Assembly (NCBI GenBank): GCA_002796125.1 | Contig: PCWA01000075.1 | Coordinates: 10,317-74,316 of the forward strand | Reading direction: 5' to 3' | Length of the DNA stretch: 64,000 nucleotides | Origin: Candidatus Ghiorseimicrobium undicola | GTDB taxonomy: Bacteria; Omnitrophota; Gorgyraeia; Ghiorseimicrobiales; Ghiorseimicrobiaceae | In this document: piece by piece, positions 1 to 64,000 of the stretch | Position numbering within the stretch: the stretch's first letter is position 1 | How the letters are laid out: every line of letters begins with the position of its first letter | Program-made: the position numbers and the translations under genes | Notes under the pieces: model-generated | Seen by the model: only the letters and a program-made list of their open reading frames with translations | What the model was told of the DNA's origin: nothing | Database searches by the model: none

Positions 1-358
1 TTCCCAAAGCGAAACTGCCATGTTTGGTAACAAAACTAACGGCCGGCGTAGGCACGGCTTTTTGAGATAATGATACTGCTATATTATTTGCTGCCATAAC
101 TTCACATACAGTTTCCGCGAATTTATCGGATAAAAACCGTGTATCATAGCCTACGGCTACCTGTTTTGGCTTATCGGCTAAGTCTTGATTAATATAATCA
201 CACACTGCCTGCGTAAGCACCCTTACATTATGGAATGTAAAATTATCGGCGATTACGGCACGCCAGCCATCAGTACCGAATTTAATGGTTCGGCTCTGCT
301 CACCATTAATCCTGAGCGAAGTCGAAGAATTAATTTGTCCCCTTGCTTCTTGTTGCAT
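1..358 (-). CDS. phosphoglucomutase/phosphomannomutase family protein, N-terminal part (gene runs off the window start)
   Basis: Reverse-strand translation from the ATG at about 356-358 (GGAGG upstream) gives MQQEARGQ...IKFGTDGWRAVIADNFTF..., the GTDGWRG-type motif of PGM/PMM domain I. It is absent from the ORF track because it is truncated by the window edge. It replaces the spurious plus ORF 185..397. Confidence 0.6.
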   Translation of the reverse strand, partial: MQQEARGQINSSTSLRINGEQSRTIKFGTDGWRAVIADNFTFHNVRVLTQAVCDYINQDLADKPKQVAVGYDTRFLSDKFAETVCEVMAANNIAVSLSQKAVPTPAVSFVTKHGSFALG

Positions 359-385
359 TATCACTTCCTCCATAATCTGATGATT

Positions 386-952
386 TTATCTATATAAACG
401 ATACTTTCTTATATAAGCTACAACCTTATCTGGAGTTAGATAGCGTATAGACATATCTTTTTTAACCAGATACCTGATTAATGACGAAGAAATATCCACC
501 TGTGCCACATTAATTTTTAAAAAATCCCTTCCCGCCAGTCTTTTACCGAAACCCGGGCGCTTTGCCAAGACAAACCTTGCTAATTTATGAATTTCTTCAA
601 CGTTTTTCCATGTCGGTATCTCATTTACCAGGTCAGAACCGCAAATGAAAAATAACTCTGAACGTAAATATTCTTTTTTAATTTCCCGCAAGGTATCTAC
701 GGTGTATGACTTGCCTTTACGTTTTATTTCGATATCGGAAACGAAAAAATAACGGTTATCTCCTACCGCCAGCCTAATCATGCCCAAACGGTGCTCTGGC
801 GCAATAATGCTTTTACCAGCTTTATGCGGCGGTATAAACGCAGGTACAAAAATTACCTTATCCAGCCCGAGCTGGCCCAAAACCTGCTCTCCTAAGATCA
901 AATGGCCGTAATGGATAGGATTAAATGTCCCGCCGAGTATCCCAATTTTCAT
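386..952 (-). CDS. nadD: nicotinate-nucleotide adenylyltransferase
   Basis: MKIGILGGTFNPIHYGHL... is the HxGH nucleotidyltransferase signature of NadD. The start is placed at the internal ATG (about 950-952) rather than the longer track ORF. Confidence 0.85.
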   Translation of the reverse strand: MKIGILGGTFNPIHYGHLILGEQVLGQLGLDKVIFVPAFIPPHKAGKSIIAPEHRLGMIRLAVGDNRYFFVSDIEIKRKGKSYTVDTLREIKKEYLRSELFFICGSDLVNEIPTWKNVEEIHKLARFVLAKRPGFGKRLAGRDFLKINVAQVDISSSLIRYLVKKDMSIRYLTPDKVVAYIRKYRLYR

Positions 953-964
953 AACATCGTTATT

Positions 965-1070
965 GGCAGTACGGTTACGTAGCTGGAAAAGATTAACGTC
1001 AATCGTAAAACGTAAAAACGATAAGCGCAAAACGAATAGCGTTTCGAGTTACGCAACCCTTCAACGATAG
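965..1070. repeat. Long imperfect palindrome, repeat family B (ggttacgtagctgg...cgagttacgcaacc). A second copy lies at 37310-37415 and a partial one at about 54790-54850.
   Basis: Direct sequence comparison; arms are reverse complements. Confidence 0.7.
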
Positions 1071-1088
1071 ACACATTATTTATACCTG

Positions 1089-2351
1089 TTATTGCCTAAT
1101 CTGCCCATTTCCGTAAACCTGATATTTATAACTGCAAAGCTCCTCTAATCCCATCGGGCCTCGCGCGTGAATCTTATCGGTAGAAATACCAATTTCCGCC
1201 CCTAACCCAAATTCATGGCCATCGCTAAAACGCGTAGAGGCATTATGAAATACGCTTGCCGAATCCACTTTGCCAAGAAATTTTTTTGCCATATCGGCAT
1301 CATCGGTAACGATGCTGTCTGAATGATGCGAACCATAATAGTTTATATGCTCTATGGCTTCATCGATGTCTTTAACAACTTTAACTGCCAGGATAAGGCC
1401 TAAAAATTCTTTAGACCAATCGCTGATATTGGCTTTTTTTACCGAACCTTTTAAAATCTTATACGTTTGGGGGCATCCTCTTATTTCCACTCCAGCCTTT
1501 TTAAATCTCTTTGCCATGCCTGGTAAAAAACGCCCGGCAACATCCTGATGGACCAGAAGTGTCTCAGCGGCGTTGCAAACAGAAGGCCGTTGCACCTTCG
1601 CATTGAAACAAATATCCTCTGCCATATTTAAATCTGCATTACTATCTACATAAACGGCACAAATGCCTTTATAATGTTTTATCACCGGAATACGCGAGAG
1701 CTGCGATACTTTTCTGATTAAAGCTTCTCCGCCTCGCGGAATGACCAAATCAATATACTTATCACTCTTAAGTAAAAAATTGACTACTGCCCTGTCGGTA
1801 TCGCCAATTAAATTAAAAGCTCCTTCTTTAACTCCGCCTAGTTTTGCCGCCTCCTTCAATACCGTAAATATAGCGAGATTTGAATTTATGGCTTCGCTGC
1901 CTCCTCTTAGTATAGATACATTGCCAGACTTTAATGCCAGGCCGATACAATCGCTTGTGACATTCGGACGAGACTCATATATAATCAGAATTACGCCTAT
2001 GGGAACACGGACCTTATCAATTTTTAAGCCGTTGGGGCGCAGGTTTTCAGAAATTAAGCTGCCAACCGGGTCTTTTAGTAAAATTAATTCCTCCAGAGAC
2101 TTACTCATCTGGCCTATCCGTTTTTCATCGATGAGTAATCTGTCGATAAGGCTTTTGGATAAAGATTTTTTCTTAGCAATATTAATATCCAGCCTATTTT
2201 TCTTGATTATATAATTTTTATTTTCAATAAGCGCTTTCGCCATAAAAGATAAGGCGCGGTCTTTAATTTCACCGGGCAAAAATGAAACTTCAAAGCTTGA
2301 CTCTTTTGCTTTTTTTAACAGCGAGAGTATATTTTTTTTCTTATTTTCCAT
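1089..2351 (-). CDS. proA: gamma-glutamyl phosphate reductase (glutamate-5-semialdehyde dehydrogenase)
   Basis: 420 aa with ProA-typical C-terminus ...GHEFGLGAEIGISTDKIHARGPMGLEELCSYKY. It sits in a conserved neighbourhood with proB. Confidence 0.9.
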   Translation of the reverse strand: MENKKKNILSLLKKAKESSFEVSFLPGEIKDRALSFMAKALIENKNYIIKKNRLDINIAKKKSLSKSLIDRLLIDEKRIGQMSKSLEELILLKDPVGSLISENLRPNGLKIDKVRVPIGVILIIYESRPNVTSDCIGLALKSGNVSILRGGSEAINSNLAIFTVLKEAAKLGGVKEGAFNLIGDTDRAVVNFLLKSDKYIDLVIPRGGEALIRKVSQLSRIPVIKHYKGICAVYVDSNADLNMAEDICFNAKVQRPSVCNAAETLLVHQDVAGRFLPGMAKRFKKAGVEIRGCPQTYKILKGSVKKANISDWSKEFLGLILAVKVVKDIDEAIEHINYYGSHHSDSIVTDDADMAKKFLGKVDSASVFHNASTRFSDGHEFGLGAEIGISTDKIHARGPMGLEELCSYKYQVYGNGQIRQ

Positions 2352-2365
2352 ATCTATTCGAATTA

Positions 2366-3430
2366 TTATATAATTACCAAATCATTGCGGTGTATTATCT
2401 CGCAGGAATGCCGCCTGCCCTTTATTAATTCAAGTTCATGCCAAGAACATGCTGTCCTGCCTCTGGCGATTTCCTTGTTATGCCTATTTAACACGGAGAC
2501 GATATCCCCTTTTTCGAATTTTCCTTCGCTTTTAAGCACTCCGACAGAAAGAAGGCTCTTAAATTTCTTAAGCAGAGCTTGCTCTGCCCCTTCATCTATA
2601 AAGATACCGCCTTTGGGCTTAACACCATAAGCTATCCAGCTTTTTTTACCGGCAAACCTAGACAAAGACGGAAGAAATGTCGTCCCTGCGGTTTCCTTAT
2701 GCAGTACTATGCGGGGCAATATATCCGCAATTTTACCATTGGCGATTATACAGGGAATACCTGAATTCACGGCTTTTTCTGCCGCTTCAATTTTAGTTAT
2801 CATCCCTCCTCTGCATATATTCTTTTTAGTAGGGCAAGCCAACTTTTTAATATCCGGGGTTATTTTTGGAACTAAAGGAACCAACGCTTTTACCTCATCA
2901 AATAAACCGTCAACATCGGAGAGATTCACCAATAGGTCTGCTTTAAGCATTATTGCCACAAGGCTGGCAAGATTATCATTATCGCCAAATTTTATTTCTT
3001 CGGTAGATACGGTATCATTTTCATTAATAACAGGCACTGTTTTTAAACGCATAAGCGAAAGAATCGTATTTTTCGCGTTGAGATATCTTCGCCTGTCGTC
3101 AAAATCATCCCAGGTAAGCAAAAGCTGCGCGCAATGTTTTCCTTTATCGCCGAATGCCTCAATATAACTTTGCATTAAAAGTCCCTGCCCGACCGAAGCG
3201 CATGCCTGAAGATCGTCTATTTTATTTGGCCGTGATTTAAATTTTAAAACAGGCATGCCGGAACTGACAGCTCCCGAAGATACCAATACCGCATTTATGC
3301 CCCTGTCAATCAAAGCGCAAACCTGTCCTACCAGGATACCTAAAAAATGAGTATCAAGCTTATTATCTTTACTTAATATGCTTGAGCCTATTTTAACTAC
3401 AATTTTTTTGTAAATTACGCCTGATTGCAT
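2366..3430 (-). CDS. proB: glutamate 5-kinase with C-terminal PUA domain
   Basis: KKIVVKIGSSIL N-terminal amino-acid-kinase motif and a C-terminal PUA-like region. Adjacent to proA and overlaps obg by 38 nt. Confidence 0.9.
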   Translation of the reverse strand: MQSGVIYKKIVVKIGSSILSKDNKLDTHFLGILVGQVCALIDRGINAVLVSSGAVSSGMPVLKFKSRPNKIDDLQACASVGQGLLMQSYIEAFGDKGKHCAQLLLTWDDFDDRRRYLNAKNTILSLMRLKTVPVINENDTVSTEEIKFGDNDNLASLVAIMLKADLLVNLSDVDGLFDEVKALVPLVPKITPDIKKLACPTKKNICRGGMITKIEAAEKAVNSGIPCIIANGKIADILPRIVLHKETAGTTFLPSLSRFAGKKSWIAYGVKPKGGIFIDEGAEQALLKKFKSLLSVGVLKSEGKFEKGDIVSVLNRHNKEIARGRTACSWHELELIKGRRHSCEIIHRNDLVII

Positions 3431-4376
3431 CTAAAAGCCTATCCAGATTATGCCGTTTTTGGGCGGATATGGAAATAACATCAACATCCAGTTGTTCTTT
3501 AAACTTTATTAAATTTTGCTCTGAGCCATTCAAATCCATTTTATTCGCTACTATTATCTGCGGTTTTCCTATAATCTTGTTTTTATACAATTTTAGCTCT
3601 TGATTGAGGGTTTGGTAAGCATTCACGGGCTCATCACTCGAAGCGGCCGACATGTCTATGAGGTGGATTAAAATTTTAGTCCGTTCAACATGCCTTAAAA
3701 ACTCAAAACCCAGGCCTTTACCGGCATGGGCATCCCGGATAATACCCGGAATTTCGGCAACTACAAAAGAAAAATCTCCGCATTTTACTATACCCAGGAC
3801 CGGGCTTTTTGTAGTAAAAGGATAGGGTGCGATTTTTGGCCTTGCTTTTGAAATAACCGACAATAAGCTAGATTTACCTGCGTTGGGCAAGCCGATTATG
3901 CCCACATCGGCAATAAATTTCAGCTCTAAAAGAAGCCTTCGTCTTTCTCCGGATTTTCCTTCCGTAGCATTTTCTGCGCGCTTATTTCCCCTGCCCCCCA
4001 AACCGCCCTTTGCCACGATAACGGTATCTGAAGCATGCTTGAGGTCTTTTAAAATACAATCGAATTTTAAATCTTTTACCACAGTGCCGCAAGGCACTTC
4101 TATCAAGCAATCACTTCCATTCCTGCCCCTTCTGCCGTTACCCTGTCCATGCGAACCTTTTTCTCCGGAAAAATTTTTTTTGTAATAAAAATCTAAAAGG
4201 GTATGCATGCGGGAAGACGCTTTTAAAATAACATCTCCTCCGTTGCCTCCATCTCCGCCGTCAGGCCTCCCTCTGCCTTTTCTACCGGGACGCACAAATT
4301 TATCACGATAAAAGCTATTAACACCATTACCGCCTCTGCCGGCTTCAACTTCTATTTCTATCTTATCAATGAACAT
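3393..4376 (-). CDS. obg: GTPase Obg/CgtA
   Basis: MFIDKIEIEVEAGRGGNGVNSFYRDKFVRPGRKGRGRPDGGDGGNGGDVIL Obg fold, with G1 GLPNAGKSSLL and G3 motifs. The start is moved to the MFIDK ATG (about 4374-4376). The longer track ORF runs into a heptamer tandem repeat. Confidence 0.9.
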   Translation of the reverse strand: MFIDKIEIEVEAGRGGNGVNSFYRDKFVRPGRKGRGRPDGGDGGNGGDVILKASSRMHTLLDFYYKKNFSGEKGSHGQGNGRRGRNGSDCLIEVPCGTVVKDLKFDCILKDLKHASDTVIVAKGGLGGRGNKRAENATEGKSGERRRLLLELKFIADVGIIGLPNAGKSSLLSVISKARPKIAPYPFTTKSPVLGIVKCGDFSFVVAEIPGIIRDAHAGKGLGFEFLRHVERTKILIHLIDMSAASSDEPVNAYQTLNQELKLYKNKIIGKPQIIVANKMDLNGSEQNLIKFKEQLDVDVISISAQKRHNLDRLLDAIRRNLQKNCS

Positions 4377-4380
4377 TTTA

Positions 4381-4441
4381 TTAGCGGATAGCGGATAGCG
4401 GATAGCGGATAGCAAAAACTAAACGCTATGCGCTATACGCT
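4381..4441. repeat. Tandem heptamer array (AGCGGAT x about 4.5) followed by inverted CGCTAT units
   Basis: Seen directly: ttagcggatagcggatagcggatagcggatagc...cgctatgcgctatacgcta. It occupies the slot between obg and rplU where rpmA (L27) normally sits. Confidence 0.8.
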
Positions 4442-4745
4442 AAATTTTTATCTCTTCTATCTTTAAGCGGGTTAGATTCTGTCTGTGGCCTACTTTACGA
4501 TGATAGCCTTTTCTTCTTTTGAACTTAAAAGCTATAACTTTCTTAGACTTGACATCGCCAGTGATGGAAGCGCTCACTTTAGCCCCTTTTATGTATGGCC
4601 TGCCTATAGTTATATTTTCACCCGAAACCAGAAGTACTTTGTCAAACGTGATTTTACGCTTAGCACCCTTCAGCTTCTCAGTTTCTACAACATCTCCGGG
4701 AGCTACTTTGTATTGTTTATTTTCTACCTCTATAATTGCATACAT
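4440..4745 (-). CDS. rplU: 50S ribosomal protein L21
   Basis: MYAIIEVENKQYKVAPGDVV... is a classic L21 N-terminus. The ATG at about 4743-4745 is preceded by AGGAGG. The track ORF starts at an upstream TTG. Confidence 0.9.
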   Translation of the reverse strand: MYAIIEVENKQYKVAPGDVVETEKLKGAKRKITFDKVLLVSGENITIGRPYIKGAKVSASITGDVKSKKVIAFKFKRRKGYHRKVGHRQNLTRLKIEEIKI

Positions 4746-4777
4746 GTTATACAATTCCTCCTTTCAGAAAGTGATAA

Positions 4778-4806
4778 ATAATAACACAATAACGCTATCG
4801 CGTCAA
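4778..4806 (-). promoter_or_regulatory. Putative sigma70-type promoter for the rplU-obg-proBA-nadD operon
   Basis: On the minus strand: TTGACG, 17-nt spacer, TATTAT, about 30 nt upstream of the AGGAGG RBS of rplU. Coordinates approximate (+/-2). Confidence 0.35.
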
Positions 4807-4827
4807 CCCCGTTAGAGATTACGATAA

Positions 4828-5049
4828 TGTCAAATAAATTGTGTAAATTGTTTATCCATGGCTGCCTTGTCCCGATTTTTCGCAGGGACGCATAATTTTC
4901 CCCTGCGTGGAAAATTATGCTCCGCTACTCGGCCTCGCTCTGGCCGACAGGTAATCAAAGGCCAGCCGTGCCCGCTCGGCCTGCGTTAGGCCCTGCTCAA
5001 AATCAGTCCAAGCCAGCAGGTAAATTTACATAATTTATTCTACTCAACC
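4828..5049 (-). mobile_element. MITE-like repeat family A, copy 1 (reverse orientation)
   Basis: About 220 bp, matches 23567-23800 and 41176-41322. Imperfect terminal inverted repeats are ...ataaatt(a/g)tgtaaatt. Internal hairpins. Confidence 0.7.
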
Positions 5050-5054
5050 AGAGA

Positions 5055-6521
5055 TTATGGTGTTATTCTCAGCTCTTCACCGGCCATTTCCCTCGATGCG
5101 ATAACGTTGATCTTCTTTTTAAAATCTTTTTCCAACTTTAAAAGGTGGCGCCTGTCATCGCCCTGCAATCTTTCGGCAATCTGCGGGGGTAAATATATGT
5201 CTACTTCTCTTATTTGCCGCCCTCCAGCCTTAAGCTTCTTCTTTAATTCCTTTAAAGCCAGAATAGAAAGAGTAGCTGCCGATTTAACCTTACCCTTGCC
5301 GGCGCAATGAGGGCATGTCACATAGGATACGCTTTCGACCGCCTGATGCGTACGCTCGCGAGTCATTTCCACAAGGCATAACTTAGACATGCCCAGGATG
5401 TCAGTTTTCGCGTGGTCAAAAGATAAAGCATATTTTAGCTTACTCATTACAGCCCGCCGATGAGCATCCCTGGACATATCAATAAAATCTATCACTATGA
5501 TTCCGCCTAAATCCCTTAAGCGTAACTGCCGGGCTATTTCTACTGCCGCCTCTATATTTACGGTAAAGGCCATATCTTCCTGCCCTGTTTTTTTCTTAAA
5601 CCTGCCGCTATTGACATCTACTACCACCAACCCTTCAGTCGGCTCGATAATAATATAGCCTCCGCATTTCAGGAAAATCTTCGCTTCGTATATCTTATCT
5701 ATCTGCTCTTCAACATGTTTATGCTCAAAAAGAGGCATGGGCTGGCGATACCACTCCACTCTTTTTTTAAGATGTGATAAAAACGTGGAGATAAACCTGT
5801 AGACTCTTTTAAATTCATATTTTGAGTCGATAATCAGCTTGTTTACGTCTTCTCCGAACGAATCGCGTACCACGCGCAGCACCACATCATACTCTTCATA
5901 TACTAAAGAAGGCGCTTTCTTGCGGGAGGTGTTCTTTAAAATGCTGCGCCAGAGCTTTAACAAAAAATGCGCGTCTCTTTGCAATTCACGCTGGCTCTTG
6001 CCCTGACTTGCGGTACGCACTATAAAACCAATATCCTTAGGGAGCTTAAGCTCATTAAGTAAAGCGCGCATCCTGACTCTTTCTTTATCGTCTTCGATTC
6101 TACGCGATATGCCGTGGTGAGCATCTTGGGGCATAACAACTAAATATCTGCCGGGGATAGAAATATGAGAAGTAAGCCGCGGCCCTTTGGTGCCAAACTG
6201 TTCTTTCACAACCTGGACCAGTATTTCCTGCCCTTCTTTAAATTCTCTGGCAACTCCTCCGTTCTTATGGCCGTTCGTATCAAATTCTACTTCTAAATCA
6301 AAGGCTTCCGATAAATAAAGGAATCCTTTTTTGACAAGCCCGATATCCACAAAAGCGGCACCGATAGATTTTACTATCGAGTCAATCCTGCCTTTATAGA
6401 TATTGCCGACGAGCGGTTTCTTATCAGGCCTTTCAATATAAAAATCACAAATACGGCCGTCTTCAACCACCACTACCCTTTTTTCTTGAGGTTCTATATT
6501 TACAAGTATTTCTTTAGACAT
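5055..6521 (-). CDS. rng: ribonuclease G (RNase E/G family)
   Basis: 488 aa. N-terminal S1 domain (DIGLVKKGFLY...) followed by the RNase E/G catalytic core. The size fits Rng rather than Rne. Confidence 0.85.
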   Translation of the reverse strand: MSKEILVNIEPQEKRVVVVEDGRICDFYIERPDKKPLVGNIYKGRIDSIVKSIGAAFVDIGLVKKGFLYLSEAFDLEVEFDTNGHKNGGVAREFKEGQEILVQVVKEQFGTKGPRLTSHISIPGRYLVVMPQDAHHGISRRIEDDKERVRMRALLNELKLPKDIGFIVRTASQGKSQRELQRDAHFLLKLWRSILKNTSRKKAPSLVYEEYDVVLRVVRDSFGEDVNKLIIDSKYEFKRVYRFISTFLSHLKKRVEWYRQPMPLFEHKHVEEQIDKIYEAKIFLKCGGYIIIEPTEGLVVVDVNSGRFKKKTGQEDMAFTVNIEAAVEIARQLRLRDLGGIIVIDFIDMSRDAHRRAVMSKLKYALSFDHAKTDILGMSKLCLVEMTRERTHQAVESVSYVTCPHCAGKGKVKSAATLSILALKELKKKLKAGGRQIREVDIYLPPQIAERLQGDDRRHLLKLEKDFKKKINVIASREMAGEELRITP

Positions 6522-6589
6522 AGTTTAGTTATTTGAGTTGTTTTGAGTTCTTTGAGTTGCTTGAGTCCTTTGAGTTTAAACTCAATAAA
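6522..6589. repeat. Array of about 6 direct TTTGAGTT (AACTCAAA on the coding strand) units at 9-10 bp periodicity, ending in an inverted unit
   Basis: Seen directly: tagtttagtt atttgagttg ttttgagttc tttgagttgc ttgagtcc tttgagtt taaactcaa. It fills the 60-bp space between the DUF2344 stop and the rng start codon. Confidence 0.8.
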
Positions 6590-6944
6590 CCCGGATTCCT
6601 TCCGGCAGCTGTTCATTCATTTTCCTGCAAAAATCATCTCCCGGAATTTTTCGAGTTAATAAAATTACTGCTTCTTCTTTTTCCGATTCTATACCGAGTT
6701 TTAACGCCCGTTTTATGCTTAATTTCAAATGCGGGTTAAACCCTTTAGATACAAAAACGGGCAACTCTGCTCTGCGAGCCGCCCGGGCAAATAGACGCAT
6801 GAGATCAAGATGCGAGATAAACCGCATTCTTTTATTTTTGCTAAAATAAAAATTCAATTCGTACTTTACTACCGCGCCAGCCTCGCTAGCCTTGCTTAGC
6901 GGGTAAGAGAGCCTGCTTTTATTTCTCATTCTGAATGTTTCCAA
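6582..6944 (-). CDS. radical-SAM-associated protein, TIGR03936/DUF2344 family (apparently C-terminally short)
   Basis: ...RMRFISHLDLMRLFARAARRAELPVFVSKGFNPHLKLS... matches the conserved DUF2344 N-terminal block. It is only 120 aa, whereas the family is usually about 200 aa or more. Confidence 0.55.
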   Translation of the reverse strand: METFRMRNKSRLSYPLSKASEAGAVVKYELNFYFSKNKRMRFISHLDLMRLFARAARRAELPVFVSKGFNPHLKLSIKRALKLGIESEKEEAVILLTRKIPGDDFCRKMNEQLPEGIRVY

Positions 6945-6980
6945 ATATCAGACTATAGTATCAGCTAAACGCTAAACTTA

Positions 6981-8585
6981 TTATTTTAGCGGCCGTTCTA
7001 CCCTCTCGCTTAACTGGGTCAATTCTTCGCTGGATGTCTGTCCCGGCTCGACAATTTTCGCGGTAATAAAAACGAGCAAATCTATTTTCTCCGTATCTGT
7101 AGTTTTTCTCTGGAATAACCAACCCAGTAAGGGGATCTTCCCCAAGAATGGAACCCCTTGCCTGCCTTCCTTTTTAACGTCCTTAAGCAAGCCTCCGATC
7201 ACGATGGTTTCGCCGTTCTTCATTAATATCTGCGTATCGGCCTCACGGGTAATTATAATTGGATATTCCGCCAAAGTTGTCCCGTTAGAATCTTGCGCCT
7301 TTACCGTATCCGTAAAAGATGTAACCGCAGGATGTACTATCAAATTTATATAATCACCGCCGCTTATTTGAGGAACAACGTTTAATTGTATTCCTATGTC
7401 GCGATAGGTATCCAATGAATAATTATATATCACCCCGCCGGAGGTAGTAGTGGATTGCTCCGCCTTAAGAAAGGGGAATTTAGTACCTACTAATATAGCC
7501 GCTTCCTGATTGTTAAGGGTCAGTATACGCGGCGCCGAGAGAGTATTGGCGTGGATATTCTCTTCCAAGGCGTGAAGCACCACTTCAAATTGGGTGCCGG
7601 TTAATTTCTTGTAGAGGATTTCAAACCCTGTATTAAACGGCTCTGAGCTTGAAATCGTGCTCTGCTTAGGCCCGAATACGGAAGATGCCGTTTCTGAAGA
7701 CAATAACTGTCCGCCGAATTGAGAATTAGGCTCGCGCGTTCCGTCTGCACCCACGCGCTTACTGGCATCAACCAAACTAATAGTTGATGATTCTGCGCCT
7801 GAAGATCCTGTGCCCCAATCAAAACCTATATCGGTAAGCTCATCCCTGTTTACTTCCACAATTCTCGCTTCAATTAATATCTGTTCAGGGAGAATATCGA
7901 TATCGTTAACCACTTTTTCCATTTCATCCAAGACCGGTCGCACATCGGTAACAAGAAGAACCTTGGAGCGTGAAATCTGTCCTCCTCTTATCCTCTCGCG
8001 CTTAGACTGGTCGTCAACCGTGCCAAATTCCCAACCGGCCTGGCCGGTAGTTTCCAATACGGTAATCTTTCCTCTCTCGGATTTGATAGAATTTAAAGTA
8101 TTTGCTACATCTTTAGCATCTAAATATTTTAGCCTAAAAACCCTGGTTTCCGTGGTTTGTGTTTGCGAAAATTCCGCCTCAAGCTTCTGTTGTTCCGCCA
8201 GCTTTTCAAGAGGCCCGATAATAATAATACTGCCTTTTTTTACGTAACCAAACCCGTAGGTTTTAACTACCGCATCAAGGGCCTCATGCCAAGGCACGTT
8301 TTCAAGCCTTATCGTAACCAATCCCGTTACTTCCGGCCCCGGCACTATATTGACCCCGCTTTTTAAAGAGATAACCCGCAAGACGTTACGTATATCGGCA
8401 TCTTTAAAATCAAGCGTTATATTAGGACTCTCTTCTGCCGCGGCATTTTGCATTTCGGCAGGATTATTTTCAATGTTAGGATTCAAAGCGTTATCCGCAT
8501 AAACGCCTACGTTCCCAGATAAAAATAAAAAGCATAAAAACATAAAACAAAAAAACATTCCCCTGGTCCCTTTTATCTTCTTCAT
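6981..8585 (-). CDS. pilQ: type IV pilus secretin
   Basis: Signal peptide, secretin N domains, and the C-terminal secretin motif GGLLKDVKKEGRQGVPFLGKIPLLGWLFQRKTTDTEKIDLLVFITAKIV. Confidence 0.85.
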   Translation of the reverse strand: MKKIKGTRGMFFCFMFLCFLFLSGNVGVYADNALNPNIENNPAEMQNAAAEESPNITLDFKDADIRNVLRVISLKSGVNIVPGPEVTGLVTIRLENVPWHEALDAVVKTYGFGYVKKGSIIIIGPLEKLAEQQKLEAEFSQTQTTETRVFRLKYLDAKDVANTLNSIKSERGKITVLETTGQAGWEFGTVDDQSKRERIRGGQISRSKVLLVTDVRPVLDEMEKVVNDIDILPEQILIEARIVEVNRDELTDIGFDWGTGSSGAESSTISLVDASKRVGADGTREPNSQFGGQLLSSETASSVFGPKQSTISSSEPFNTGFEILYKKLTGTQFEVVLHALEENIHANTLSAPRILTLNNQEAAILVGTKFPFLKAEQSTTTSGGVIYNYSLDTYRDIGIQLNVVPQISGGDYINLIVHPAVTSFTDTVKAQDSNGTTLAEYPIIITREADTQILMKNGETIVIGGLLKDVKKEGRQGVPFLGKIPLLGWLFQRKTTDTEKIDLLVFITAKIVEPGQTSSEELTQLSERVERPLK

Positions 8586-8992
8586 CGGCCCTCCTCCCGG
8601 AGCAAGACTTCACGCCTTTCTCCATTTTGCAAAACCACGACTTTATCTTTTTCTATATCCAAAATTTCCATGCCCGCAACAATTTCTCCCTTTTTTACAA
8701 TTTCCCCATTTATAATGGCCAGCGATTCTCCGCTATAATCATAGATAATGCCCTCTAAATAAAAACCGGATTTATCCGCTTCATCTTCGAAGCTGCGTAT
8801 TAAACCCTCCGGAGTAACCAAGGGTATGAAAGGATCCCTCTTGCCCTGCGCCTTGTAAAGAAATACCGCCTCTTCATTATCCGTATCTGCGGCAAAAAGA
8901 CAAATATTAAACATTGGGAAAAAAGCGATAATAAGCATAGCATAGAAAAAATAGCCGGAAATTATACATTTAAAACCGCTGGATTTATTCAT
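8582..8992 (-). CDS. pilP: pilus assembly lipoprotein PilP-like
   Basis: Small protein with N-terminal TM/signal and the KRDPFIPL motif typical of PilP. Positioned between pilO and pilQ. Confidence 0.6.
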   Translation of the reverse strand: MNKSSGFKCIISGYFFYAMLIIAFFPMFNICLFAADTDNEEAVFLYKAQGKRDPFIPLVTPEGLIRSFEDEADKSGFYLEGIIYDYSGESLAIINGEIVKKGEIVAGMEILDIEKDKVVVLQNGERREVLLREEGR

Positions 8993-9563
8993 CGTTATTT
9001 TTAACCAATGCCTCTATGGTCATCTTAACAGGATATATAAAAGGGGCTTCCCGCACTGAAGAGATATCAAAAGCCAACACCTTTAAATACCTGATCGATG
9101 TTTCCAGCTTATTGATAAATTCTCCCAACCGGTGATAAGCGCATTTTAAATCTAAATTTATAAGTAGGCGCGAAAACATCCCGGCTTTTCCGCCTTCAAC
9201 AGCCCTATTCATCTGCTGCCCCGAAGGCCTTACCTGCATAATCACTATATTTGAATCTTTGGCGATTCTTGAAACCTCGCTTAACAATAAAGGTATTTCT
9301 TCTTCCGTAACAAACATTTTTTCAAAGTCCGGCAATTCTGAATTTAACTTGGCATAACGTTCTGTTAAGCTGTCTTTTGAAGATATCGCCGCCCTGGCAA
9401 CTACGATATCTTTTTTTAATTTTCCGGCCTGGGGCATGGATTTAGCAAGAAAACGCACCTGCCCGCCTAAAACAAAAACAAAATCAAAAATAATAATAGC
9501 CGCGGCTATGGAGATAGGTTTTATTAAATGTTTTTTCTCTTTTAAAAACTGCTCAACCCACAT
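8985..9563 (-). CDS. pilO: pilus assembly protein PilO-like
   Basis: Bitopic membrane protein with a coiled-coil segment. Operon position between pilN and pilP. Confidence 0.55.
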   Translation of the reverse strand: MWVEQFLKEKKHLIKPISIAAAIIIFDFVFVLGGQVRFLAKSMPQAGKLKKDIVVARAAISSKDSLTERYAKLNSELPDFEKMFVTEEEIPLLLSEVSRIAKDSNIVIMQVRPSGQQMNRAVEGGKAGMFSRLLINLDLKCAYHRLGEFINKLETSIRYLKVLAFDISSVREAPFIYPVKMTIEALVKNNDE

Positions 9564-9566
9564 GGT

Positions 9567-10130
9567 TTACTCCAAAACTCCTCTTATAGAAAAATCTATC
9601 ACCTCTACCCCGGAAACATTACTTCTGACAATAGAAACTATTTCCATGCTTTTAAACCCGGAATAGAAAAACTTATCTTTCTTGAGCGCCTGTAAAAACT
9701 TATGAAGAGAATCAACTTCTTCGCCTTTTAGGGATATCACCGACCCTGTAATATCAAGGATGCCGTCTGATGCGCGCATACGGTTAAACCAGATACCTTT
9801 CGGCAAAAGCAGGCTTAAGCTATTTAACCTTCTGGCCCAACGCGACTTCTCGACAGCCAGTTTGTTCGTAATCCCCAGCCTTGCCTCCAAACCTTCAACG
9901 TCTTTTTTAAGTTTTATGACATCCGCATTTTTGCTCGATATATGAGACCATTCCCTGCCTAAGCTGGATACGCGGTACTTATAGAATAATACGCTAAAAA
10001 GCAACAAAACATGCAGCCCAACCAAAACGATAAGGGCCAGTTTTGCAAAATAAACAACAGCATCAAAATCGATACCCTTCTTAGCTTTTGACAGGCGTAG
10101 ATTTTCCGGTAATAAATTTATTTCTATCAT
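9567..10130 (-). CDS. pilN: pilus assembly protein PilN
   Basis: MIEINLLPENLRL... is the PilN signature INLLP followed by a TM helix. The ATG overlaps the pilM stop (ATGA). The track ORF extends 12 codons upstream. Confidence 0.7.
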   Translation of the reverse strand: MIEINLLPENLRLSKAKKGIDFDAVVYFAKLALIVLVGLHVLLLFSVLFYKYRVSSLGREWSHISSKNADVIKLKKDVEGLEARLGITNKLAVEKSRWARRLNSLSLLLPKGIWFNRMRASDGILDITGSVISLKGEEVDSLHKFLQALKKDKFFYSGFKSMEIVSIVRSNVSGVEVIDFSIRGVLE

Positions 10131-11164
10131 TTTCGTAAAGCGAGACCTGCGGCAACGGCAAAACATGGCCCTGTCTTCGCGCAGTTTTCTTTATCCGCAT
10201 TATCGGAAATTTTTAAATGATCAAAGGGATTCCATATTTTAAAATCAATCCCCATCGCCCTGCTCATAAATTTATCTATGCCGCCAAGCAAGCTGCCGCC
10301 TCCGGTTAGGTATGCGCAGTTTACCGCCCTGCCGGTATTGCTTTCGTAATAATCAAAAGAAAGGCGCAGCTCACCGACCAACTCTGCCAACAAAGATTCC
10401 ACGGGCTCTCTTGCCTCAGCGATTTCATCGTAAGAAACCTTTATCTTCTCTGCCTCATCATAGCCGATCCCCAGCTTTACTGAAATTCTATTGGTAATAT
10501 CAGCCGAACCGAACAAGATGTCGCGGTTAAACCTTAAGCTGCCGGAATCAAGCAGGGACAAGTTACTGATACGCGCTCCGATGTTCAAAACGGCAGACAT
10601 TTCTTTATTTTGCTGTGTATCTAAAAAATTGAATATATTCGTAAGCGCGACCGAATCAATATCCAAAACATTAACTTCAAGGCCAAGGCCGGAGATTAAA
10701 TCAAGCCTGCGCTGCACAAAATCTTTTTTAACCGCGGCAATTAAAACAAGCATTTTATTTCCTTCAAGATTATGTTTCAATATGGCAGAATCCAGGACAA
10801 CTTCGTTGACAGGAAAGGGTATATGCTTTGCGGCTTCATATTTCATAGAATTTTTAAATTCGCTTTCATTCATGTCGGGAAGCATGATGCACCTTGTAAG
10901 CACTTCCTTGCCTGACAATCCCACATTTACGGACCTGCTTTCAATGCCGGCCGCAGCGAGCAATTCACCAAGCGCGGCTTTTATATCCTGATTTTTTATC
11001 TGGCGGGTTCCTAAAGCAGACACTACCGCGTCGCTATTCAACATGTCTATTTTGACTAATTTTATATTACAGCTTCCAATATCCAGTCCGAAAACATAAG
11101 ATTTTTTATCCCTCCTTGGTATAAATTGCAATATTTTCTCGCCAATATCGTTAATTTTAAGCAT
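10127..11164 (-). CDS. pilM: type IV pilus assembly ATPase-like protein PilM
   Basis: Actin-like/FtsA fold N-terminus SYVFGLDIGSCNIKLVKI. 345 aa. Directly upstream of pilN. Confidence 0.85.
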   Translation of the reverse strand: MLKINDIGEKILQFIPRRDKKSYVFGLDIGSCNIKLVKIDMLNSDAVVSALGTRQIKNQDIKAALGELLAAAGIESRSVNVGLSGKEVLTRCIMLPDMNESEFKNSMKYEAAKHIPFPVNEVVLDSAILKHNLEGNKMLVLIAAVKKDFVQRRLDLISGLGLEVNVLDIDSVALTNIFNFLDTQQNKEMSAVLNIGARISNLSLLDSGSLRFNRDILFGSADITNRISVKLGIGYDEAEKIKVSYDEIAEAREPVESLLAELVGELRLSFDYYESNTGRAVNCAYLTGGGSLLGGIDKFMSRAMGIDFKIWNPFDHLKISDNADKENCAKTGPCFAVAAGLALRK

Positions 11165-11181
11165 GATAACACAGTAAAAAA

Positions 11182-11541
11182 TTAATAAAAAACTACGTTG
11201 CTTTTTTCCAATTCCCTCATCTCTTCTTCCGTGGGTTTTATGCCTTTGGCTTCCGCCTCTCTTATCTCTTCTTCGCTATTAAGTTGAAACGGTTCAATTT
11301 CTATTCCCGGCAGCTCTATTATTTTTTTCTTATCTTTTTCTTCTCTGCCGGAATTTTCCACGCGCCTGCCTACTTGAAGTGCCGGCAGGCCTGATTTTAA
11401 AGATGATTCCTTATCTCTTTCTCCGGCAATAAATCTTTTATCGCTTACGCCGGCCTTTTCTTTTATTATTGCAATATTCAAAACCGCTATAATTAAAATG
11501 AAAATCCCCAGAGAAATCAAAGCAGGCATCCATCTTTTCAT
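11182..11541 (-). CDS. hypothetical membrane-anchored Lys/Glu-rich protein
   Basis: N-terminal TM helix and a charged C-terminal tail. No recognisable family. Embedded in the pilus operon. Confidence 0.35.
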   Translation of the reverse strand: MKRWMPALISLGIFILIIAVLNIAIIKEKAGVSDKRFIAGERDKESSLKSGLPALQVGRRVENSGREEKDKKKIIELPGIEIEPFQLNSEEEIREAEAKGIKPTEEEMRELEKSNVVFY

Positions 11542-11545
11542 TTCT

Positions 11546-12802
11546 CTACTCCTCTCTCCATGAAGTTATGATATAATCGCCTGTCGTAGGATTATACGGC
11601 GGAGGATTACTGGTAAAGCGGCTATCGTAGCTATAATCTTTGTTATAACCGCTTAATTTTTCTCCTGTTGAACCATCAAAAGTACCAACAGGCCCTCGCT
11701 GATTCTGGATTATCCCGCCATAGACCGTGAGGGTGCCTTTGGGCGGACCCTGCCAATATTTAAAAACCGTGAATGAACTACCCAATGCCATAATGCTGGC
11801 ATCTATTTCTAAATCGTAAGGGGCTGACTGCGGAATAATCACATTTTTTTCAGCTACAATTCCCAATTTATCCGCGGAATCAGGATTAACCCTGGGATCA
11901 TCGCTATAGACCACATTATCGCTGACAATAATGTCGCGCTCCGAACCCACGCTTACACTGCCCTTGACAGTACCGGAAATATCGAGATCGCCATTATCAA
12001 CAAATATAGCGCCATTGGCCGGGATACTAGTGTTAAAATTATTCCAGCCTTTATTAGCGTTGGTCACATTCATAGTACCATCGGCATTGAAGGCTATTGC
12101 CGAGTTTCCGGTAAGAAAAATTCCTCCCCCGCTGGCGGCAGTCCTTAAATTAAGGGCGCTTGCCGGCATAGCTACGGGATCGGCACCCAAGTCTATCCCT
12201 TGTTGAAAATCAGGCATATCATAAGGCGGATTGGAGCTGCTGCTTAAATTTTTAGGATTACCGTTATTATAATAACGTATATAATTATCCCCGCTCTTAA
12301 CCTCGCCCTCAAAAACCGGCCCTCCTTTAATCTTAAAACGCCCATTGGTCTGAACAGGGCCTTTTAACAAATCTCCGTCTACAAACCAGACATTAATACC
12401 CATAAAACGCTCCTGGTCCGTAAAATAAGCGTAGCGGGCGTAGTGGTCATCGCTAAATGTTGCCTTTATTGTCTTGTTTTCATTGCCGACGACGGCTGTT
12501 GACTCTACATTATAGACTAAGGAAACAGGGCTGGAAACCGTAAAGGAAAAACTGCCATTGCCTAAGTTTACAGTTCCGGAATTATAAGGGAGCGCTGCCG
12601 GATAACTCGTCCTTAGCCAGACTAAGGCGCTGTCTATGCCTGACTCAGCCAGATAGAATGCCTGCATGGCATTATTACGCCTGGAGGCACTACCCATCTC
12701 ACTGACGCTTCTGGCGGCAAAACTTATTATCAGGATAAGTAAAACCGAAATTATAAGGTATGTGGCGATAATAATAAAGGCCGCATCTTTCCTTATCTTC
12801 AC
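11546..12802 (-). CDS. PilX N-terminal domain-containing pilus-associated protein (418 aa, Gly/Asn-rich)
   Basis: TM helix followed by ...RRNNAMQAFYLAESGIDSALVWLR, resembling the PilX_N motif (A.Q.AF.AAEAG.). The rest is G/N/S-rich, beta-rich-looking. Confidence 0.5.
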   Translation of the reverse strand: MKIRKDAAFIIIATYLIISVLLILIISFAARSVSEMGSASRRNNAMQAFYLAESGIDSALVWLRTSYPAALPYNSGTVNLGNGSFSFTVSSPVSLVYNVESTAVVGNENKTIKATFSDDHYARYAYFTDQERFMGINVWFVDGDLLKGPVQTNGRFKIKGGPVFEGEVKSGDNYIRYYNNGNPKNLSSSSNPPYDMPDFQQGIDLGADPVAMPASALNLRTAASGGGIFLTGNSAIAFNADGTMNVTNANKGWNNFNTSIPANGAIFVDNGDLDISGTVKGSVSVGSERDIIVSDNVVYSDDPRVNPDSADKLGIVAEKNVIIPQSAPYDLEIDASIMALGSSFTVFKYWQGPPKGTLTVYGGIIQNQRGPVGTFDGSTGEKLSGYNKDYSYDSRFTSNPPPYNPTTGDYIITSWREE

Positions 12803-13821
12803 AACTGCCTCCAGGAAATTATCTGCACATCAGCATGTAATCCCATCTTGTTTATCGCCTGCATATAAAAAGCATTGTACTGAATCGTTGTATTACCATT
12901 AAGGCGCGATTCATCCCCTGACCATACGCCGCCGTCAACGTTTAGCCCTCCGCCTCCGCCGTTTACCCTAAAATCGCCTAAAGTATAAATGCATCCTTCT
13001 ACTTGTCCGTTTCCGTTTATGGTCGTCTCCGAAGAACTGTTTGGATCAGTTATAACATCCCCTACTACTACAAAAAAGCCGCCGATAGTACCGATATTCC
13101 CGTTTAACTGCAGATCATCTTCTACATAAACTACATTAGGGACACCCGTTGCGGGATCTGCGGGGTCCGTAGGAACAGAATACCAGAATGAAGCGGGAAA
13201 ACTATCGGTGTTATTCTGAACGTCTGCCAGGCGTGCTGTATCATAAACATTGCCTTGCCCGATACTTATGGCACGCAGCTCCGCATAATTAAGACGCGCC
13301 AACGGAGAAATTCCCGGATCATTGGTTACACTGCCTGTAATATTGTCTGGGTTATCAATGGAGCCGGCATAGATTACATCTCCGTCCACCAGATAACTGC
13401 TGCCGTTTAAATCAATATCCCCCGCGGAATAAATCGCATTATCATAAAACCCCCCGGGTATAGCTTTTCTTATATACGCCTCGATACTTACTTTCTGCTG
13501 TGCAGCCGAAACAGATGGTATATAGCCAAAAGTATCTACTTTGCGCTCATCAAGACCAACAGCGTTAACCACTACAGAATATTCTCCGCTGCCTAAAGCA
13601 ACCGCGGTAACGCCCGTCCAGTCAAAATTATTTTTTAATTCCACAAGCGCTCGATCCAAACCCGCTTCCGCCAGATTAAAGGCCTGATAAAATCCTTTTT
13701 GCCTTTCGGTCAAGTCTTTCTCCTGTATGCCCCTGCTAATGAAAACCCCTATCAGGATTATCAAGACAACCACAACGAAAGCGATTAAAACCAAAATAAC
13801 GCCTTGTTTTTTATTATTCAT
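12799..13821 (-). CDS. second PilX N-terminal domain-containing protein (340 aa)
   Basis: ...ERQKGFYQAFNLAEAGLDRALVEL is the same PilX_N-like motif. Paralog of the upstream gene. Confidence 0.5.
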   Translation of the reverse strand: MNNKKQGVILVLIAFVVVVLIILIGVFISRGIQEKDLTERQKGFYQAFNLAEAGLDRALVELKNNFDWTGVTAVALGSGEYSVVVNAVGLDERKVDTFGYIPSVSAAQQKVSIEAYIRKAIPGGFYDNAIYSAGDIDLNGSSYLVDGDVIYAGSIDNPDNITGSVTNDPGISPLARLNYAELRAISIGQGNVYDTARLADVQNNTDSFPASFWYSVPTDPADPATGVPNVVYVEDDLQLNGNIGTIGGFFVVVGDVITDPNSSSETTINGNGQVEGCIYTLGDFRVNGGGGGLNVDGGVWSGDESRLNGNTTIQYNAFYMQAINKMGLHADVQIISWRQL

Positions 13822-14387
13822 TAGTTTCTCAGCCTCACTTGGGTGTTTAGAGTAATGCTTACTTTTTCATCCCCTGGGGAAGTAAACCCTTTAAATGCGT
13901 ATTTTTCTGCCGTGATGTAAATTTCTATAATATCGGTACCTGCCGGCCAGTTGAAATTAAGAGTTGCTACTTTATTCGCCAAAACAGATTGCTCTCCGCT
14001 AAGGCTTAGGGTCCTTACAATCTGATCTCCGGACAATGAATAAGTTATGGTGCCGATTCTTTTTCCCCCGGGATCATCCGACCATTCAATTCCGCCCCCT
14101 TCAATAACCGTGCCATTATCATTCGCATCCCAGGGTATTTCGAATGTGATAGAACTGGCATTAACGCCTTCTGAGATGCCGCTGACTTTATTAGAACGCG
14201 TCTGCCTTAATTCTTTGACAATGTAATCCAGCGCCCGGCGCGCCTCCTGCTCAACCTCAATCTGAATATTTCCTACGTCAAAGGCTTTTTGGCCTCCCGT
14301 CAACAGAGCGAATACAACAGTCAAAATAATAGAAAAAATAGCAACCGCTACTACCAGCTCTATAATAGAAAAAGCCCTTTTCTTCAT
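13821..14387 (-). CDS. prepilin-like minor pilin/pseudopilin
   Basis: MKKRAFSIIELVVAVAIFSIIL is an N-terminal class III signal-like hydrophobic segment with conserved Glu. Ala rather than Gly precedes Phe. Confidence 0.5.
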   Translation of the reverse strand: MKKRAFSIIELVVAVAIFSIILTVVFALLTGGQKAFDVGNIQIEVEQEARRALDYIVKELRQTRSNKVSGISEGVNASSITFEIPWDANDNGTVIEGGGIEWSDDPGGKRIGTITYSLSGDQIVRTLSLSGEQSVLANKVATLNFNWPAGTDIIEIYITAEKYAFKGFTSPGDEKVSITLNTQVRLRN

Positions 14388-14818
14388 CGGTTGGCGATAT
14401 AAGTAACCAGTCTGGCAGGAGAAGAGCCCAGTGGATTTAACGCGCTATCACCGCCTATAATCCTGCCGTTTTTCTGCCTCCAACACGCGGTTACGGTAAC
14501 CAACAAGAGATCCGGATTGGTATTATCCACCTCTACCAAGCCATTACTATCGCCGATAGCTATACCATCTACCGCAAAATTAGGATTATTCGTATAATAA
14601 GTGTAGATATCTGAAAAATTGTGATCGCGGATTTCTTCTAGCTTTTTCTGCGCGCCATTTAAAGCATAGGTAGTGTTGCGTGCCGTCTCTACCAATTCAA
14701 AACAAGTAAGGTAAGTGGCCAGCAAGCCAGTCAAAGCAATACCGATAATCAGCATCGCTATAACTATTTCTATAAGCGTAAAGCCCGCTTTGGGCAACTT
14801 TCTCTTAAACGGATACAT
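14384..14818 (-). CDS. type IV minor pilin (PilV-like), prepilin N-methylation motif
   Basis: KAGFTLIEIVIAMLIIGI is the canonical G-FTLIE prepilin cleavage/methylation motif. Confidence 0.7.
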   Translation of the reverse strand: MYPFKRKLPKAGFTLIEIVIAMLIIGIALTGLLATYLTCFELVETARNTTYALNGAQKKLEEIRDHNFSDIYTYYTNNPNFAVDGIAIGDSNGLVEVDNTNPDLLLVTVTACWRQKNGRIIGGDSALNPLGSSPARLVTYIANR

Positions 14819-14885
14819 ATAAAATCTAACTCTCGTCGCTACAATGTGTTAGCTAACTTCATTAACTTATTTATGCCTCATAGGT

Positions 14886-14913
14886 ATAATAACATAATCT
14901 CTAACGTGGTCAA
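14886..14913 (-). promoter_or_regulatory. Putative sigma70-type promoter for the pilus operon (pilV...pilQ)
   Basis: On the minus strand: TTGACC, 16-nt spacer, TATTAT, about 70 nt upstream of the pilV-like start. Coordinates approximate. Confidence 0.35.
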
Positions 14914-14922
14914 GTAAAATCC

Positions 14923-15612
14923 TTAGGCCAGGTTACGGCCGCAGATATATTTAAGACAGGTGGCAGGAAAACCTATATCTCCTACTATTACCTTTCCGCA
15001 TTGGCCTGGCCCGTCATTGATAATCATGCCCTTTTTTTTAGAAATAAAAGTCAATGTTTTGCTTGCAGTTACGCAAATCCCTAACACCCTGCCGGAATCC
15101 GCGTCTAAACCAGATGGTATATCAATGGCCAAAACTGGAATTTTGCTCTTATTAATTTTATATATTAAATCTTTTAGAAACCCTTCAACCTCTCCCCTAA
15201 GGCCTATACCTAAAAGCGCATCCACAATTAAAGAATAATCCCTCATATTTATTGTATTAATTTTATTAGTTTCCGTAATCGGAATTATGCCAAGGCCGAT
15301 TTTTTCTAGAATATTCAAATTATTCTCCGCCGCATCTTTAAAATTCAGGCTATCAGCGCAGAGATAGACATCCACACCCACGCCTCTTGTGGCTAAATGG
15401 CGGGCGCAGGCGAAACCGTCTCCGCCGTTATTGCCTTTACCGCAGAAAACAGCTACTTTTTTATCTTTGGGCCCAAGCATAGCTAAAGCCATTTCAGCCG
15501 CGCTTCTTCCGGCATTCTCCATAAGTACAAGCGCCGGAATCTTTAATTTACGCTGCGCGGCAGCGTCTATCGCCTTTGCCTGCGCTCTCGTTATATTAGG
15601 AAATTTTTGCAT
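14923..15612 (-). CDS. nnrE: NAD(P)H-hydrate epimerase (YjeF N-terminal domain only)
   Basis: ...KKVAVFCGKGNNGGDGFACARHLATRGVGVDVYL YjeF_N signature. 229 aa, no C-terminal dehydratase domain. Confidence 0.8.
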   Translation of the reverse strand: MQKFPNITRAQAKAIDAAAQRKLKIPALVLMENAGRSAAEMALAMLGPKDKKVAVFCGKGNNGGDGFACARHLATRGVGVDVYLCADSLNFKDAAENNLNILEKIGLGIIPITETNKINTINMRDYSLIVDALLGIGLRGEVEGFLKDLIYKINKSKIPVLAIDIPSGLDADSGRVLGICVTASKTLTFISKKKGMIINDGPGQCGKVIVGDIGFPATCLKYICGRNLA

Positions 15613-15649
15613 GCCTGTAGGATGCGGAATATTGAAAACTACGGCAGGC

Positions 15650-16846
15650 CTAATGGCCGATAAGCTCTAAGACGCTGAATATCGGCAGAAATAAGGAAAT
15701 AACGATACCGCCGATTATTGTTCCCAAAAGCACGATAACTACCGGTTCAATTAAACTCGTCAACGCGGAGACGGCGGCATCTACCTGCTCTTCGTAAAAA
15801 TCAGCAATCTTTGAAAGCATTTTTTCCAGGTGGCCTGTCTGCTCTCCGACGGAAATCATCCTTACCACCATAGGAGGGAAAATATTGCCCCTTGCTAAAG
15901 GTTCAGCTATCGGTTCTCCCTCTTTTATGGAACTGGTCGCCTGAATTATTGCCTGCTCTATTATTTTATTTCCTGAAGTCTTGCCTACAATTTCTAAAGA
16001 ATCTATTATCGGCACCCCGCTTTTAACTAAAGTAGATAATGTCCTGGAGAACTTTGCCACGGCAACTTTTCTAAATAATTGGCCGAATATAGGCACTTTC
16101 AATAACATCTTATCAAAATTATACCTTCCTTTTTCCGTAGATACATAGCGCTGTATTATTATGCCTAAAATAACAAGAATTATGACGATATATAGAAAAG
16201 ACGACCTTATGCCATCGCTTATGCCAATCAAAATTCTGGTAGGGAGCGGAAGCCTGCCCCCCAAGGTTACGAAGATAGCCTTAAACGTAGGAACTACTTT
16301 AATAAGCAAAAAAGTGGTAATAAGTATTGCCATGCTTATTACTACTACGGGATAAATCAGGCTTGAGCGCACTTTCCGCTTCAAAACACTGACTTTTTCC
16401 AGATAAGTAGCGAGCCTGTCCAAAACTTCATCCAACTGGCCTGAAACCTCCCCCGCCCTGACCATGCTTATAAAAAGGCCGGAAAAAACCTTTTGATGTT
16501 TTTTAAGCGCCTCAGAAAAACTCAAGCCCTCTTCTATATCCTGGCGTGTTTTAGCCGTGACCTCCGAAAGGTACTTATCTTCTGTCTGTTCAGCTAAAAT
16601 ACTCAATGTTTGAGCAAGCGGGATACCGCTGTCTATCATCGTAGCGAGCTGCCGGCAAAAAATTACTAATTCATCTAATTTAACGGAACGCGCCTGTAAC
16701 TTAGGCGCTTTTGTCTGATGTATTGAAACAACCAGCAGTTCCTGCCGGTGCAACCTATCAATCAAAGAAACTTCGTCAGGCATCTCAGCCAGCCCGGAAA
16801 CGTTCTTGCCGGTTTTATCTTTTGCCACATACTTATAATTCGGCAT
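15650..16846 (-). CDS. pilC: type IV pilus inner-membrane platform protein (GspF/PilC family)
   Basis: 398 aa with two T2SS-F repeats and three TM segments. Neighbour of the PilB-type ATPases. Confidence 0.85.
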   Translation of the reverse strand: MPNYKYVAKDKTGKNVSGLAEMPDEVSLIDRLHRQELLVVSIHQTKAPKLQARSVKLDELVIFCRQLATMIDSGIPLAQTLSILAEQTEDKYLSEVTAKTRQDIEEGLSFSEALKKHQKVFSGLFISMVRAGEVSGQLDEVLDRLATYLEKVSVLKRKVRSSLIYPVVVISMAILITTFLLIKVVPTFKAIFVTLGGRLPLPTRILIGISDGIRSSFLYIVIILVILGIIIQRYVSTEKGRYNFDKMLLKVPIFGQLFRKVAVAKFSRTLSTLVKSGVPIIDSLEIVGKTSGNKIIEQAIIQATSSIKEGEPIAEPLARGNIFPPMVVRMISVGEQTGHLEKMLSKIADFYEEQVDAAVSALTSLIEPVVIVLLGTIIGGIVISLFLPIFSVLELIGH

Positions 16847-16880
16847 AAGCCCTCGCTTTATTTATGGTATTGAATATATT

Positions 16881-17933
16881 TTAAACAAGATTATCTATTA
16901 TTTTTAAAAACACCTCAACAACCTTTGGGTCAAACTGACTGCCGCTATTTCTTTTTATTTCCTCAATGGCGCTTTCCTTAGAAAGTTTAATATTGCGGTA
17001 TGAGCGCTCGGAAGTCATGGCATCATAAGCATCAGCCAGAGAAATTATCCTTGCCCCCAATAGGATATCCCGGCCTTTTTTCCCTGCCGGATAACCGCTG
17101 CCGTCAAAATTCTCATGGTGTTCCTTGACTAATTCGGCGATATTCTTTAAATCTAAATCTCTTAAAATACGCGCGCCCATTTCAGGGTGCTGTTTCATTA
17201 AAATCCATTCATCGGGGCTCAATTTACCGTCCTTGGTTAAAATCGCGTCCCTTATGCCGATTTTCCCTATATCATGCAATCCGCAGGCATCGCGTATATC
17301 TTTTACCTCCTGAAAACTCAAGCTCATATTTTCCGCAATTGCCACCGCATATTTTGTAACATTCTCCGAATGACTATAAGTATATTTATCGCGCATATCA
17401 ATAAGCTGGGCAAGCGCCTTTATTGAACGCACATAAGATTCCTGTAAAGTAGAATATAAAGATATGGAATTTTTAACCCCCTCATCTACCTTTTTACTTA
17501 AAAGAGAAATTTGCTTCTCCATATTAATTATTTTCTCTTCATGTATCATAATATTATTCTTAACTCTTTTGAATAATATTGCCTGCTTTACGACCAAAAA
17601 AAGGTTTTTGGGCTCAAATGATTCCGGCAAAAAATCAAATATACCCAGCTGCAGCATATTATTTATCGCATAGTAAGAATAATTATCGGTTACTGCTATG
17701 ATGAGCGAATCGAACCTTTCTTTTTTTAAATCTTGCAGTAATTTATTTTGTTCGATGGAAACATCCTTTGAACTAACTATTATAACGTCAAAATTATCCA
17801 TCCTGGCCAGGCTGATAGCTTTGGATATTTCCGGCTCAATTGTTACGGAAAAATCCTCTCTGGTTAAGTCTTTTTTCGCATGATAACATAAAGCATGTTC
17901 TTCGCTAATAACTAGCACTTTTCCTTCGGCCAT
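16881..17933 (-). CDS. receiver-like domain + HD-GYP cyclic-di-GMP phosphodiesterase
   Basis: HDIGKIGI and HHENFDGSGYP motifs define HD-GYP. The N-terminal 120 aa is a CheY-like fold with a possibly non-canonical acceptor region. Confidence 0.8.
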   Translation of the reverse strand: MAEGKVLVISEEHALCYHAKKDLTREDFSVTIEPEISKAISLARMDNFDVIIVSSKDVSIEQNKLLQDLKKERFDSLIIAVTDNYSYYAINNMLQLGIFDFLPESFEPKNLFLVVKQAILFKRVKNNIMIHEEKIINMEKQISLLSKKVDEGVKNSISLYSTLQESYVRSIKALAQLIDMRDKYTYSHSENVTKYAVAIAENMSLSFQEVKDIRDACGLHDIGKIGIRDAILTKDGKLSPDEWILMKQHPEMGARILRDLDLKNIAELVKEHHENFDGSGYPAGKKGRDILLGARIISLADAYDAMTSERSYRNIKLSKESAIEEIKRNSGSQFDPKVVEVFLKIIDNLV

Positions 17934-18018
17934 TTGCTCTCCATTGGTTTCTTAAAATCAAAGCTTGGCGCTTTTGACATAAAACTTTCTCAACGCACAG
18001 CTGGAAAAAATATTAAAA

Positions 18019-19731
18019 TTATTCGCCTTCGCTGGTAACGCGCAAAACCTCTTCTATGGACGTAATGCCTTTAGAAAGCTTTAAATGGGCGTCTTGCCTT
18101 AAAGTGATCATGCCGCACTTAGAAACCGCGTATTCTTTTATTTTATCCATAGAATGCCTATTTATGATCATTGTCCTTATTTGGTCATCTATTTCGAATA
18201 TTTCCAATATCCCTATTCTACCAAAATACCCGGTATTATTGCAATAGTCGCATCCTTTGCCATGATAAAAAACCGCATCTTTATCTATAGCCATTCCCAG
18301 CTTAGCCAAAACCTCCCTGGATATATTTTGTACTTCTTTGCAACGGGGGCAAAGAGTACGTACGAGCCTTTGCGCGCAAGCCATAATTACGCTTGAAGCC
18401 ACCAGAAACGGCTCAACATTCATATCAATAAGGCGGCTGATTATGCCTATGGCATCATTGGTATGCAAAGTAGACAAAACTAATTGCCCGGTCAAAGCGG
18501 CCTTGACAGCTATATCTGCCGTCTCGGAATCACGTATCTCGCCAATCATTATTACATCCGGGCTCTGGCGCAGCAGAGAACGTAAGCCGGAAGCAAAAGT
18601 AAGGCCTGCCTCGCTATTAACCTGAATCTGCGTAATGCCCTCTACCTGATACTCTACGGGATCTTCGATAGTAATAATATTCCTCTCCGGAGTGTTTAAC
18701 TGGCTTAAAACAGAATAGAGCGTGGTTGATTTACCGGAGCCGGTAGGCCCGGTCACTAAAATCATTCCATAAGGCTTGCTTACCGCCTTTTTAAATAAAG
18801 CTAAAGGCCTCTGGCTAAACCCCAGGCTGTCCAGCCCTATAGAAAGATTGGATTTATCTAATATCCTTAAGACAAATTTTTGTCCAAAAATAGTAGGCAG
18901 GGCGGAAACACGAAAATCCACCTCCTTGCCTTCCATGCGGATCTTAAACCTACCGTCCTGAGGAACGCGTGATTCTGTAATATTCAGCCCGGAAATTATC
19001 TTTATGCGGGCAAGAACCGCGTTTTGATTGGCCTTTGGTAAAGTAAAAGCATCCTGCAATTCTCCGTCAATACGATAGCGTACACGCAACGCCCTTTCTT
19101 CCGGCTCGATATGTATATCGGAAGAACGGCGTTTTAAAGCCTGGGCTATCATTAAATCTACAATTTTGACAATCGGCGCTTTTTTACTCTCTGCCAAAGT
19201 ATCGGCTAAATCAATGGATATGCCAAGATCCGCCTCTTTATGCACTATATCCTGAGATTCAGAAACATTCTTTAAAATATCGGTTATGCTTTCTTTGTCC
19301 GATTTATAATAATTGGCTATTGCTTTGGAAATTTCAGAATCCAAACACATAACTGGCTGTATTTCGTAATTTGTCAGCATCTTTAAATCATCCAGAGCAA
19401 AAATATTCAGCGGATCGCTCATAGCGACTGTCAGGACATTGCCGATTTTTGATATCGCGATTAAGTGATACTGGCGGGCGATACGCTCCGGGATTAAATC
19501 TATCGTATCCTTATTTATTTTATAACGCGATAAATCTAACGGTGGGATATAAAGCTCTTTTGAAAGCAGAGAAAAAAGTTCTTCTTCTTTTACAAATCCG
19601 CCGTCTATCAAAAGCTGCTTGATGTTTACGCCTTTTTCTTCCTGCAGTTTCAATATTTTTTTCATCTGGGACTGATTAATGAGCTTATTATCAATAAGTA
19701 TTTTAATCAGTTTTTCCTGTAATGTGGCCAT
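18019..19731 (-). CDS. pilB: type IV pilus assembly ATPase PilB (GspE family), copy 1
   Basis: N-terminal GspE-N domain, Walker A GPTGSGKSTTLYS, Walker B, His box, and C-terminal CxxC...CxxC zinc motif. Confidence 0.85.
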   Translation of the reverse strand: MATLQEKLIKILIDNKLINQSQMKKILKLQEEKGVNIKQLLIDGGFVKEEELFSLLSKELYIPPLDLSRYKINKDTIDLIPERIARQYHLIAISKIGNVLTVAMSDPLNIFALDDLKMLTNYEIQPVMCLDSEISKAIANYYKSDKESITDILKNVSESQDIVHKEADLGISIDLADTLAESKKAPIVKIVDLMIAQALKRRSSDIHIEPEERALRVRYRIDGELQDAFTLPKANQNAVLARIKIISGLNITESRVPQDGRFKIRMEGKEVDFRVSALPTIFGQKFVLRILDKSNLSIGLDSLGFSQRPLALFKKAVSKPYGMILVTGPTGSGKSTTLYSVLSQLNTPERNIITIEDPVEYQVEGITQIQVNSEAGLTFASGLRSLLRQSPDVIMIGEIRDSETADIAVKAALTGQLVLSTLHTNDAIGIISRLIDMNVEPFLVASSVIMACAQRLVRTLCPRCKEVQNISREVLAKLGMAIDKDAVFYHGKGCDYCNNTGYFGRIGILEIFEIDDQIRTMIINRHSMDKIKEYAVSKCGMITLRQDAHLKLSKGITSIEEVLRVTSEGE

Positions 19732-19792
19732 AAAATAGTTATGCGTTGTGAGTTATGGGTATTGAGTTTAAAAATCCATAAGTTTTGACTTT

Positions 19793-21514
19793 TTATTTCT
19801 CATCTGCTGCGGTAACCTTCAACACTTCTTCTATAGTGGTTATACCTGCATATGCTTTTTCCATACCGGACTCTCTTAGCGTTTGCATTCCGGAAGCACG
19901 CGCCGATTCTTTTATTTTATGCTCCTCTGCGGCGTTAATAATCAAATCTTTAACCGCTGTATCAAGGGTAAAAATCTCGCCTATGCTGATCCTGCCTTTA
20001 TAGCCGGAATTTAAACAAGCAGCACAGCCCTTGCCTCTATAAAATACCGCCGGTTTGCCTTTGGGGTGTTTTATATTCAGCTTATCTAATGATTCTTCGT
20101 TTAATGTATACGCTTCTTTGCACTTAGGACAAATCACGCGTACCAGCCTTTGGGCAATTGCGCATACCACCGAAGATACAATTAAAAACGGTTCAACCCC
20201 CATATTGACAAGCCGCACTATAGAACCGGCGGCTGTTGTGGTGTGAAGCGTTGAAAGGACTAAATGCCCCGTCAAGGCTGATTTGATAGCTATGTCGGCG
20301 GTATCAAAATCCCTTATCTCTCCCACCATGATTATATCCGGATCCTGACGCAAGATAGAACGAAGGCTGGAAGCAAAAGTCAAGCCGACTTCTTCTCTTA
20401 TGTTAACCTGGTTTATGCCCGCCAACTGGTACTCTACCGGATCTTCAACGGTAATAATATTCAGCTGGGGTTTATTAATAAGATTTAATAAAGAGTATAG
20501 CGTGGTTGTCTTACCGCTGCCTGTTGGCCCGGTCACCAAAATCATACCGTGCGGCCTAAGGGCATTTCGTTTGATTAATTCTAAATCCCGGTTTGAAAAA
20601 CCCAACTGGTCTATATCCAGCGTCGTCGAGCTCCTGTCTAATATGCGCAGGGCGGCTTTTTCGCCAAAGCTCGACGGCAGTATCGATACGCGGAAATCGA
20701 CTTCCCTTCCCTCAATTCTAATCTTGAATCTGCCGTCCTGCGGTATTCTATGTTCCGATATATTAAGGTTGGATATGACCTTTATGCGTGAAATAATGGA
20801 AGCATGTAAAGATTTTGGGGGCGATTCCTTTTCCCGCAATGAGCCGTCTACCCTGAAACGTATACGCATAGCACGGTCAAACGGTTCAATTAATATATCC
20901 GACGCCTTTAACTTTATCGCGTCTTCCAATATCATATTAGTAATTTTAATAACCGGGGCTTCCTGGCTTAACTGGATAAGAGTGCCGGCATCAAGGCTAT
21001 CTTCTTTATCATCTTTTTTTATTAATTCAATCTGAAAATCCGATATATCCTTAAGTACCGTATTAAATGTACTTTGATCGCTGGAGCCGTAATACCTCTC
21101 CAGGGAAGCGGCTATGTCCTCAGATGAAGCTATTAACGGTATAATTTTATAACCTGTGAGGGCGCGAATATCATCTATGACAAATATATCCAGCGGGTCA
21201 GCCATGACTACCGTCAAAAAATCTTTTCTCTTGGATAAAGGGATAATTTGATAATGCCGGGCGGTTTGGGCGGGAATAGTTTCCAGAATCTCCGGTTCGA
21301 TCTCCAGCTGGGAAAGCTCGATACAGGGGAATCCTAACCCCTGGCTCAGAACAGATACCAAATCTTTTTCATTAATAAATTTCAGCCCTATTAATATATC
21401 TCTTAATTTCCCGCCCTTTTCTTTTTGAACCTGCAAAGCCGTTTTTAATTGTTCTTCATTTATCAGGTTATTTTTTAACAATATTTCTGAAAGGCGGTCC
21501 TTTAAAGAAGGCAT
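19793..21514 (-). CDS. PilB/GspE/MshE-like secretion ATPase, copy 2 (paralog)
   Basis: Same architecture, Walker A GPTGSGKTTTLYS and a tetracysteine motif. The N-terminus RLSEILLKNNLINEEQLKTALQVQ resembles the MshEN c-di-GMP-binding motif. Confidence 0.8.
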   Translation of the reverse strand: MPSLKDRLSEILLKNNLINEEQLKTALQVQKEKGGKLRDILIGLKFINEKDLVSVLSQGLGFPCIELSQLEIEPEILETIPAQTARHYQIIPLSKRKDFLTVVMADPLDIFVIDDIRALTGYKIIPLIASSEDIAASLERYYGSSDQSTFNTVLKDISDFQIELIKKDDKEDSLDAGTLIQLSQEAPVIKITNMILEDAIKLKASDILIEPFDRAMRIRFRVDGSLREKESPPKSLHASIISRIKVISNLNISEHRIPQDGRFKIRIEGREVDFRVSILPSSFGEKAALRILDRSSTTLDIDQLGFSNRDLELIKRNALRPHGMILVTGPTGSGKTTTLYSLLNLINKPQLNIITVEDPVEYQLAGINQVNIREEVGLTFASSLRSILRQDPDIIMVGEIRDFDTADIAIKSALTGHLVLSTLHTTTAAGSIVRLVNMGVEPFLIVSSVVCAIAQRLVRVICPKCKEAYTLNEESLDKLNIKHPKGKPAVFYRGKGCAACLNSGYKGRISIGEIFTLDTAVKDLIINAAEEHKIKESARASGMQTLRESGMEKAYAGITTIEEVLKVTAADEK

Positions 21515-21622
21515 GTGCGCTCACTTTGCTCAGGAAAATCCGGGCACCGGCAGGCAGCAGGCAGAAAAAATCTCAAATCCTGATTACCGGGCCCTGCCCA
21601 ATAAAGTACAAATGGCTTTTGG

Positions 21623-22084
21623 CTATTTTTTATAAAATCTTTCGATAGCATTTTTTATATCGGTAGTGGTGCTTATAAAAATCTGCACGGTAGAATTAGC
21701 TAACAGCTCAATGTCATCTACAGCCTGCAGGTTAAGGGGATTAGACATGGCGACTGTTAAATTACTCCCTATTTTATCGATCGCGATCAGGCAATATTGT
21801 TTAGCCACATTATAAGGAACAATCCGCACAATATCGGTATCTATCTCATAATTTGCCAAGGGAAGATACGGAAAACCATACTGCGCGGTAAGCGCCTGAG
21901 CAATAGCCTCTTCCGTAACAAAACCCAGGCTTACAAGAATTTCGCCTACCAGCCCGCCTTTCTCCTTTTGAAGATTAAGGGCTTCAATAAGCTGGCGCTG
22001 CGAAATCATATTTCGCTCAACTAATAACTCGCCTAATTGTTTAGGATTAATCCGCCTTAAAGGTAACGGCATATTTTTAATCAA
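21623..22084 (-). CDS. standalone GspE N-terminal (T2SSE_N / MshEN-like) domain protein
   Basis: 153 aa. KQLGELLVERNMISQRQLIEALNLQ...GFVTEEAIAQALTAQYGFPYLPL...VAKQYCLIAIDKIGSNLTVAMSNPLNLQAVDDIE aligns along its length with the N-domains of the two PilB paralogs. No ATPase domain. Confidence 0.6.
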   Translation of the reverse strand: MIKNMPLPLRRINPKQLGELLVERNMISQRQLIEALNLQKEKGGLVGEILVSLGFVTEEAIAQALTAQYGFPYLPLANYEIDTDIVRIVPYNVAKQYCLIAIDKIGSNLTVAMSNPLNLQAVDDIELLANSTVQIFISTTTDIKNAIERFYKK

Positions 22085-23457
22085 GAAGCTAATAAGTCCT
22101 TCACTTTATTAATTAAATCTGTTGCGTTAATTCCGTCTATAGGATTTTCGCTGACAGCACGGTTCAACGTAATTCTTTTTTTGACGTCCGTTTCTTCGCC
22201 ATATATATACTCTATCTTTTTTACCATATCTTGGGCGATATTTTCAGCCTGGCGCTTGTTTTTTTCAGGGAGAACTATAGCAAATTCACTGTCTGAGAAC
22301 CTGGCAGCTTTATCTATTTCTCCGATATTGCTTTTTATAATCATGGCTATTTTCTTTAATACGGATTCCGCATGCGCAGAACCGAAATTCGCGCAAAACT
22401 CTTTATAACGATTAATACTTAAAACAATAAAAGCGCACGGCCTTTGGCTTATTATGGCCCTCTTTATTTCTTCTTCCAGCCTTTCCTTTATAAAAGAAGA
22501 ATTGTAAAGTCCGGTTAAAGCATCCTTAACTTCAAGGCGATTGATATGATTCAAAAGTATATCATTCTCTATGGCGATAGTTATTTGTTTTACAAAGATA
22601 TCGATAAGCTTAAAATTATCATCCCGGTATTCCAAATTTCTGTCATTTCCTATGCCGGCCAAGCCAAATACCTTGCCATGAACATATATAGGCGCGATAA
22701 CAGCGTCTGTCAGAGCGAATATGCGCCTAAACTCATCAATCATTTTATTGGGCGGCACTTTCTTGTTCAACGCAAATGTTTTTCTATCTTTTAAAACTTT
22801 GGCGAATATATTATCCGATGCCGCATTAAACTCCCTATTCAACAAATAGTCGGAATTAATGCCGTAGATAGATTTTACCAATATTTTTTCTTCCTGTTTC
22901 AGCAGTAAAAATGCCGAATCTGAATCGCCTATCTGCAGCATTTTTTCTACGCTTAGATCTAATGTCTCATTAATATCGGCGCCTTCGGAAATAAACGAAC
23001 TTACCTGTAAAAGGCTGGAGAGAATAACCACCTTACGGTTAATTTCCAGATTTATTTCTTTAGTTTCCTGGCCGTATTTTTCAAGCTCCCTCATATTATT
23101 TTTTATGCGGCAAGTCAACTGCTGCAAGGCATCTTCCAAATCACCGATTTCATCATCGCGTTTTGCCCGGGATACATAATCAACTTCACCTCTGGCTATG
23201 TCCTTCGCTTTGGAAGAAATATTAATTATGGGGTCTATAACCTGCTTAATTATAAAAAAACCGCTTACAGCCACAAAAATACTTATACAAACCAATAAAT
23301 AAATATTTGATTTAATGCCTATGGTGGGAAGCATATAAGTCGAAATTACATATATGGATATCAATAACGGCAACACAGACATAAGATAAAAACTTATGCG
23401 CAATTTATACCGTAAGCCGCGTGACGACAAGGATAATTGTTTTAAAATATTTTTCAT
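22081..23457 (-). CDS. membrane sensor with HAMP-like, GAF-like and a degenerate GGDEF domain (SDSEF in place of GGDEF)
   Basis: Two N-terminal TM helices. DALTGLYNSSFIKERLEEE...ARFSDSEFAIVLPE matches the GGDEF domain layout but with the active-site GG(D/E)EF replaced. Confidence 0.65.
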   Translation of the reverse strand: MKNILKQLSLSSRGLRYKLRISFYLMSVLPLLISIYVISTYMLPTIGIKSNIYLLVCISIFVAVSGFFIIKQVIDPIINISSKAKDIARGEVDYVSRAKRDDEIGDLEDALQQLTCRIKNNMRELEKYGQETKEINLEINRKVVILSSLLQVSSFISEGADINETLDLSVEKMLQIGDSDSAFLLLKQEEKILVKSIYGINSDYLLNREFNAASDNIFAKVLKDRKTFALNKKVPPNKMIDEFRRIFALTDAVIAPIYVHGKVFGLAGIGNDRNLEYRDDNFKLIDIFVKQITIAIENDILLNHINRLEVKDALTGLYNSSFIKERLEEEIKRAIISQRPCAFIVLSINRYKEFCANFGSAHAESVLKKIAMIIKSNIGEIDKAARFSDSEFAIVLPEKNKRQAENIAQDMVKKIEYIYGEETDVKKRITLNRAVSENPIDGINATDLINKVKDLLAS

Positions 23458-23520
23458 AGTTCACTCCTTTTATGATTCCACCGCAGCGGAAATCCTAAAA
23501 TGTTTCTATTTATATAATAT

Positions 23521-23549
23521 ATAGTATTCTATATTTTAGATACTGTCAA
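23521..23549 (-). promoter_or_regulatory. Putative sigma70-type promoter for the GGDEF-like/MshEN-like/pilB2/pilB1/HD-GYP/pilC gene run
   Basis: On the minus strand: TTGACA, 17 nt, TACTAT. An AAAGGAGTG RBS lies 5 nt before the ATG of the GGDEF-like gene. Coordinates approximate. Confidence 0.4.
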
Positions 23550-23566
23550 TATATCTAACCCAAGCG

Positions 23567-23800
23567 GTAGTATACGGAAAATTATGTAAATTCGCCTGCT
23601 GGCTTGGGCTGATTTTGAGCAGGGCGTAACGCAGGCCGAGCGGGCAAGGTTCGCCTTTGATTGCATATTGGCGAGAGCGAGGCCGAGTAGCCGAGCGCGA
23701 TTTTCCACGCTGGGGAAAATCGCGCGTCCCCGCGAAAAATAAGGTCAAGCCAGCGGCCATATTAATCCGCTATAATTTACACAATTTATTCTACACAACC
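23567..23800 (+). mobile_element. MITE-like repeat family A, copy 2 (full length, about 234 bp)
   Basis: Matches 4828-5049 (reverse complement) and 41176-41322. Terminal inverted repeats and internal hairpins. The 74-aa track ORF inside it is considered spurious. Confidence 0.7.
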
Positions 23801-23818
23801 AACCCAAGCTATTCCTGC

Positions 23819-25567
23819 CTACTTGCCTGATATATCTATATGACTCCACGGTAAAATCTCATTTTCGCCGATTGCTCTATTTACATAAAATTCCGGGCTT
23901 AGAGATAATGCCTTGAATGCCTCAACCCATAAATTGAAATTAAAATTATCCTGCGTGTTCTTTGGGCTAAAACCGCCCTCCCGGCAATTTATGCCTTGAT
24001 CCTGCCGGCTTAATTTCAACACCTCATAAATCAGCCTGCCGCCTTTTCTGCCCGAGCGCGCCAGCACTGCTTCAATGAAACTTTTTTCTAAACTATGAAA
24101 ATCCATTTTAATTGCCCTGCCATAGCCGGAACTTTTAAGCGCAGAAAGCAAATACCCCCTCTTTTCTTTAAGTAATCCGATATTATTCATTGGCGATCTC
24201 TCAAATGCCGTGTGAGGCTTTGGGATAAAAGAAGAAATACTTATCGTAGCGTTGCCCAGTTTTCCATCAATAGCTTTCCTTAGGCGTACAATTTCTACGG
24301 TCAATTCTATTATTTTCTTAAGATCGTCCCTTGATTCATCGGGTAAACCCATCATAAAATACAATTTGATATGTTTGTACCCCGCCTTGTAAGCATTTCC
24401 TGCAACCTCAAATAATTCATGTATATTAATATCTTTATTTATAGATTTGCGCAACCTATCGCTTCCTGCCTCCGGAGCAAAAGTCAGCCCTGTTTTCTTT
24501 ACAGAATTAAGTAAAAATGGGATATTTTTTATATAATTTTTAATTTTTAAAGAAGGCAGGGATACGCTTATATCTTTACCCTGGAAAGAATCAATAAGAC
24601 TATGCAAAATCTCTAAAATCTTAGGATGGTCTCCGCAGGATAAACCCAAGAGAGAAATCTCTTCATAGCCTGAATTCTTAAGTAAGGCTTCTGCCAATCC
24701 CAATACCTTTTCCTTAGAGCGTATTCTGTATGGATAATAAAAAGCTCTCGCCTGGCAGAAAGCGCAAGCATTAGGACAGCCGCGCATAATCTCCAAAATT
24801 ACGCGGTCATGCACTGTTTGTACATAAGGGACTACCCAGCGTTGCGGAAAAAAAGAATTATCCAGGTTGGAAACAATGCGTTTTTTAATCCTGCGGGGGG
24901 CACATCGATCATTTGGAGAAATACCCTTGATCGTTTGATCATGGTTATATTCCACTTCATAAAGCGACGGCACATAAATTCCCTGTATACCGGCTAGTTC
25001 CTTTAGCAATTCTTTGCGCGGCGCAGCCCTTGATTTAGCGGCCCTAACCTTATCTATCAACTCCACGGCCAGCTCTTCTGCCTCGCCGATAACAAAACAA
25101 TCAAAAAAATCGCTCATTACTTCAGGATTTAGGCAACTGTATCCCCCGCCCACCACGAGGGGATGCGCCTGGCCTCTCTCGCTTTGAAAAATAGGGATAT
25201 TTGAAAGCTCCAGCATCTTTAAGACATTAAGATATGCTAATTCATAAGAAAGAGAGAAGCCCAAAATATCAAATCCAGATAAAGGGCTACCGCTTTCCAG
25301 GGAACTTAAAGCCAGCTTTTCTTCATGAATTATCTTCTCCAGGTCTTCTCCCGGTAAAAAAACCCTCTCACAGCAAACATCATCAATTTCATTAAATAAA
25401 CCGTAGATTATCCGGAATCCCAGATGGCTCATCCCTATTTCATAGATATCAGGAAAACATAAAGCCGCGCGAATCTTAATCTGTTCCGGATTCTTCCGCA
25501 CAACATTATATTCACTGCCCAGATAACGCCCCGGTTTATAAACTTTTTCTAAAATTTTATCGTCCAT
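23819..25567 (-). CDS. TIGR03960-family radical SAM protein (usual partner of DUF2344/TIGR03936)
   Basis: MDDKILEKVYKPGRYLGSEYN... N-terminus typical of this family. CxxxCxxC cluster RGCPNACAFCQA. 582 aa. Confidence 0.75.
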   Translation of the reverse strand: MDDKILEKVYKPGRYLGSEYNVVRKNPEQIKIRAALCFPDIYEIGMSHLGFRIIYGLFNEIDDVCCERVFLPGEDLEKIIHEEKLALSSLESGSPLSGFDILGFSLSYELAYLNVLKMLELSNIPIFQSERGQAHPLVVGGGYSCLNPEVMSDFFDCFVIGEAEELAVELIDKVRAAKSRAAPRKELLKELAGIQGIYVPSLYEVEYNHDQTIKGISPNDRCAPRRIKKRIVSNLDNSFFPQRWVVPYVQTVHDRVILEIMRGCPNACAFCQARAFYYPYRIRSKEKVLGLAEALLKNSGYEEISLLGLSCGDHPKILEILHSLIDSFQGKDISVSLPSLKIKNYIKNIPFLLNSVKKTGLTFAPEAGSDRLRKSINKDINIHELFEVAGNAYKAGYKHIKLYFMMGLPDESRDDLKKIIELTVEIVRLRKAIDGKLGNATISISSFIPKPHTAFERSPMNNIGLLKEKRGYLLSALKSSGYGRAIKMDFHSLEKSFIEAVLARSGRKGGRLIYEVLKLSRQDQGINCREGGFSPKNTQDNFNFNLWVEAFKALSLSPEFYVNRAIGENEILPWSHIDISGK

Positions 25568-25581
25568 ATTATAAAATTAAA

Positions 25582-26670
25582 TTAGAATACCATTCTCCTT
25601 TTACTTATATTGCCAATAATGCCCAGCCCCATAAAAGTCATAAACATAGAAGTCCCGCCGTAGCTGACTAGAGGCAAAGGGATCCCAACTACCGGCATAA
25701 CTCCTATAGTCATGCATATGTTAACAACTACCTGAAAGAATATTACTGACATTATGCCTATTATTAATAAGCGCCCAAAAGGGTCCTTTGTAGAATAAAT
25801 AATTTTGATGCACTCATTAAACAACATATAGAAAATAGCCAGCAATATGAAAGATCCTATCAGGCCCATAGATTCAGCGAAACAGCTAAAAATAAAATCC
25901 GTATGCCGTTCGGGAAGAAAATTAAGCGTATTTTGCGTCCCGGAAAGCCAGCCCAAGCCAAAAAGCCTGCCGGAACCAACAGCAATTTTAGATTGGATAA
26001 CCGTATATCCCGCGCCCAAAGGGTCAAGATTGGGATTAATAAAAACCAATAGCCTTTCCTTTTGATAATCTTTCAGAAAATGCCAGGCGACAGGCAATGA
26101 AATAAGATTTAACGCCAATAGTGAAAATACATATCTTTTCTTTACTCCCGCAACAAAAATCAAAGCAATAAAAACAAATATAAATATAATTGCCGTCCCC
26201 AAATCAGGCTGCTGCATGATTAATAATGCGGGAAAAGCTACAAGCAATGCCGGGATAAACACCGTTCTAAAAAAACCCGTATCCCTTATTCTTAATTTCA
26301 CATTATAAGCGTCCTTTTGGCTAAAATAACGCGCAAGGCATAAAATCACGGAAAATTTCGCCAGTTCAGAGGGCTGAAAATTGAAAACCCCTAACTCAAG
26401 CCAGCGCTGCGCGCCTAATTTAACCCGTCCGGATACGAGAACAAGGACAAGAAAAACTATGCTTAACAGATAAAACCCAAAAGCTAAGTCATAGAATTTA
26501 CGGTAATTAAAATTATAAAAAATAAAAAATGCGCCTATCCCAAAAAACAGCCATAAAAATTGGCGAAAAAATATAGCACCGTCTTTATGCGAAGTGCTGT
26601 ATATGGTCAAAAGACCTATAATAGCTATAACAAGGGCAATAATGAATAATCTTCGCGCGTTTCTATCCAT
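25582..26670 (-). CDS. rodA: peptidoglycan glycosyltransferase RodA (SEDS family)
   Basis: 10-TM SEDS protein. Canonical position after mrdA in the mreBCD-mrdA-rodA operon. Confidence 0.85.
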   Translation of the reverse strand: MDRNARRLFIIALVIAIIGLLTIYSTSHKDGAIFFRQFLWLFFGIGAFFIFYNFNYRKFYDLAFGFYLLSIVFLVLVLVSGRVKLGAQRWLELGVFNFQPSELAKFSVILCLARYFSQKDAYNVKLRIRDTGFFRTVFIPALLVAFPALLIMQQPDLGTAIIFIFVFIALIFVAGVKKRYVFSLLALNLISLPVAWHFLKDYQKERLLVFINPNLDPLGAGYTVIQSKIAVGSGRLFGLGWLSGTQNTLNFLPERHTDFIFSCFAESMGLIGSFILLAIFYMLFNECIKIIYSTKDPFGRLLIIGIMSVIFFQVVVNICMTIGVMPVVGIPLPLVSYGGTSMFMTFMGLGIIGNISKRRMVF

Positions 26671-26684
26671 TTTAATGTTTAAGT

Positions 26685-28391
26685 TTAAATTAAATCCTCT
26701 TCCAAAAATCTATTTAAAATTTCTTTGACTATAGAGCAAGCGACGCTGCTGCTGCCTGCGTGTTCAATAAATACGCAAAAGGCGATTTTTGGTTTATCAG
26801 CCGGCGCAAACCCGACAAACCAGCCATGCGAAGCCTTATTAAAAACCTGCGCCGTTCCGGTTTTGCCTGCTACGGCTAAGCCCGGAATATCCAACATGCC
26901 TGCTGTACCCTGAGGATCTTTCACCGCCTCTAACAATGCCCGTTTTAAAAAATACAAATATTTTTTATTAATACGAAGTTTTTGCGGGCCGGCCTTTTTC
27001 GAGGCGCGCTTATCACCTATTTTCTCAACCAGGTAAGGGTCCACTAACAAGCCGTCATTGGCAAATACACAAACTAAACGCAGCATCTGAATCGGGGTTA
27101 CCAATAAATCACCCTGCCCGATAGAAAAATTTACTGTATCACCCTTATACCAACGCTCACCCTTTTTCAATTTCCAGTTTACGGTCGGCACAAATCCATT
27201 TTTCTCTTGGGGTAAATCTATACCGGTGGGATGGGCCAGTGAAAATTTAAAAGCGCTTGCCGATAACGCTTCCGGGCCGGCTAATAAGCCGGCGTTATAA
27301 AAGAAAATATCACAGGAATAAGCTACGGCTTTGGCTAAGTCTACTGGGCCATGCCTGGCCCAGCATTTAAAGTCCCTGCCGCCCACACGCATTTTTCCGT
27401 CACAAACAAATGTGGTATGCTCAGAAATCTTTTTAGACTCAAGGGCCGCTAACGCGGTAACCAGCTTAAATACGGACGCAGGCGGATACAAGCCGCTGAT
27501 AGCACGGTTTACAAACGGCGCATCAGCATTATTAAGCAGGCGCACTATATTTCTTCTATCATTACGCACAAACAAAGACGGATCATAAGCAGGGTGGCTG
27601 GCCATCGCCAAAATCGCCCCGCTCAATGGATTCATGATAATGACACACCCTGCTTTATCGCCTAAAGCGCTGCTGGCGATACGCTGCATATCTAAATCTA
27701 TAGTTAAAGTTATGTCCGTGCCTTTTTCCGGAACGCGCACGCCCAATAATCTAACCATGCGCCCCTTATTATCAACTTCTATTTGCATGCCTCCTTTTCT
27801 AAACCTTAAAAAAAGCTCGTAAGCTTCTTCCAAGCCGGAATAGCCGATGATATCCCTCATCTTATAACCATAAGGCTTAAGCTTATCTATTCGCGCCTGG
27901 TCAGCCTCCCGTAAATAGCCGATGATATGCGATAAATCATCTCCATAAGGATACCTTCTCTCTGTTTTGGCCTGCACGATCAGTCCCTGTAATTTATATT
28001 TATTCTCCGCTAAAGACAATGCTTCTTTTTTGGAAAGGTCCCCCTTGACTGTCACGGGTGCAAAAGGGGCAATGTATCCGCGTTTATATACCGACTGCAA
28101 ATTACTTTTGTCTTCTTTTAAAATCCTGGCCAGCTCAGTAAAAACTTTTTCTTTATCCGATAATTCTTGCGGTATAATGCTGGCAGAAAAGGACAATACG
28201 CTGTCAACCAAGACTCTTCCCTGGTTATCTAATATGTTGCCGCGGGCGGCTTCCTGAGGCACTATTCTTATGCGGTTCTTCTGGCTTAACCCATGATAAA
28301 AATCCCCTCTTATTATCTGGGTATAAAATAAACAGGAAAAAACGATAAGAAGAATTAAAACGATTATCCGAAAGAATATCCTGATTCGCAT
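26685..28391 (-). CDS. mrdA: penicillin-binding protein 2 (elongasome transpeptidase)
   Basis: N-terminal TM, dimerisation domain, and transpeptidase motifs SVFK and KTGTA. Confidence 0.85.
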   Translation of the reverse strand: MRIRIFFRIIVLILLIVFSCLFYTQIIRGDFYHGLSQKNRIRIVPQEAARGNILDNQGRVLVDSVLSFSASIIPQELSDKEKVFTELARILKEDKSNLQSVYKRGYIAPFAPVTVKGDLSKKEALSLAENKYKLQGLIVQAKTERRYPYGDDLSHIIGYLREADQARIDKLKPYGYKMRDIIGYSGLEEAYELFLRFRKGGMQIEVDNKGRMVRLLGVRVPEKGTDITLTIDLDMQRIASSALGDKAGCVIIMNPLSGAILAMASHPAYDPSLFVRNDRRNIVRLLNNADAPFVNRAISGLYPPASVFKLVTALAALESKKISEHTTFVCDGKMRVGGRDFKCWARHGPVDLAKAVAYSCDIFFYNAGLLAGPEALSASAFKFSLAHPTGIDLPQEKNGFVPTVNWKLKKGERWYKGDTVNFSIGQGDLLVTPIQMLRLVCVFANDGLLVDPYLVEKIGDKRASKKAGPQKLRINKKYLYFLKRALLEAVKDPQGTAGMLDIPGLAVAGKTGTAQVFNKASHGWFVGFAPADKPKIAFCVFIEHAGSSSVACSIVKEILNRFLEEDLI

Positions 28392-28418
28392 TTATAATCC
28401 CTAATTCGAAAACCGCGC

Positions 28419-28892
28419 TCAGACAAAAAGCCCTCTGGCGGCTTTTTTAAAAACGTCAAACAAAATATAAGCGAATAAAATATTATAGATAACTTCTACA
28501 AATAGAGTCAGAAATAAAAATCTTCCGGCAGCAAAATTTCCCTTAATCATCAAAGAGTTTAATAAGATATGCAGCAGAAAATCGCCTATGGTAGCCAGGA
28601 CTACAATTAAAAGATAAAGAACCCGGTTGTCTTTATATAAATGCTTATTGATTCTATCGGAAATTAAAACCCATAGGGTAAAATAAAAAATGTTGGCGCC
28701 AAACGGGGCTGAGGAAACGGCATCTTTTAACATGCCGCATAAAAAGGCGATAAATAATGCTTTCTTAAGGCCGAACAGGCCCGCAAAAACTACAAGGATT
28801 AAAAAAATATCCGGGCGGACATTAAAAAGAAATAAATTTGGAGGTAAAACAATACCAAAAACTAAACAGAGCAATATATATAATATTATCAT
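28419..28892 (-). CDS. mreD: rod shape-determining protein MreD
   Basis: 157-aa polytopic membrane protein in the canonical position after mreC. Confidence 0.6.
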   Translation of the reverse strand: MIILYILLCLVFGIVLPPNLFLFNVRPDIFLILVVFAGLFGLKKALFIAFLCGMLKDAVSSAPFGANIFYFTLWVLISDRINKHLYKDNRVLYLLIVVLATIGDFLLHILLNSLMIKGNFAAGRFLFLTLFVEVIYNILFAYILFDVFKKAARGLFV

Positions 28893-28932
28893 GGATAATA
28901 AACAACAACATAAATCGCGAGGGGAAATTCTT

Positions 28933-29718
28933 TTATTTAAGTACCGCTACTTCCTCCAGGATAGAAAGCTTGACTTTAGGACGGATTATTGCTTGAGCGC
29001 TCACGCCGTCCTCTTCTTTGTGTACGCTAATAACCTCCCCTATAACTATGCCTTTTTCATAATCGTTATCCAGGCCCAAAGTAAGAATCAAATCGCCTTC
29101 TCTAATATCCGAATCTGATGCTAAATAGCGCATAAGGCATCTTCCCAATAACGTTCCCGAGATAACGCCTGTTTCCCTGGAACGCTGATCAAATGCCGCT
29201 ATGTTTAAATTCGGGTCGGTTATAAGCATAACTCTGCTTGTATTCTTAGAAACATCAATAACCCTGCCTGCCAAACCCAGCTCTGTAATAACTAATTTTC
29301 CGTCTTTTATCCCGTCATTAAGGCCTTTATTAATAATCAGGCTGTTGGCCCAATTAGAGGCATCGCGGCAAATCACCCGCGCGGCAATCGTCGTTAAATC
29401 AGTATTTTGCTTAAATGAAAGCAGCTTTCTAAGGCGGGCATTTTCAAGATCTAACTCACGCGCCCTGATAAACCCTTGCTTTAATGATTCATTTTCTTTT
29501 TCTAAAACCGCTGCTTTACGGTAATTTATGCGGTACGATAATAATGCCTTAACTTCATTGACAATAAAATTAACGGCATAAATCGGGAATTTAATCGCGC
29601 TGACTATTATTGGTTTTGGGGAAGGTAAAAATGAAAAATTAAAAATCAGAATTAATATTATCGCTAATATTAATAAGGTAAGTGTTTTCTTCTTGCGTTT
29701 AAAGTTAAATAATGGCAC
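28933..29718 (-). CDS. mreC: rod shape-determining protein MreC
   Basis: N-terminal TM, coiled coil, and beta-rich C-terminal domain. Downstream of mreB. Confidence 0.75.
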   Translation of the reverse strand: MPLFNFKRKKKTLTLLILAIILILIFNFSFLPSPKPIIVSAIKFPIYAVNFIVNEVKALLSYRINYRKAAVLEKENESLKQGFIRARELDLENARLRKLLSFKQNTDLTTIAARVICRDASNWANSLIINKGLNDGIKDGKLVITELGLAGRVIDVSKNTSRVMLITDPNLNIAAFDQRSRETGVISGTLLGRCLMRYLASDSDIREGDLILTLGLDNDYEKGIVIGEVISVHKEEDGVSAQAIIRPKVKLSILEEVAVLK

Positions 29719-29784
29719 CTATGAGTTCTCAAATTCAACGGCTCTTGGGTTCTCGAGTTCATGAAATCACTCAAGAACTCTATA

Positions 29785-30861
29785 TTATATTTCCTGTCGT
29801 TGAGGCACAGTTACACGCCTCAAGTATTTTATTTCGTTTAAAACTTTTCCCGTGCCTAATGCTACGGCGGTAGTCGGCTCGTCAGCAACGTGCACAGGAA
29901 GGCTTGTTTCTTCGGCTATCAGCTTATCTAAGCCGCGTAAAAGCGAACCGCCCCCAGCCATAACTATGCCATGATCTATCAAATCCGCCGATAATTCCGG
30001 CGGCGTTCTTTCAAGTGAAATTTTTATCGCTTCTATTATCGCCTGTATCGGCTCATGCAGCGCTTCCCTTACTTCTTCGGAAGAAATTGTAACCGCCTTA
30101 GGTAAGCCCGAAATCAAATCTCTTCCTTTAATATCCATGCTTAATTCGTCTTCCAAAGGAAAAGCCGAACCGATTTTCCACTTTATAGCTTCTGCTGTGC
30201 GCTCGCCAATCATTAAATTATATACTTTTTTGATATGCTCCACTATCGCCCCATCCATCTCATCTCCGCCGATACGTATGGATTTAGAAAAAACTATTCC
30301 GGCCAAGGAAATTACGGCGATCTCGGTCGTTCCTCCTCCTATATCTACAATCATATTTCCGGTGGGTTCCTGTATAGGAAGGCCGACACCGATGGCAGCA
30401 GCCATCGGCTCCTGCACTAAAAATATCTCCCTGGCTCCCGCGCGTTCGGCAGAATCTCTAACTGCCCGCTTTTCTACTTCGGTTATGCCGGAAGGTATAG
30501 CTATAACCATGCGCGGCCTGACCAATACTTTCCTATGATGAACCTTCTTTATAAAATACCTAAGCATTGCCTCGGTTATTTCAAAATCCGCTATTACGCC
30601 GTCTTTCATCGGCCTTATTGCCACTATATCCCCGGGCGTACGTCCCAGCATCCTTTTTGCCTCTTCTCCCACAGCAAGTACTTTAGGAGTCCCTTTTTGT
30701 ATAGCAACTACTGAGGGTTCGCACAAAACCACGCCGTCCCCCTTTACATAAACCAAGGTTGTGGCAGTGCCTAAATCTATGCCCATATCATTAGAAAAAA
30801 GACCTAATATATAATTCAGAGCTTTACGGACAATATCCATAACTGTTTTAAATTTAGGCAT
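29785..30861 (-). CDS. mreB: rod shape-determining actin homolog MreB
   Basis: ...[28 protein letters not shown]... actin-fold phosphate-1 motif. 358 aa. Confidence 0.9.
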
Positions 30862-30920
30862 TTTTATTTCTCCTCAAAATATAAAATAGACCTATTTTTA
30901 GGCCAAAATCGTGTCCTTAA

Positions 30921-30949
30921 TTTATACCAAAGCTTGATACTTATGTCAA
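30921..30949 (-). promoter_or_regulatory. Putative sigma70-type promoter for the mreBCD-mrdA-rodA operon
   Basis: On the minus strand: TTGACA, 17 nt, TATAAA(T). A GAGGAG RBS precedes the mreB ATG. Coordinates approximate. Confidence 0.4.
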
Positions 30950-31018
30950 TAGGAAAATTAAACGTTGACTTTAAAAATATTATATGTTATTTTTATGCAT
31001 ACGGAGGAAAATTTATCC

Positions 31019-32707
31019 ATGGACTTTAAAAAAATAAAATATCTTAGTAAACTTTATATCCAGCTATATTGGATACGGATCATCGTTATTACTCTAGCTG
31101 CCGGGCTGGTAATATCTCTGATTGTCTGTCTTAAATTAGGCATTAAGGCCTGGAATGAATCAGAATCATATCTCAGGCAATCACAGCTGGCAGTAATCCC
31201 TATACAAATATATCTTCAATTCATAATGGCATTTGTATTTGCAGGGGTATACGTAGTGCTATTACGATGGGTACTTTACAATAGAGGCTCAAGTTCTTTT
31301 ACGCAAACGCAGAAAAAAGCCTTATCCGGAAAAGACATCCGGGTGAAATGGGAAGATGTTATAGGTATGGATGAGGCCAAACAAGAAGCTCACGAAGTTG
31401 TCAACCTAATCCAAGACCGCGCAAGCGTTCAGCAAGTAGGCGGACAGATATTACGCGGACTCTTAATGCTGGGGCCTCCCGGATGCGGCAAAACTTATCT
31501 TGCCAAAGCTATAGCAACGGCAACAGACATCCCTTTTATATCCATGTCCGGCTCTGAATTTGTGGAAATGTTTGTAGGTGTTGGCGCCGGACGCGTGCGT
31601 AGTTTATTTAAACGCGCAAGGCTACTCTCACAATTTAAAGGTGCATGCATTATATTTATTGACGAGATAGATGCCCTGGGAGCCAGGCGTGCTTTAGATG
31701 CCGGATTCGGCGGAACTACTGAACATAATACCACGTTAAACCAATTACTTGTGGAGATGGATGGCCTAAAAGAAAAAGATACAAATATCGTAGTCATAGG
31801 CGCAACCAACCAAATGGAGAAACATTTAGACTCGGCCTTACTTCGCCCGGGCAGATTTGACAGAAAAATCTATGTTGATACACCCAATCTTGAAGACAGG
31901 CAAAAATTATTCGCTTATTATCTTAAAAAAATAAACTACGATGAAAATGATGTAAAAATAGAACGCCTGGCACGCATTACCGTTGGTTACAGTCCGGCAG
32001 AAATCGCTAATTTAATTAAGGAAGCGGCGCTTATCTGTGTACGCCACAAAAGGCAGCTCATCACAATGAAAGACATAGATGATGCCAGGGAAAGAATTGC
32101 GCTTGGCATAAAACGGAGAATTAAATACCGCGAAGAGGAAAAATGGCAAGTCGCCTATCATGAAGCAGGACATGCCATCATCACCTATCTGCTTGTACCC
32201 ACGCAGGACGTATTTAAAATAACCATAACGCCGCGCGGGCATACCGGCGGAGTAACATGGACGCCGGAACGCGAAGAAATATTCATCCGCGACCGGCATA
32301 AGCTCCTTGGGAGAATTAAAAGTTCTTTAGGCTCATATGCCGCCGAAAAGTTAAAATTAGGCATGACTACGGCAGGGGTGGATAGCGATTTTAGCTCAGC
32401 ACTCTATACCGCGCACAACATGGTTTATCGCTGGGGCATGGGAAAATCAGGCCTCTTGGGAAACTTTGATATGCTTAATTATTACTCCTACGATGGGAAA
32501 AATACACTCTCTGAAGAGATAAAAGGCCGGCTGGATAACGACGTCCAGGATATACTGCAAAACTGCATGACTGAAGTGGAAGGCGTACTAAAACAAGAAG
32601 AAAGCCTCCTTGACCGGCTTGCGAATGAATTAGTAACCAAGGAAGAACTTAATTATGACGAAATTGAGGCTATCTTTAAGGAATTCGGTAAGAATCGCGC
32701 TCAATAG
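31019..32707 (+). CDS. FtsH-family AAA+ zinc metalloprotease lacking a periplasmic domain
   Basis: Two closely spaced TM helices. AAA+ Walker A GPPGCGKT, Walker B IIFIDEIDALG, SRH region, and HEAGH zinc motif. The start is taken at the ATG with an upstream GGAGG. The track ORF starts at an upstream TTG (30965). Confidence 0.75.
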   Translation: MDFKKIKYLSKLYIQLYWIRIIVITLAAGLVISLIVCLKLGIKAWNESESYLRQSQLAVIPIQIYLQFIMAFVFAGVYVVLLRWVLYNRGSSSFTQTQKKALSGKDIRVKWEDVIGMDEAKQEAHEVVNLIQDRASVQQVGGQILRGLLMLGPPGCGKTYLAKAIATATDIPFISMSGSEFVEMFVGVGAGRVRSLFKRARLLSQFKGACIIFIDEIDALGARRALDAGFGGTTEHNTTLNQLLVEMDGLKEKDTNIVVIGATNQMEKHLDSALLRPGRFDRKIYVDTPNLEDRQKLFAYYLKKINYDENDVKIERLARITVGYSPAEIANLIKEAALICVRHKRQLITMKDIDDARERIALGIKRRIKYREEEKWQVAYHEAGHAIITYLLVPTQDVFKITITPRGHTGGVTWTPEREEIFIRDRHKLLGRIKSSLGSYAAEKLKLGMTTAGVDSDFSSALYTAHNMVYRWGMGKSGLLGNFDMLNYYSYDGKNTLSEEIKGRLDNDVQDILQNCMTEVEGVLKQEESLLDRLANELVTKEELNYDEIEAIFKEFGKNRAQ

Positions 32708-33548
32708 CCTCACCTGCCTCTTACTCGCCTGCCTTTGCGGCTGCTCCTCTTCCACAACTTCCACTTTTAGCCGCCAAAACATTACCCAATCAATTCAAGA
32801 TATCTGTAAAGAGGAGTACGCCTTAGACATTAAGGCCAAACTCGCAGGAGATACTCTTTGGATTTATATACCCGTTGAGGATATCCTTACAGAAACCGAT
32901 CCCCCGGTAAAATATACGGAAGAATTCAATATTGAAACAAACGAAAGTGAAATCAAAGACGGTTTAGTAAAAGTCAATTACAATATCAAGCCTGTTCCTA
33001 AAATAGAAAAATACCAGGAAAAAAAATACAACGAGAAGGTTATTGAGAAGATTAATAACGTAATGATAGTCCTGCGCCGGGTAATCTTCAGCATGGAGCG
33101 CAAGAAAAGCAAAGAACCCGCCTTTTACAGCATAATAGCCGCTGATATAAAAAATGGCCTTATTATGTGGAGCACCTTGTATTATCTTGACTTAAAAAAA
33201 GTATCTTATGGATTTATATCATGGACAGAATACCAGCATCGCAACATCAGCGATATAGTTATGGCGCCGCAGGTAAAAGATGATAAGGAAGGAAAAAATA
33301 TTCAATATTCCGACATAACCCTTGAAGAATTTATCGCAGCCCAAATAAGCCACCGTATAAAACTTAAATTTCAGAAACCGGAAGTAGATGAGAATGCCGA
33401 TATTGACAAAGAGATACGTAAAATAATCACTACTACTTTAAAAATATACGGCTTTAGTGATTTTTATGAAGCGCAGCTATATAACTCCTTAACCAAAAAT
33501 AAAATAATCATAAACCGCAAAGCGGTACTAGAACACTCTACAGAATAA
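32655..33548 (+). CDS. predicted lipoprotein, unknown function
   Basis: Positively charged N-region, hydrophobic stretch and a Cys-rich lipobox-like LLACLCGC. Lys/Glu-rich mature part. Overlaps the end of the FtsH-like gene. Confidence 0.45.
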   Translation: MTKLRLSLRNSVRIALNSLTCLLLACLCGCSSSTTSTFSRQNITQSIQDICKEEYALDIKAKLAGDTLWIYIPVEDILTETDPPVKYTEEFNIETNESEIKDGLVKVNYNIKPVPKIEKYQEKKYNEKVIEKINNVMIVLRRVIFSMERKKSKEPAFYSIIAADIKNGLIMWSTLYYLDLKKVSYGFISWTEYQHRNISDIVMAPQVKDDKEGKNIQYSDITLEEFIAAQISHRIKLKFQKPEVDENADIDKEIRKIITTTLKIYGFSDFYEAQLYNSLTKNKIIINRKAVLEHSTE

Positions 33549-34137
33549 CAACTTTTCTATTTTCTATCTTAAATCTATTTTCAGCCAGCAGGCCAATAGC
33601 TTTAGGATAAATTTTATGTTCAAGCCTGTGTATCTTCTTCTCTAGTATTTCCAAGCTGTCTTTCTCTTCTATTTTTACCGGCTCCTGCATTATTATCGGC
33701 CCGTTATCGATTTTCTCATCCACAAAATGCACAGTCACGCCTGTCAGTTTTACGCCGTAATCAAGGGCGTCCTTTATAGCGGAAGCACCTTTAAAAGACG
33801 GAAGCAATGCCGGATGAATATTTATAATTTTATCTTTATACGCGCTTATCAAATTAGGGCCTAATATAAGCATAAAACCTGCCAAAACTACCAGGTCAAC
33901 ATTATTTTGCTTTAGCTGATCAATAACTTCGGCTTCAAAACTTTTTTTATCCGGAAAATCTTTCGGCGTTATTATTACAACTTTTACCCCCGCCCTCCTT
34001 GCCCTGCTTATCGCCGGCGCTTTCGGATTATCAGTTACCATCAAGGCAATATTGACCTTAAGGCTTCCTTTCTTAACCTGCCTGATAATGGCGGATAAAT
34101 TAGTGCCTTTTCCCGAAGCAAAGACAGCAATATTCAT
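33538..34137 (-). CDS. purN: phosphoribosylglycinamide formyltransferase
   Basis: MNIAVFASGKGTNLSAII... with the formyl-transferase core and conserved HPSLLP-type region (HPALLPSFKG). Confidence 0.85.
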   Translation of the reverse strand: MNIAVFASGKGTNLSAIIRQVKKGSLKVNIALMVTDNPKAPAISRARRAGVKVVIITPKDFPDKKSFEAEVIDQLKQNNVDLVVLAGFMLILGPNLISAYKDKIINIHPALLPSFKGASAIKDALDYGVKLTGVTVHFVDEKIDNGPIIMQEPVKIEEKDSLEILEKKIHRLEHKIYPKAIGLLAENRFKIENRKVVIL

Positions 34138-34153
34138 AAATTAATTCTCCTTT

Positions 34154-34252
34154 AAAAAATAGGGACACATCCTATTTATTGCGAATTTTTATGTTAGGTA
34201 GCTATTCTAAAATGATAAGTAGATAAAGAAAATAGGATGTGTCCCTATTTTT
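34154..34252. repeat. Perfect 24-bp inverted repeat (AAAAAATAGGGACACATCCTATTT / rc) separated by about 51 bp
   Basis: Seen directly. The right arm overlaps the rnfB stop. On the coding strand it is followed by a T-run and then the purN RBS AGGAGA. Confidence 0.75.
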
Positions 34253-35045
34253 CTCGTTTCGCGATTGCTTTCGTCGGGCAAACCGTAAAGCAAACACCCG
34301 CGTTCTTACACTTGGAATAATCAAAAACCGCTAAATTATTTTTTATCTCTATTGCTTTATGCGGGCAGGAATTAGCACATTTACGGCAGGCAATACAGCC
34401 GACCTTGCACACACTCATTACTTTTTTACCTAAATCCAATGATGAACAATTCGTATAATACGGTTTATCTGCCGCTATAAGGCTAAACAAATTTTTAGGG
34501 CATATTGCCACGCATTTCCCGCAAGCAGTACATTTATTCTCGTCTACTACGGGCAATTCTTCCTCTCCCATTGTAATCGCGCCGAACGGACATACTCTAC
34601 TGCAGTCACCAAAACCAAGGCATCCATATAAACAGGCCTTATGCCCGCCCATAATAAGATTGGATGCGGCACAAGTTTTAATGCCGTCATAAATAAACCT
34701 GCCCTTTACTTTCCTGCCCCCTCCACAATGAAGCACGGCTGCGGTTTTTATCTTTTCTTTTAACGCAACGCCCAAGATTTTAGAAATTTCCCGTCTTTCT
34801 TCGTCCTCAGTAGCAACGCAGGAATTAACGCTGGCCTCTCCCTGTATAAGGCTTTCCGCAAAACCAATGCAGCCGGGCTTGCCGCAAGCGCCGCAATTTG
34901 CCCCGGGCAGGCATTTAATTATTCCCGTAAGCCTGGGGTCTTCGGCAACGCAAAACTTTTTTGAAGCAAAGGCCAGGCCCAGGCCAAATAAAATACCCAA
35001 TGAACTTAACACTATAATAGGTAATATAATTTCCATCATTCTCAA
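34245..35045 (-). CDS. rnfB: Rnf electron transport complex subunit B
   Basis: N-terminal TM, CxxCxxxxC cluster, and two 4Fe-4S ferredoxin motifs. Confidence 0.85.
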   Translation of the reverse strand: MRMMEIILPIIVLSSLGILFGLGLAFASKKFCVAEDPRLTGIIKCLPGANCGACGKPGCIGFAESLIQGEASVNSCVATEDEERREISKILGVALKEKIKTAAVLHCGGGRKVKGRFIYDGIKTCAASNLIMGGHKACLYGCLGFGDCSRVCPFGAITMGEEELPVVDENKCTACGKCVAICPKNLFSLIAADKPYYTNCSSLDLGKKVMSVCKVGCIACRKCANSCPHKAIEIKNNLAVFDYSKCKNAGVCFTVCPTKAIAKREK

Positions 35046-35097
35046 AATGGTTCAACCTTTAAATTCGGCCAGATGCGCCTACGGCGGATGGCCTCAT

Positions 35098-35706
35098 TTA
35101 GAACCTAAAACCTCCGAATCCCATAAAAGCCAGGCTCATCAGACTTGCCACGACAAAAGCGATAGGAATGCCTTTCATGCTTTCGGGAATATCCAATAAA
35201 TCCAGGCGCTCTCTTATCGCTGACATTAAAATTAACGCTAATGTAAAACCCAGTCCGGCAAACACGCTTTGCGCCAGCCCCAGGAGAAAACTCCCAGCTA
35301 CCGCGTGATTATCTTTAAAAAATTCATTTGTATTTAATAAGGTTACTCCCAGAATAGCGCAATTCGTAGTTATCAATGGAAGGTATATTCCCAGCGCCCG
35401 GTATAAAGCGACGCTTACCTTGCGTATTACCATTTCCACAAACTGAACGAAAGCGGCAATCACCAGAATAAAGGTAATCGTTCTTAAATAGGTAATTTCA
35501 AATGGAATAAGCACATAATTATACAAAAGCCACGTAATTACCGATGAGGCTGCCATAACAAAAGTAACGGCAATACCCATGCTGATAGCCGGTTTTGTTT
35601 CGCGCGAGACGCCGATGAAAGGGCACATCCCCAAAAACTTAGAGAGAATAAAATTATTGATGAAAACCATGCTGATGATAATCATTATTAATCTGCCTAA
35701 GTCCAT
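35098..35706 (-). CDS. rnfA: Rnf complex subunit A
   Basis: Polytopic NqrE/RnfA family protein (...NNFILSKFLGMCPFIGVS). Confidence 0.85.
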   Translation of the reverse strand: MDLGRLIMIIISMVFINNFILSKFLGMCPFIGVSRETKPAISMGIAVTFVMAASSVITWLLYNYVLIPFEITYLRTITFILVIAAFVQFVEMVIRKVSVALYRALGIYLPLITTNCAILGVTLLNTNEFFKDNHAVAGSFLLGLAQSVFAGLGFTLALILMSAIRERLDLLDIPESMKGIPIAFVVASLMSLAFMGFGGFRF

Positions 35707-35710
35707 CGCT

Positions 35711-36304
35711 TTATCCTTTATTGCTGCTTTTTAATTTCATAAAAGCAATTACGAATCCCAGGGTCAACAGCGCTCCGGGTGCAAGTATCATCACAGACGC
35801 CGGCTCATAGCCCTTTATTAAAACAAACCCGAAAATCTTGCCTGCTCCCAAAATCTCGCGTATGGAAGATATTATTAAAAGCGCCAGCGTAAAGCCGCAC
35901 CCCATGCCTAAAGCGTCAAATGCCGAATGCAGAATATTACGCTTGGAAGCAAAGGCCTCCGCCCTTCCCAAAACAATACAGTTTACCACTATCAAAGGGA
36001 CAAAAATCCCCAGGGATTTATTTAGCGCGGGAAAATATGCTTTCAAAAGCATCTCTACAATTGTTACAAATGTCGCGATAACCACGATAAAACAGGGAAT
36101 GCGAATTTTATCCGGAATAACCTTGCGCAATGATGAAACAATAATGTTTGAGCCAAAAAGAACAAATGTCGCAGCAGCACCCATCCCTATGGCGTTTATG
36201 GCGGAGACCGATACCGCAAGCGTAGGACATAACCCTAACGCCAAAACCAAAACAGGATTTTCCTTTAGCAAACCTTTATTGAATTCCGGTATTATTTTTC
36301 TCAT
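35711..36304 (-). CDS. rnfE: Rnf complex subunit E
   Basis: NqrD/RnfE family membrane protein. Operon position. Confidence 0.85.
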   Translation of the reverse strand: MRKIIPEFNKGLLKENPVLVLALGLCPTLAVSVSAINAIGMGAAATFVLFGSNIIVSSLRKVIPDKIRIPCFIVVIATFVTIVEMLLKAYFPALNKSLGIFVPLIVVNCIVLGRAEAFASKRNILHSAFDALGMGCGFTLALLIISSIREILGAGKIFGFVLIKGYEPASVMILAPGALLTLGFVIAFMKLKSSNKG

Positions 36305-36313
36305 CTAATGAGG

Positions 36314-36363
36314 CCATAACTTATGGAGCTCGAAGAGCGACATAAGTTATTTGGCCGAATTAC
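36314..36363. repeat. Hairpin repeat family C unit (ATAACTTATGGAGCTCGAAGAGCGACATAAGTTAT + TTGGCCGAATTAC) between the rnfD stop and the rnfE start
   Basis: Seen directly. Related units at 39379-39650, 58023-58131 and 63564-63606. Confidence 0.7.
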
Positions 36364-37301
36364 GGCGAATACCTCTTCGGCCTGACAAACCTGTCTATCA
36401 ACGGCACAAAAGCATTCATTATAAGTATAGAATAACTGACGCCTTCGGGATAACCGCCCCATTTTCTAATCACAAATGTGAGCAGTCCGCACCCTAAGCC
36501 AAAAATAAACTGCCCTTTTGCCGTTAACGGAGTAGTTACATAATCCGTTGCCATGAAAAATGCTCCCAGGATCAAGCCTCCGGAAAGTACCGCGAATATA
36601 AAATCGCCCTTAAATAACGCTTCTCCTGAAAATATCCAGCTTAAAAGAGCAACTATCGTAATAAAAGCAAAAGGCGCATGAAGCGAAATTATTTTTCTCA
36701 CCCACAGATAAAGTGCCCCAATAAGTAAAGCAACAATACAAACTTCGCCTATACATCCGCCTCTGCCACCGGTTAAAAAATCAAAATATGATAGATTCAT
36801 CTGGCCGAGGTTCAATGCCTTTCCTTCCTTAAGCAAGGCCAGCGGCGTGGCAGCCGTTATGCTGTCATACGGCTTTATGAATGTCGTCATATAAGTAGGC
36901 CAGGCAGCCAGTAAAAACGCCCTGCCTACCAAAGCCGGATTAAAGATATTTCTGCCCAAGCCGCCAAATGCCTGCTTGGCAACCGCTATAGCAACAAAAC
37001 TTCCCACAACCGGAAGCCATAAAGGAACGTTGGCGGGCAGGTTATAGCTAAGCAGCAATCCGGTAAGAATCGCGCTGGCATCCAGAATACTGACTTTTTT
37101 TCCGCGCAGGCGGCAAATAAGGGCCTCAAACAACAGCGCGGAAAAAACTCCTGCAAGCATTACCCACAAAGCTCCAATCCCGAATATCCATACGCCGGCA
37201 ATGCCCGAAGGGATAAGAGCAATTACTACTGCCCACATAATATACGATACCGATTCTTTTCTATGTATATGGGGAGATGTGGAAACTATTAGATTATCCA
37301 T
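36360..37301 (-). CDS. rnfD: Rnf complex subunit D
   Basis: MDNLIVSTSPHIH... is the RnfD/NqrB N-terminus (SSPH.H), a polytopic protein. The start is placed at the ATG (about 37299-37301). The track ORF starts at an upstream TTG inside the family-B palindrome. Confidence 0.85.
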   Translation of the reverse strand: MDNLIVSTSPHIHRKESVSYIMWAVVIALIPSGIAGVWIFGIGALWVMLAGVFSALLFEALICRLRGKKVSILDASAILTGLLLSYNLPANVPLWLPVVGSFVAIAVAKQAFGGLGRNIFNPALVGRAFLLAAWPTYMTTFIKPYDSITAATPLALLKEGKALNLGQMNLSYFDFLTGGRGGCIGEVCIVALLIGALYLWVRKIISLHAPFAFITIVALLSWIFSGEALFKGDFIFAVLSGGLILGAFFMATDYVTTPLTAKGQFIFGLGCGLLTFVIRKWGGYPEGVSYSILIMNAFVPLIDRFVRPKRYSP

Positions 37302-37309
37302 ATTCAAAC

Positions 37310-37415
37310 GTCTATCGTCCAACGGTTGCGTAACTGGAAACGCTTATCGCTAATCGTAAAACGTAAAACTGATAAACGAAATACGAATGACGTTTCGAGC
37401 TACGCAACCGATAGC
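37310..37415. repeat. Repeat family B long palindrome, copy 2 (between rnfG and rnfD)
   Basis: ctatcgtccaacggttgcgtaactgg...cgagctacgcaaccgatag, homologous to 965-1070. Confidence 0.7.
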
Positions 37416-37439
37416 CGCATAACGAGATTCAAAACCTTA

Positions 37440-38039
37440 TTACTCTCTACTTGCTGCTATTTTAACTATTTCTTCCGCCTTTTCCTTAACCGCTTCTATT
37501 ACGGCGCGGGATGAAATCGTCGCCCCGGTAATAGTTTCAACTTTATCTAACTTATTAATAGCCTTATTGCTGAATCTTTCTTCAAACCATGGCTTACTTT
37601 TTTCTTCTTTTTTCGCCTTACCGGTTAAAACTTCCAGCAAAGTAGTTTGGACGGCAAGCTCTGCTATCTTCGCCCCTAATCCCGGAGTCTCAGCCTGAGA
37701 GAGTATTTTAATACCTTTTATATTCCCCTGCGTATCCATGCCCACCATAATTTCAATAAGACTTGAATATCCGTAACGCGAAGCTATAAAACAGCAACCG
37801 ATTATCTTGTCTGCGTTATTATCCAAAGCCTTGTAAAAAATTACCTCATTGGCGCGATTTTTTACGGCTTCAAAACTAAATGCTTCTGGCATAACTTCAC
37901 GGAGCGCCTCTTGTTCTTCCTTTTGTTTCTGAAAAGCGATTTTTTCTTTTGTAATAAAGTTGCTTCCGGAAAGGAACACGGCAGCGATAAAACATATCAA
38001 AAAAAGTATCAAGCTGAATTTAATAATATCTTTATTCAT
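37440..38039 (-). CDS. rnfG: Rnf complex subunit G (FMN-binding)
   Basis: N-terminal TM and the FMN-attachment motif TGATISSRAV. Confidence 0.8.
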   Translation of the reverse strand: MNKDIIKFSLILFLICFIAAVFLSGSNFITKEKIAFQKQKEEQEALREVMPEAFSFEAVKNRANEVIFYKALDNNADKIIGCCFIASRYGYSSLIEIMVGMDTQGNIKGIKILSQAETPGLGAKIAELAVQTTLLEVLTGKAKKEEKSKPWFEERFSNKAINKLDKVETITGATISSRAVIEAVKEKAEEIVKIAASRE

Positions 38040-38047
38040 TATAAATC

Positions 38048-39322
38048 TTATCTCTTAATCTTTGTTTTTGCGTATTTTACCGCCTGGACTATTTTCCTGT
38101 TGACCGGGCAGCTATAAGAACAAAGCCCGCACTCAACGCAATCAAGCGCGCCGTATTCCTTTGCCAAATCCCATTTTTCAGATGCAACAGCCATGCTAAT
38201 CAAAGCCGGCGTAAGCCCCATCGGGCAGTTTTTAACGCACTCTCCGCAACGCAGGCAAATCCCCTCTTGCGCTTCTTTAACTTCGTCTTCCGATAAAACT
38301 AATATGCCGCTGGTCCCTTTGATTACAGGAAAATCATCGCTAAATTGCGCGATACCCATCATCGGCCCGCCCATAATTATTTTTTTTGCCTCTTTTTTTA
38401 ATGGCCCGCAAAAAGATATTAAATCTTTCACAGGTGTGCCTATTCTGACTTTTAAATTTCCGGGATTTTTTAAAATATCGCCCGTTACCGTAACCAGTCT
38501 TTCATAAAGCGGTTTATTTTTATATACCGCCTCAAATACGGCAAAGCAGGTGGCGACATTATGCACTACTGCCCCCACATCTAAAGGCAATTTTCCCGAA
38601 GGAACCTTACGCCTTAATACGGAATAAATTAACTGCTTCTCCGCGCCCTGGGGATATTTAGTCTTTAAGACCCGTATTGTGTATTGAGTATTAAGTATCG
38701 CGTTTTTGAAAACAGAAATTGCTTCCGCTTTGTTATCTTCAATTGCGATATAAATATTTTTAACGTTTAATATTTTGGCAATTATCTCGATGCCTTTTAA
38801 TATTCCTTCAGATTCTTCAATCATCAGCCGGTTATCGCTAGTTAAATACGGCTCGCATTCCGCGCCGTTTATGATAAGGCTATCTACCGGCTTAGGGGGA
38901 GAAAGCTTTATATGCGTAGGAAATGTGGCGCCTCCCATTCCGACAATACCGGCATTTTTTATCAAAAGGCGAAGCTCATCAGGACTAAAGCTATTTATCC
39001 TGCTTTTATCTAATAATGGAAATTGCTCCTCTGTCAAATTAATGTCGCGCTCTATTGTTATGGCCGTACTTTTTCCCAAGATGGGATGCGCGTATTCGCC
39101 TATGGCGGTAATTTTGCCGCTTATAGAGGCATGGACAGGGCTGCTAACGCTTGCCTCGGCACAGGCAAGAAGCTGGCCGGTTTTTACTGTATCATTTATT
39201 TTTACCTTTAGAATATCACAAGGCCTGCCGATATGCTGGATTAAAGGAATATAAGCCTTTTCAGGCAAAGGCATGGCTTTTATAGCTATATTTTCTGTTA
39301 ATTCCTTATTTTCTTTTATCAT
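38048..39322 (-). CDS. rnfC: Rnf complex subunit C (NADH-binding, 2x[4Fe-4S])
   Basis: 424 aa RnfC/NqrF-like protein with two C-terminal CxxCxxCxxxCP ferredoxin motifs. Confidence 0.85.
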   Translation of the reverse strand: MIKENKELTENIAIKAMPLPEKAYIPLIQHIGRPCDILKVKINDTVKTGQLLACAEASVSSPVHASISGKITAIGEYAHPILGKSTAITIERDINLTEEQFPLLDKSRINSFSPDELRLLIKNAGIVGMGGATFPTHIKLSPPKPVDSLIINGAECEPYLTSDNRLMIEESEGILKGIEIIAKILNVKNIYIAIEDNKAEAISVFKNAILNTQYTIRVLKTKYPQGAEKQLIYSVLRRKVPSGKLPLDVGAVVHNVATCFAVFEAVYKNKPLYERLVTVTGDILKNPGNLKVRIGTPVKDLISFCGPLKKEAKKIIMGGPMMGIAQFSDDFPVIKGTSGILVLSEDEVKEAQEGICLRCGECVKNCPMGLTPALISMAVASEKWDLAKEYGALDCVECGLCSYSCPVNRKIVQAVKYAKTKIKR

Positions 39323-39378
39323 CTAATGAACGCATTAGGCCCATCCTTTAAATGTATCAGGATGGCCTATCCTTGTGG

Positions 39379-39650
39379 ATAACTTACGGAGTTCGAAGAA
39401 CGACGTAAGTTATTTGCGCGAATTACTCCGCGGAATATTGAAAAATTATCGAAGAGAATTTTTCAATGTTTATGCAGCGAAGCATGAACCCATCCGCCTT
39501 ACGGCGAGATATGGGCGAATTATCCCGAAGCCTGCGAAGTAAATTTCGAAGAAATTTACGAGTGTTTAGGCGAGGGAACATTATTAATACTAATGGGCAC
39601 ATAAGTTACGGAGGCGCAGCCGACGTAACTTATAAGCGCGAATTATTCCG
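39379..39650. repeat. Composite of family C hairpins upstream of rnfC: two AACTTACGG...CGTAAGTT units plus two TCGAAGA-loop hairpins (ATTGAAAAATTATCGAAGAGAATTTTTCAAT; GTAAATTTCGAAGAAATTTAC)
   Basis: Seen directly. Overlaps the last codons of the MFS gene. Confidence 0.7.
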
Positions 39651-40985
39651 TGAAGATTCATTTATCAAACTTAAAATCCCAAAAAGCGCAAGAATTACGC
39701 CCGCGCCAATGAGAATCTTTGCCTGCCCTAATTTATCAGCCAAAAATGCGCTCAAAAGCATACAAACCAAAAATGCCAAATGTATAACAATTTCTACAGA
39801 ACTAAACACCTTTCCACGCATCTCATCATGGCTTAATTGATGTATCAGTGTGTTGCAGGCGGTTATTATCGGAGAAATGACAACCCCCAATACAATCGCC
39901 AATACCGCCGCCACTAAAAAATGCGGGTTACTCTTTAATATAAAACTAAAAGCTATCAAAGTAAACCCCACGCAAGACAGTGATAAAAATATCGTCTTAA
40001 ATAATGCAACCCTGTGGCCGAATCTGCCGTAAATAATCGAACCAAAGAATAATCCGCCAGCCAAAAACATAGCCAACAACCCTAAATCCTTAGTTGCTGA
40101 ATGTAACGCCTGCTGCACAAAAACTATAATTACGGTATTGACACTTCCTAGGGCAGCCCCCAATAAAAAAAGTACACCGATAATATAACGTAACTCTTTA
40201 TGTTTAATAAGATAAAAAAATCCTTCCTTCATTTCGCTGAATACCGATTTACGTATAACTTCTAAAACTCCCCGGCTTACGTTAATCAAGCTCTCTTTCT
40301 GAGAGGTTGCGATTCTTTTACTAATCAGAAAAATTAAAAAGGCGGAAATAAAAAAAGTTAAGCTATCTAAATAAAATCCCCCCTCTACGCCTATCCAAGC
40401 AGGAGAAACAAGTATCCCGCTTAAGCCTAATCCAAAAGCAGCGGCAATCATACCGGTAGTAGCAACTAAAGAATTAGCCAGAAGCAGGCTGCCTTTATCC
40501 ACCAAATCCGGGACTATTGCCATTTTCGCCGGAACGAAAAACCTTGAAATGCAAAAAATTATAAACACTATTAAATATATAGGGAAAAAAGAACGCTTAT
40601 AAAAGAACGCCAGAGGTATTAGCAATACAAGCACACACCGCAAAAGATCGCAAATATACATTGTCTTACGCCGGTCCCACCTGTCAACATAGACCCCGGC
40701 TACAGGGCCGATAATAAATACAGGAATAATAGTAAAAGAAATTATCTTGGCCAGCTGCAGAGCCGAACCCGGGGCGCGCTGATAGACAAGGGCGATAAGA
40801 GCCATTTGATTTAGCCGATCGCCAAATTGTGAAATTATCTGCCCCAGCCAAAGAAGAAAAAAATTCCTATTTTTTAAAATTTTCCTAAACCCTGCTCCTG
40901 ATAGGGCATCTTTCGATGGCCGTAAATTTTGTTTATTCTCCGAAGAAGGAATTTTATTTTTGCTGGAAATATTACTGCAATCCAT
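39630..40985 (-). CDS. MFS transporter
   Basis: 12 predicted TM helices, ...WLGQIISQFGDRLNQMALIALV MFS motif region. The N-terminal 40 aa is hydrophilic, so the true start may be further downstream. Confidence 0.7.
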   Translation of the reverse strand: MDCSNISSKNKIPSSENKQNLRPSKDALSGAGFRKILKNRNFFLLWLGQIISQFGDRLNQMALIALVYQRAPGSALQLAKIISFTIIPVFIIGPVAGVYVDRWDRRKTMYICDLLRCVLVLLIPLAFFYKRSFFPIYLIVFIIFCISRFFVPAKMAIVPDLVDKGSLLLANSLVATTGMIAAAFGLGLSGILVSPAWIGVEGGFYLDSLTFFISAFLIFLISKRIATSQKESLINVSRGVLEVIRKSVFSEMKEGFFYLIKHKELRYIIGVLFLLGAALGSVNTVIIVFVQQALHSATKDLGLLAMFLAGGLFFGSIIYGRFGHRVALFKTIFLSLSCVGFTLIAFSFILKSNPHFLVAAVLAIVLGVVISPIITACNTLIHQLSHDEMRGKVFSSVEIVIHLAFLVCMLLSAFLADKLGQAKILIGAGVILALFGILSLINESSRNNSRL

Positions 40986-41044
40986 AAACGCACCTTTTTA
41001 TCTCTAGCAGAATAAATCTTGCCATATTTTCCCAAGGAAAAATC

Positions 41045-41117
41045 AGCCGATGAGAGGAATCGAACCTCCGGCCCGCGCTTTACGAAAGCGCTGCTCTGCC
41101 AACTGAGCTACATCGGC
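41045..41117 (-). tRNA. tRNA-Thr (anticodon CGU)
   Basis: Reverse-complement cloverleaf GCCGATG TA GCTC AGTTGGCA GAGC A GCGCT TTCGTAA AGCGC GGGCC GGAGG TTCGATT CCTCT CATCGGC with the GTTCGATTCC T-arm. No encoded CCA. Confidence 0.8.
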
Positions 41118-41175
41118 AAACTTGAAGTAATATAATATCAAATTTAGGCAATATTGCCAATATTTTTGATTAGGA

Positions 41176-41322
41176 GGTAGTATGCTGAAAATTATGTAAA
41201 TTCATGCTGGCTTGGGCTGATTTTGAGCAGGGCGTAACGCAGGCCGAGCGCCTGCGAAAAATAAGGCCGAGCCAGCGGCCATGTTAATCCGCTATAATTT
41301 ACACAATTTATTCTAGACAACC
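41176..41322 (+). mobile_element. MITE-like repeat family A, copy 3 (internally deleted, about 147 bp) next to tRNA-Thr
   Basis: Both termini match copy 2. The central ~85 bp are missing. Confidence 0.65.
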
Positions 41323-41334
41323 TGATTAGGATGT

Positions 41335-41982
41335 TCAGATAAAAAATATCTGCGAAGGGCCTTTGTCTTTTGAATCGATTAATGCCTTTATAGATTCCTG
41401 AATACGCAAAAACTGCCCGGAAGCAATCCAGTCTTTTCTAAAAATGCTTGCGCCAAAAGCAACGGCCGATGCGCCATTTGAAAAAAATAAACCGATATTT
41501 TTAATATTTACTCCTCCGCAGGCAAGAAGTTCAATCTGGGGGAAAGGCCCTTTTATCTCTCTAAAATATTCCGGCCCAAAGAACTTTGCCGGGAATACCT
41601 TGACCATGCTAGCTCCTAAGCACCAGGCATTATATATTTCTTGGGGAGTCAGCGCGCCGGCAAATACCGGAATTTTGTTTTTGGCGCAATATTGAACAAC
41701 ATCTACCGCCAATGTTGGCATAACAATAAATCCCGCGCCGTTATCTAACGCTTTTTTCAAATCATCAACCGTTAAAACCGTCCCTGCCCCCACTATAAGC
41801 TTTTTACCCGATAACTCAACGATTTTGGCTAAAATCTGCGGAGCCTTATACGTATTCATGGCAAGTTCTATGGTTTTAAGCCCGGAAGATAAAATAGCGC
41901 TTACCAGCTCATCAAGCCTATCCATCTTTATGCCGCGCAATATCCCCATTATTGGAAGTTTCTTAAATTCTTTTATGTCCAC
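41335..41982 (-). CDS. eda: 2-dehydro-3-deoxyphosphogluconate (KDPG)/KHG aldolase family protein
   Basis: 215 aa TIM-barrel with the Eda-like layout (...GILRGIK..., GAGTVLT, FVMPT..., ACGGVN...). Confidence 0.7.
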   Translation of the reverse strand: MDIKEFKKLPIMGILRGIKMDRLDELVSAILSSGLKTIELAMNTYKAPQILAKIVELSGKKLIVGAGTVLTVDDLKKALDNGAGFIVMPTLAVDVVQYCAKNKIPVFAGALTPQEIYNAWCLGASMVKVFPAKFFGPEYFREIKGPFPQIELLACGGVNIKNIGLFFSNGASAVAFGASIFRKDWIASGQFLRIQESIKALIDSKDKGPSQIFFI

Positions 41983-42031
41983 GCGTTTTTTTAGCTAAGC
42001 CGTACCGCCTGATAGCCGATAGGGGTTAGGC

Positions 42032-42982
42032 CTATTCTATGCCGATATTAGTCAGGCTTTCATAAAACTGACGGTAATTTTCCTTATTTTTACCCTTACG
42101 CAGCGCCATCGCCGCACGAGGATGTTCATTCATCATCCCGGATATGGCATAAGGTATAATGTAGCCCCATTCAATCTTGTCCCTTAAAGGAATAAATTCA
42201 TTGGATATTAAATCTAAAATCGGCCTTATATCAAACTTTGGATTCTTCAAAAAACCTATTAGAAGTTCAAGCGGGCAGTTACCTGCGGCACGCCCTATGC
42301 CATATACCGTGGCATCAAGGTAATTAGCATTATGGATTATAGCCTCAATCGTATTGGCGAAAGCAAGCTGTTGATTATTATGCCCGTGGAATCCGACTTC
42401 CTTGGTCTTTATAATATTTTTGAATTTTTTGACCAAATATTCAACCGGTTCCTGATACAGGTAACCAAAGCTATCCACGATATAAACAACATCAACCTTG
42501 CTTTCTTTTTCAATTTGCGCAAGCGCTTCATCCAATTCCGGGCCCATATCTTTGGATATCGCCATTATATTAATTGTTGTCTCATACCCCTTGTCCGCAA
42601 AGCTATTTACCATGAATATGGCTTTATCTATATCTTTGACATAAGCTGCCACCCTGATCATATCTACGGGGCTTTCTTTTTTCGGTTTTATATTATCAAT
42701 ATTTACCCGGCCGACATCGACCATTACGGATATTTTAATCTGTGATTCTACGCCATCGATAACGCGCTTTATTTCCTCGTCATCACAAAATTTCCACTGG
42801 CCGTATTCGCTTGATGAAAAAAGCTCCCTGGAATTTTTATAGCCGATTTCCATATAATCTACTCCGGATTGCGATAAAGCCTTATATACATTACGTACAA
42901 AATTAAAATCAAAATCGTGATTATTTATAAGTCCGCCGTCACGGATAGTACAATCAAACACCTTAATCTTGGGCCTATACAT
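42032..42982 (-). CDS. HMGL-like (pyruvate carboxyltransferase/DRE-TIM) aldolase family protein
   Basis: N-terminal VFDCTIRDGGL (compare D.TLRDG) and HGHNNQQLAFANTIEAI (H.HN..G.A.AN metal site). Confidence 0.5.
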   Translation of the reverse strand: MYRPKIKVFDCTIRDGGLINNHDFDFNFVRNVYKALSQSGVDYMEIGYKNSRELFSSSEYGQWKFCDDEEIKRVIDGVESQIKISVMVDVGRVNIDNIKPKKESPVDMIRVAAYVKDIDKAIFMVNSFADKGYETTINIMAISKDMGPELDEALAQIEKESKVDVVYIVDSFGYLYQEPVEYLVKKFKNIIKTKEVGFHGHNNQQLAFANTIEAIIHNANYLDATVYGIGRAAGNCPLELLIGFLKNPKFDIRPILDLISNEFIPLRDKIEWGYIIPYAISGMMNEHPRAAMALRKGKNKENYRQFYESLTNIGIE

Positions 42983-43069
42983 TGCTCCTCCGATAGCTGA
43001 TGAATACTCCGCGGGATAATCTTCGCCGCAGACACCCCAGTTTGAAGCCGGGGGGCGTATGCGTCTTGA

Positions 43070-43342
43070 TTAAATCTTCCCGGATAACATAAGCAAACCG
43101 ATTATTATAAATAAAGACGCTCCGCAGTACTTGATAATAGCCGGACTCATATATTTTCCTAATACACTCCCAACCAAAACTGAAAATAAAGTAACCAGCA
43201 TGTAAGCGCAAACAGAGCCAAGCCATACACTTACAGGCTTGCCGGATTTAGCGCTCATGCCTATGCCGACTAATTGTGTTTTATCCGCAAGTTCCGCCAA
43301 AAATATAGCTGAAAATGTCGCTAAAAAAATCTTGATATCCAT
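43070..43342 (-). CDS. UPF0016 (GDT1/TMEM165-like) single-repeat membrane protein
   Basis: 90 aa, 3 TM, ELADKTQL matches the E-x-G-D-K-T family motif. Singleton rather than the two-repeat arrangement. Confidence 0.55.
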   Translation of the reverse strand: MDIKIFLATFSAIFLAELADKTQLVGIGMSAKSGKPVSVWLGSVCAYMLVTLFSVLVGSVLGKYMSPAIIKYCGASLFIIIGLLMLSGKI

Positions 43343-43372
43343 ATTGTCCTCTCTATTTATTTACTTAGGCGC

Positions 43373-43837
43373 CTACCAATACAGTTTTTCAAAGCGCTTG
43401 GAATAACGCTTAATCCATTCTTTGCTTGCGGCATTTAAAGACATTTTCCTGCCTAATTGCAGGCTGCGCAGCTTACGGTATTCATCTATAAGATAAATCT
43501 GCTCTATTAATTTTACCTGGAAAGCATCATGAATTTTGGCAAAACAAACTCCTATATTGTAGAGTTTTTCGCCGCCGGACTTATTGCAGCGCATAACTTT
43601 TGCCCTAACATTAAACAGGTTATTTTCAAGCGGCACCTCCAGCAAAAGCGGCTGTCCCTTTTTGATGCGGTAGCTCGATGAAAACAATAAACCTCCCCGG
43701 CTAACATCTATTGCCCTAGATTGCTCCTCCTTAACATCTTCCCCCTCCCACTTTCTAACCGCTTTATATTTGAGAGGAAAACACATCGGTTTTCGGATAA
43801 AACGCCTGCGCTCGCTTTGAATTTTAGTTTTTACCAT
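43373..43837 (-). CDS. PilZ domain protein (predicted c-di-GMP receptor)
   Basis: ERRRFIRKP (RxxxR) and DVSRGGLLF (D.S.GG) PilZ motifs. Confidence 0.65.
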   Translation of the reverse strand: MVKTKIQSERRRFIRKPMCFPLKYKAVRKWEGEDVKEEQSRAIDVSRGGLLFSSSYRIKKGQPLLLEVPLENNLFNVRAKVMRCNKSGGEKLYNIGVCFAKIHDAFQVKLIEQIYLIDEYRKLRSLQLGRKMSLNAASKEWIKRYSKRFEKLYW

Positions 43838-43966
43838 TTCGCCTCCTCAATGAACACATCCGCCGTAGGCAGACAAGTACGAATTTTCGCCGTAAGCGAA
43901 TCTCATGCCGTAGGCAGATCAGCCTGCGGCTGAAATCCCGAAGCCTACATAGTAATTTTAAAAAAT

Positions 43967-44665
43967 TTAAGCTTCAAATAAATCTCTGGGGATTTCTTTA
44001 AATTTGCAATCTGCCATTCTATTAAACCAATTACAATACTCGCAATCCTGATTTTGACGCGGGATATTTCCTTTAAGTAAATTTACAGCGTCAGAAAATG
44101 TATTTTTTATTCTCTCTAAACTCGTTTCCAGCCTAAACGGATTTATATTAAACCTTACTAATCCATCTCTTTCTATTTTTTGGGGAGAATAATAAACTAT
44201 GTAAGCGGAATCTTTAGTCTTGTAACCGTTAGAATTCAACAGTAACGCATAAGAATCAAGCTGCGTTTGATAATATTTCTCTGCTTCATTATTAGATGGC
44301 AGGCTTCCTTTAGTCTTATAGTCTAAAGGTATGTAACAACCCGCATCTACCAGGCAATCATCCAATGCCCCAAACAAAACCGCATCAAGCTCTTTATCAT
44401 AATACTCTAAGCCTGTGCGCCAATTACGCCATTTATCCATCAGGGCTGTGTCGGGCATCAGAATCCCATCTATTCTTCCTGTCAGTTCAGGCGGTAGTTT
44501 TCCTCTATATTTATCAAAATATTCCTTAATTACAGTATCCATTCCTATCGGCAAAGAAGGAAAAATCCCCCGCGGCCGCGCTAACTTTTTATTATAGTGC
44601 AGCCAAAAACAACGCTGGCAGTTCTTAAACAGGTTTAATCCGGTGGTAGGCGATATGCGTATCAT
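43967..44665 (-). CDS. PD-(D/E)XK nuclease, Cas4/RecB-like with Cys clusters
   Basis: Motif I GRIDGI, motif II LDYKTKG, motif III QTQLDSY, plus N-terminal CQRC and C-terminal CEYCNWFNRMADC cysteines. Confidence 0.5.
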   Translation of the reverse strand: MIRISPTTGLNLFKNCQRCFWLHYNKKLARPRGIFPSLPIGMDTVIKEYFDKYRGKLPPELTGRIDGILMPDTALMDKWRNWRTGLEYYDKELDAVLFGALDDCLVDAGCYIPLDYKTKGSLPSNNEAEKYYQTQLDSYALLLNSNGYKTKDSAYIVYYSPQKIERDGLVRFNINPFRLETSLERIKNTFSDAVNLLKGNIPRQNQDCEYCNWFNRMADCKFKEIPRDLFEA

Positions 44666-44689
44666 TTTTATATATTATCAGCGCAAGAT

Positions 44690-44929
44690 TTACTTAAACT
44701 CCTTAACTTCCTGCCTAATGTGGTTTAGGCGCTCTTCGAAATTATCTAATGCCGTATCCATATCACATACGGCAGAAACCAGTAGGCTGCGCCAGGCAAG
44801 ATTATCTTTACTTTTAGCTTCGATACGCGCCATCCTAGACTGCAGGTTAACTATTTTGTTATGAATCCTGCTACATTTTTTTTGCAACCGATTAATCTCT
44901 GATAATTTTGTTATCTTCTTTAAGCCCAT
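44690..44929 (-). CDS. hypothetical small coiled-coil protein
   Basis: 79 aa, heptad-like charged sequence. No recognisable family. Confidence 0.3.
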   Translation of the reverse strand: MGLKKITKLSEINRLQKKCSRIHNKIVNLQSRMARIEAKSKDNLAWRSLLVSAVCDMDTALDNFEERLNHIRQEVKEFK

Positions 44930-44946
44930 AATTATTCCTGCCTCTT

Positions 44947-45357
44947 TTAAAAATAATTTGTTTTTAAAGATTGGGTTCCGGCTTTTTCCTGGATCTTAAT
45001 TTTATTCCAATTTTTGATTATTTCCCTGCTGGATTTTACCTTTACACCACTAAAGACATGTGGATGCCTTCGTTTTAACTTCGCTATCAATACCTCTAAA
45101 ACATCTTCAATGTTAAACTTTCCTTTCTTAGAGGCAATCTGCGAATGAAACATCACCTGTATCAATAAATCTCCCAACTCCTCCTTCATTTGAGCATAAT
45201 CATTATCATTTATCGCAGAGATTAACTCTCTTGCTTCTTGCCGTAAATAAGGAATGAGGGTTTTATGCGTTTGCTCTTTATCCCAAAGGCATCCGTCCGG
45301 GCCATGGAGGATTTCAAATATATTCTTAAGCTCGCTGAATTTAGTTTGTTTTTTCAT
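44947..45357 (-). CDS. MazG-like nucleotide pyrophosphohydrolase
   Basis: ...EARELISAI...[17 protein letters not shown]... matches the all-alpha NTP-PPase (EExxE/D) motifs. Confidence 0.7.
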
Positions 45358-45871
45358 TTAATTTAGCGTATACAGCTTTATAAATTTCAAAATCATGTTC
45401 TGAGAACAGAACAAAAATTATCTTATCGAAAGCTGCCTCATTCTCTTTAATAAAATACAGGGCTGTTTTTAAAGCTATGGGTGCGGCCAGACTTAAAGGG
45501 AAATGATAGGCCCCCGTAGAAATTGAAGGGAACGCTATCACTCTTAATTTATGCGCCTTTGCTATGCTTAGAGATTCGCGGTAACATGATGCCAGCAATT
45601 CTTCTTCATTATGTCCGCCGCCTGCCCATACCGGTCCTACCGCATGAATAATGTAGCGCGCAGGCAGATTATATCCGCTGGTAATCTTGGCATAACCCGT
45701 ATCACAACCGCCTAATTTCATGCATTCGACAAGCAAATCCGGCCCTGCCGCCCGATGTATCGCCCCGTCTACCCCTCCTCCGCCCAATAACGTCCGGTTT
45801 GCGGCGTTTACAATAACGTCACAGTTTACCCGCGTAATATCCCCTTTTACAAATTCAATTTCTGTATTCAT
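45341..45871 (-). CDS. macro domain protein (O-acetyl-ADP-ribose deacetylase-like)
   Basis: [36 protein letters not shown] is the canonical macro domain signature. Overlaps the mazG-like start by 17 nt. Confidence 0.8.
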
Positions 45872-45893
45872 GCCTTAGATAAAAATAAGCCTG

Positions 45894-46316
45894 CTAGATT
45901 ACATTGCTGTCCGTCTTTAACAATAAACTTTTGAAGCGCGGATCCAGATGAATAAAATTAAGATCGGGGTCGGCCTTCATAAAATCAAAATCCGAATAAC
46001 CCAATTCTATCGCTTTTTTAAGCGCAGAAATACATTCATCCGCCATCTTCAGCAAAGAATAGCTACAGGCAAGATTGTAATGAATCACGGGATCGCCGGG
46101 CTTCATCTGCGAAAGCTTCAGATCGACTTTTAAACCGTCTTCATAACGGCCGCTTTTGGTGTAATTATCTCCCAAGGCAATTAAAGCAGTTATGAAATTA
46201 GGGCTATCTTTAAGTAATTTTTCATAAAAGCGTATTTCAAAATCCAGATTTTCCGGCTTATTTATTTTTTGCTCCATAACCGCTATATTTAACCTTCCGG
46301 CATTAAGCCACGACAT
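45894..46316 (-). CDS. TPR repeat protein
   Basis: Two or three TPR-like helical repeats (..ALIALGDNYTKSGRYEDGLKV.., ..HYNLACSYSLLKMADECISALKKAIELG..). Confidence 0.45.
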   Translation of the reverse strand: MSWLNAGRLNIAVMEQKINKPENLDFEIRFYEKLLKDSPNFITALIALGDNYTKSGRYEDGLKVDLKLSQMKPGDPVIHYNLACSYSLLKMADECISALKKAIELGYSDFDFMKADPDLNFIHLDPRFKSLLLKTDSNVI

Positions 46317-46441
46317 TCCTTTTTATATATTTTACCCCTAAATAGTCAAAATCCCAAGGATAATCTTGGGATTTATAATTTAAAGTTTATGTACCGCCGG
46401 CTTGATTTTTTTAAAAAATACGGCTCTCTAAAAAAACAACC

Positions 46442-46795
46442 TTAGCCTTTCAAATATTTGGTAACTATATGTTCTATGTCTTTTATTCTTATTGGCTTTG
46501 ATAAATATTCATCCGCGCCAATTTCCTTTGCGATGAAATAATTAATGGAAGGATCGCCTGTGAATAAAACCGCTTTCGCCTTGAGATTATTTTCTCTTAT
46601 ATATTTAATCAACTCAGAACCTGTAACTTTAGGCATGTTATGGTCCAAAAACACCAAATCATACTTATCTGATTTTATATATTCTAAAGCTTTATTACCG
46701 TCATAAACAACATCTATGTCGTGCCCTTTTAAACTGGCTTTAGCCCGTAAAAGTTCCAATAAACCCTTTGTGTCATCCGCGATAAGAATATTCAT
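46442..46795 (-). CDS. single-domain response regulator (CheY-like)
   Basis: DD pair (ADDTKG), phosphoacceptor context LVFLDHNMP, conserved T (LFTGD) and K (SKP). Confidence 0.8.
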   Translation of the reverse strand: MNILIADDTKGLLELLRAKASLKGHDIDVVYDGNKALEYIKSDKYDLVFLDHNMPKVTGSELIKYIRENNLKAKAVLFTGDPSINYFIAKEIGADEYLSKPIRIKDIEHIVTKYLKG

Positions 46796-46805
46796 ATCCG
46801 CTCTC

Positions 46806-47609
46806 CTAAAATTTTACTCCGGACTTAACGCCTATTTCTATAGAATTATTCTTGGGCTCGTAACCGGTACCGACAATGATTCCGGTATAGCTAACTGCCT
46901 GCTCTTTGGATTTAGCTATATTCCAATAAGTTATAAATGGTTCTATTAAAAAATCCATAGTTTTATCTTTCTTTATAAATTTAAGCGAGCCCCTTAGCCC
47001 ATAGCCGCTATTTTGATCATTCTCCAGATCGCTAAAACCGAGATTTGCATCGCTTAAATGGCTCTTCTGAACACCTTTCCAAAAAATATCATATTCCAGC
47101 ATTGCCCCCCAGGACCAGCCATTTTCCAATTCAGTTATTAATTCAACACCTATAGGACTGTAATAATAGTTTGATTCTCTCTCATAGCCGGCATGGCCTG
47201 TTGAAGTCAAACGCCCTGAAGAATCATCATTTAGATATCTATACCCAAAACCTATATAGGGCACAATGGTTGTTTTATCGGATGAGGAAAAATTACGTCC
47301 CAACAACCCTCTAAATTCCAAAATATAATCATCGATATTATCAAGGGTTCCTGTCGAAGAGGAAGAATAATCCACCTCACCCCAGCTAAATCTAGTTTCG
47401 CCCCTAAGCATGAAATTATCATTATGAGTAAAAGCGCCTATAATGCCATACATCAGGCCTTTTTCTTCCATCACGTCAGGCTCCTCATAAGTAATATGGG
47501 ATATTCCTGCGGTTAGCTCAAGATTATTATCTACCGTATCGCTGCTTGCTAAAACACTATTAAAAAGTAAAAACACAAAACAAAATGCTAAAAATATTTT
47601 CCTTTCCAT
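46806..47609 (-). CDS. predicted outer-membrane beta-barrel protein
   Basis: Signal peptide (MERKIFLAFCFVFLLFNSVLA), alternating amphipathic beta-strand pattern, C-terminal ...GVKF. The start is chosen at the second Met to avoid overlap with kdsC. Confidence 0.45.
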   Translation of the reverse strand: MERKIFLAFCFVFLLFNSVLASSDTVDNNLELTAGISHITYEEPDVMEEKGLMYGIIGAFTHNDNFMLRGETRFSWGEVDYSSSSTGTLDNIDDYILEFRGLLGRNFSSSDKTTIVPYIGFGYRYLNDDSSGRLTSTGHAGYERESNYYYSPIGVELITELENGWSWGAMLEYDIFWKGVQKSHLSDANLGFSDLENDQNSGYGLRGSLKFIKKDKTMDFLIEPFITYWNIAKSKEQAVSYTGIIVGTGYEPKNNSIEIGVKSGVKF

Positions 47610-47625
47610 AATGACTAGCCCCCTT

Positions 47626-48168
47626 TCACTTTTCAAATATTCTTACCGCCTCGTTCCATTTATTATGAGATTTAAGAATCAGTTCCGTAACTTCCCTTAC
47701 TGCTCCTCTGCCGCCTTGTTTTTTTGTAATATAGGCCGCGCTTTGCTTAACTTCTTCGCATGCACCGGCTACTGCGACGGCAAAACCTACACGCTTTAAA
47801 ACTCCCAAATCAACAAGGTCATCGCCAACAAAACAAACTTCGCTATCATTTAATTTATATTTTTTTAAAATTCTATCCAGCGCTTTTGTCTTCGGGGCGG
47901 CATCGGCATAAATTTCTTCAACACGCATGTCTTTTGCGCGATGTTTTAAAACTGGGGAATCTTTAGCGCTAAGCAATATAGTCCTAATGCCAAACTCTCT
48001 TAAAAGATAAACACCGAGCCCGTCATGAACATCAAAAAATTTTGAATCGCACCCATTAGAATCATAAATAATCCTTCCGTCCGTCAACACCCCGTCAACA
48101 TCCAGAATAAGCAGCTTGATTTTTTTAATTTTTTCTGTTAACTCTAAACTATTAACTCTAAACTGCAT
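47626..48168 (-). CDS. kdsC: 3-deoxy-D-manno-octulosonate 8-phosphate phosphatase
   Basis: LLILDVDGVLTDG HAD motif I, GDD motif, C-terminal GGRGAVREV typical of KdsC. Confidence 0.8.
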   Translation of the reverse strand: MQFRVNSLELTEKIKKIKLLILDVDGVLTDGRIIYDSNGCDSKFFDVHDGLGVYLLREFGIRTILLSAKDSPVLKHRAKDMRVEEIYADAAPKTKALDRILKKYKLNDSEVCFVGDDLVDLGVLKRVGFAVAVAGACEEVKQSAAYITKKQGGRGAVREVTELILKSHNKWNEAVRIFEK

Positions 48169-49124
48169 TATACCAGCCCCGCCTTTAATAAATCCTGCAC
48201 ATCCAGCATGCCTACGGGCCGGTTTTGGTCATCCACTACCGGCAATTCATCTATTTTTTTTTCACGAAGCAGCCTTAAGGCTTCATAAGCAAGTTTTTTA
48301 CTATTAATAACAGTCGGGTGTTTGGTCATCACTCCCTTGACTTTTTTATCCAGCAGGCCCTTGTCATCTTCTATGTGTCTTCTTAAATCTCCATCAGTGA
48401 AAATACCTAAAAGCCTTCCCCTTTTATCTACAACAGCGGCAGCGCCCGCCCGTGCGGCAGTTATAGACAAAAGTGTATCCTTTACGCTGGTATCAACGCC
48501 TACCTTGCAGTTTGCTCTTCCCTTGCGCATAATATCTTCAACGGTAAGCAGTAGCCGCTTACCTAAACTTCCGCCCGGGTGTAAAAAAGCAAAATCATCT
48601 TTTTTGAATCCTTTTTTTTCTACCACGCATACCGAAAGCGCGTCCCCCATCGCAAGCATCGCGGTTGTAGATGATGTAGGCGCCAGGCCCAGAGAACATG
48701 CCTCTTTTTTAACCGAAGTATCCAGAACAGCATCGCTGTATTTAGCAAGAGTTGATCTTATATTTCCGGTTATCGCTATAATTTTCGCCCCTATTCTTTT
48801 GATCTGCGGCAGCAAATCTTTTACTTCCTGCGTTTCCCCGCTATTTGACAAAACTATAACTGTATCATCACGAGTTATCCTGCCTAAATCACCATGAGAA
48901 GCTTCAGCGCTATGCAGCCAAAGGCTGGGTGTGCCCAGAGAAGAAATAGTGGCGGAAATCTTCTGGCCTATTATTCCTCCTTTACCCATGCCCGTTACGA
49001 CTACGCGCCCTTTGCAGCGCGCCAGCAAATCCACGGCTTTTTCAAAATCCTTACTTAAATGTTTACAGAGGCCTTCAATTGCCTCTGCCTCTATCCTTAA
49101 AACTTGTTTTGCGCGCCTTAGCAT
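48168..49124 (-). CDS. kdsD: arabinose-5-phosphate isomerase (SIS + tandem CBS)
   Basis: GMGKGGIIGQKISATISSLGTPSLWLHSAEASHGDLG SIS motif and two C-terminal CBS domains. Confidence 0.85.
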   Translation of the reverse strand: MLRRAKQVLRIEAEAIEGLCKHLSKDFEKAVDLLARCKGRVVVTGMGKGGIIGQKISATISSLGTPSLWLHSAEASHGDLGRITRDDTVIVLSNSGETQEVKDLLPQIKRIGAKIIAITGNIRSTLAKYSDAVLDTSVKKEACSLGLAPTSSTTAMLAMGDALSVCVVEKKGFKKDDFAFLHPGGSLGKRLLLTVEDIMRKGRANCKVGVDTSVKDTLLSITAARAGAAAVVDKRGRLLGIFTDGDLRRHIEDDKGLLDKKVKGVMTKHPTVINSKKLAYEALRLLREKKIDELPVVDDQNRPVGMLDVQDLLKAGLV

Positions 49125-49948
49125 ATCTTTAAAGCCCTTTCAATCTTTTTAACCTGCTCTAATAATTTCTTTAATGTAGGCAAATTTATTGAGTTTGGCC
49201 CGTCACAAAGAGCCACATCGGGATCATTATGGACTTCTAAAAATAAACCGTCACAGCCAAATGCCGCTGCAGCCCGGGAAAGGCCGAAAACAAATTCTCT
49301 CTGCCCTCCGCTGGATTTTCCCGCCGCCCCCGGTAATTGTACGCTGTGAGTCGCATCATATATCACAGGATAACCAAACTTACGCATAATAGCCAAAGCC
49401 CTCAAATCGGTAACTAAATTATTATATCCGAAAGAGGCTCCGCGCTCAGTAAGAATAATTTTTTTATTTCCCGCCTGTTCTACTTTTTCAATTACGTTTT
49501 TCATATCCCAGGGCGCTAAAAACTGCCCTTTTTTTATATTTACGATCTTTCCTGTTTTTGCCGCAGCCGCTAATAAATCCGTTTGGCGCGATAAAAATGC
49601 CGGTATTTGAATTATATCCAAAACTTCCCTGGCTTTATCGATATCATCCAATGAATGCACATCTGAAAGCACGGCAAGATTAAATTTCTCTTTTATCTTT
49701 GATAAAATACTTAAACCCTTATCTATTCCCGGCCCGCGGAAGGATTTCGCCGAGGACCTGTTTGCTTTGTCAAAACTTGCTTTAAATATAAAAGGGACGC
49801 GCAGGCGGCTGGTAATTTTTTTTATTTGCCCGGCTATTGTCAAAGCCATGCTTTCTGACTCTATTACACATGGCCCGGCGATCAAAACAAGAGGATTCCC
49901 CGCCCCTATCTTTATGTTTTTTAAATTTATCTGCCTGGTTTTTATCAT
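49118..49948 (-). CDS. kdsA: 2-dehydro-3-deoxyphosphooctonate aldolase (Kdo8P synthase)
   Basis: 276 aa DAHP-synthase-I-family TIM barrel. Neighbour of kdsB/kdsD/kdsC. Confidence 0.9.
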   Translation of the reverse strand: MIKTRQINLKNIKIGAGNPLVLIAGPCVIESESMALTIAGQIKKITSRLRVPFIFKASFDKANRSSAKSFRGPGIDKGLSILSKIKEKFNLAVLSDVHSLDDIDKAREVLDIIQIPAFLSRQTDLLAAAAKTGKIVNIKKGQFLAPWDMKNVIEKVEQAGNKKIILTERGASFGYNNLVTDLRALAIMRKFGYPVIYDATHSVQLPGAAGKSSGGQREFVFGLSRAAAAFGCDGLFLEVHNDPDVALCDGPNSINLPTLKKLLEQVKKIERALKIC

Positions 49949-50694
49949 TCCTGGGCTCTAATCCTTTCCTTCAGCCTTTCTAGATCTTCAGCGGTATCTA
50001 CCCCGATAGTCTCAAAATTGGTCTCGAGAACTTTTATCTTGTATCCGTTTTCTAAAACCCGCAACTGCTCCAGCTTCTCTATCTTTTCCAATGAAGATGA
50101 AGGCAAATTTTTAAATGTAAACAGAAAATCTTTGGTATAGGCGTAAAGGCCTATATGTTTAAAAAATCCTTTGGGCATCACAGGGCTGTTTTTATCTATC
50201 TCTCTCTCGGGAGAAGGAAGTGGTGAACGGGAAAAATAAAGCGCGAAATCGTCTTTGTCTACAACCACTTTAACTATATTCGGGTCATAAAGCTCCCCAA
50301 TCTCTGTTATTTCTTTACGGAGAGTTGACATCCCGACACTATTATCTTTCAATAACGCCGAGGCAACATCTTCAATCATAGACGGCTGTATAAGCGGCTC
50401 ATCTGCCTGAATATTTACTATAATTTTAGCCTCTATTGGATTAATAACCTCGGCGATCCTGTCTGTACCAGATGTATGCTCTTTAGAAGTAAAGACTACA
50501 TTTGCCCCGAAACTTCTTGCGGCTATTTCAACATTCTCATTATCGCAGGCAATAATCAAATCATCCAAAATTTTTGCCTTTTTGGCTGCCTCATAAACCC
50601 ACTGCAGCATAGGCTTGCCATAAATATCAGCTAAAACCTTGCCTTCGAAACGGCTTGATGAAAAACGCGCCGGTATTACACCAACCACATCCAT
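49945..50694 (-). CDS. kdsB: 3-deoxy-manno-octulosonate cytidylyltransferase (CMP-Kdo synthetase)
   Basis: VIPARFSSSRFEGKVLADIYGKPMLQWVYE nucleotidyltransferase N-terminus typical of KdsB. Confidence 0.85.
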   Translation of the reverse strand: MDVVGVIPARFSSSRFEGKVLADIYGKPMLQWVYEAAKKAKILDDLIIACDNENVEIAARSFGANVVFTSKEHTSGTDRIAEVINPIEAKIIVNIQADEPLIQPSMIEDVASALLKDNSVGMSTLRKEITEIGELYDPNIVKVVVDKDDFALYFSRSPLPSPEREIDKNSPVMPKGFFKHIGLYAYTKDFLFTFKNLPSSSLEKIEKLEQLRVLENGYKIKVLETNFETIGVDTAEDLERLKERIRAQE

Positions 50695-50698
50695 GATA

Positions 50699-51688
50699 TC
50701 ACCTTACCCCTTTTATGCGTTCAAGAAGCTCTTGCGAGGTCACAGTGGCAACCCCTACTTTGCCTACAACGATTCCTGCGGCATAGTTAGCTATATAAGC
50801 CGCATAACGCGGATTTATGCCGCAGGAAAGCCCAAGAGTAAAAGCGGCAATAACGGTATCACCCGCCCCGGAAACATCGAATACATCCTGAGCCATGGTA
50901 GGGATATGAATGATTTTACCATTTTTTTCAAAAAGACGCATGCCGCCTTCACCCAATGTCAAAAGAACACTCTCTGAATTCAGTTCCTTTAAAATTTTTC
51001 TGCCTATTTTATCGATATCCGATTCTGTTTTTGCTTTTAATCCTGAGATTTCCTGGGCTTCTTTAAGGTTTGGCGTAATGGAACTAACGCCCTTATAATA
51101 AGAAAAATGGTCTACTTTAGGATCTACCGTGATAATCTTTTTATGCCTCTTTACCAAAGGAATAAGCCTACTTAAAAGCCTGGAAGTAACAAGCCCCTTG
51201 CCATAATCTTCAATTATTATAGCATCTACTTCTTTTATTTTTTTATTAATAAAAGCAAACATTTGGTCATACATATTATCATCGATAGAATCCAGCCTTT
51301 CCCTGTCAACCCTTACTACCTGCTGATGATGCGCAATAATACGTGTTTTTAATGTTGTCGGCCTTTGGCCATCTACGACTACCCCGTCTAAATTAATGCC
51401 TCTTTTTTCCAGTTCCGCGACTAAAATATCTGCGTTTCTGTCTTTGCCTGTAATGCCGCTTAAATATACTTTAGCGCCCAAAGAAGCAATATTATTTGCT
51501 ACGTTAGAGGCGCCTCCCGGCATAAAAGATTCGGACCTTACCCAGACAACAGGCACGGGAGCCTCAGGAGAAATCCTCTCAACATCTCCCCAAAGAAATT
51601 CATCAAGTATTAAATCGCCGATTACCATAATCTTAAGTTTTTTAAATTTGGCGATTATCCGTTTTATTTTTAAAAAATCTTTTATCAA
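50699..51688 (-). CDS. hldA: D-glycero-beta-D-manno-heptose-7-phosphate kinase (RfaE domain I only)
   Basis: ...IMVIGDLILDEFLWGDVERISPEAPVPVV... and DVSGAGDTVIAAF pfkB motifs closely match the HldE kinase half. No adenylyltransferase domain. Confidence 0.8.
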   Translation of the reverse strand: MIKDFLKIKRIIAKFKKLKIMVIGDLILDEFLWGDVERISPEAPVPVVWVRSESFMPGGASNVANNIASLGAKVYLSGITGKDRNADILVAELEKRGINLDGVVVDGQRPTTLKTRIIAHHQQVVRVDRERLDSIDDNMYDQMFAFINKKIKEVDAIIIEDYGKGLVTSRLLSRLIPLVKRHKKIITVDPKVDHFSYYKGVSSITPNLKEAQEISGLKAKTESDIDKIGRKILKELNSESVLLTLGEGGMRLFEKNGKIIHIPTMAQDVFDVSGAGDTVIAAFTLGLSCGINPRYAAYIANYAAGIVVGKVGVATVTSQELLERIKGVR

Positions 51689-51689
51689 G

Positions 51690-52628
51690 CTATTTTATCC
51701 CTTCTATTATCGCCTGGCACAACAAAGGCAGCATTATTTCATGATGGCCTATTATATAACATCCTTTTGACTTAGGCCCGTGCGGCGGGCGGTTGACCAC
51801 GTTCTGACAAGATCTATATTGATAAACCATGTCGAAATTTGCCACTGTAAAATCGCTAATTCTACGCTTTAGGTTTCTGGCAAGGTTGAGCGCTTTTAAA
51901 AATACTTCCGGCAGCATAACAGCTGAACCAATATTCACCAATACGCCGCCATTATCCAAACCCATGACGATTTCGCTTAATTTATGAAAATCGCGCAAAG
52001 AACATTCTCCTATCGCTTTGCCGTCACAAGAATGATGTTGATGTATTATATCTGTCCCCAAAGCAACATGTACGGTTACAGGAACCTTCAGCTTAAAAGC
52101 ATTATAAAGCAGGCTATAGCGCTTAAAGGGCAGCTTGGTTTGTGCCATTCTCTTGCCTACCGCCTCCCCAATGCCTAATCCGCTTCGCCAGCCATCACTT
52201 ACGGCGTGATTTAAGAAATCGGCGGTTTCTTTACTCATGCCAAAACTTCCGGTACGCAAGGCCTCCGCCACATCTTCTGAAGTCCTGCCGCAATAACTTA
52301 ACTCAAAATCGTGAATAATGCCGGCCCCGTTAAAAGCTAAACATGTAACAACATTTCTTTTTAGAAGGTCTATAATAACAGGATTTAATCCGCACTTAAT
52401 TACATGCGCTCCCATCATGAAAATAACCGGCTTTTTCTTTTTACGGGCGGCGATAATCGCGTTTACCACATATTTAAGGTTTCTTACGGCAAGGATATCC
52501 GGCAGGGAATTATAAAAATTAAGGAAGCTTGAGTTTTTATTGCCCAAACCGGCAAAGTCCTTTAATATAACTTTGCTTTTCCTCTTCCGCAAGGAATATG
52601 TCTTTATTTTTTTCAAATCTATCGCCAT
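51690..52628 (-). CDS. deoxyhypusine synthase-like (DHS-like NAD-binding fold) protein, function unknown
   Basis: VIFMMGAHVIKCGLNPVIIDLLKRNVVTCLAFNGAGIIHDFEL resembles the DHS TIFLGYTSNLISSG...LVTTAGGVEEDL region, and KVPVTVHVALGTD resembles IPVFSPALTDG. By-eye similarity only. Confidence 0.4.
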   Translation of the reverse strand: MAIDLKKIKTYSLRKRKSKVILKDFAGLGNKNSSFLNFYNSLPDILAVRNLKYVVNAIIAARKKKKPVIFMMGAHVIKCGLNPVIIDLLKRNVVTCLAFNGAGIIHDFELSYCGRTSEDVAEALRTGSFGMSKETADFLNHAVSDGWRSGLGIGEAVGKRMAQTKLPFKRYSLLYNAFKLKVPVTVHVALGTDIIHQHHSCDGKAIGECSLRDFHKLSEIVMGLDNGGVLVNIGSAVMLPEVFLKALNLARNLKRRISDFTVANFDMVYQYRSCQNVVNRPPHGPKSKGCYIIGHHEIMLPLLCQAIIEGIK

Positions 52629-52828
52629 ATATAATGCCTGCGGCTAAATTTCGCTTTCACGGCTCAGCAAGCTCGCTGCCGTAAACAAAATTCAAACCCT
52701 AAGCCTCTTATTGAGCTTTGTACAACTAATGGTAAAAATTCCGGAAACATAAGCGAAATATTGACTACCTTAATGCCATTGGTAAAGCAAAAGTCAATAG
52801 TTAATCCTACTACACTAAACGATGAATT

Positions 52829-53866
52829 TTAACATACTTTTAGTATCCGGTCAACTGCTTGTAATACATCATCAACTTCTATAGACTTAAGGCATAAAAA
52901 ATTATTCTTGCAGTCATGGGCAAGGCAAATAGCGCATCCCACTTTCTTATGCAGAACAATATCTTGACTGCCCAGGGGGCCCCAGCGTTTAGGGCTTATG
53001 CCCGGCTGGCTTCGGCCGAACAAAACGACTACCGGCAAACCGCAGGCTACAGCTATATGCACCGGGCCCGAATCATTGGATATCATAAGCCCGGCTCTCC
53101 TTAAAATACTCACCAGCTGCATCAGGTTAGTTTTGCCCGCCAGGTTTATCGCCGAAGAATTTATCTGCTCAAAAAGTTTCCGGGCTAAAATAATATCGTT
53201 GTTTCCGGAAACTATAACTATTTTTGTATGATATAAACTTATTAAACGGTTGGCCACCTGCGCGAACTTTTCTACCGGCCACATTCGCGACAGGCAGCTG
53301 GCGGAGGGATGTAAAACTATAAACTTATCGTCCTTCTTAATATCATGCCAAGCCAATAAAGCATCAGCCCATTTCTCGGAATTCTCATCTTTAGGTATAT
53401 ATAAAGACACATCTGTAATTTTTGCGCCTATAGCCCTTAAAATGTCTAAATTATATTCTACCTCGTGCTTTTCTCCTTTATATTTGGAATAGGGGATGTT
53501 TTTTGTAAGCAGCAAACCCAGGCGCCTGGAATAACCGGCTCTATATTTTATGCCTGCCAAAAACGCGATGATATTTACCCTATTAGTAGAGTGTAATATC
53601 ACCGCCAGATCAAATCTTTTTTTACGCAAGGCTAAAATAAAGCGCAGGTTATTCACAAACCCTTTTTGTTTGTTTGCCTTATCGTATACGATAACCTCAT
53701 CTAAAAAAGGATTGCCTTCAACCAATTCCCGCGTAAAGGGGCTCACCATCATGGCAATATAGGCAGATGGAAAATTATCGCGAAGCGCTTTTATCACTGG
53801 GGTGGATAAAACCACATCGCCTATTCTGTCGGTGCGTATAATTAATATACGCTTATATTTTTTCAT
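52829..53866 (-). CDS. ADP-heptose:LPS heptosyltransferase (GT9), paralog 1
   Basis: ILIIRTDRIGDVVLSTPVIKALRDNFP N-terminal GT9 signature. Confidence 0.8.
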   Translation of the reverse strand: MKKYKRILIIRTDRIGDVVLSTPVIKALRDNFPSAYIAMMVSPFTRELVEGNPFLDEVIVYDKANKQKGFVNNLRFILALRKKRFDLAVILHSTNRVNIIAFLAGIKYRAGYSRRLGLLLTKNIPYSKYKGEKHEVEYNLDILRAIGAKITDVSLYIPKDENSEKWADALLAWHDIKKDDKFIVLHPSASCLSRMWPVEKFAQVANRLISLYHTKIVIVSGNNDIILARKLFEQINSSAINLAGKTNLMQLVSILRRAGLMISNDSGPVHIAVACGLPVVVLFGRSQPGISPKRWGPLGSQDIVLHKKVGCAICLAHDCKNNFLCLKSIEVDDVLQAVDRILKVC

Positions 53867-54786
53867 GGGTAAATCTTGATTATTTTTCCGAATACTTCCT
53901 CAGCGCTGATAAAATCAATACACTCAGGCGCGCCGGAGGCGCATTCTGCTTTCTGGCACGGCCTACAGCCCAATTCTTTTTTAACTACAACACTTTTTTC
54001 CGACCAGGGGCCGTATTTTTCCGGATCCGTCGGGCCAAATACAGCTATAACCGGCACATTTAAATAGCTGGCAAAATGAAGACAGGCGCTATCACAGGAT
54101 ACAATAAATTTAGCCCCTCCGATTAATCCTGCCAGCTCGTTTAAATCAGTTTTTCCCGCAAGGTCAATAACGGATTTACCTGCCTGATAAGCAATTTCAT
54201 TAGTAATGGCCATGTCATCCCTATCCCCCACCAAAATTACGGTGAAATCATATTGTTTCAATATTTTCTTTATCAATTTTATGAAATGGTCTTCTTTCCA
54301 GCGCTTAGTGCTTCCTTTTGTCCCCGGGGCCATAATAATATAATTACCGTACTTTTCTTGCCCCTGCTTGTTATTTAAAAAAAAGTGCCTGCCTGCGGAA
54401 TTAATATCCGCCGGCCTTAAATAAGATTTGAGCCGGCAGATATGCCTTACCCTCATATGCATAATATTTTTAGAAAAATCAAATAGTTTTGTTGCTGATT
54501 TAGCGAAGAGTAAAAAAGGCAATATCGTATTTTTAAGATCAGCCACCAAATCATATTTTTCATGCATCATGCGTTTGATAAGCATTATTTTTTCTTTTAA
54601 CGGCGCTTTTTTATCGTAAATGAATATTTTTTTAATAAAGGGGGTTTTTCTGAATATTCCTTCTGCCCGGGGACTAGCCAAAACAGAAATATCCGCATCG
54701 GGATATTTATCCAGCAAAATATCCAGAACCGGCAAAGTTAAGACGCAATCACCGATATTGCTTAAAGTAATAAAGAGTATCCTCAT
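53863..54786 (-). CDS. GT9 heptosyltransferase family protein, paralog 2
   Basis: MRILFITLSNIGDCVLTLPVLDILLDKYP. 4-nt overlap with the downstream gene. Confidence 0.8.
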   Translation of the reverse strand: MRILFITLSNIGDCVLTLPVLDILLDKYPDADISVLASPRAEGIFRKTPFIKKIFIYDKKAPLKEKIMLIKRMMHEKYDLVADLKNTILPFLLFAKSATKLFDFSKNIMHMRVRHICRLKSYLRPADINSAGRHFFLNNKQGQEKYGNYIIMAPGTKGSTKRWKEDHFIKLIKKILKQYDFTVILVGDRDDMAITNEIAYQAGKSVIDLAGKTDLNELAGLIGGAKFIVSCDSACLHFASYLNVPVIAVFGPTDPEKYGPWSEKSVVVKKELGCRPCQKAECASGAPECIDFISAEEVFGKIIKIYP

Positions 54787-54930
54787 AAATTATTCGCTGT
54801 TCGGTTACGTATCTGGAAACGCCTATCGTTATGCGTATATCGTGATTATTTTTAAAATTTTTTATAACGCAACCTCTTGACTTTCACCGATTCCAGCTAC
54901 ACGAGCCTTCAACCTAATACGATAAACATA

Positions 54931-55974
54931 TTATCTAGTATTTTCCGTGATTATTTCTCTGACTTTCTCAACTACATCATCAACCGTCACTGCTTTCATG
55001 CAGCGCATATCCGAACAGCCTTGTCTGTAACAAGGAATAACGCAATCCAGGTCTTTCTGTAATATATTGGGAGTTTTTACATTATATGGGCCGGTTACCG
55101 ATACCGAAGTCGGGCCGAAAATACCTATCGCCCTGGCCCCTACGCTCAAAGCAAGATGTAAAGGCCCGGAATCACCTGATATGACTATATTCGCTCTTTG
55201 CATTAAAGCGGCCAGCTGCTTAAGATCCATCCTGCCGCAAAGATTAACCAGGTTAAAGCCGGATAAATTAGCGATTTCTTCACCAATTACGCGATCATTT
55301 TGTGAGCCGCTCAGCACGATTTTAGCATCATAGTCGCGCATCAAGACCGAAGCAAGAACGGAAAAATTCTCCCTGGGCCATCTTTTCTGAAGCCAGTTTC
55401 CTCCGGGATTTAACACAATAATAAAGTCGTCTCCTTTTATGCCCTCTTTCTGCAGCATATCATTAACAAAGATTTTGGCTTCTTTGGGAATAAAAAAATC
55501 AATCTCGAAAACAGTATCTTTCTGGTAATGCTCATAATGCTTTACTAAGTACATGTAATAATCCGCTCTATGTATTTTATTGGCATCCGGGGCTTTTATT
55601 GCGGAAGTTAAAAGATAAAATCTTTTTCGCGTGTAATAACCTATCCTCTCGGGTATCCCGGCAACAAATACAATAAGCGCCCTGGTAAAAGAACGATGAA
55701 ATAAAAATACCTTATCGAACTTTTTAATACGCAGGAGCCTTGCGAACTTAAGCTTTGCCAACAGGCTTTTTTGTTTACCTTTATCGTCATAGGTTATTAC
55801 CTCGTCTATAGCCGGATGGCCTTCTATGATCTGCCGGCAACTAGGCGGCACTATACAAGAAATATAAGCATCGGGATATATTCTTTTTAATAGTTTTATG
55901 GCGATAATAGAAAACAAAACGTCCCCCAGCCAGTTGACGTTAAAAACCAAAATCTTTAATTTTTCATTTTTCAT
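54931..55974 (-). CDS. GT9 heptosyltransferase family protein, paralog 3
   Basis: ILVFNVNWLGDVLFSIIAIKLLKRIYP. Confidence 0.8.
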   Translation of the reverse strand: MKNEKLKILVFNVNWLGDVLFSIIAIKLLKRIYPDAYISCIVPPSCRQIIEGHPAIDEVITYDDKGKQKSLLAKLKFARLLRIKKFDKVFLFHRSFTRALIVFVAGIPERIGYYTRKRFYLLTSAIKAPDANKIHRADYYMYLVKHYEHYQKDTVFEIDFFIPKEAKIFVNDMLQKEGIKGDDFIIVLNPGGNWLQKRWPRENFSVLASVLMRDYDAKIVLSGSQNDRVIGEEIANLSGFNLVNLCGRMDLKQLAALMQRANIVISGDSGPLHLALSVGARAIGIFGPTSVSVTGPYNVKTPNILQKDLDCVIPCYRQGCSDMRCMKAVTVDDVVEKVREIITENTR

Positions 55975-55989
55975 CTTTAATTTTCCTAG

Positions 55990-56125
55990 TACATTGTTAA
56001 ATTAATTCTTGAACAATTGAACAATAGAAAATAGACCGCAATTGAGCTTTTGCTTGTCTATTGTTTTATTATCTATTGCTCAATTGCTCTGTACGCTGTC
56101 TAATAAGAATTATATTAACAGCGCA
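55990..56125. promoter_or_regulatory. Operator-like cluster of CAATTG / CAATAG motifs forming an imperfect 17-bp inverted repeat, upstream of the GT9 paralog 3 gene
   Basis: gaACAATTGaaCAATAG ... CTATTGctCAATTGct, plus additional CAATTGAGC and CTATTGTT copies. Confidence 0.35.
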
Positions 56126-56899
56126 CTAGTCATCCCGGTGCTCTTTGATAAAAGTATAATATCCGCTAATCTCAGCCCAGAATATAAACATATTAGCCGA
56201 ATTTTCGGAAATCCGTATGCGTTTTAAAGCATAAATGTCATCTTTGGGATAATCTTTTCCCGGATTAGTGGCTACCGCTGCGATATATCCCGCATCAATT
56301 ACCTTCTGGCGCACTTTTTCATTAAAGGCTCCCAAGGGATAACACAATAATTCCACTGGTTTTTTAGTAAACACTTCCAGAATTTTTTTGGAATAAAATA
56401 TTTCTTTATCCAGATATAAATCATCTATCTGTGTCAATACTTTATGTTCAAGAGTATGGCTTCCTATAGTCACAAGGCCGCTTCCGCTTAGTTCTTTTAC
56501 CTGCTCTGCCGTAAAATATCCCGGCCTGCCTATAAAATCCACTATAACAAATATGGTCGCGGGTATATTATATTTTTTAAGCACGGGGTAAGCTTTAGTA
56601 TAATTGTTTTCATAGCCGTCATCAAAGGTTATAACTACGGTATTATGCGGAATTTTCTTCTTTGCCTTAATCAACTCAACTGCCTCTTTTAAAGAAACGG
56701 TATTATATTTACAGCGCTTCAAAAAAGCCATCTGCTTTTCAAACGCTTCCGGCGATACCGCAAGCTTGGTTTTTAAAGATTCTTCTTTATCTATCTTATG
56801 GTACATAAGGATGGGTAAAACATACGCTTGTTTGGCCGGGATATTTAATAAAAAAAATCCGGCGATAATCAACAATAAAACAATGATTTTCTTTTTCAT
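56126..56899 (-). CDS. polysaccharide deacetylase (CE4/NodB homology)
   Basis: Signal/TM N-terminus, VITFDDGYENNY NodB motif 1. Confidence 0.8.
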   Translation of the reverse strand: MKKKIIVLLLIIAGFFLLNIPAKQAYVLPILMYHKIDKEESLKTKLAVSPEAFEKQMAFLKRCKYNTVSLKEAVELIKAKKKIPHNTVVITFDDGYENNYTKAYPVLKKYNIPATIFVIVDFIGRPGYFTAEQVKELSGSGLVTIGSHTLEHKVLTQIDDLYLDKEIFYSKKILEVFTKKPVELLCYPLGAFNEKVRQKVIDAGYIAAVATNPGKDYPKDDIYALKRIRISENSANMFIFWAEISGYYTFIKEHRDD

Positions 56900-56927
56900 T
56901 ATCTTCCCCTCGCTTTTCGGTAAAATT

Positions 56928-58013
56928 TTAAGCTAAAACTTCCTTATATACATTAATTGTTTTCTCTGACATAATTTTACTGGAAAATTTTTCGCCTATT
57001 AAATCATAAGCTGTTTTAGCTATAGAGCGGCTTAAATATTTATCCCGGATTAGCCTGACTACAGCTTGCGCAAGAGCTTTTATATCAAACTGCTCAACCA
57101 GCAAACCGGTTACTTCATGTTCAATGACATCGGTTATACCCCCGATGCGGAATCCAACACAAGGAACAAGATTACTCTGCGCTTCCAATATAGAAAGCCC
57201 CAAACCCTCCTGGATGGAAGGCGAAACAAAAACATCCATAACAGAAAAAATCTCTCCCAGCTCCGCTCTGGAAGGAATAATATGCACCTTATCTCTAAGC
57301 TTAAGCTCGTTTATAAAATCAGTTATAACTTTTTTGTAAGGCCCGTCTCCCACAATTAAAAGCTGCGCGTAAGGCTCTATAGACAGGACATGCTTCATCG
57401 CGCTGATTAAATATAAATGCCCCTTTACCGGAGAAAGCCTTGCCACCATGCCTACAACGGGCCCTTCGGATAAGCCTAATCTTTTTTTTATCGCGTTGAT
57501 GGGATAATCTTTTTTAGGATTTAATGCCACGCCGTTATAAACCAATTTTATTCTTGCCTGCCTTACTTTTAAATCCTCTATCAAATGTTTCCTGACCGCC
57601 CCGCTTATGGCTATAACCCGCCTGCCCCAAAACCCGAAAATTTTCCTTGCTAACTTCGGCTTAAAATAACCGTGGCACGTAGTTACATACGGAATGGATA
57701 AAGCCCTGCTTAAAAAGAAAGATAATACTTGGGTTACGCGCGTCTGGGCGTGTATTATTTCTATGTTTTTTTCTTTAATCAACCCTTTTAATCTTAAAAA
57801 CGCGAATATCAACTTAGGGCTTAACTCGGATTTAGTCCTCAGATTCAGGCCTATATGAACAATATTTTCTTTTAAAAGATGATCAGCGAGGTCGCCGCCG
57901 CTGGATGCCACAAAGACATCATGGCCCATCTTTTTAAACTCCAAAGCTAAATTTACTACATAACTTGCGATACCGCCGAAATTCAGGTGAGTGGTCAAAA
58001 TCAGTATATTCAT
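56928..58013 (-). CDS. glycosyltransferase family 4 (GT-B, RfaG-like)
   Basis: MNILILTTHLNFGGIASYVVNLA N-terminus and the C-terminal E-x7-E region typical of GT4. Confidence 0.8.
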   Translation of the reverse strand: MNILILTTHLNFGGIASYVVNLALEFKKMGHDVFVASSGGDLADHLLKENIVHIGLNLRTKSELSPKLIFAFLRLKGLIKEKNIEIIHAQTRVTQVLSFFLSRALSIPYVTTCHGYFKPKLARKIFGFWGRRVIAISGAVRKHLIEDLKVRQARIKLVYNGVALNPKKDYPINAIKKRLGLSEGPVVGMVARLSPVKGHLYLISAMKHVLSIEPYAQLLIVGDGPYKKVITDFINELKLRDKVHIIPSRAELGEIFSVMDVFVSPSIQEGLGLSILEAQSNLVPCVGFRIGGITDVIEHEVTGLLVEQFDIKALAQAVVRLIRDKYLSRSIAKTAYDLIGEKFSSKIMSEKTINVYKEVLA

Positions 58014-58022
58014 TTTAATGAG

Positions 58023-58181
58023 CGCGCAACTTACGCAGCGAAGCGAACGTAAGTTGTTTGCGCGAATTAATCCCGAAGCCTACGAAGTAAATTTCGAAGA
58101 AATTTACGAGTGCTTAGGCGAGGGATACATTTTACAACAATCAAGCAACCTAACCATAGTCCAACATGGCGTTAGGTTAAG
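58023..58181. repeat. Family C hairpin composite (CAACTTACG...CGTAAGTTG + GTAAATTTCGAAGAAATTTAC + AACCTAAC...GTTAGGTT)
   Basis: Seen directly. Near-identical to 39524-39582. Confidence 0.7.
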
Positions 58182-58185
58182 AGGC

Positions 58186-60267
58186 TTACTGAATTACTTT
58201 TTTTACTGCGCCAAATACTTCTTCCGGAGTAATCTGCGCCATGCATTTTATATCGGGGCATTTCGCTTTATAGCAGGGAGCGCATCCCGGATCCTTCCTG
58301 ATAACGATATACTTTTTCGCGGGAGGCATATGCTTTTTCGGATCCGTAGGCCCAAAAAGCGCTACAATCGGAGTATTAACGCCCGCTGCGATATGCAAAG
58401 GGGCCGAATCTCCACTGATATAAGCCTGGCATCTTTTTATTAAAGAAACCAGCTGATTAAAAGATGTCTTGCCGCAGGCAATGATGGGTTTTGCGCGCGA
58501 TTGCCTGAATATTTCTTCTGCCAAACCCAGATCATTTTCAGTGCCCGTAAGGATCAGGCGCATATCGGAATTCATAAGCATCTCGCTTAATTTAACGATA
58601 AATTTTACTGGCCATCTCTTTGTCAGCCATTTATTGCTTGATGATATATTAATGCCGATTAATTGCTGATCGCCGGCTATCCACTCATTATTTAGAAAAT
58701 CATCTATATATTTATCATCATCTTCAGATGTCCAAAGCTCCAAATGCCTGCTATATGAGCTTATACCAAGCAGTTCTAAAATTTTAGCCTGATGCTCAAC
58801 CGGAAGGAGAACTTCTTTAGGCAGGGCTATTTTATGGTTTAAGAGAAAAGATAACTTCTTGTTATTATATCCGTATCTATGGCGGGCCATGCTTAAAAAA
58901 GCGAGCAGATGGCTTCGTTTATTATTTTGCAGATCTAGGCATAAATCAAAAGATTTTTTGCGCAAGGAATTTGCCAGTTTAAATAATGGCCTTATCCCGC
59001 TATCCTTAAACTTAAAATCAGCTACTAGTAATTCATCTATGTATGGACAGCGGGAAAGGACCTCTTCGGCGTCTTTAGACGTAAGGCAGGTTATTCTCGC
59101 CTTAGGGTATTTTTCTCTTAAGGCGCGCAGGCTGGGTGTCGCCAATATCACGTCTCCTATAGCGCTAAATTTAATTATCAATATATTCGGCTCCAAGGCT
59201 TCCTCATAAACTTTCAGCGTTGAACTGATCATCTTATCCAGGGTAAATTTTTCCGCTACTGTTCTCAAGGCGTTATTGGCCAGGCGTTCTGCAAGATTTT
59301 CATCCCGTAAAACCTTTATTATCGCAGAAGACATCGCCTGTACATCTTTAGGAGGAAAAAGCAACCCGTTTACGTTATCTTCAATTATATCTACTATGCC
59401 GCCTACGCGCGAAGCCACAACCGGAACGCCTGCGGCGTTAGCCTCAATTATAACCCTGCCAAAAGCCTCTTCAACCACTGTAGGAACCACAAGAAGATTC
59501 AACTGAGTCAAAATATGAGGTATATCGCGCTGAGCGCCTAAAAATTCTACGCTGGAAGAAAGCCCCAGGCGCTTTACTAAAACATCTATTTCGTCTTTAT
59601 AACGCTCTTTGCCCCTACCCACATCCCCCACTATCCAGATAGACAAATTAGGTATCACTCTCGCCACTTTCGACATTGCCCATAAAAAATAAATATGCCC
59701 TTTAATAGGCGTAATCCTTCCGATTATGCCTATCACAAACTCTCTTTTATTTTTTTCTTTGGGGCTTATAAATTTAAACCTGTTTAAATTTACGCTTCTA
59801 GGTATAAGCCTTATCCTGCCGAAAGGCACGCCGAAATCATCCATTTCATGCCTGCCGATAATAGAACTAGGCACAATCACAAATTTACCCCAACCCATTA
59901 TTACGCTAAAAAAATGGCTGGAATAATATCCGTGGCAGGTGGTGATAAACGGAGTATCGGTAAATCTTGCCGCAAAGAACGCCGCCCATGCGGGGACGCG
60001 CGAGCGCGCGTGCACTATGTCTATCCTTTCCTTCTTTATAATTTTTACAAGCTCTCCCACATTTCTGAATATGGTAAAAAGGGATTTTTTTTGCAGGTCA
60101 ATCTTGTAATGCATGACGCCGGCTTTCTTAAGTTCAGAAATCAACTCTCCCCCGCAAGAAGCAACATACGACTTATGCCCCATTTTTGCCAAGGATACAG
60201 CCAAATCAACAGTGCCTGTTTCCACTCCTCCTAAATTTAATTCAGGAACAACCTGTAATATATTCAT
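58186..60267 (-). CDS. bifunctional-looking fusion: N-terminal GT4 glycosyltransferase + C-terminal GT9 heptosyltransferase domain
   Basis: Residues 1-350 are GT4 (MNILQVVPELNLGGVETGTVDLA..., EAFGRVIIEANAAGVPVV). Residues ~360-693 are GT9 (NILIIKFSAIGDVILATPSLRALREKYP). Confidence 0.75.
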   Translation of the reverse strand: MNILQVVPELNLGGVETGTVDLAVSLAKMGHKSYVASCGGELISELKKAGVMHYKIDLQKKSLFTIFRNVGELVKIIKKERIDIVHARSRVPAWAAFFAARFTDTPFITTCHGYYSSHFFSVIMGWGKFVIVPSSIIGRHEMDDFGVPFGRIRLIPRSVNLNRFKFISPKEKNKREFVIGIIGRITPIKGHIYFLWAMSKVARVIPNLSIWIVGDVGRGKERYKDEIDVLVKRLGLSSSVEFLGAQRDIPHILTQLNLLVVPTVVEEAFGRVIIEANAAGVPVVASRVGGIVDIIEDNVNGLLFPPKDVQAMSSAIIKVLRDENLAERLANNALRTVAEKFTLDKMISSTLKVYEEALEPNILIIKFSAIGDVILATPSLRALREKYPKARITCLTSKDAEEVLSRCPYIDELLVADFKFKDSGIRPLFKLANSLRKKSFDLCLDLQNNKRSHLLAFLSMARHRYGYNNKKLSFLLNHKIALPKEVLLPVEHQAKILELLGISSYSRHLELWTSEDDDKYIDDFLNNEWIAGDQQLIGINISSSNKWLTKRWPVKFIVKLSEMLMNSDMRLILTGTENDLGLAEEIFRQSRAKPIIACGKTSFNQLVSLIKRCQAYISGDSAPLHIAAGVNTPIVALFGPTDPKKHMPPAKKYIVIRKDPGCAPCYKAKCPDIKCMAQITPEEVFGAVKKVIQ

Positions 60268-60343
60268 TTTTAGAATGTAGAATTTAAAATGTAGGATGCA
60301 GAATTGTGTATTTTAATTTTACATCCTGCATTTTACATTCATA

Positions 60344-62296
60344 CTATAATATTTCTTTCAGTTTCTTTCTAACCTCTTCTCTATCGTTAAGCCTCTTGAT
60401 AAGAGGCCGTTTGGTTAATATCTCCTTTATCTTGTAGCCAAGTGTATGCGCTTCGCAAAGGTGTATATAGCCGTGATTTTGGAGGTTTTCAAGAAACATT
60501 CTATGCCTTTTATTGATCGAAGACTGTATCGCTTCTTTTTTTTCCGATGAATAAACTACTATGACCTGCTTTCCTGAAGAAGCCGCTTCAGAAATCATGG
60601 AAATACTCTCGCTGGTCACGATAACCAGCGAAGAAAGCCCCAGTATGCCACCCACTGCCTCGGGAATATTTTTTTCATTAGCTATTATCAACAGCTTGCA
60701 ATTATCAAAACCATGCAATTCTCTTTTAAAAACTTCTTCCGCCTCTTTTGGCGTACGGCGTGAAGTAGTAATCAAAATATTGGCATTAAATTCTACCGAT
60801 ACCCTCTTGATTCTGCTGATTATGCTCTGGGCAATACGCGGATTTAACTCATAATCTTTAGTATTGCCGCCAATTAATAACCCGATCCTTAAATCCGAAT
60901 CGAATGAAGCGCCTATATTTTTATATAATTTCTGCGCCTGTGTTTTAAGATAATCTTCATCAATAAGATTTAATGCGCCTTCCGTAACCGCTATATTCTT
61001 AAAATTTGCGGCCCTATCATGCCTGGGCAAAACCAGTAAATCGAATCTTTTTACGCCTAATAAACCCGGCCTCATGATATGTATAGATTTGGCCTGATTG
61101 AGAGATGAAATAGCCAAATTCAGCCAGGCAATAGATTCTCCAGCAGATATAACAATATCACAAAAATTATGCGCTATGGCTTCATAGGAAAAAGCATCTA
61201 AAGCTGATTTTAAAAACCAGCCGTTTATTTCGCGATTTTTTTTCAGGCAGCATATTAGATATAAAATACCCGCCAAAAACCTGTTCCTGTATTTAATTTC
61301 TACTATCCTGATATCTAGATTAAAACCCATGCCGGAAATAATTTTCGCCACAGTTTCTGACTGCCTTAAATGCCCGGTTTTCCCATCCGACAATATCATG
61401 ACTGAACGTTCTTTGGAATGCTTCCATCTTTTATAAGACCAGAGATACTGCTGCGGATATTGACTGATATAATGCTCAAATTTTTTGTTTATGGTATTAA
61501 GGTTTTTTTCTAAATCTTTATCTTTATCCCGGGTATCGGAAAAACTATCGAATTTCTCAATCACTATTTTATGGTATGGGCCGTGTGTCCTTACGATATA
61601 GGCGAAAAATATAGGCACCTTAAACTTTAAGGCAAGTCGTACGGCGCCTGTGGGCATAGATGCAGGCCTGCCGAAAAAATCAACCAAAGTATCGCCCTTC
61701 CCCGCGCCGTGGTCAGAAACCATAGTAACAATATGATTATTATCCAGTGACCTTATAATTTCACGCAAAGAACCCAAGGGGACCAAATTTACGCCGGATC
61801 TTTTCCGGTAAGAATTAAGTAATTCATTTAAACGCCCGTGCTTTTGATCTTTTATTACGACGCTGCAGCTTTTATGGTATATGCCGCAGGCCGCGTTCGC
61901 TATCTCCCAATCGCCTAAATGTAATGTCACATAAATCAAGCCTTTTTTATTTTCTAATGCCTCGTCTATTAAATGCTGCCCTTCTATCGTTACATATTTA
62001 TCTATATATTGTTTATCAACACGTTTTAAAGCTACTGCCTCGCATATATTTTGGCCGAAATTTTCAAAGGCACCGACTGCGATTCTTCTAATCTCGCTGG
62101 GGGCCTTGTTTCGGCAAAATACAAAACGCAAATTACGCTCAACTATGTTTCTATGTTTTTTATCCAGATAAAACATCATCCTTCCTAAAAATTTGCCAAG
62201 GCCCAGGTAAATTTCAGGATTAACCCTGGAAAACAAATTCCCCGATACTACGGCTAACTTATACAACAGATAATCGATTATTGAATTTTTGTTCAT
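60344..62296 (-). CDS. lipid A secondary acyltransferase (LpxL/HtrB family) fused to a C-terminal ~330-aa ELM1/DUF1022-like domain
   Basis: The N-terminal ~300 aa contain LPLAT motifs HLGDWE (H-x4-E/D) and SDHG. The C-terminal half is a distinct alpha/beta region I only tentatively assign to the ELM1-like predicted glycosyltransferase family. Confidence 0.65.
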   Translation of the reverse strand: MNKNSIIDYLLYKLAVVSGNLFSRVNPEIYLGLGKFLGRMMFYLDKKHRNIVERNLRFVFCRNKAPSEIRRIAVGAFENFGQNICEAVALKRVDKQYIDKYVTIEGQHLIDEALENKKGLIYVTLHLGDWEIANAACGIYHKSCSVVIKDQKHGRLNELLNSYRKRSGVNLVPLGSLREIIRSLDNNHIVTMVSDHGAGKGDTLVDFFGRPASMPTGAVRLALKFKVPIFFAYIVRTHGPYHKIVIEKFDSFSDTRDKDKDLEKNLNTINKKFEHYISQYPQQYLWSYKRWKHSKERSVMILSDGKTGHLRQSETVAKIISGMGFNLDIRIVEIKYRNRFLAGILYLICCLKKNREINGWFLKSALDAFSYEAIAHNFCDIVISAGESIAWLNLAISSLNQAKSIHIMRPGLLGVKRFDLLVLPRHDRAANFKNIAVTEGALNLIDEDYLKTQAQKLYKNIGASFDSDLRIGLLIGGNTKDYELNPRIAQSIISRIKRVSVEFNANILITTSRRTPKEAEEVFKRELHGFDNCKLLIIANEKNIPEAVGGILGLSSLVIVTSESISMISEAASSGKQVIVVYSSEKKEAIQSSINKRHRMFLENLQNHGYIHLCEAHTLGYKIKEILTKRPLIKRLNDREEVRKKLKEIL

Positions 62297-63381
62297 GCCT
62301 GCTTTAACGCGCGATCAATTAAACTGAAAAATTCATCCTTTTTTTCTTTGATTTCCACTTCTATTTTTAGAATTAAAATTTGTAAATTCAGGCTTCTGTC
62401 AAAACGGCTCATTTTTACCGCGTCTTTTTCTGTAGTTATAATCAGGTTAAGGCCGTTTTTTAGGCATTGGCCGGTTATTTTATCCATATCCTTCCCGGAC
62501 CAGCGATGATGATCCTCGAATTCAAACTTTAATTTTATTTTGGCTCCCAAATCCAAAACCATTTTTTCAAATGAAAAAGGGTCGGCTATGGCCGACAAAA
62601 GGCAAACCTCTTTACCTTGGACAAAAGAAAGCTCAAATACCGCGCTTTCTAAATCCATAAAATTTATCGGCCTGTGTTCGGAATTAATAAGCAATGAATT
62701 ACGGCTTACGGCTTTTATTTGTAGGCCTAAAGCGCCGTAACTTCCTAATAAATTGGACTTAGTGATAACGACTACGTCTGCTCTCTTTAGGCTCGACACC
62801 GGCTCACGGAGCACTCCCCGAGGGATAAGCCGTTCATTGCCAAAAGGATTTAACGCGTTTACAAGCACTATATCCAAATCTCTTTTTAGTTTCCAATGCT
62901 GAAAACCATCATCTAAAATTACTACATCGGCATTGTATTTATTCACAGCCTCTTGCATATTTCTAATTCTGTCAGCGCCTACCAATACCGGCAGCCCCAG
63001 CTCTTTAGACAATAAATATCCTTCATCTCCCATTGTATCGGCATTCTCACTTTGGCACCGCAGATTGCCTGACTTTCTCCTATAACCCCTGATTAAAACT
63101 GCTACTTTATGGCCGCGCCGGATTAGATGTTTTGCCAGCATTATTACAAAAGGCGTTTTGCCCGTTCCGCCAAGAGTTATATTGCCTATGCTTATTACTT
63201 TACACGCTGCTTTTTTCGGCGCGGTGATTTTTAAATTATGGACGAATCTTGTCAACAATATGCCAAAGAAATAAAAAAAAGATAAAAATAATAAAATAGC
63301 TTTTAAAAAGCTCTCAAGTGCGCCTATTCTCTTGTCTTGAGCCAAAGAATGAATATATTCTTTTAGTTTCTCCAGCATCAT
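62293..63381 (-). CDS. lpxK: tetraacyldisaccharide 4'-kinase
   Basis: VISIGNITLGGTGKTPFVIMLAKHL P-loop signature of LpxK. Adjacent to waaA. Confidence 0.85.
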   Translation of the reverse strand: MMLEKLKEYIHSLAQDKRIGALESFLKAILLFLSFFYFFGILLTRFVHNLKITAPKKAACKVISIGNITLGGTGKTPFVIMLAKHLIRRGHKVAVLIRGYRRKSGNLRCQSENADTMGDEGYLLSKELGLPVLVGADRIRNMQEAVNKYNADVVILDDGFQHWKLKRDLDIVLVNALNPFGNERLIPRGVLREPVSSLKRADVVVITKSNLLGSYGALGLQIKAVSRNSLLINSEHRPINFMDLESAVFELSFVQGKEVCLLSAIADPFSFEKMVLDLGAKIKLKFEFEDHHRWSGKDMDKITGQCLKNGLNLIITTEKDAVKMSRFDRSLNLQILILKIEVEIKEKKDEFFSLIDRALKQA

Positions 63382-63395
63382 TAATTAGAAACAAT

Positions 63396-63606
63396 ATCCC
63401 TCGCCTAAGCATCGGGTAAATCTCTTTGATATTTACCCGGTAGGCTTCGGGTAGGTTCGGATTAAGCAGTATTTATCATAAACTAAATTATAACCTACTC
63501 CGAAGCTTAAGGGGTAAATTCTCCAAAGAGAATTTACCCCTTGCTTAAGCAAGGAGATAATTCGGCCTTATAACTTACGTCGGCTTCGCCTCCGTAAGTT
63601 ATGGCC
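63396..63606. repeat. Family C hairpin composite between lpxK and waaA (inverted CCCGAAGCC...GTAAAT units, GGGGTAAATTCTC...GAGAATTTACCCC, and GGCCTTATAACTTACG...CGTAAGTTATGGCC)
   Basis: Seen directly. The last hairpin overlaps the waaA stop. Confidence 0.7.
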
Positions 63607-64000
63607 TCATTAATTGAGAAATTAAATTTAGATTGCGCTCTGTCGCGCCTTGATTTTCAGATATTAAACGTTTTGCCCTGATCCCAATATTTTTTGCATA
63701 GTCCGCATCATATAAAATCTTGCACAAGGCTTCTTCAAGCCCGCCCTCATCGGCTACCTCGATAGCCGCATTATTTTTAAGATAAAGCGAAGCAATATGC
63801 GTAAAATTAAACATATACCTGCCGAATACTATGGGTTTCTGGAAATATGCCGGCTCGATAATATTCTGCCCGCCTTTTTTGACAAGGCTGCCTCCGACAA
63901 ATACCACATAGGCAAATTTATAAATTGAGCTTAATTGCCCTATCGTATCCAAAATAATCACTGAGCGCGGCATTTCTTTAAAATTATCAGCTGAAAATCT
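63599..64000 (-). CDS. waaA: 3-deoxy-D-manno-octulosonic acid transferase, C-terminal part (gene continues past the window end)
   Basis: ...VFVGGSLVKKGGQNIIEPAYFQKPIVFGRYMFNFTHIA... is the KdtA C-terminal GT-B region. The frame is open to the window edge. Confidence 0.75.
   Translation of the reverse strand, partial: RFSADNFKEMPRSVIILDTIGQLSSIYKFAYVVFVGGSLVKKGGQNIIEPAYFQKPIVFGRYMFNFTHIASLYLKNNAAIEVADEGGLEEALCKILYDADYAKNIGIRAKRLISENQGATERNLNLISQLMRP

Follow-up and report, generated by a model that had tools for sequence, protein, structure and literature searches.

Among the closest described systems is MshE of Vibrio cholerae (PDB 5HTL; PMC5013675), in which a two-subdomain MshEN domain with a 24+5+24-residue motif, carrying Gly3, Leu triangles and Gln24 in both halves, is fused to a type IV pilus extension ATPase. 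Binding of c-di-GMP to this domain was undetectable for G11L, 72-fold lower for G40I and 12-fold lower for Q61A (Wang et al. 2016, PMC5013675, Suppl. Table 1). XpsE, a non-binder, carries G11V, G40L and Q61V. PilF of Thermus thermophilus (PMC11731258, PMC12002112) has several MshEN-type (GSPII) domains per motor, some of them c-di-GMP-competent and all in cis on one ATPase, and a hydrophobic first residue in these domains predicts nanomolar affinity. In the FimX-PilZ-PilB system of Xanthomonas and Pseudomonas (PMC8389850; 7LKM/7LKO), a degenerate GGDEF is present and the c-di-GMP receptor works in trans, on a PilB that has a non-binding N-domain, while in the RpfG::GGDEF::PilZ::PilT/PilU complex of Xanthomonas campestris (PMC3749722) REC-HD-GYP and GGDEF proteins regulate motors partly independently of catalysis. 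Acinetobacter baylyi (PMC11656802) has two PilB-class ATPases, PilB and TfpB, in one type IVa pilus machine. The first-pass annotation of the locus described here had not recognised its architecture, in particular its free-standing MshEN-like protein, as a described system. No description of the architecture was found in the literature that could be searched, but ATPase-less MshEN_N proteins, including the free-standing MshEN-type c-di-GMP binder PA3740 of P. aeruginosa, had already been listed (Wang et al. 2016, PMC5013675, Suppl. Table 4). PA3740 binds c-di-GMP through an MshEN_N without a T2SSE ATPase and is implicated in surface motility; its N1 is highly divergent, and the source consulted does not place it in a pil operon. 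The Omnitrophota protein, unlike PA3740, is a canonical full MshEN with a fixed place directly upstream of pilB-pilB-pilC.

The window, a 64-kb stretch of DNA from a Candidatus Omnitrophota MAG, contains the motor and control part of an Omnitrophota type IVa pilus on its minus strand (15650-23457). An ORF check found the six ORFs where they had first been placed, and HMM searches (Pfam, NCBIfam) bore out the domains assigned to all six proteins, giving the order TM-HAMP-GAF-degenerate GGDEF, MshEN-only, PilBa, PilBb, pseudo-receiver plus HD-GYP, and PilC. The run is tight and entirely on one strand, as had been claimed, with gaps along the module of -4, 108, 61, 85 and 34 nt, and its genes are presumably co-transcribed. 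A sigma-70-like promoter candidate, TTGACA-N17-TACTAT (23521..23549, minus strand; 10/12 matches), sits in the intergenic region directly downstream of a MITE-like repeat, and a ribosome-binding site read from the sequence, AAAGGAGTG (23462..23470, minus strand), lies 4 nt ahead of the ATG at 23457. Both elements are located as the first-pass annotation had it, but promoter-like matches in the region were not enriched over shuffles (32 against 27.5 expected), and the promoter is therefore plausible, not demonstrated.

The PilC platform protein (398 aa; 15650..16846, minus strand) matched T2SSF with 223 bits in two repeats, and scored 415-425 bits with the PilC NCBIfam models, below their cutoff of 700. 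A YjeF_N gene (14923-15612) lies between PilC and the pilins, followed by the rest of the pilus locus (6981..14818, minus strand), in which Pfam analysis gave two N-methyl pilins (14384-14818 and 13821-14387), PilM (10127-11164), PilN (9567-10166), PilO (8985-9563), an ORF in the PilP position (8582-8992) and the secretin PilQ (6981-8585), along with three proteins with DUF4900 or without an assignment. Examination of 85 loci from different Omnitrophota genomes, 59 of them complete, showed that the cluster is conserved in relatives: the order degenerate GGDEF-(PilT)-MshEN-only-PilBa-PilBb-(HD-GYP)-PilC was found in 59/59 complete loci, the medians of the gaps being 3-20 nt, a recurrence that makes the gene order more than chance. 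HD-GYP, in the slot between PilBb and PilC, was present in 29/59 complete loci, while 26/59 had PilT instead of HD-GYP and 4/59 had neither; thus a c-di-GMP enzyme is not obligatory in the cluster.

The MshEN-only gene (21623..22084, minus strand) encodes a free-standing, full-length MshEN protein of 153 aa from a TTG at 22084, or of 149 aa from an ATG at 22072; its orthologs begin MALPLRRI, and the ATG is probably the start. PF05157 (65.9 bits) and NF053729 'c-di-GMP_motif' (64.3 bits, cutoff 38) both matched. [quoted passage not shown] AF2 produced a complete model with high confidence (pLDDT 88), whose closest PDB fold by Foldseek was 5HTL, MshE with c-di-GMP (TM 0.73-0.79, 32% identity), again in keeping with the first reading; the PilB-N:PilZ complex was also among the fold matches, and PilF was the closest PDB sequence match for the family profile. 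The protein shares with MshE the two-subdomain fold, the 24+5+24-residue motif and the tie to a pilus extension ATPase, but here the domain is a separate polypeptide upstream of two ATPases with degenerate N-domains. Compared with PilF, the domains are spread over three polypeptides, one domain-only and two full ATPases. Of 3785 homologs of the standalone protein, the best 120 came from many independent assemblies with 54-76% identity, almost all being 145-165 aa and a few 213-221 aa, and relatives were present at 534 places in species-representative genomes. Mean identity was highest in the module for the standalone protein (65%); the ATPases reached 58-60% and their MshEN_N parts 39-59%. A 215-aa standalone form in which the MshEN_N motif pair is duplicated occurs in some species, and one locus has two standalone MshEN genes in tandem.

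Both ATPases are of the PilB (extension) type by sequence. PilBa (573 aa; 19793..21514, minus strand) matched MshEN and T2SSE (467 bits) and scored 653.5 with TIGR02538 (cutoff 675.65), and has conserved Walker A, Asp box, Walker B and His box motifs and four Cys; PilBb (570 aa; 18019..19731, minus strand) matched MshEN and T2SSE (445 bits), scored 635.2 with TIGR02538 and also has conserved ATPase motifs. They had been called paralogs 2 and 1, respectively. Unlike PilB and TfpB of A. baylyi, these two are paralogs encoded next to each other that share 57% identity in the ATPase part, and neither reached the cutoff of the TfpB model (456-474 bits against 850). In two assemblies (L091 and L092) the PilBa ortholog has no N-domain and directly follows the standalone MshEN gene.

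The predicted c-di-GMP site of the standalone protein spans 53 residues (16-68), QLGELLVERNMISQRQLIEALNLQ-KEKGG-LVGEILVSLGFVTEEAIAQALTAQ (21881..22039, minus strand; NF053729 positions 1-53). When residue columns were computed over 66-87 orthologs per protein, Gly3 and Gln24 of both 24-residue motifs reached 100% only in the free-standing protein, where all 87 orthologs have G18, G47, Q39 and Q68 and where the positions of the Leu/Ile contacts were 79-100% identical and always hydrophobic. The Gly positions of this protein had been reported as substituted at first pass; Gly3 is in fact kept in both motifs, and the one substitution is at the turn Gly of motif I, which is N25 in this genome. The second 24-residue motif was absent from that motif reading. 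Motif position 1 is Arg in both halves of MshE but Gln and Leu here; the Gln opening motif I is outside both the strict and the extended published consensus, while motif II opens with Leu, as in PilF GSPII-B, and this residue, L45, is 98% conserved and matches L196 of that high-affinity domain. Binding of c-di-GMP by the standalone protein would be expected from these residues.

In most PilBa and PilBb orthologs both Gly3 positions are replaced; the second Gln is replaced in every PilBa sampled and in roughly two-thirds of PilBb. For PilBa the columns are T/S/I at Gly3, S/K/R at Gly3' and G at Gln24' (S, R and G in this genome), and for PilBb I/T/S, R/K/G and E/Q (I, K and E here). The PilBb N-domain, the most degenerate, failed NF053729 (28.5 against 38). 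The PilBa N-domain passed it (51.9) and keeps the motif I Leu contacts and Gln24 at 89-97%, and therefore some binding may remain. The three N-domains are roughly equidistant from each other and from Geobacter PilB-N (34-41%); it is at the contact positions only that the standalone sequence is set apart. These residues are kept in the standalone protein and lost in both PilBs, so this pilus motor seems to have its second-messenger sensor in a separate protein, and because the PilB N-domains are altered where published mutations abolish or weaken binding, the c-di-GMP input is probably concentrated in the detached domain rather than distributed over three N-domain copies, as had been proposed.

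The first gene of the module encodes a membrane-anchored pseudo-diguanylate cyclase (458 aa; 22081..23457, minus strand) with an N-terminal TM hairpin formed by two hydrophobic segments, followed by HAMP, GAF_2 and GGDEF (81 bits) domains by Pfam. Its GGDEF is degenerate, as first noted, with SDSEF at residues 388-392, S, C and E at the equivalents of PleD D327, N335 and D344, and no I-site Arg, and 0/81 orthologs had the full catalytic residue set; no active diguanylate cyclase was found within the 64-kb window. The pseudo-receiver plus HD-GYP phosphodiesterase (350 aa; 16881..17933, minus strand) matched HD_5 (118 bits) and HD (77 bits), but Response_reg weakly (24.8 bits, cutoff 30.2), and in the receiver the phospho-acceptor Asp is absent (FDVIIVSS). 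Its HD (220-221) and HHENFDGSGYP (272-282) motifs are conserved in 32 orthologs, and in one relative the same slot is occupied by a probably active AGDEF cyclase whose DxD, K, N, D set is intact, with a second standalone MshEN after it. [quoted passage not shown]

Our best explanation, to which we give about an even chance, is that PilBa and PilBb, both catalytically competent, would work with PilC, and that the separate 149-153-aa MshEN protein would be the c-di-GMP sensor of both. Once bound to nucleotide, MshEN would serve in trans as an N1 domain that can be detached, its target being either the ATPases themselves or the site at which they dock on the PilM/PilC platform, and would license extension, while the neighbouring HD-GYP enzyme would reduce the local c-di-GMP pool and the HAMP-GAF-GGDEF protein would pass a signal into the complex as a non-catalytic sensor or scaffold, a role that is a guess. 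This explanation is supported by the N-less PilBa directly following the standalone gene, by the c-di-GMP enzymes (HD-GYP, AGDEF cyclase) in the PilBb-PilC slot, by the amplification of the MshEN module in the duplicated and tandem forms, and by the conservation of the standalone protein, the highest in the module. Against it count the Gln opening motif I and the N25 of this genome, the binding that PilBa may retain, the similar distances among the three N-domains, the lack of an active cyclase in the window, the clusters that have no c-di-GMP enzyme and the lineages in which the GGDEF protein is reduced or replaced. The trans interaction with the motor and the positive sign of its effect are, however, what we infer.

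With the same parts and the opposite sign, the standalone MshEN could mimic the PilB N1, compete for docking on the PilM/PilN/PilC platform and block extension, with c-di-GMP binding or HD-GYP activity relieving or imposing the block. The protein has a complete T2SSE_N1, through which T2SS ATPases bind GspL, a fold search on this part returned EpsE-N:EpsL and GspE:GspL complexes at ranks 22-24, PilB N1 domains are thought to touch the stator, and the three N-domains resemble one another to about the same degree. We consider such a brake unlikely, as a PilBa without its own N1 in L091 and L092 fits an N1 supplied in trans better than a competitor. It is rather improbable that all three MshEN-type domains read c-di-GMP as receptors of graded affinity. 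PF05157 matches all three, two pass NF053729, PilBa retains most contacts of motif I, and PilF provides a precedent of three tandem GSPII domains differing in affinity; yet one of those three is non-binding because of small motif deviations, PilBb is below the curated cutoff, and the Gly3 and second Gln replacements of most PilB orthologs are equivalent to mutations that abolish or strongly lower binding and that typify XpsE.

More doubtful again is a nucleotide-independent assembly factor of the two-ATPase motor whose motifs would be conserved for the packing of the helix bundle, with the HD-GYP and GGDEF genes as neighbours that have unrelated or merely transcriptional links. Many residues of the motifs belong to the hydrophobic core of the four-helix bundle, a c-di-GMP enzyme is missing from the cluster in half of the loci, and in Xanthomonas neither nucleotide binding nor catalysis is needed for PilZ and GGDEF proteins to be able to regulate pili. 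The invariants, however, include the polar and backbone ligand contacts at both Gly3 and both Gln24, which the PilB N-domains have lost while keeping the fold family, so packing alone does not need them; the MshEN_N module is also duplicated in some standalone proteins, and c-di-GMP turnover enzymes recur in one slot. That the 153-aa ORF is the functionless 5' end left over from a third pilB gene, or an artefact of annotation or assembly, as its homology to PilB N-termini and the truncated, transcribed pilB fragment of a Paenibacillus reference strain might suggest, is effectively refuted by its many full-length homologs, its relatives at 534 places, its leading conservation and its complete model.

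The closest PDB sequence match for the degenerate GGDEF was that of FimX (3HVA). Unlike FimX-PilZ-PilB, the module contains neither EAL nor PilZ, its receptor is presumed to be an MshEN domain, and the GGDEF is membrane-anchored behind HAMP-GAF, whereas that of FimX is behind REC-PAS. Compared with the RpfG complex, the module has its genes embedded in a pil operon, its receiver has no phospho-acceptor Asp and its GGDEF is catalytically dead. The place of this GGDEF protein varies, with one lineage keeping the GAF part only and another having a stand-alone receiver instead.

The six genes of the module lie in one run on the reverse strand: GGDEF*, a degenerate-GGDEF membrane protein (22081-23457); the standalone MshEN protein (21623-22084); two PilB-type ATPases, PilBa (19793-21514) and PilBb (18019-19731); a pseudo-receiver and HD-GYP protein (16881-17933); and PilC (15650-16846). 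The spacers, from GGDEF* to PilC, are -4, 108, 61, 85 and 34 nt. HMM searches confirmed every domain call made for these genes in the first-pass annotation. In GGDEF* (458 aa) an N-terminal hydrophobic pair forms a hairpin and is followed by HAMP, GAF_2 and a GGDEF domain with SDSEF, the standalone protein (153 aa) is an MshEN domain alone (PF05157, 65.9 bits), PilBa (573 aa) and PilBb (570 aa) each carry MshEN and T2SSE, and the fifth protein joins a weak receiver domain to HD_5. The annotated TTG start of the standalone protein (22084, overlapping the GGDEF* stop codon by 4 nt) is probably not the true one; ortholog N-termini, MALPLRRI..., correspond to the ATG at 22072 (window 22072-22084), from which the protein would be 149 aa long and the gap after GGDEF* 8 nt. 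The TTGACA-N17-TACTAT site that had been proposed as the promoter is present upstream of GGDEF* at 23549..23521, and a AAAGGAGTG site is found 4 nt ahead of the GGDEF* ATG, but since promoter-like matches were not enriched relative to shuffled sequence, the site can be taken only as a candidate promoter.

Downstream on the same strand are genes for YjeF_N, two N-methyl pilins, DUF4900 and unassigned proteins, PilM, PilN and PilO, together with an ORF in the PilP position and a secretin. As the pilin, PilM/N/O and secretin genes lie downstream, the six genes are the motor and control end of a complete type IVa pilus (T4aP) locus, flanked by mreBCD-pbp2-rodA-radical SAM on one side and DUF2344-RNase G on the other. 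This locus occupies approximately 16.5 kb between a Radical_SAM_N2/Radical_SAM gene (23819-25567) and the DUF2344 gene (6582-6944). It comes directly after mreBCD-pbp2-rodA, and its placement with the cell-shape genes upstream was conserved in the Omnitrophota loci examined. The YjeF_N gene (NAD(P)HX epimerase-type, 14923-15612) separates pilC from the pilin genes; it is found at the same place in at least one relative (L007), and a nitroreductase and a TPR protein are found there in others. No PilT and no further GGDEF or HD-GYP genes were found elsewhere within the 64-kb window, which also holds no active diguanylate cyclase, and the remaining genes are housekeeping. A c-di-GMP riboswitch or other structured RNA was rejected, as the sole Rfam match in the window at gathering thresholds was a tRNA.

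The standalone protein is 100% identical to a hypothetical protein from the MAG 'Candidatus Omnitrophica bacterium CG11_big_fil_rev_8_21' and has 3785 homologs (E < 1e-5), the best 120 of which are nearly all free-standing, 145-165 aa in length and 54-76% identical. A scan of species-representative genomes placed its relatives at no fewer than 534 places, and the best 80 of these are all Omnitrophota-type loci; remoter standalone relatives (38-50% identity) are also from Omnitrophota wherever the source is named. Related loci, 85 in total, were annotated by BLAST against the window proteins, with ORF starts called mechanically and with 'uncultured Planctomycetia' taxon labels on some loci being the depositors' own. 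Conservation of the cluster in relatives, a check named in the first-pass annotation, was borne out: the order GGDEF*-(PilT)-MshEN-only-PilBa-PilBb-(HD-GYP)-PilC was seen in 59 of the 59 loci that are complete across the region. The window type, with HD-GYP and without PilT, accounts for 29 of these; 26 lack HD-GYP and carry PilT between GGDEF* and the MshEN gene, and four have neither. Median gaps within the module are 3-20 nt in the related loci, and this together with the invariant order shows that the arrangement has been selected for across the phylum and did not come about by chance. The standalone protein is better conserved than any other component: its orthologs average 65% identity to the window sequence, compared with 58-60% for the ATPases, 39-59% for their MshEN_N parts, and 42-43% for GGDEF* and HD-GYP. 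Among loci L001-L085, PilT and HD-GYP never occur together in the module, and the two locus types (PilT versus HD-GYP) also differ in the length of the MshEN protein (145 versus 149 aa) and of PilBb (approximately 543 versus 570 aa). One MAG, C4_maxbin.042, contains a locus of each type (L049 and L066), reflecting two pilus systems or a mixed bin.

The MshEN site consists of two 24-residue motifs, RLGxxLLxxGLIxxxxLxxxLxxQ, joined by five residues (Wang et al., PMC5013675). The guanine is held by hydrogen bonds from the backbone amides of Gly3 and of the residue after it, Leu residues stack on the bases, and Gln24 binds ribose and phosphate; in mutants, G11L abolished detectable binding, G40I and Q61A lowered it 72-fold and 12-fold, and the non-binder XpsE carries G11V, G40L and Q61V (PMC5013675). 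The NCBIfam model NF053729 ('cyclic di-GMP-binding domain, MshE-related') scored 64.3 bits against the standalone protein (cutoff 38), its positions 1-53 covering residues 16-68, which comprise the tandem motifs and 5-residue spacer (53 residues). [quoted passage not shown] Its top Foldseek match was MshE bound to c-di-GMP (5HTL, E 3e-12, TM 0.73/0.79), followed by the PilF GSPII domains, the X. citri PilB-N:PilZ complex and XpsE-N. Ligand-contact positions 2, 3, 17, 21 and 24 are occupied by L17, G18, L32, L36 and Q39 in motif I and by V46, G47, I61, L65 and Q68 in motif II. Column counts over 87 standalone orthologs showed G18, G47, Q39 and Q68 to be 100% conserved, and the Leu/Ile contact positions to be 79-100% identical and always hydrophobic. 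Position 1 of motif II is L45 (Leu in 98% of orthologs), which fits the consensus as extended to R/K/L at this position by Neissner et al. (PMC11731258), where a hydrophobic first residue, L196 of PilF GSPII-B, is associated with nanomolar affinity. Position 1 of motif I is Q16, found in neither consensus; it is Gln in 84% of orthologs and is preceded by an invariant K15. The turn Gly of motif I (position 10) is replaced by Asn (N25) in this genome only; Gly stands there in 71% of the family.

Several lineages carry variants of the module. In L091 and L092, two independent assemblies of one Omnitrophota lineage, the PilBa ortholog is a 395-aa protein without the N-domain; its alignment covers PilBa residues 184-572, with 57% identity. 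Its gene comes immediately after that of the standalone MshEN, the end of which its start overlaps by 23 nt in another frame (L091:2622-4257, L092:2528-4163), and a full-length PilBb is next. In these loci the standalone protein is the only N1-type domain available to the N-less PilBa. The number of MshEN_N modules also varies, as there are 215-aa standalone forms with an extra complete motif pair, a tandem pair of standalone genes in L088, and a second standalone gene in L001. The latter follows the gene of a 1375-aa GGDEF-STAND NTPase-HEAT protein with AGDEF, the pair occupying the slot between PilBb and PilC (L001:13960-18549). The DxD, K, N and D catalytic residues of the 1375-aa protein are intact, and its AGDEF domain is probably an active cyclase. 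This slot is the one taken by HD-GYP in the window and other loci, so that enzymes predicted to make or break c-di-GMP recur at one position of the motor operon.

GGDEF* has S, C and E where PleD has D327, N335 and D344, and its A site reads SDSEF. The full set of cyclase residues was found in none of 81 orthologs; a GGDEF string occurs in one and SGD(E/K/S)F in eight, five of these being SGDEF. On these residues the domain is predicted to be dead as a cyclase. A PelD/PopA-type role as an I-site c-di-GMP receptor was rejected because the arginine of RxxD, five residues upstream of the A site, is absent: the window protein has GEID, and the first position is T/S in 68 of 80 family members and R in four. 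The top PDB sequence match of GGDEF* was the degenerate GGDEF domain of the pilus regulator FimX (3HVA, E 6e-12), with PleD nearly equal. The GGDEF domain has been lost in L089, leaving TM-HAMP-GAF only, and in L086 a stand-alone receiver takes its place, which fits an input or scaffold role rather than an essential catalytic one. In the HD-GYP protein (HD_5, 118 bits), HD occupies residues 220-221 and HHENFDGSGYP residues 272-282; across 32 orthologs no position of HD and HHExxDGxGYP falls below 50% conservation, and most reach 90% or more. Its receiver scored 24.8 bits with Response_reg, below the cutoff of 30.2, and has no acceptor Asp: the window protein carries Ser at that position (FDVIIVSS), and the family K/S. 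An RpfG-type response regulator with a phosphorylatable receiver was rejected on both counts. With its HD-GYP motifs kept and the acceptor lost, the protein is a predicted pseudo-receiver phosphodiesterase.

Both PilBs are probably active ATPases: Walker A, the Asp box, Walker B, the His box and four Cys are kept, and GPTGSGK(T/S)TT, EDPVEY, GEIRD and STLHT are at least 90% conserved in 66-74 PilBa/PilBb orthologs. The best-scoring family model for both was type IV-A PilB (TIGR02538; 653.5 for PilBa and 635.2 for PilBb, both below the cutoff of 675.65). Scores with the GspE model were lower (614.7 and 596.7) and below that model's own cutoff, and the PilM/N/O/Q and pilin context favours a T4aP assignment. 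TfpB was rejected for either protein, with scores far below the model cutoff. Apparent 1170-aa PilBa-PilBb fusions in L018 and L048, which if genuine would have argued for a heteromeric motor, were artefacts caused by N-masked stretches in the collection of genomes.

We consider it about an even chance that the standalone MshEN protein is a trans-acting c-di-GMP receptor that licenses extension by a two-PilB T4aP motor. The nucleotide-bound protein would act in trans as a detachable N1 domain, its target being the ATPase ring or its docking site on PilM/PilC, and its effect on extension would be positive. The local nucleotide level would be set by HD-GYP, or by the cyclase in some lineages, the membrane pseudo-cyclase GGDEF* would supply an input to the motor, and the genes of the module would be co-transcribed. 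The same parts could instead act as a decoy or a brake on the motor, with the opposite effect on extension; this is unlikely. The model of the first-pass annotation, in which c-di-GMP is read by all three MshEN domains, is distinctly improbable. In its favour, PilBa keeps the Leu contacts and the first Gln and passes NF053729 (51.9, cutoff 38). However, the positions equivalent to Gly3, Gly3' and Gln24' (primes denoting motif II) are S9, R38 and G59 in PilBa, with T/S/I, S/K/R and G at these positions across 74 orthologs, and I9, K38 and E59 in PilBb, with I/T/S, R/G/K and E/Q across 66 orthologs. Several Leu positions of PilBb are eroded as well, and it fails NF053729 (28.5). Only the standalone protein keeps Gly3 and Gln24 in both motifs. 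The column counts over the three ortholog sets thus do not support three comparable receptor copies, and the detached domain is the one with an intact predicted c-di-GMP site. The three N-domains are 36-40% identical to each other and 40, 41 and 34% identical to Geobacter PilB-N; with these values the idea that the standalone domain is ancestral-like, nearer to canonical PilB N-domains overall, was dropped, and its difference from the attached domains is confined to ligand-contact positions. A structural role for the standalone protein, independent of nucleotide, is very improbable.

The receptor reading can be carried further, in a form that is possible though somewhat doubtful: that Omnitrophota have split the c-di-GMP-sensing N1 off PilB as an exchangeable subunit, which would be the sole receptor and shuttle between the pseudo-cyclase scaffold and the motor, with recruitment of a soluble sensor, not allostery within PilB, licensing extension. 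If true, such regulation would have no described precedent among T4P or T2SS ATPases, and it would apply to extension in ultra-small, host-dependent bacteria.

All parts of the module belong to known families. Thermus PilF carries several MshEN domains of unequal binding competence on one motor, in cis, and one pilus in Acinetobacter is served by two extension ATPases. In Xanthomonas, HD-GYP::GGDEF complexes regulate pilus motors independently of catalysis. FimX-PilZ (PDB 7LKM family) is a trans-acting c-di-GMP receptor for a PilB with a non-binding N-domain; neither EAL nor PilZ was found among the domains of the six proteins or their neighbours, and the likeness to the Omnitrophota module is a functional analogy only. 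Wang et al. list ATPase-less MshEN_N proteins, including the c-di-GMP binder PA3740, and their architecture table has no plain full-length stand-alone MshEN (PMC5013675). Type IVa pili are near-universal in Omnitrophota and are thought to mediate host or prey attachment in the uncultured nanobacteria of this phylum, according to the main genomics paper, which does not mention c-di-GMP or GGDEF (PMC10066038). No description of a detached-MshEN pilus module was found in the open-access literature searched, and the standalone proteins are currently labelled 'hypothetical protein' or, wrongly, 'PilB'. How nucleotide binding by N1 is coupled to PilB function is described as poorly understood in a PilB review, the tethered N1 being flexible (PMC11656802). 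If the detached MshEN is the receptor of the motor, sensor and motor can be separate polypeptides, a soluble protein of 150 residues would be available for studying how nucleotide binding by MshEN/N1 is coupled to PilB, and the module would serve as a phylum-specific annotation marker.

The gap between the radical SAM gene and GGDEF* is 361 nt in the window, compared with a median of 86 nt in related loci, because a 261-nt repeat element has been inserted there. This copy (23558-23818) fills the intergenic region just upstream of the candidate promoter and belongs to a MITE-like repeat of approximately 260 nt with terminal inverted repeats and a flanking direct repeat, AACCCAAGC. The repeat is GC-rich (59%; the window as a whole has 41%) and occurs three times in the window, the other two copies being at 4833-5050 and 41176-41322. 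Of these two, one runs the opposite way between the genes for L21 and RNase G (82% identity), and one, internally deleted, adjoins a tRNA. The repeat matched no Rfam family, and weak matches to it were seen in two other Omnitrophota loci (L033 and L050). Elsewhere in the window, an LPS-core gene cluster encodes two unusual fusion proteins, one joining a family-4 glycosyltransferase to a family-9 heptosyltransferase (58186-60267, 693 aa) and the other a lipid A acyltransferase to an ELM1-like domain (60344-62296, 650 aa).

Follow-up and report, generated by a model that had tools for sequence, protein, structure and literature searches.

Organization of the pilus gene cluster

The window, i.e. 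the whole 64-kb stretch of DNA that was analysed, carries a type IVa pilus cluster on the minus strand at approximately 6.9 kb to 23.5 kb. The order of transcription is HAMP-GAF-GGDEF, MshEN, PilB1, PilB2, receiver plus HD-GYP, PilC, YjeF_N and then the pilins, PilM, PilN, PilO and the secretin, and all window features described below are on the minus strand. The open reading frame under study, positions 21623..22084, encodes a free-standing MshEN protein; the assignment draws on the open reading frame and its domain matches, the N-termini of orthologues, a census of motif residues and a structure model. Upstream is the gene for a HAMP-GAF-GGDEF membrane protein with a degenerate active site (22081..23457), a conserved neighbour whose stop codon is overlapped by the TTG start codon of the MshEN open reading frame. 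Downstream is a 108-nt spacer (21515..21622), which displays a GC-rich hairpin and four in-frame stop codons, followed by pilB1 (19793..21514), encoding a type IV pilus extension ATPase that consists of MshEN and T2SSE domains. A second extension ATPase paralogue, PilB2, is situated at 18019..19731, and both ATPases show a degenerate c-di-GMP motif. The cluster continues with a pseudo-receiver plus HD-GYP protein, a predicted c-di-GMP phosphodiesterase with intact HD, HHE and GYP motifs (16881..17933), and with the PilC platform protein (T2SSF; 15650..16846), recognized by domain match and synteny. PilM (10127..11164), the usual docking partner of N1/MshEN_C in PilB/GspE-type ATPases (PMC8389850), might also bind the free domain.

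PilB1 and PilB2 (18019-21514) both carry Walker A, Walker B and tetracysteine motifs. Their N-domains share approximately 42% identity, and the tandem paralogues are kept across the Omnitrophota. The mreB-mreC-mreD-PBP2-RodA genes and a radical SAM gene (23819-30861) are found directly upstream of the pilus operon, and this linkage of cell-elongation and pilus genes is kept in most of the fetched loci, including all of those whose sequence reaches far enough in the upstream direction. At 14923-15612, between pilC and the pilins, is a gene for YjeF_N (NAD(P)H-hydrate epimerase), which is also found after PilC in locus L006. A promoter-like site at 23521-23549 (TTGACA, 17 nt, TACTAT), just 5′ of the GGDEF-like gene, could mark the operon start, with the count of promoter-like sites in the region no higher than in shuffled sequence.

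A riboswitch or attenuator function of the 108-nt spacer was considered and rejected, as there is no Rfam match even at E ≤ 5 and the folding energy does not surpass that of shuffles (z = 0.32). No terminator-like site was found on the strand of the spacer. Although the spacer and pilB1 share a reading frame, the four stop codons exclude a read-through fusion of MshEN and PilB1.

The free-standing MshEN protein

When started at the TTG, the open reading frame gives a peptide chain of 153 aa. An ATG at position 22072 gives 149 aa (MPLPLRR...), and since orthologue N-termini begin at the equivalent position, the ATG is the likelier start; the true product is thus likely the 149 aa chain and not the 153 aa one.

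Residues 16–68 match NF053729, the NCBIfam profile of the 53-residue c-di-GMP motif (64.3 bits, cutoff 38), and residues 69–152 match PF05157, the Pfam MshEN profile (65.9 bits, cutoff 23.1). Thus the protein consists of both MshEN subdomains and nothing else. The T2SSE ATPase domain (PF00437) gives no match in the open reading frame, which ends at residue 153. With this domain absent and four in-frame stops ahead of pilB1, the open reading frame is not a PilB, despite the label "type IV pilus assembly protein PilB" given to some orthologues. The exact protein is found in the database as "hypothetical protein" (Candidatus Omnitrophica MAG). The family is now annotated either as hypothetical or, wrongly, as PilB.

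An AlphaFold2 model made from 70 homologues has a mean pLDDT of 88.5 and shows a four-helix bundle (residues 17–23, 29–42, 46–52 and 58–69) followed by an alpha/beta subdomain. This is the fold expected of MshEN, an N-terminal four-helix bundle and a C-terminal three-stranded sheet flanked by helices. The top Foldseek match in the PDB is V. cholerae MshE-N with c-di-GMP (5HTL; E = 6e-12, TM 0.70–0.75); the other best matches are three Thermus PilF GSPII domains, the Xanthomonas PilB N-domain and XpsE-N. A prior sequence-only reading of the window had proposed that a complete copy of T2SSE_N/MshEN is encoded alone at this position, and the two subdomain profiles, the absence of an ATPase domain and the 5HTL-like model bear this out.

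Conservation, synteny and selection

The sequence-only reading had suggested a search for standalone orthologues in related genomes together with an estimate of selection. In a scan of one genome per species, relatives of the free MshEN protein are encoded in at least 584 stretches, and 84 loci were examined, consisting of the 80 best species-representative matches and four metagenome look-ups. Source labels of the best 80 of the at least 584 loci are Omnitrophota/Omnitrophica in 59 cases and "uncultured Planctomycetia"/"Planctomycetales" MAGs in 19, and two have no phylum label. Nearly all of the best 120 database matches are 145–154 aa in length with 64–76% identity. A few are larger, 213–221 aa with 54–62% identity; P0003, P0005 and P0026 are relatives of this size.

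An intact MshEN gene of 144–165 aa is situated directly upstream of PilB1 in 84 of 84 loci, in agreement with the earlier argument that the continuous open reading frame speaks against simple decay. PilB2 follows PilB1 in all of the 84 loci whose contig reaches that far. The order that is kept is PBP2-RodA-rSAM-GGDEF (degenerate)-(PilT)-MshEN-PilB1-PilB2-(HD-GYP)-PilC, with PilT directly upstream of the MshEN gene in 31 of the 84 loci. Gaps between cluster neighbours in the fetched loci are usually a few bases, or the genes overlap. Distant members (38–45% identity) still show MshEN-PilB-PilB-PilC. Two open reading frames of approximately 1170 aa that read as PilB1-PilB2 fusions (L016 7321-10842 and L052 9592-13104), and would have spoken for a heteromeric motor, are artefacts of masked N runs.

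Mean pairwise identity is 68.5% for the free MshEN protein, compared with 69.4% for PilT, 62.3% for PilC, 61.7% for PilB1, 61.3% for PilB2, 52.2% for RodA and 44.6% for the GGDEF protein. Among the cluster proteins compared, only PilT is more conserved than the free protein, but as the 80 genome loci were picked as best matches to free MshEN, its conservation relative to its neighbours is inflated somewhat. Where synonymous sites are not saturated, the median dN/dS of free MshEN is approximately 0.05–0.08. This is similar to PilB and PilC, is no higher than that of the ATPases, and shows strong purifying selection.

The 61 free proteins of a neighbor-joining tree group as a single clade, apart from every PilB1 and PilB2 N-domain. 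Members of the free family are 69% identical to one another and 35–37% identical to the N-domain of either PilB, and identity to Geobacter PilB (approximately 40%) is as high as to the PilBs encoded next to it. The separate clade and these identities indicate that the split between free MshEN and the PilB N-domains is old.

Ligand-site residues in the free protein, PilB1 and PilB2

The N-termini of 85 free proteins, 81 PilB1 and 72 PilB2 were aligned to V. cholerae MshE, and census positions carry the V. cholerae numbering. G11 is Gly in all 85 free proteins. In PilB1 this position is Thr (45), Ile (13), Ser (5), Asn (4), Lys (4) or Gln (3), with no Gly among the residues listed, and in PilB2 it is Ile, Thr, Ser, Val or Leu. 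G40 is likewise Gly in 85/85 free proteins, but Ser or Lys in 71/81 PilB1 and Arg, Lys or Ser in 47/72 PilB2. Q32 is Gln in every free protein (85/85), in 77/81 PilB1 and in 61/72 PilB2. Q61, Gln in 85/85 free proteins, is replaced by Gly or Glu in 77/81 PilB1, and in the 72 PilB2 it is Glu 29 times and Gln 24 times. The six Leu-cluster positions of the free protein show Leu, Ile or Val throughout, save for a few isolated exceptions. Thus, of the three proteins, only free MshEN retains the c-di-GMP-contacting residues, i.e. both Gly, both Gln and the Leu clusters.

The free protein of the window displays two 24-residue motifs, 5 residues apart, with Gly at position 3, a Leu/Ile/Val cluster and Gln at position 24. 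Its residues are L17, G18, L32, L36 and Q39, the spacer KEKGG, then V46, G47, I61, L65 and Q68; at census position G18 it has Asn, a position that is Gly in 63 of 85 free proteins. The two motifs start QLGE...LVGE in the free protein, RLSE...KLRD in PilB1 and KLIK...NIKQ in PilB2. In the window, PilB1 has Ser at G11 and Arg at G40, and PilB2 has Ile at G11, Lys at G40 and Lys at Q61. The NF053729 scores are 64.3 bits for the free protein, 51.9 for PilB1 and 28.5 for PilB2, the last below the cutoff of 38, and 70 of 70 family members tested match the profile at E ≤ 0.001. As PilB1 scores above the cutoff, its loss of binding is read from the individual residues. The claim that the free copy matches the c-di-GMP motif better than either neighbouring ATPase is thus upheld, both by the scores and by the two motif glycines kept in the free copy only.

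The importance of the glycines is known from VcMshEN, where c-di-GMP binding is lost with G11L and becomes 72-fold weaker with G40I (PMC5013675 Supplementary Table 1). The first residue of each motif is less regular. Motif II starts with Leu in 84 of 85 free proteins, which is within the extended R/K/L consensus, and motif I starts with Gln in 72 of 85, preceded by Lys in 82 of 85; a Gln at this place is outside both the original (R) and the extended consensus. The extension of the first-residue consensus to R/K/L comes from PMC11731258, whose authors also suggest that motifs starting with a hydrophobic residue can be expected to bind with high affinity. In PilF GSPII-B, Lys and Leu replace the two Arg, and the domain binds c-di-GMP at 6 nM (PMC11731258), so the loss of Arg in the free protein need not argue against binding. 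In PilF GSPII-A, small sequence deviations can abolish binding (PMC12002112). Binding of c-di-GMP by the free protein is a well-motivated prediction.

c-di-GMP turnover genes in the cluster

The GGDEF protein of the window (22081-23457) carries the signature SDSEF, an I-site RxxD that lacks the Arg, and changes at several substrate- and metal-binding positions. Its orthologues show GDNEF, GDDEF, RDDKF and similar sequences, and the canonical GGDEF is found in 1 of 77. The adjacent protein was thus rejected as the signal source, the active site and I-site being degenerate in nearly all orthologues. Despite this degeneracy, its gene is consistently kept upstream of those for the pilus ATPases. 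A canonical GG[DE]EF motif is absent from the open reading frames of the 64-kb window, and among the fetched loci there is a single exception to its absence. A c-di-GMP source, should there be one, would lie elsewhere in the genome.

The HD-GYP protein (16881-17933) keeps its HD, HHE and GYP motifs in 28 of 28 orthologues and for this reason looks like an active phosphodiesterase, while its receiver domain lacks the phospho-acceptor Asp. About half of the loci have an intact HD-GYP gene in the operon. There are two alternative layouts: loci with HD-GYP do not have PilT next to MshEN, and the PilT loci (approximately one-third) do not have HD-GYP.

Fusion of MshEN with PilB1 and other architectures

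The best 150 representatives of clusters made at 50% identity include approximately 40 single-MshEN proteins of 105–180 aa, as well as tandem MshEN arrays and (MshEN)2-T2SSE ATPases. The sequence-only reading had stated that T2SSE_N domains normally occur only as the N-terminal module of ATPases; this does not hold, given these single-MshEN representatives and the further architectures in PMC5013675 Supplementary Table 4.

One of the relatives, the 765 aa P0137, consists of an MshEN module, a linker and a colinear PilB1 orthologue. Residues 193–758 of P0137 match PilB1 over its full length without a gap, with 49% identity over 566 residues. The first module and the free protein share 43% identity (131 bits), compared with only 84–97 bits for the module and PilB N-domains. 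In the second module the glycine positions are degenerate and a PilB1-like SQGLG is found in place of Q61. Downstream on the P0137 contig are a PilB2-like gene and then PilC, and there is no separate free MshEN gene on the contig. The contig probably belongs to another lineage, since its GC content is 62.5% compared with 40.8% in the window. Thus free MshEN and PilB1, two open reading frames in the window, are one polypeptide in P0137, whereas a stop codon and spacer separate them in every Omnitrophota genome examined. Such a fusion is a classic indication of physical association, and it points to association of free MshEN with PilB1. It also points to an event of gene fission or gene fusion, and either direction is possible. 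The domain split that the sequence-only reading had listed among its three alternatives gains support from this natural fusion, and is compatible with the adaptor reading.

Comparison with known systems

MshEN is a widespread c-di-GMP receptor domain with many architectures, including the ATPase-less PA3740 and cce_1044 (PMC5013675). Because ATPase-less MshEN proteins are already known, a free-standing MshEN is not in itself a new kind of thing. P. aeruginosa PA3740 (MshEN-xT2SSE_N1), which is among the proteins tested experimentally for c-di-GMP binding (PMC5013675), and Cyanothece cce_1044 ((MshEN_N)2) resemble the free protein in being MshEN-type proteins that lack an enzymatic output domain. 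Their descriptions set both apart, however, as the second subdomain is highly diverged in PA3740 and absent from cce_1044, and for neither has a role beside site-less PilB paralogues in a pil operon been described.

The MshEN of V. cholerae MshE (5HTL; PMC5013675) shares with the free protein the two-subdomain fold and the layout of 24+5+24 residues, and equivalents of L10, G11, L25, L29, Q32, G40, L58 and Q61 are all present. Unlike MshE, the free protein has no ATPase, both motif-initial Arg are replaced (Gln and Leu), and its binding is a prediction. Thermus thermophilus PilF GSPII-B (8PDK; PMC11731258) is similar in its Arg-free site, the Leu of motif II, a Glu as fourth residue and the fold. 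However, GSPII-B is an internal domain of an (MshEN)3-ATPase while the free protein stands alone, and motif I starts with Lys in GSPII-B but with Gln, after the near-invariant Lys (82/85), in the free protein. The (MshEN)2-T2SSE ATPases, e.g. Cthe_1107 and P0137, contain the same parts in the same order as free MshEN plus PilB1, but as one polypeptide.

The closest functional analogue is FimX-PilZ-PilB of Xanthomonas citri (7LKO; PMC8389850), a precedent for c-di-GMP input in trans. There the ND0/MshEN_N of PilB has lost the motif and the signal arrives in trans, which is the same logic. In that system a degenerate EAL domain serves as receptor, with PilZ as the bridge, whereas the receptor presumed here is a paralogue of the ATPase N-domain that stands free. 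The literature searched gave nothing specific on a free-standing MshEN in a pil operon or on regulation of PilB in Omnitrophota. The combination not found described in that literature is a complete single MshEN fixed in a pil operon, conserved phylum-wide and accompanied by two site-less PilB paralogues.

Proposed role of the free MshEN protein

The analysis establishes the domain content and fold, the phylum-wide synteny, the strong purifying selection, the retention of ligand-site residues in the free copy only and the natural fusion with a PilB1 orthologue of another lineage. On balance the gene probably encodes a split, trans-acting MshEN c-di-GMP receptor of the Omnitrophota type IV pilus extension motor. 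Among the three alternatives of the sequence-only reading, the trans-acting c-di-GMP adaptor is the best supported, from the ligand residues kept and the HD-GYP gene in about half of the loci, although both are arguments from sequence. Against this reading stand the Gln at the start of motif I, the Asn at G18 of the window protein, the absence of a canonical GGDEF open reading frame from the window, the PilT loci that do not have HD-GYP, and the NF053729 score of PilB1 above the cutoff. A complex with the PilB N-domain gains indirect support from the invariant adjacency of the genes and from the natural fusion.

The mechanism would be as follows. The MshEN domains of PilB1 and PilB2 themselves have lost the c-di-GMP-contacting glycines, PilB1 one Gln as well, while the free protein of 145–150 aa keeps all of these residues. 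The free protein would bind one c-di-GMP in its four-helix bundle, at a site that has no Arg but a Gln in motif I and a Leu in motif II. Binding may alter the orientation of the two MshEN subdomains, as in GSPII-B (PMC11731258). The conserved N1-like subdomain could then attach to the PilM ring or to PilB1 (and PilB2). Docking of PilM/GspL by the N1 fold is known from the PilB-PilM and GspE-GspL interactions (PMC8389850). Docking would switch pilus assembly on or off, and the HD-GYP enzyme of the operon would reset the c-di-GMP signal. We infer here the binding of ligand, the protein partner and an effect that may be activating or inhibitory.

A more elaborate form of this mechanism is a three-part motor, in which sensing by PilB1 and PilB2 has been handed over to a free, Arg-free MshEN of very high affinity that sits on vacant PilM sites, so that c-di-GMP selects PilB1, PilB2 or PilT. 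Of the PilM-PilN dodecamer proposed for Xanthomonas, six units have no PilB N-domain bound to them (PMC8389850). This form is speculative and we consider it doubtful; if true, it would be a regulation of the motor not described for any cultured bacterium.

The protein might instead work with no ligand at all, as a structural or competitive subunit that occupies docking sites on PilM (or PilC) or caps PilB1/PilB2, thus acting as an assembly factor or a brake. It could then arbitrate between PilB1, PilB2 and PilT, with the four-helix bundle serving as a protein-interaction surface only. Conservation of the MshEN_C half is as strict as that of the N half, with invariant residues that include G70–L76, P90, D103, K104 and N115–N118, and its N1 fold is the known PilM/GspL-binding module; PilT directly upstream in 31/84 loci, the lack of an active cyclase encoded nearby and a motif I that does not begin with R, K or L all fit this explanation as well. 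However, the exact invariance of the ligand contacts G11, G40, Q32, Q61 and the Leu clusters, while both PilB paralogues drift, is hard to explain without a ligand, and the intact HD-GYP in the operon of 28 loci argues for a nucleotide signal. A ligand-independent subunit seems unlikely.

The gene could also be the product of fission of an (MshEN)2-T2SSE gene, leaving a "domain 1" that associates non-covalently with PilB1 and has no independent regulatory role. In favour of this, pilB1 immediately follows the gene in every case, mostly after only a few bases; P0137 is fused and has the same downstream genes; and ATPases of (MshEN)2- and (MshEN)3-T2SSE architecture have been described (PMC5013675 Supplementary Table 4). 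Such an origin is largely compatible with a trans-acting receptor and differs only in denying independent signalling. The free family is, however, more conserved than the PilB1 N-domain (69% compared with 57%), and a second free copy is found in the operon of some genomes (L001, L071), both of which suggest a function beyond that of a tethered piece, and we give this explanation little credence. As to a decaying remnant of a pilB duplication, the second alternative of the sequence-only reading, or a chance open reading frame, the non-ATG start of the longest open reading frame and the 34–38% identity to the neighbouring PilB N-termini could be taken as signs of either. Yet each of the 84 loci has an intact copy, and at least 584 stretches in species-representative genomes match; the 68.5% identity of the gene product, its dN/dS of 0.05–0.08, separate monophyletic clade and confident structure model leave next to no room for this view. 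The duplication remnant is accordingly rejected.

For the trans-acting receptor, the interest lies in the sensor being a separate small soluble protein, in which binding and transmission could be studied as an interaction of two proteins. For the Omnitrophota, a large uncultured phylum whose attachment likely involves type IV pili, the gene gives a specific and testable handle on pilus regulation. Transmission of the signal from MshEN to the ATPase is unsettled even for MshE and PilF (PMC5013675, PMC12002112), and a natural two-protein system would allow its study.

Additional MshEN genes and fusions

The operon of some genomes includes a further free-standing MshEN gene, as in L001 (16088-16498) and L071, where it is situated between PilB2 and PilC. 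The second copy in L001 comes after a 1375 aa GGDEF-AAA-HEAT protein.

MshEN is also found fused to other domains. P0164 (723 aa) consists of an MshEN domain, which is 49% identical to the free protein, together with PilZ and DUF7305. A DUF7305 gene is also present after the pilus ATPase genes in L089 (13599-14723). P0164 and L089 hint at a link between MshEN sensors and a pilus-associated surface protein.

Follow-up and report, generated by a model that had tools for sequence, protein, structure and literature searches.

[quoted passage not shown] The Chunjie elements of Geobacter uraniireducens measure 178-235 bp, and their TIRs of 21 bp come with direct repeats of 9 bp (PMC3184786); bcr1 of the Bacillus cereus group, a repeat of about 155 bp, is mobile and intergenic, and compensatory changes keep its cruciform-like fold (PMC3184786). 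The Correia elements of Neisseria are MITEs found mostly directly upstream of genes, where they affect transcription (PMC10969869, PMC3184786). In Escherichia coli, IS5 inserts upstream of the glpFK, bgl, flhDC and fucAO promoters, a promoter-side insertion attributed to deformable, destabilised DNA and to bending of the target by DDE transposases, which in general prefer deformable targets (PMC5493358).

Our analysis supports the reading of three repeats in the genome of Candidatus Ghiorseimicrobium undicola (Omnitrophota), all within one 64-kb stretch of DNA (the window), as copies of a non-autonomous DNA transposon, a MITE of a new family. By the published definition the element belongs among the prokaryotic MITEs, its very stable fold included (PMC10969869). 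It shares its size class and duplication length with Chunjie, which is described as A+T-rich, in contrast to the G+C-rich core found here (PMC3184786). Copy 2 (23566..23800, + strand) is full length at 235 bp and belongs to subfamily A; its promoter-side terminus, GGTAGTATACGGAAAATTATGTAAATT, occupies 23566-23592, and the opposite end, 23774-23800 (reverse complement GGTTGTGTAGAATAAATTGTGTAAATT), resembles that of IS903. Copy 1 (4823..5049, - strand), at 227 bp a member of subfamily B, has its IS903-like terminus at 5023-5049 and its promoter-side terminus, GATAATGTCAAATAAATTGTGTAAATT, at 4823-4849. Copy 3 (41176..41322, + strand; 147 bp) is a deletion derivative of subfamily A. The three copies and the central deletion of the third had already been proposed in a preliminary description made from the letters of the window; all three copies stand, but their starts shift, copy 1 beginning at 4823 rather than 4828 and copy 2 at 23566, and alignment of the three sizes the deletion at about 86 bp (147 versus 235 nt), leaving the long hairpin of the element in place and removing its three-way junction.

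The terminal inverted repeats proposed earlier at about 27 bp are borne out, as 27-bp imperfect TIRs common to all three copies, and in the three-copy alignment both ends and the core are shared throughout. The two TIRs of a copy agree at 20/27 positions within copies 1 and 2, and at 26/27 within a copy from another assembly, L013. The TIR core AAATTRTGTAAATT has six matches in the 64-kb window, exclusively at the six predicted ends (0.40 expected), and a 29-nt word from the element's core occurs three times (0 expected); a search with a profile built from 11 family members found no additional copy in the window. Sizes range from 147 to 235 bp, and the ORFs inside are spurious, with no coding capacity. 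A protein-coding reading was rejected on the alignment, whose variable columns track stems, not codon positions.

Each window copy is bordered by a 9-bp target-site duplication (TSD), a feature that the preliminary description had not recorded. The duplication of copy 2, AACCCAAGC, is identical at 9/9 positions on its left (23557..23565) and right (23801..23809), as is that of copy 3, TGATTAGGA (41167..41175 and 41323..41331; 9/9); copy 1 has, on the - strand, ATAATCTCT at 5050..5058, which includes the TAA stop codon of an RNase G gene, and GTAATCTCT at 4814..4822, matching at 8/9 positions with the combined form (A/G)TAATCTCT. Outside the window, TSDs are present at L008 (9/9), L017 (8/9) and L013 (7/9), and at about 6-8/9 at L009, L011 and L007 after boundary shifts of 1-3 nt; L010a and L016 have none. 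Beyond the nine bases the flanks show no relatedness between copies. Duplications of this kind set in otherwise unrelated flanks indicate transposition, and segmental duplication is rejected on the same two observations.

The same reading is supported by at least 12 further insertion sites in other, independent assemblies, all with unrelated flanks. About 14 distinct sites are now known in Ghiorseimicrobium-like contigs, together with two diverged relatives, L006 and L018; the approximately 14 all come from metagenome assemblies of one habitat and represent about four sequence lineages. The 29-nt core word has a single match in 185,579 species genomes, which is L006, a metagenome-assembled genome (MAG) labelled Planctomycetales, not Geobacter, the genus of Chunjie; nine matches in JGI metagenomes all fall in sample Ga0210019, none of them at the window loci, and viral contigs, plasmids and phages gave no match. 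L001b, L010b, L016, L017 and L018 were added through BLAST, profile searches and ORF handles, the last being spurious internal frames used as protein queries: a 74-aa frame retrieved three proteins, and an in-frame alignment retrieved five, of which one was new (L018). Extension beyond the end of the window gave no new copy. Independent assemblies from ENA, JGI and Logan also contain the window insertions themselves, as does an NCBI MAG of the same organism. Strain-level contigs were retrieved through the flanking proteins, with exact variants and 90%-cluster members; every one of them has the insertion or breaks within it, and we found no empty site, all retrieved strains carrying copies 1 and 3.

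The approximately 86-bp deletion of copy 3 recurs in an independent copy at a different site, L010a, and the occurrence of the same deletion at two sites implies that the short form itself has spread. Contigs often end inside the element (L002, L012, L015, L019, L020), the kind of assembly break that a dispersed repeat should cause. At L016:9961-10195 the element and its right flank, a radical SAM gene, are the same as at copy 2 (window 23566-23800), with a thioredoxin operon replacing the GGDEF gene on the left; this could reflect recombination or rearrangement between two copies, or else an assembly that is chimeric across the repeat. About 1.7 kb before window position 1, at L001:13337-13397, lies a truncated fourth copy consisting of the left terminus and about 40 nt of core, which adjoins a TTGACA-N17-CATAAT motif at about 12 nt. 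Covariation and conserved termini are both present, and the flanking sequence is not duplicated. We are confident that the element is a MITE mobilised by a DDE transposase, an enzyme that we infer, cutting with a 9-bp stagger.

Other repeats occur in the window. A second set of small palindromic repeats, unrelated to the MITE, is scattered over intergenic gaps at 36297-36366, 39401-39649, 43934-43963, 58047-58125 and 63416-63621, including within the rnf operon and beside LPS genes; examples read AACTTACG...CGTAAGTT then GCGAATTA, and ATCCCGAAGCCTACGAAGTAAATTTCGAAGAAATTTACGAGTG.TTAGGCGAGGGA. An 88-nt repeat pair (971-1072 and 37310-37409; 83% identical) is rich in CGTAAAACG-like units and has inverted ends, with one copy between rnfD- and rnfG-like genes, and a 300-nt direct repeat (18459-18758 and 20239-20538; 71% identical) falls within adjacent paralogous PilB/T2SSE-like ATPase genes.

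The element folds as one long hairpin: the TIRs pair with one another and lead into a G+C-rich stem and a three-way junction with two hairpins, the G+C-rich core being 150 nt long. Folding of the two strands of copy 2 gives z-scores of -3.4 and -4.6; copy 1 reaches -7.7, and the short copy 3 scores -2.5. In copy 2, hairpin H2 (23648..23675, + strand; TTCGCC...GGCGAG) contains two covarying pairs and hairpin H3 (23693..23725, + strand; GAGCGCGATTTTCC ACGCTGG GGAAAATCGCGC) three adjacent ones. In an alignment of 11 distinct cores (A4), standard pairs fill 97.5% of cells, a share that drops to 31-47% once partners are shifted by 1-3 columns; both sides have changed in ten pairs, compared with 6.2+-1.2 in shuffles, of which 1 in 500 attains ten, and the covariation score is 0.193 versus 0.103. 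With about four lineages represented, these are few independent events. The stem difference between copies that first drew attention to the fold is real, GC[GCG]ATTTTCC/GGAAAAT[CGC]GC in copy 2 being replaced by [ATA]/[TAT] in copy 1, and the wider alignment has the H3 stem in three forms (GCG/CGC, ATA/TAT and ACA/TGT) with a G.T intermediate in L018. The bcr1 repeat provides a precedent for such covariation; it differs in having 5-bp direct repeats, in belonging to another phylum and in sharing no sequence similarity with the element, and its transcription has been demonstrated (PMC3184786).

The preliminary description had read the paired change in the stem as consistent with selection on structure. 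The change stands, as one among ten such pairs, but it does not separate selection from templated repair, since compensatory change fits RNA selection, DNA-hairpin selection or templated repair of a palindrome alike. Paired changes could arise without selection by template switching within an imperfect palindrome (quasipalindrome correction), and the form of the data lends this some plausibility: the H3 changes are three adjacent positions swapped together (GCG, ATA or ACA), the whole element is nearly palindromic and the independent lineages are few. Yet L018 retains an intermediate changed on a single side; conservation across subfamilies extends to loops, bulges and several mismatches, which correction would have homogenised; and one covarying pair, C-G in five sequences and G-C in six, joins columns 34 and 101, which lie 67 nt apart and outside the simple local hairpins. 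We consider template switching a rather unlikely explanation of the paired changes, and favour compensatory substitutions that would keep the G+C-rich core, long stem and three-way junction together, in its paired state.

The placement of the copies proved unexpectedly regular. Copies 1 and 2 had been described as abutting promoters and copy 3 as lying beside tRNA-Thr; both descriptions hold, with 10/12 matches to a sigma70-like consensus firing away from copies 1 and 2, and the predicted tRNA-Thr promoter next to copy 3 matches at 10/12 and points away from the element as well. These promoters are consensus matches from a sigma70-type scan. All three are on the - strand: TTGACA-N17-TACTAT at 23521..23549, serving the GGDEF gene (22081-23457, - strand), with its -35 starting 16 nt from the terminus of copy 2; TTGACG-N17-TATTAT at 4778..4806, the predicted rplU promoter, its -35 starting 16 nt from copy 1; and TTGGCA-N17-TATTAT at 41132..41160, ahead of tRNA-Thr (41045-41117, - strand), its -35 starting 15 nt from copy 3. 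Across the family, 13 element ends (12 sites plus a terminus at a contig end, L008, with three boundaries adjusted by 1-3 nt) face an outward predicted promoter whose -35 starts 15-16 nt away, a span made up of the 9-bp duplication and about 7 nt. Under a strict scan with unadjusted boundaries, 9 of 12 sites are phased in this way, compared with 0.82% of intergenic-like positions at these loci (binomial p ~4e-17). At one intact copy, L007, the phased position has no promoter. The spacers between -35 and -10 are unrelated from site to site, which implies host promoters; on this ground we rejected the idea that the element brings its promoter along.

Other copies add side observations on neighbouring promoters. 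At L010:5049-5197 a short-form copy without a TSD has an 11/12 promoter on either side; the two are divergent, both are TTGACA/TATAGT but their spacers are unrelated, and each lies 15-16 nt from an element end. At L018:430-560 and L006:160-290 the neighbouring gene's promoter overlaps or abuts the element end; the -10 of the L018 promoter (TTGACA-N17-TACAAT) straddles the terminus, so that the element may supply part of it.

On its other side lies an upstream ORF read in the same direction, whose stop codon precedes the element end by 4-29 nt; it follows that the gaps before insertion were only about 20-45 nt. Such gaps allow a reading in which insertion is random and purifying selection does the rest, copies surviving only between stop codons and promoters in a compact genome; with so little room, and with a TSD at copy 1 that overlaps a stop codon and leaves few possible positions, survival would account for proximity. 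It would not account for the constancy of the distance, which holds on the promoter side (15-16 nt) while the stop-codon side varies from 4 to 29 nt, although other positions had room at copy 2, L009 and L013. Nor does survival predict any orientation, whereas the IS903-like end is distal to the promoter at all informative sites except for one L010a end. We judge purifying selection on random insertions unlikely to explain the pattern. Because distance and orientation are both constant, and survival covers only proximity, target choice best explains an insertion that is apparently promoter-phased and oriented, as the arrangement of these sites suggests. It speaks against targeting that a DDE transposase working on two similar ends does not usually insert in one orientation.

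If targeting is the cause, the staggered 9-bp cut of the transposase would fall some 7 nt before a sigma70-type -35, roughly at positions -43 to -51, and the element, its non-IS903-like end towards the promoter, would land in the 20-45 bp that separate a stop codon from the promoter following it. The likely cue would be an upstream promoter edge that is bent or occupied by RNA polymerase, which with its alpha subunits bends the DNA there, or else TTGACA itself, and such a placement would offer a safe haven in a gene-dense genome. A variant in which the flanking TTGACA serves the transposase as a pseudo-end (the TIR has TTTACA in the same orientation) seems unlikely, as the cut would fall on the wrong side.

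To our knowledge no bacterial DDE element has a fixed phasing to the -35, and none was found in the literature searched; for IS903 we know of no promoter targeting at all. The retrotransposons Ty3, Ty1 and Dictyostelium TRE read the transcription machinery to integrate a short fixed distance upstream of transcription units, a safe haven where the genome is compact; these are eukaryotic retroelements whose integrase is tethered to Pol III factors, and copy 3 resembles their targeting in lying upstream of a tRNA gene, with no homology. The nearest precedent for the placement is IS5 in E. coli, where the loci are few and the distances vary, the target is the 4-bp YTAR and activation is selected for (PMC5493358), unlike the dozen or so unrelated promoters, single fixed -35 distance and 9-bp duplication seen here. 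Correia elements bring their own promoters, in contrast to the host-owned promoters at these sites, and the literature consulted on Chunjie gives no fixed promoter phasing (PMC3184786).

The core occurs in both orientations. It flips relative to the element's own ends (compare copy 1 with L009) and relative to neighbouring transcription; on its + strand G.U pairs occupy 20 cells and A.C combinations 8, or roughly nine versus five events, and these wobble counts give no clear RNA strand. Terminator-like motifs are inconsistent between copies: copy 3 has GGCCGCTGGCTCGGCC+TTATTTTTCG on the transcribed strand, copy 2 a five-pair motif on the + strand only, and copy 1 none within the element. Known RNA families were rejected, no covariance model matching even at E<=10: with Rfam 15 the window yielded nothing but tRNA at gathering thresholds, and the element nothing at E<=10.

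A structured small-RNA gene with a host function, spread by mobile ends or persisting for its RNA in decayed copies, might still be proposed for the core, which between subfamilies remains 79-90% identical where the termini fall to about 50-70%, which is joined to very different ends in L006, L010b and L018, and which covaries. We find this decidedly unlikely, given that the element has neither an Rfam match at E<=10 nor, by scan, an internal promoter, that its core takes both orientations relative to neighbouring transcription and to its own ends, that the deletion form transposed even without the junction and that the strand bias of wobble pairs is unclear. The two-way orientation, together with a junction that mobility can dispense with, favours a hairpin acting at the level of DNA or of a read-through transcript over a strand-specific RNA gene, which the core is unlikely to be. 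The likeliest role would be one indifferent to orientation, a DNA or RNA hairpin that aids propagation or insulates the promoter from read-through.

The termini offer a clue to the parent element. Ends fall into one type like GGYTGTGTARAATAAATTGTGTAAATT and a second like GGTAGTATRCGGAAAATTRTGTAAATT, with further variants GATAATGTCAAATAAATT... and GGCAGCATACTGAAAAGCGCCTAAATT. The IS903B inverted repeat GGCTTTGTTGAATAAATC, checked against plasmid Rts1, is identical at 14/18 positions to GGCTGTGTAAAATAAATT and GGTTGTGTAGAATAAATT, the distal terminus of the GGYTGTGTARAATAAATTGTGTAAATT type; the promoter-side terminus matches it at only 8/18. IS903 (IS5 family, IS903 group) produces 9-bp target duplications, so the two elements agree both in this terminus and in the length of their duplication, and the link depends on that 18-nt match together with the duplication length. 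The absence of a transposase from the window, noted earlier, is upheld by the Pfam lists of the checked ORFs and by scans. A tblastn search of 263 kb of related DNA with the IS903B transposase stayed empty even at E<=10, and neither an autonomous element nor an IS903-like transposase near any copy was found there. A reasonable reading of the termini is that the parent encodes, elsewhere, a DDE transposase of the IS903 group of the IS5 family or a close relative, which would move the MITE in trans. One locus is a candidate for an end of that parent: positions 1-127 of contig Ga0210019_1000192 (L008:1-127) carry the family terminus GGTAGTATACTCAATTGTGTGTAAATT, 16 nt from TTGACA-N17-TATGCT, next to an unrelated interior that reaches the contig end and from which no transposase ORF was recovered.

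The hairpin-rich, intergenic character of the copies and the other small palindromic repeat families in the window could suggest REP/REPIN palindromes moved by a RAYT (Y1) transposase, and a local segmental duplication or an assembly artefact might also yield similar repeats, but the 9-bp TSDs, 27-bp TIRs, IS903-like terminus and unrelated flanks, the identical insertions in independent ENA, JGI, Logan and NCBI assemblies and the lack of a RAYT gene in the window's Pfam lists and scans make all of these extremely improbable. The best explanation of the whole, and one that we regard as probable, is a MITE mobilised in trans by an IS903-like transposase, targeted to promoter edges and carrying a hairpin core that is kept paired.

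MITEs abound, and finding one more family, here in an uncultured phylum, would by itself be a modest result. What makes this one valuable is how regular it is. In each of about a dozen independent insertions a terminus stands 15-16 nt from a -35, the promoters being unrelated and the orientation shared. All of the evidence is computational and comes from metagenome assemblies with few copies. We offer only tentatively, as a possibility more speculative than the account above, that a DDE lineage, comprising the MITE and its unseen parent, reads promoters and inserts in a set orientation about 7 nt upstream of the -35, its covarying hairpin core insulating the promoter from the upstream gene. 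For the organism itself, the element accounts for assembly breaks at these sites, and its ends would give a free map of promoters in an uncultivated bacterium. If the targeting is true, promoter-directed integration would become testable in bacteria, and the system may provide a tool for placing DNA just upstream of promoters while leaving genes intact. If promoters are indeed read, the family would do in bacteria what Ty3 and Ty1 achieve by safe-haven targeting.

Follow-up and report, generated by a model that had tools for sequence, protein, structure and literature searches.

Hairpin repeats at gene junctions of Omnitrophota, probably non-autonomous mobile DNA palindromes of one phylum-wide family

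Between an MFS gene and rnfC, Candidatus Ghiorseimicrobium undicola carries a dense block of intergenic hairpins, which raises the question of what kind of element they are and whether they act as DNA or as RNA. The window analyzed here, the whole stretch of 64,000 nucleotides of contig PCWA01000075.1, holds further copies at other gene junctions. The original prediction saw in them different stems presenting one shared TTCGAAGA loop, and suggested either a sequence-specific loop-binding factor (REP/BIME-like elements with a dedicated binding protein or a RAYT-type transposase) or an RNA stability or termination motif. The phylum Omnitrophota is abundant, but hardly any of its members have been cultivated; the cells are very small and their genomes compact.

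Hairpin modules of the window

The hairpins themselves are real: a 338-nt block folds much better than shuffled sequences, at z = -7.4 on one strand and -9.3 on the other. All three stem types originally described could be located. The first, ATAACTTACG-ga-GTTC-GAA-GAAC-ga-CGTAAGTTAT, lies at 39379-39413 and recurs at 36316-36350 and 58026-58060. The second, GTAAATTTC-GAA-GAAATTTAC, belongs at 39539-39559 instead of 39548-39568, and its second copy at 58087-58107 had been placed one base off, at 58088-58108. The third, ATTGAAAAATT-aTC-GAA-GAg-AATTTTTCAAT, spans 39437-39467. The tags GCGCGAATTA and GGCCGAATTA are likewise present, and in general form (GSSCGAATTA) the tag is the 3' outer arm of a 55-60 nt unit. 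The proposed gene contexts hold for the rnfD/rnfE junction, the region upstream of rnfC, the MFS 3' end, the space between glycosyltransferase genes and the neighborhood of lpxK, whereas waaA was not identified.

At least six modules, all mapped on the plus strand, make up the block at 39323-39650, a nested compound insertion. Its first A-type hairpin begins with the outer left arm CTAAT-GA-ACGC (39323-39333), which abuts the rnfC start codon (complement of 39320-39322); on the sense strand the junction reads GCGUUCAUUAG-AUG. Nested between the outer and inner stems of this unit is a 45-nt hairpin, GGCCCATCC...GGATGGCC plus tail (39334-39378), followed by the core ATAACTTACG, GA, GTTC-GAA-GAAC, GA, CGTAAGTTAT, tt, GCGC-GA-ATTA (39379-39425), the last part of which is the tag. 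An inserted block (39426-39522) with three mini-hairpins closes again with GCGAATTA (39515-39522). The first mini-hairpin (39437-39467) has an H2-II-type apex, ATTATC-GAA-GAGAAT, and its apex ATTATCGNAGAGAAT recurs in H2 hairpins of the related loci L009, L044, L062, L084 and L090; the second (39468-39489) contains GCGAAGC and the third spans 39490-39514. Next comes an H2-I hairpin, TCCC-GA-AGCCTGCG-aa-GTAAATTTC-GAA-GAAATTTAC-ga-GTGTTTAGGC-GA-GGGA (39523-39577), of which orthologous copies occur in about 20 other genomes. The block ends with a second, degenerate A-type hairpin (39591-39645; TAAT-GG-GCAC ... GCGC-GA-ATTA), whose inner stem is AAGTTAC/GTAACTT and whose triloop is GCA. The MFS stop codon (39630-39632) lies within this hairpin, and the last ~8 codons of the MFS gene are therefore element-encoded.

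Together with this block, the 64-kb window contains five A-type and at least four H2 units. On the plus strand, a solo A-type hairpin (36306-36362) fills the rnfD/rnfE junction exactly: rnfD stops at the UAA of UAAUUCG, and the AUG of rnfE follows UCAUUAG. Relatives show at this junction an overlap, ..ACAAAATGA.. or ..GTAAGATG.., and the element is absent. Also on the plus strand, at 58016-58125, an A-type hairpin (58016-58069) leads directly into an H2-I hairpin (58071-58125), both of them upstream of a glycosyltransferase gene with its start codon at 58013, and a 5' remnant of an H2-I hairpin, AATCCCGAAGCCTAC..., lies at 43934-43960 beside GNA- and GNRA-looped mini-hairpins at 43850-43930. 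An H2-I-like hairpin at 63397-63452, 15 nt upstream of the lpxK start codon, is reversed and has its GA form on the minus strand. The minus-strand feature at 63498-63612 combines an H2-like hairpin (63498-63556, GA form on the plus strand) with an A-type hairpin (63558-63612, GA strand minus); the minus-strand ORF upstream of it ends within the TAATGAGGCCATAA arm of the A-type hairpin.

Architecture and selection of the unit

Across the family the basic unit is an imperfect hairpin of 55-60 nt, TTAAT-GA-GSSC-A-YAACTTAYG-GA-(variable apex)-GA-CRTAAGTTR-tww-GSSC-GA-ATTAA. Its outermost part is a 5-bp stem that includes TAA/TTA. Inwards follow a tandem GA.GA mismatch, a G+C stem of 4 bp, a small asymmetric bulge and an AACTTA-type stem of 9-10 bp; a second internal loop, GA.GA(A), separates the latter from the short variable apex, which is usually C-G-closed with a GNA or GNNA loop. 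The feet read TTAAT-GA-G, TAAGT-GA-G or TAAAT-GA-G, with outer ends (A/G)TGAG after TAA, and in canonical copies GSSC-A-YAACTTA is contiguous with nothing between. The two tandem G.A internal loops and the usual G-N(1-2)-A apical loop all lie on one strand: the rule C-G(N1-2)A-G fits 72 of 122 apical loops (GAA alone accounts for 28 of 122), compared with no T..C loop. Apex variants include GAA, GATA, GTTA, GTA, GCAA, AAA and others; the apex ranges from 5 to 132 nt in length and can be exchanged entirely between relatives that are 90% identical.

This architecture changes the reading of the supposed loop. Six of the eight bases of TTCGAAGA are paired, as TTC/GAA or TC/GA prolongs the stem with T-A and C-G pairs, and the actual loop is a C-G-closed GAA triloop. 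Nor is the word significantly enriched in the window, where five copies were seen against 2.46 expected and 12 of 100 shuffles reached five; the same applies to TCGAAGA (12 against 6.95 expected, reached by 5 of 100 shuffles). Hairpin apexes account for five of the eight plus-strand copies of TCGAAGA in the window. Plus-strand GAA-triloop hairpins with a stem of at least 4 bp are intergenic in five of seven cases, with 7.7% of the window being intergenic, and intergenic TTC-loop hairpins number zero.

The conserved parts of the unit are its arms and GA internal loops. In a count in which the right arm alone was ascertained and the left arm was free to vary, the arm pairs of the G+C stem were GCGC/GCGC in 48 cases, GCCC/GGGC in 30 and GGCC/GGCC in 26, and the inner stem occurred in four Watson-Crick variants with 51, 30, 13 and 11 copies. 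Two-sided changes were found in 14 of 19 pairs (299 cells), a number reached by none of 500 shuffles. This covariation of the arms demonstrates that the hairpin is under selection. Its pairing statistics are informative about the level at which it acts. Among 3587 stem positions there were 25 G.T, 23 A.C and 50 transversion mismatches, and the similar numbers of G.T and A.C imply that wobble pairs are not tolerated on either strand; subfamilies containing G.U were absent from the elements analyzed. The lack of G.U tolerance favors hairpins acting at the DNA level, and the RNA stabilization originally proposed may be a side effect. In folding predictions the GA strand would be the more stable one as RNA by 3.9 kcal/mol, in 176 of 184 elements. 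Near the hairpin foot, an internal sequence is complementary to the flank (TAAGT/ACTTA, TTAAT/ATTAA, TAAAT/ATTTA), and these pairs covary.

Spread and insertion at gene junctions

The units are by no means a local duplication confined to this region. The pattern RTAASTTRTWWGSSCGAATTA was found in more than 116 stretches, nearly all of them, among the matches listed, in about 68 species-representative assemblies of Omnitrophota; roughly eight matches outside the phylum fit chance, for which about 35 matches were estimated over the whole collection. A sequence-free structural scan gave 164 matches in 898 kb against 0 in shuffled DNA, and a relaxed version 211 against 3; the scan imposes GA dinucleotides and arm complementarity, so that both are independent evidence only in the pattern-ascertained set. 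An unbiased sample contained about 21 units in 521 kb. Viral contigs scanned with the element pattern gave 0 matches, with no sign of a phage vector. At gathering thresholds Rfam 15 recognized only a tRNA in the whole window, and in 39300-39700, with E-values up to 5, its best sub-threshold match scored 26.5 bits compared with a gathering score of 60. A literature search on repeats, hairpins, palindromes or MITEs of Omnitrophota (Omnitrophica) returned nothing relevant. The family appears to be undescribed, a new one among genomic parasites of a well-known sort.

Neighboring units up to 400 nt apart form 39 convergent, 2 divergent and 8 tandem pairs with spacers of 2-267 nt. As they are mostly convergent inverted doublets, they act as long terminal inverted repeats. 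The doublets measure 124-382 nt, lack coding capacity and have (A/G)TGAGSSC... at both outer ends; H2 modules and mini-hairpins are inserted between the two units, next to the GAATTA boundary.

Comparison of filled and empty junctions shows that elements come and go among close relatives. In about 78 RnfC relatives no element stands upstream of rnfC, and the MFS gene and rnfC overlap or abut there. The loci L169 and L170 have flanks that are 99.7-99.9% identical, yet they differ by a whole 124-nt doublet. In L170 a 205-nt composite lies exactly between TAA and ATG, where L127 reads GGTTTTAAG|ATGG (TAAGATG). The junction of rnfA with the next gene, which starts MEILIP and is probably rnfB, is filled in L080, L158, L160 and L170, has kept a remnant in L124 and holds no element in about 14 relatives. 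Internal modules vary too: an H2 module between two units is present in L127 and absent in L169, and the central modules measure 240 nt in L193 and 25 nt in L197. Same-strain contigs from other samples were identical in the intergenic region and showed no polymorphism.

The fit to gene ends is close. The TAATGAG end of A-type units faces a gene start in 82 of 115 cases, mostly at -12 to +19 nt, and a gene end in the other 33, where the stop codon is often the element's own TAA or TGA. B-type units follow right after a stop codon in 21 of 27 cases, 17 of them at offset -2. Landing sites contain TA or TAA, very often the TAA stop codon of a tight operon junction, so that the upstream gene receives its stop codon from the outer end or keeps it there; at the opposite outer end, 1-19 nt separate the element from the following start codon or Shine-Dalgarno sequence. 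Filled and empty junctions are mostly compatible with a repeat of 2, 3 or 4 bp (TA/TAA/TTAA) at both ends, and also with insertion 3' of TAA by an element that itself ends in TAA; the empty site of L170, cctccCCCATAAc, differs from the simple pre-insertion sequence predicted from L169. Orientation relative to transcription is uneven: the TC form is in the sense strand in ~70% of A-type units, and the GA form follows the stop codon in 78% of B-type units. This bias counts against a purely selfish element, which need not show one.

A mobilizing enzyme was sought in the window and in 202 further loci, 1.44 Mb altogether. The RAYT/IS200-type gene originally envisaged was not found there: tblastn with E. 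coli TnpA_REP (verified against 4ER8) and with an approximate IS608 TnpA query detected no homologue, and the best E-value of 0.06 belonged to a membrane protein. Clustering of 1098 ORFs near elements at 116 loci gave housekeeping families only and no recurrent transposase family. An autonomous IS sharing the element termini (TGAGSSCAYAACTTA) was not found in loci of 8-10 kb, in which only two inverted pairs stood 0.4-3 kb apart, both enclosing ordinary genes.

Possible nature of the family and known systems

Taken together, the hairpins probably belong with the MITE/REPIN/BIME kind of element, as palindromic DNA that is mobile but non-autonomous and is spread through the phylum. The hairpin would be recognized as folded single-stranded or cruciform DNA, on its purine (GA) strand, by an enzyme whose gene would lie elsewhere in the genome. 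Candidates would be a HUH/RAYT-like enzyme or a DDE transposase generating the 2-4 bp duplication of TA, TAA or TTAA. The fit to such a duplication argues against HUH enzymes, and the GA.GA mismatches and GNA loops, which make sense only for a folded single strand, argue against a plain DDE/TIR mechanism. Transcribed copies would be tolerated passengers within operons, with secondary effects on mRNA. A bolder version, which we regard as rather unlikely, posits a new kind of ssDNA-hairpin enzyme throughout Omnitrophota that reads the rod with its two tandem sheared G.A pairs, pairs the internal TTA/TAA with the flanking TAA and thereby aims at stop codons, the element being expression-neutral. 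Neutrality would come from stop codons in several frames at the ends and an unpaired A/U-rich 3' tail before the AUG, and hairpins in the transcript would be left to the ribosome or an RNase. If true, the family would be a genome-wide, self-renewing system of operon spacers and not plain junk. Sequence conservation across a phylum is unusual in this context, as REP/REPIN systems normally diverge between genera, and it could reflect a host function instead.

Such a function might be sought in RNA. The hairpins could punctuate operons as processing or stability determinants in polycistronic mRNA. Placed behind a stop codon, a hairpin would shield the cistron upstream of it; placed before a start codon, it would be cleaved or melted at its base, which would yield a 5' end with a short leader or none, or would couple translation of the two cistrons. 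This explanation, which we judge distinctly unlikely, draws on the nucleotide-exact ends: CUCAUUA is followed by an AUG at 1-6 nt in 38 of 136 copies and by AAGGAGG with the AUG at 9-19 nt in 48 of 136, once directly by a tRNA 5' end, and 17 of 21 B-type units begin at the stop codon. It can also call on elements within obligate operons (groES/groEL and between rnf genes), on the 70:30 and 78:22 orientation bias, on recurrence at the same genes across species (accA three times, groEL twice, a 79-aa gene, probably for acyl carrier protein, twice) and on modeled sense (TC) RNA, in which the outer UAAU/AUUA stem is not predicted and the last ~6 nt would be free. However, positions are not conserved: besides the RnfC relatives mentioned, most relatives lack the element at rnfD/rnfE and at rnfA/next gene, and near-identical strains differ by an entire doublet. 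G.U pairs are not tolerated on either strand, both orientations are transcribed, and no Rfam family matches. Some copies stand upstream of sigma-70-like promoters or beside terminators and hence outside the downstream transcript. Insertion at TAA in junctions of 0-3 nt explains the abutment of stop and start codons. Finally, only 20 of the 62 window genes have a Shine-Dalgarno sequence, so that a start without one beside an element is not special; the idea of the element as a substitute for that sequence was dropped on the same count.

The remaining explanations fare worse. A sequence-specific factor reading the shared TTCGAAGA loop on unrelated stems, as first proposed, could appeal to TCGAAGA, which tops five window hairpins of three stem types and 8 of 22 H2-I apexes in other genomes, but among 184 A/B apexes a single one has the 7-mer, and the apex is what varies most within the unit. 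Because arms and GA internal loops are conserved rather than the loop, the premise of a conserved loop on variable stems fails and the proposal is largely refuted, which makes such a factor extremely improbable; the hairpins are not a loop-recognition signal. Rho-independent terminators or attenuators at gene ends are suggested by stable hairpins after stop codons, and this too we hardly credit. No hairpin is followed by a T/U tract, a terminator scan finds none in the block, and the sequence that follows is TTGCGCG, ATCCC or AAATG. Moreover, the elements lie within operons with an AUG 1-3 nt downstream, leaving no room for a promoter, and true T-run terminator hairpins adjoin them as separate features. 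A promoter with TAAGTT as -10 and a start near CTCATTA was rejected given the missing conserved -35 and the 5 to 132 nt range of apex length; genuine TTGACA-N17-TAxxxT promoters stand after some copies. Integron attC sites were discarded since inspection revealed no R''/R' core sites (RYYYAAC / GTTRRRY) and the elements are scattered in rnf, groESL, accA and LPS operons; for attC and CRISPR alike, array context is missing.

The hairpins matter in several ways. The family fills a large share of the scarce intergenic space of Omnitrophota and breaks metagenome assemblies: two contigs with identical RnfC stop 86 nt upstream of rnfC, inside the repeat. It rewrites gene ends, as in the element-encoded C-terminus of the MFS protein, and offers a ready marker for differences between strains and perhaps a means of approaching operon expression. 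In annotation, TAATGAG...GAATTA hairpins should be masked or modeled and not be taken for regulatory RNAs. Self-folding terminal repeats, strand-specific G.A features and insertion at stop codons fall neatly under neither the RAYT/REP nor the DDE/MITE scheme, and the identity of the mobilizing enzyme could inform our understanding of transposition mechanisms.

The REP/BIME-like character assigned in the original prediction was right in kind, given multiple extragenic copies, a mosaic of modules, mostly inverted doublets and presence/absence polymorphism. REP sequences and REPINs are elements mobilized by RAYT (TnpA_REP) tyrosine HUH transposases (Bertels & Rainey 2011, PMC3116915; PMC3337134; Messing 2012, PMC3479197; PMC5581495). 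Like these, the Omnitrophota units are short, imperfect, extragenic palindromes in high copy number, mostly in inverted pairs with a short spacer, whose hairpin is kept by selection; the asymmetry suggests that one folded DNA strand is recognized, and the presumed enzyme is not within the element. In contrast to REP/REPIN, the foot has no conserved 5' GTAG but ends (A/G)TGAG after TAA, the units are longer (55-60 nt) with two invariant tandem GA.GA loops, no RAYT was found in the 1.44 Mb searched, the junctions look duplicated by 2-4 bp (TA/TAA/TTAA), which HUH enzymes do not do, and the architecture is common to a phylum instead of a genus. Escherichia coli BIMEs and the BOX elements of Streptococcus pneumoniae are mosaic, modular intergenic repeats. 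They resemble the present family in their few hairpin module types with alternating orientation and recurrent linkers, in their location between co-transcribed genes and in module numbers that vary among strains, but sequences and taxa are unrelated, and only the Omnitrophota modules nest at a defined GAATTA boundary and have outer ends tied to stop and start codons.

Similarly, MITEs with TA or TAA target duplication, such as the Correia/NEMIS elements of Neisseria, IS630- and IS5-derived bacterial MITEs and the Tourist and Stowaway types, share non-coding units of 120-350 bp with terminal inverted repeats, co-transcription with flanking genes, insertion at TA/TAA with an apparent short duplication, and presence/absence polymorphism. 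Here, however, every terminal repeat folds on itself into a conserved hairpin and shows strand-specific G.A features, and no parent IS with the same ends was found in the 8-10 kb loci. IS200/IS605 family elements, whose miniature derivatives are PATEs, carry two end hairpins on the same strand in direct orientation; subterminal hairpins and a short flanking target complementary to internal sequence beside the hairpin foot are common to both systems, whereas the Omnitrophota end hairpins are inverted and no TnpA was found in 1.44 Mb. The last parallel is a physico-chemical motif rather than a genetic element. C-G-closed GAA/GNA triloops and tandem 5'-GA/3'-AG mismatches are classic stabilizers of ssDNA hairpins, and Hirao and co-workers reportedly described mini-hairpins of the d(GCGAAGC) type, in which a GNA triloop is combined with sheared G.A pairs. 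The Omnitrophota units combine the same triloops and mismatches, and exact GCGAAGC occurs in the window at 39476-39482 and 58037-58043, which lends circumstantial support to folding at the DNA level.

Hairpin units and the nature of their loop

The spacer between rnfC (38048-39322, minus strand) and the MFS transporter gene (39630-40985, minus strand), in the block 39323-39650, is a 307-nt string of hairpins that folds better than its dinucleotide shuffles (z = -7.4 for the sense strand, -9.3 for the plus strand). Two types of unit, A and B, are hairpins of 55-60 nt that differ in their outer ends, and further hairpins, the H2 modules, lie nested between units. Within the block, a 45-nt hairpin is nested in a first A unit; next come three mini-hairpins, closing with a second GCGAATTA, then a hairpin of the H2-I type and finally a degenerate A unit. 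The MFS stop codon falls inside this last unit, so that element sequence encodes the last ~8 codons of the MFS gene (..SSRNNSRL and the stop). The hairpin at 39437-39467 has an H2-related apex, ATTATC-GNA-GAGAAT. Elsewhere, a lone A unit spans the rnfD/rnfE junction from end to end (36306-36362), 58016-58125 holds an A unit with H2-I directly behind it, and elements in opposite orientation occupy 63397-63612. Almost all genes of the window lie on the minus strand, an extreme bias (~63 of 67 ORF calls), and plus-strand GC skew is negative throughout (-0.09 to -0.20).

The original prediction described a family of hairpins sharing the loop TTCGAAGA, many of them followed by a tag of the type GSSCGAATTA. 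Its three hairpin types were all recovered, one of them at 39539-39559, about 9 nt from the proposed 39548-39568. The hairpins are real, but they were wrongly described as a loop family. On folding, TTCGAAGA becomes a stem closing a GAA triloop via a C-G pair, and GTTC-GAA-GAAC, AAATTTC-GAA-GAAATTT and TC-GAA-GA are all stems of this kind. Neither word is significantly enriched in the window: TTCGAAGA occurs 5 times (2.46 expected, equalled by 12 of 100 shuffles) and TCGAAGA 12 times (6.95 expected, equalled by 5 of 100). The intergenic 7.7% of the window holds five of the seven GAA-triloop hairpins versus no intergenic TTC-loop hairpin. TCGAAGA is found in just one of 184 A/B apexes, which leaves a loop-binding factor without support; it is commoner in H2-I (8 of 22 copies, from ~20 genomes). 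What looked like a conserved loop is a preference for C(GNA)G.

Direct-repeat analysis of the window ties the tag to the preceding hairpin. The full element, TTAAT-GA-GSSC-A-YAACTTAYG-GA-[apex]-GA-CRTAAGTTR-tww-GSSC-GA-ATTAA, was read from unconstrained flanks outside the search pattern, and the tag is therefore the 3' half of the outer stem. Changes in the left arm match those in the right arm, on which the copies were ascertained (GCGC/GCGC 48, GCCC/GGGC 30, GGCC/GGCC 26), and the inner stem occurs in four Watson-Crick variants of 51, 30, 13 and 11 copies. An alignment of 110 sequences has both-side changes at 14 of 19 pairs (299 cells, equalled by 0 of 500 shuffles); as it derives from a structural scan that forces complementarity and GA dinucleotides, the arm covariation in the pattern-ascertained set is the unbiased evidence.

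A scan for the architecture without sequence constraint gave 164 matches in 898 kb and none in shuffled DNA. Their ends are chiefly of two kinds: A (TTAAT or TAAAT) and B (TAAGT, internal complement ACTTA). Each internal loop is a tandem mismatch of the form 5'-GA/3'-AG, with GA/GAA as an occasional variant of the inner one. At the apex, 72 of 122 typical units have a G-N(1-2)-A loop (GAA in 28, then GATA, GTTA, GTA, GCAA and others), T..C loops are absent from the GA (purine-type) strand of these units, and C-G is the closing pair in 85 of 118 recognisable apexes. Sheared G.A pairs and GNA triloops are classic stabilisers of single-strand hairpins, and, folded as RNA, the GA strand is the more stable one by 3.9 kcal/mol on average (176 of 184 elements). 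H2-I is a second conserved hairpin, TCCC-GA-AGC..G(A/T)AAATTTC-GNA-GAAATTT..GC-GA-GGGA.

Distribution, gene context and turnover

The pattern RTAASTTRTWWGSSCGAATTA, scanned against a 596-Gb collection with one genome per species (GTDB), matched more than 116 stretches, with ~35 expected by chance on our own estimate. Nearly all of the matches listed come from ~68 assemblies labelled Omnitrophota or Omnitrophica, or from Planctomycetales-labelled MAGs with same-looking full copies; about eight matches in other taxa (Chitinophaga, Pontibacter, Sulfuricella and others) have no left arm and agree with chance expectation. Viral contigs gave no match to the pattern. Density is ~21 units per 521 kb, and at least one unit is present in 14 of 80 loci of an unbiased RnfC sample.

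These 80 loci encode RnfC relatives at 50-60% identity. L-numbers below denote loci of related genomes, from this sample and from the pattern matches. Upstream of rnfC ~78 of the relatives are without an element, and in most an MFS-type gene and rnfC overlap (..CCATGGTTAGATTAG..), so that the 307-nt block is a lineage-specific insertion. The rnfD/rnfE junction is likewise element-free in most (..ACAAAATGA..; in L125 ..GTAAGATG..). A complete 124-nt A+B doublet is present in only one of L169 and L170, whose flanks are 99.7-99.9% identical. The empty allele of L170 (~1833-1838) reads cctccCCCATAAcaaa, where clean removal of the doublet from L169 (1231-1356) predicts cctccTTAAcaaa; this 4-nt discrepancy, in contigs otherwise 99.8% identical, may stem from an excision that left a footprint or from recombination that replaced the allele. 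L170 in turn carries a 205-nt B-H2-H2-A composite where L127, ~90% identical, has GGTTTTAAG/ATGG. An H2 module lies between A and B in L127 and not in L169, and L193 and L197 have flanking units in common around central modules of 240 versus 25 nt, one apex also differing. The junction of rnfA with the next gene, probably rnfB (it starts MEILIP), is filled in L080, L158, L160 and L170 and empty in ~14 other relatives. At this junction in L124 (~8400-8431), a 14-nt B-type left-arm piece (TAAG-CGAGGACATAAGTT-ATGG) is fused to the start codon, as if a former element had been deleted and had left this remnant or footprint. Contigs L118 and L122 (identical RnfC; independent assemblies of one strain) both terminate within A-type hairpin 1, 86 nt upstream of rnfC, showing that the repeats fragment short-read metagenome assemblies.

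Of the unit pairs within 400 nt, 39 are convergent, with TAATGAG ends outward, 2 divergent and 8 tandem; H2 modules of several types occupy the spacers, which are 2-267 nt long. The usual composite is gene1-TAA/B - H2 - A/(SD)-ATG-gene2, as in two L079 loci and the groES-groEL spacer of L105. The nearest gene is always on the TAATGAG-end side. For A units this is a gene start in 82 of 115, where CTCATTA leads to ATG after 1-6 nt (38 cases) or to AAGGAGG and then ATG at 9-19 nt (48 cases), and a gene end in 33 of 115, the element's own TAA or TGA often serving as stop codon. B units directly follow a stop codon in 21 of 27, in 17 at offset -2 with the TAA of TAAGTGAG as the stop. Other copies precede a tRNA gene, sigma-70-type promoters or terminators. 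Since only 20 of 62 window genes (about one third) have a clear SD, an SD-less start beside an element is not special here.

The rnfA junction shows where the element sits: all empty versions read T-TAA with ATG 0-3 nt on, and filled versions read ..TTTTAA/GTGAGG...CTCAT/TTAAT-ATG, which places the element immediately 3' of the stop codon and its final TAA just before ATG. Doublets end in TAA+GTGAG, TTA+ATGAG or TAA+ATGAG. Insertion at TA or TAA within junctions of a few nucleotides accounts for the precise abutment to codons, and no function is needed. The junctions are compatible with a duplication of 2, 3 or 4 bp (TA, TAA or TTAA) and equally with insertion 3' of TAA by an element ending in TAA.

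The window and related genomes also contain other repeats. An unrelated 88-nt intergenic repeat (termini GGTTGCGTARCT...AGYTACGCAACC, ACG-rich interior) has two copies, 83% identical, one upstream of gene 386-952 (971-1058) and one filling the junction of rnfD and the rnfG-like FMN_bind gene (37322-37409). An intergenic block of 120-200 nt, ending ..TTAATCCGCTATAATTTACACAATTTATTCTA.ACAACC, recurs with 93-100% identity at 23597-23800 and 41205-41322, with a partial copy at 5023-5050. One copy adjoins the only tRNA gene (41045-41117, minus strand), and the block may represent a further repeat family or else a promoter or leader that the sites have in common. Further small palindromic families occupy operon junctions of relatives (L127 6689-6748, L138 7990-8041, L159 4742-4813, L170 4675-4724, L187 5766-5837, L150 4233-4378 and 5575-5832, L152 3969-4111), with ends such as AACCCCGTTAGAAA...TTTCTAACGGGGT, AACCCCGCCCTTCC...GGAAGGGCGGGGT and GACAAATGACAAAATTCAAAT...; different families land recurrently at junctions such as rnfD/rnfE.

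Pairing in DNA or in RNA

The stems of 211 units from a relaxed scan (3 in shuffled DNA) hold 3489 Watson-Crick pairs, 25 G.T, 23 A.C and 50 transversion mismatches. Wobble pairs are no more frequent than A.C on either strand, and abundant subfamilies are separated by double changes, G.U intermediates being absent. These statistics are the expectation of DNA-level pairing or of very young copies, not of a conserved structured RNA. The element is transcribed in both orientations, at different places, and has no match in Rfam. A role in termination, also proposed originally, is unsupported, as no U tract follows any hairpin. Orientation is biased: the TC form, complement of the GA form, is in the sense strand for ~70% of A units, and the GA form follows the stop codon for 78% of B units. 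Selection for arrangements that operons tolerate may lie behind this bias. No outer stem is predicted in TC-form RNA, so that the nucleotides before AUG would stay unpaired.

Mobilisation and relation to known repeats

Taken together, we consider it likely that the hairpins are a mobile, primarily selfish family of DNA repeats. For how they move, a single-stranded hairpin (HUH-like) and a DDE mechanism appear roughly evenly probable. The outer 5-mer is complementary to internal sequence beside the hairpin foot (TTAAT/ATTAA, TAAAT/ATTTA, TAAGT/ACTTA) and covaries with it, which recalls the IS200/IS605 ends, where a guide pairs with the cleavage site; the possible target duplication, however, argues against HUH enzymes. 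A DDE-type MITE would accommodate such a duplication, but no parent IS was found in the sampled loci, and terminal repeats that each fold into a conserved hairpin, with G.A features specific to one strand, would be odd for a MITE. A 509-aa ORF resembling an integrase-type (DDE) transposase lies near one relative's RnfC locus (L136 971-2500), with no link to the hairpins. Clustering of 1098 ORFs from the 116 pattern-ascertained loci returned housekeeping families only and no recurrent mobiliser, and between the units of the only two inverted pairs spaced by 0.4-3 kb lie ordinary genes, not an autonomous element. By tblastn, E. coli TnpA_REP (sequence identical to 4ER8) and an unconfirmed sequence of IS608 TnpA had no credible match in the window and 202 loci (1.44 Mb). 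A RAYT-type gene is typically single-copy (PMC5581495), so samples of 8-10 kb per locus are compatible with one elsewhere in the genome.

The REP/BIME-like reading of the original prediction was right in kind, given the inverted doublets and filled/empty polymorphism. In behaviour the family is closest to REPINs, in which REP hairpins form inverted doublets and rely on an enzyme encoded elsewhere (PMC3116915, PMC3337134), and it also resembles the mosaic BIME and BOX elements and TA/TAA-targeting MITEs. Unlike REPs and REPINs it lacks GTAG; no RAYT was found in the 1.44 Mb sampled. Full-text literature searches turned up no account of such repeats in Omnitrophota, and the family is an addition to the broad class of non-autonomous palindromic repeats. 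As a type of element it is ordinary; what is unusual is that it spans a phylum, targets stop codons within essential operons and has hairpin ends with GA mismatches.
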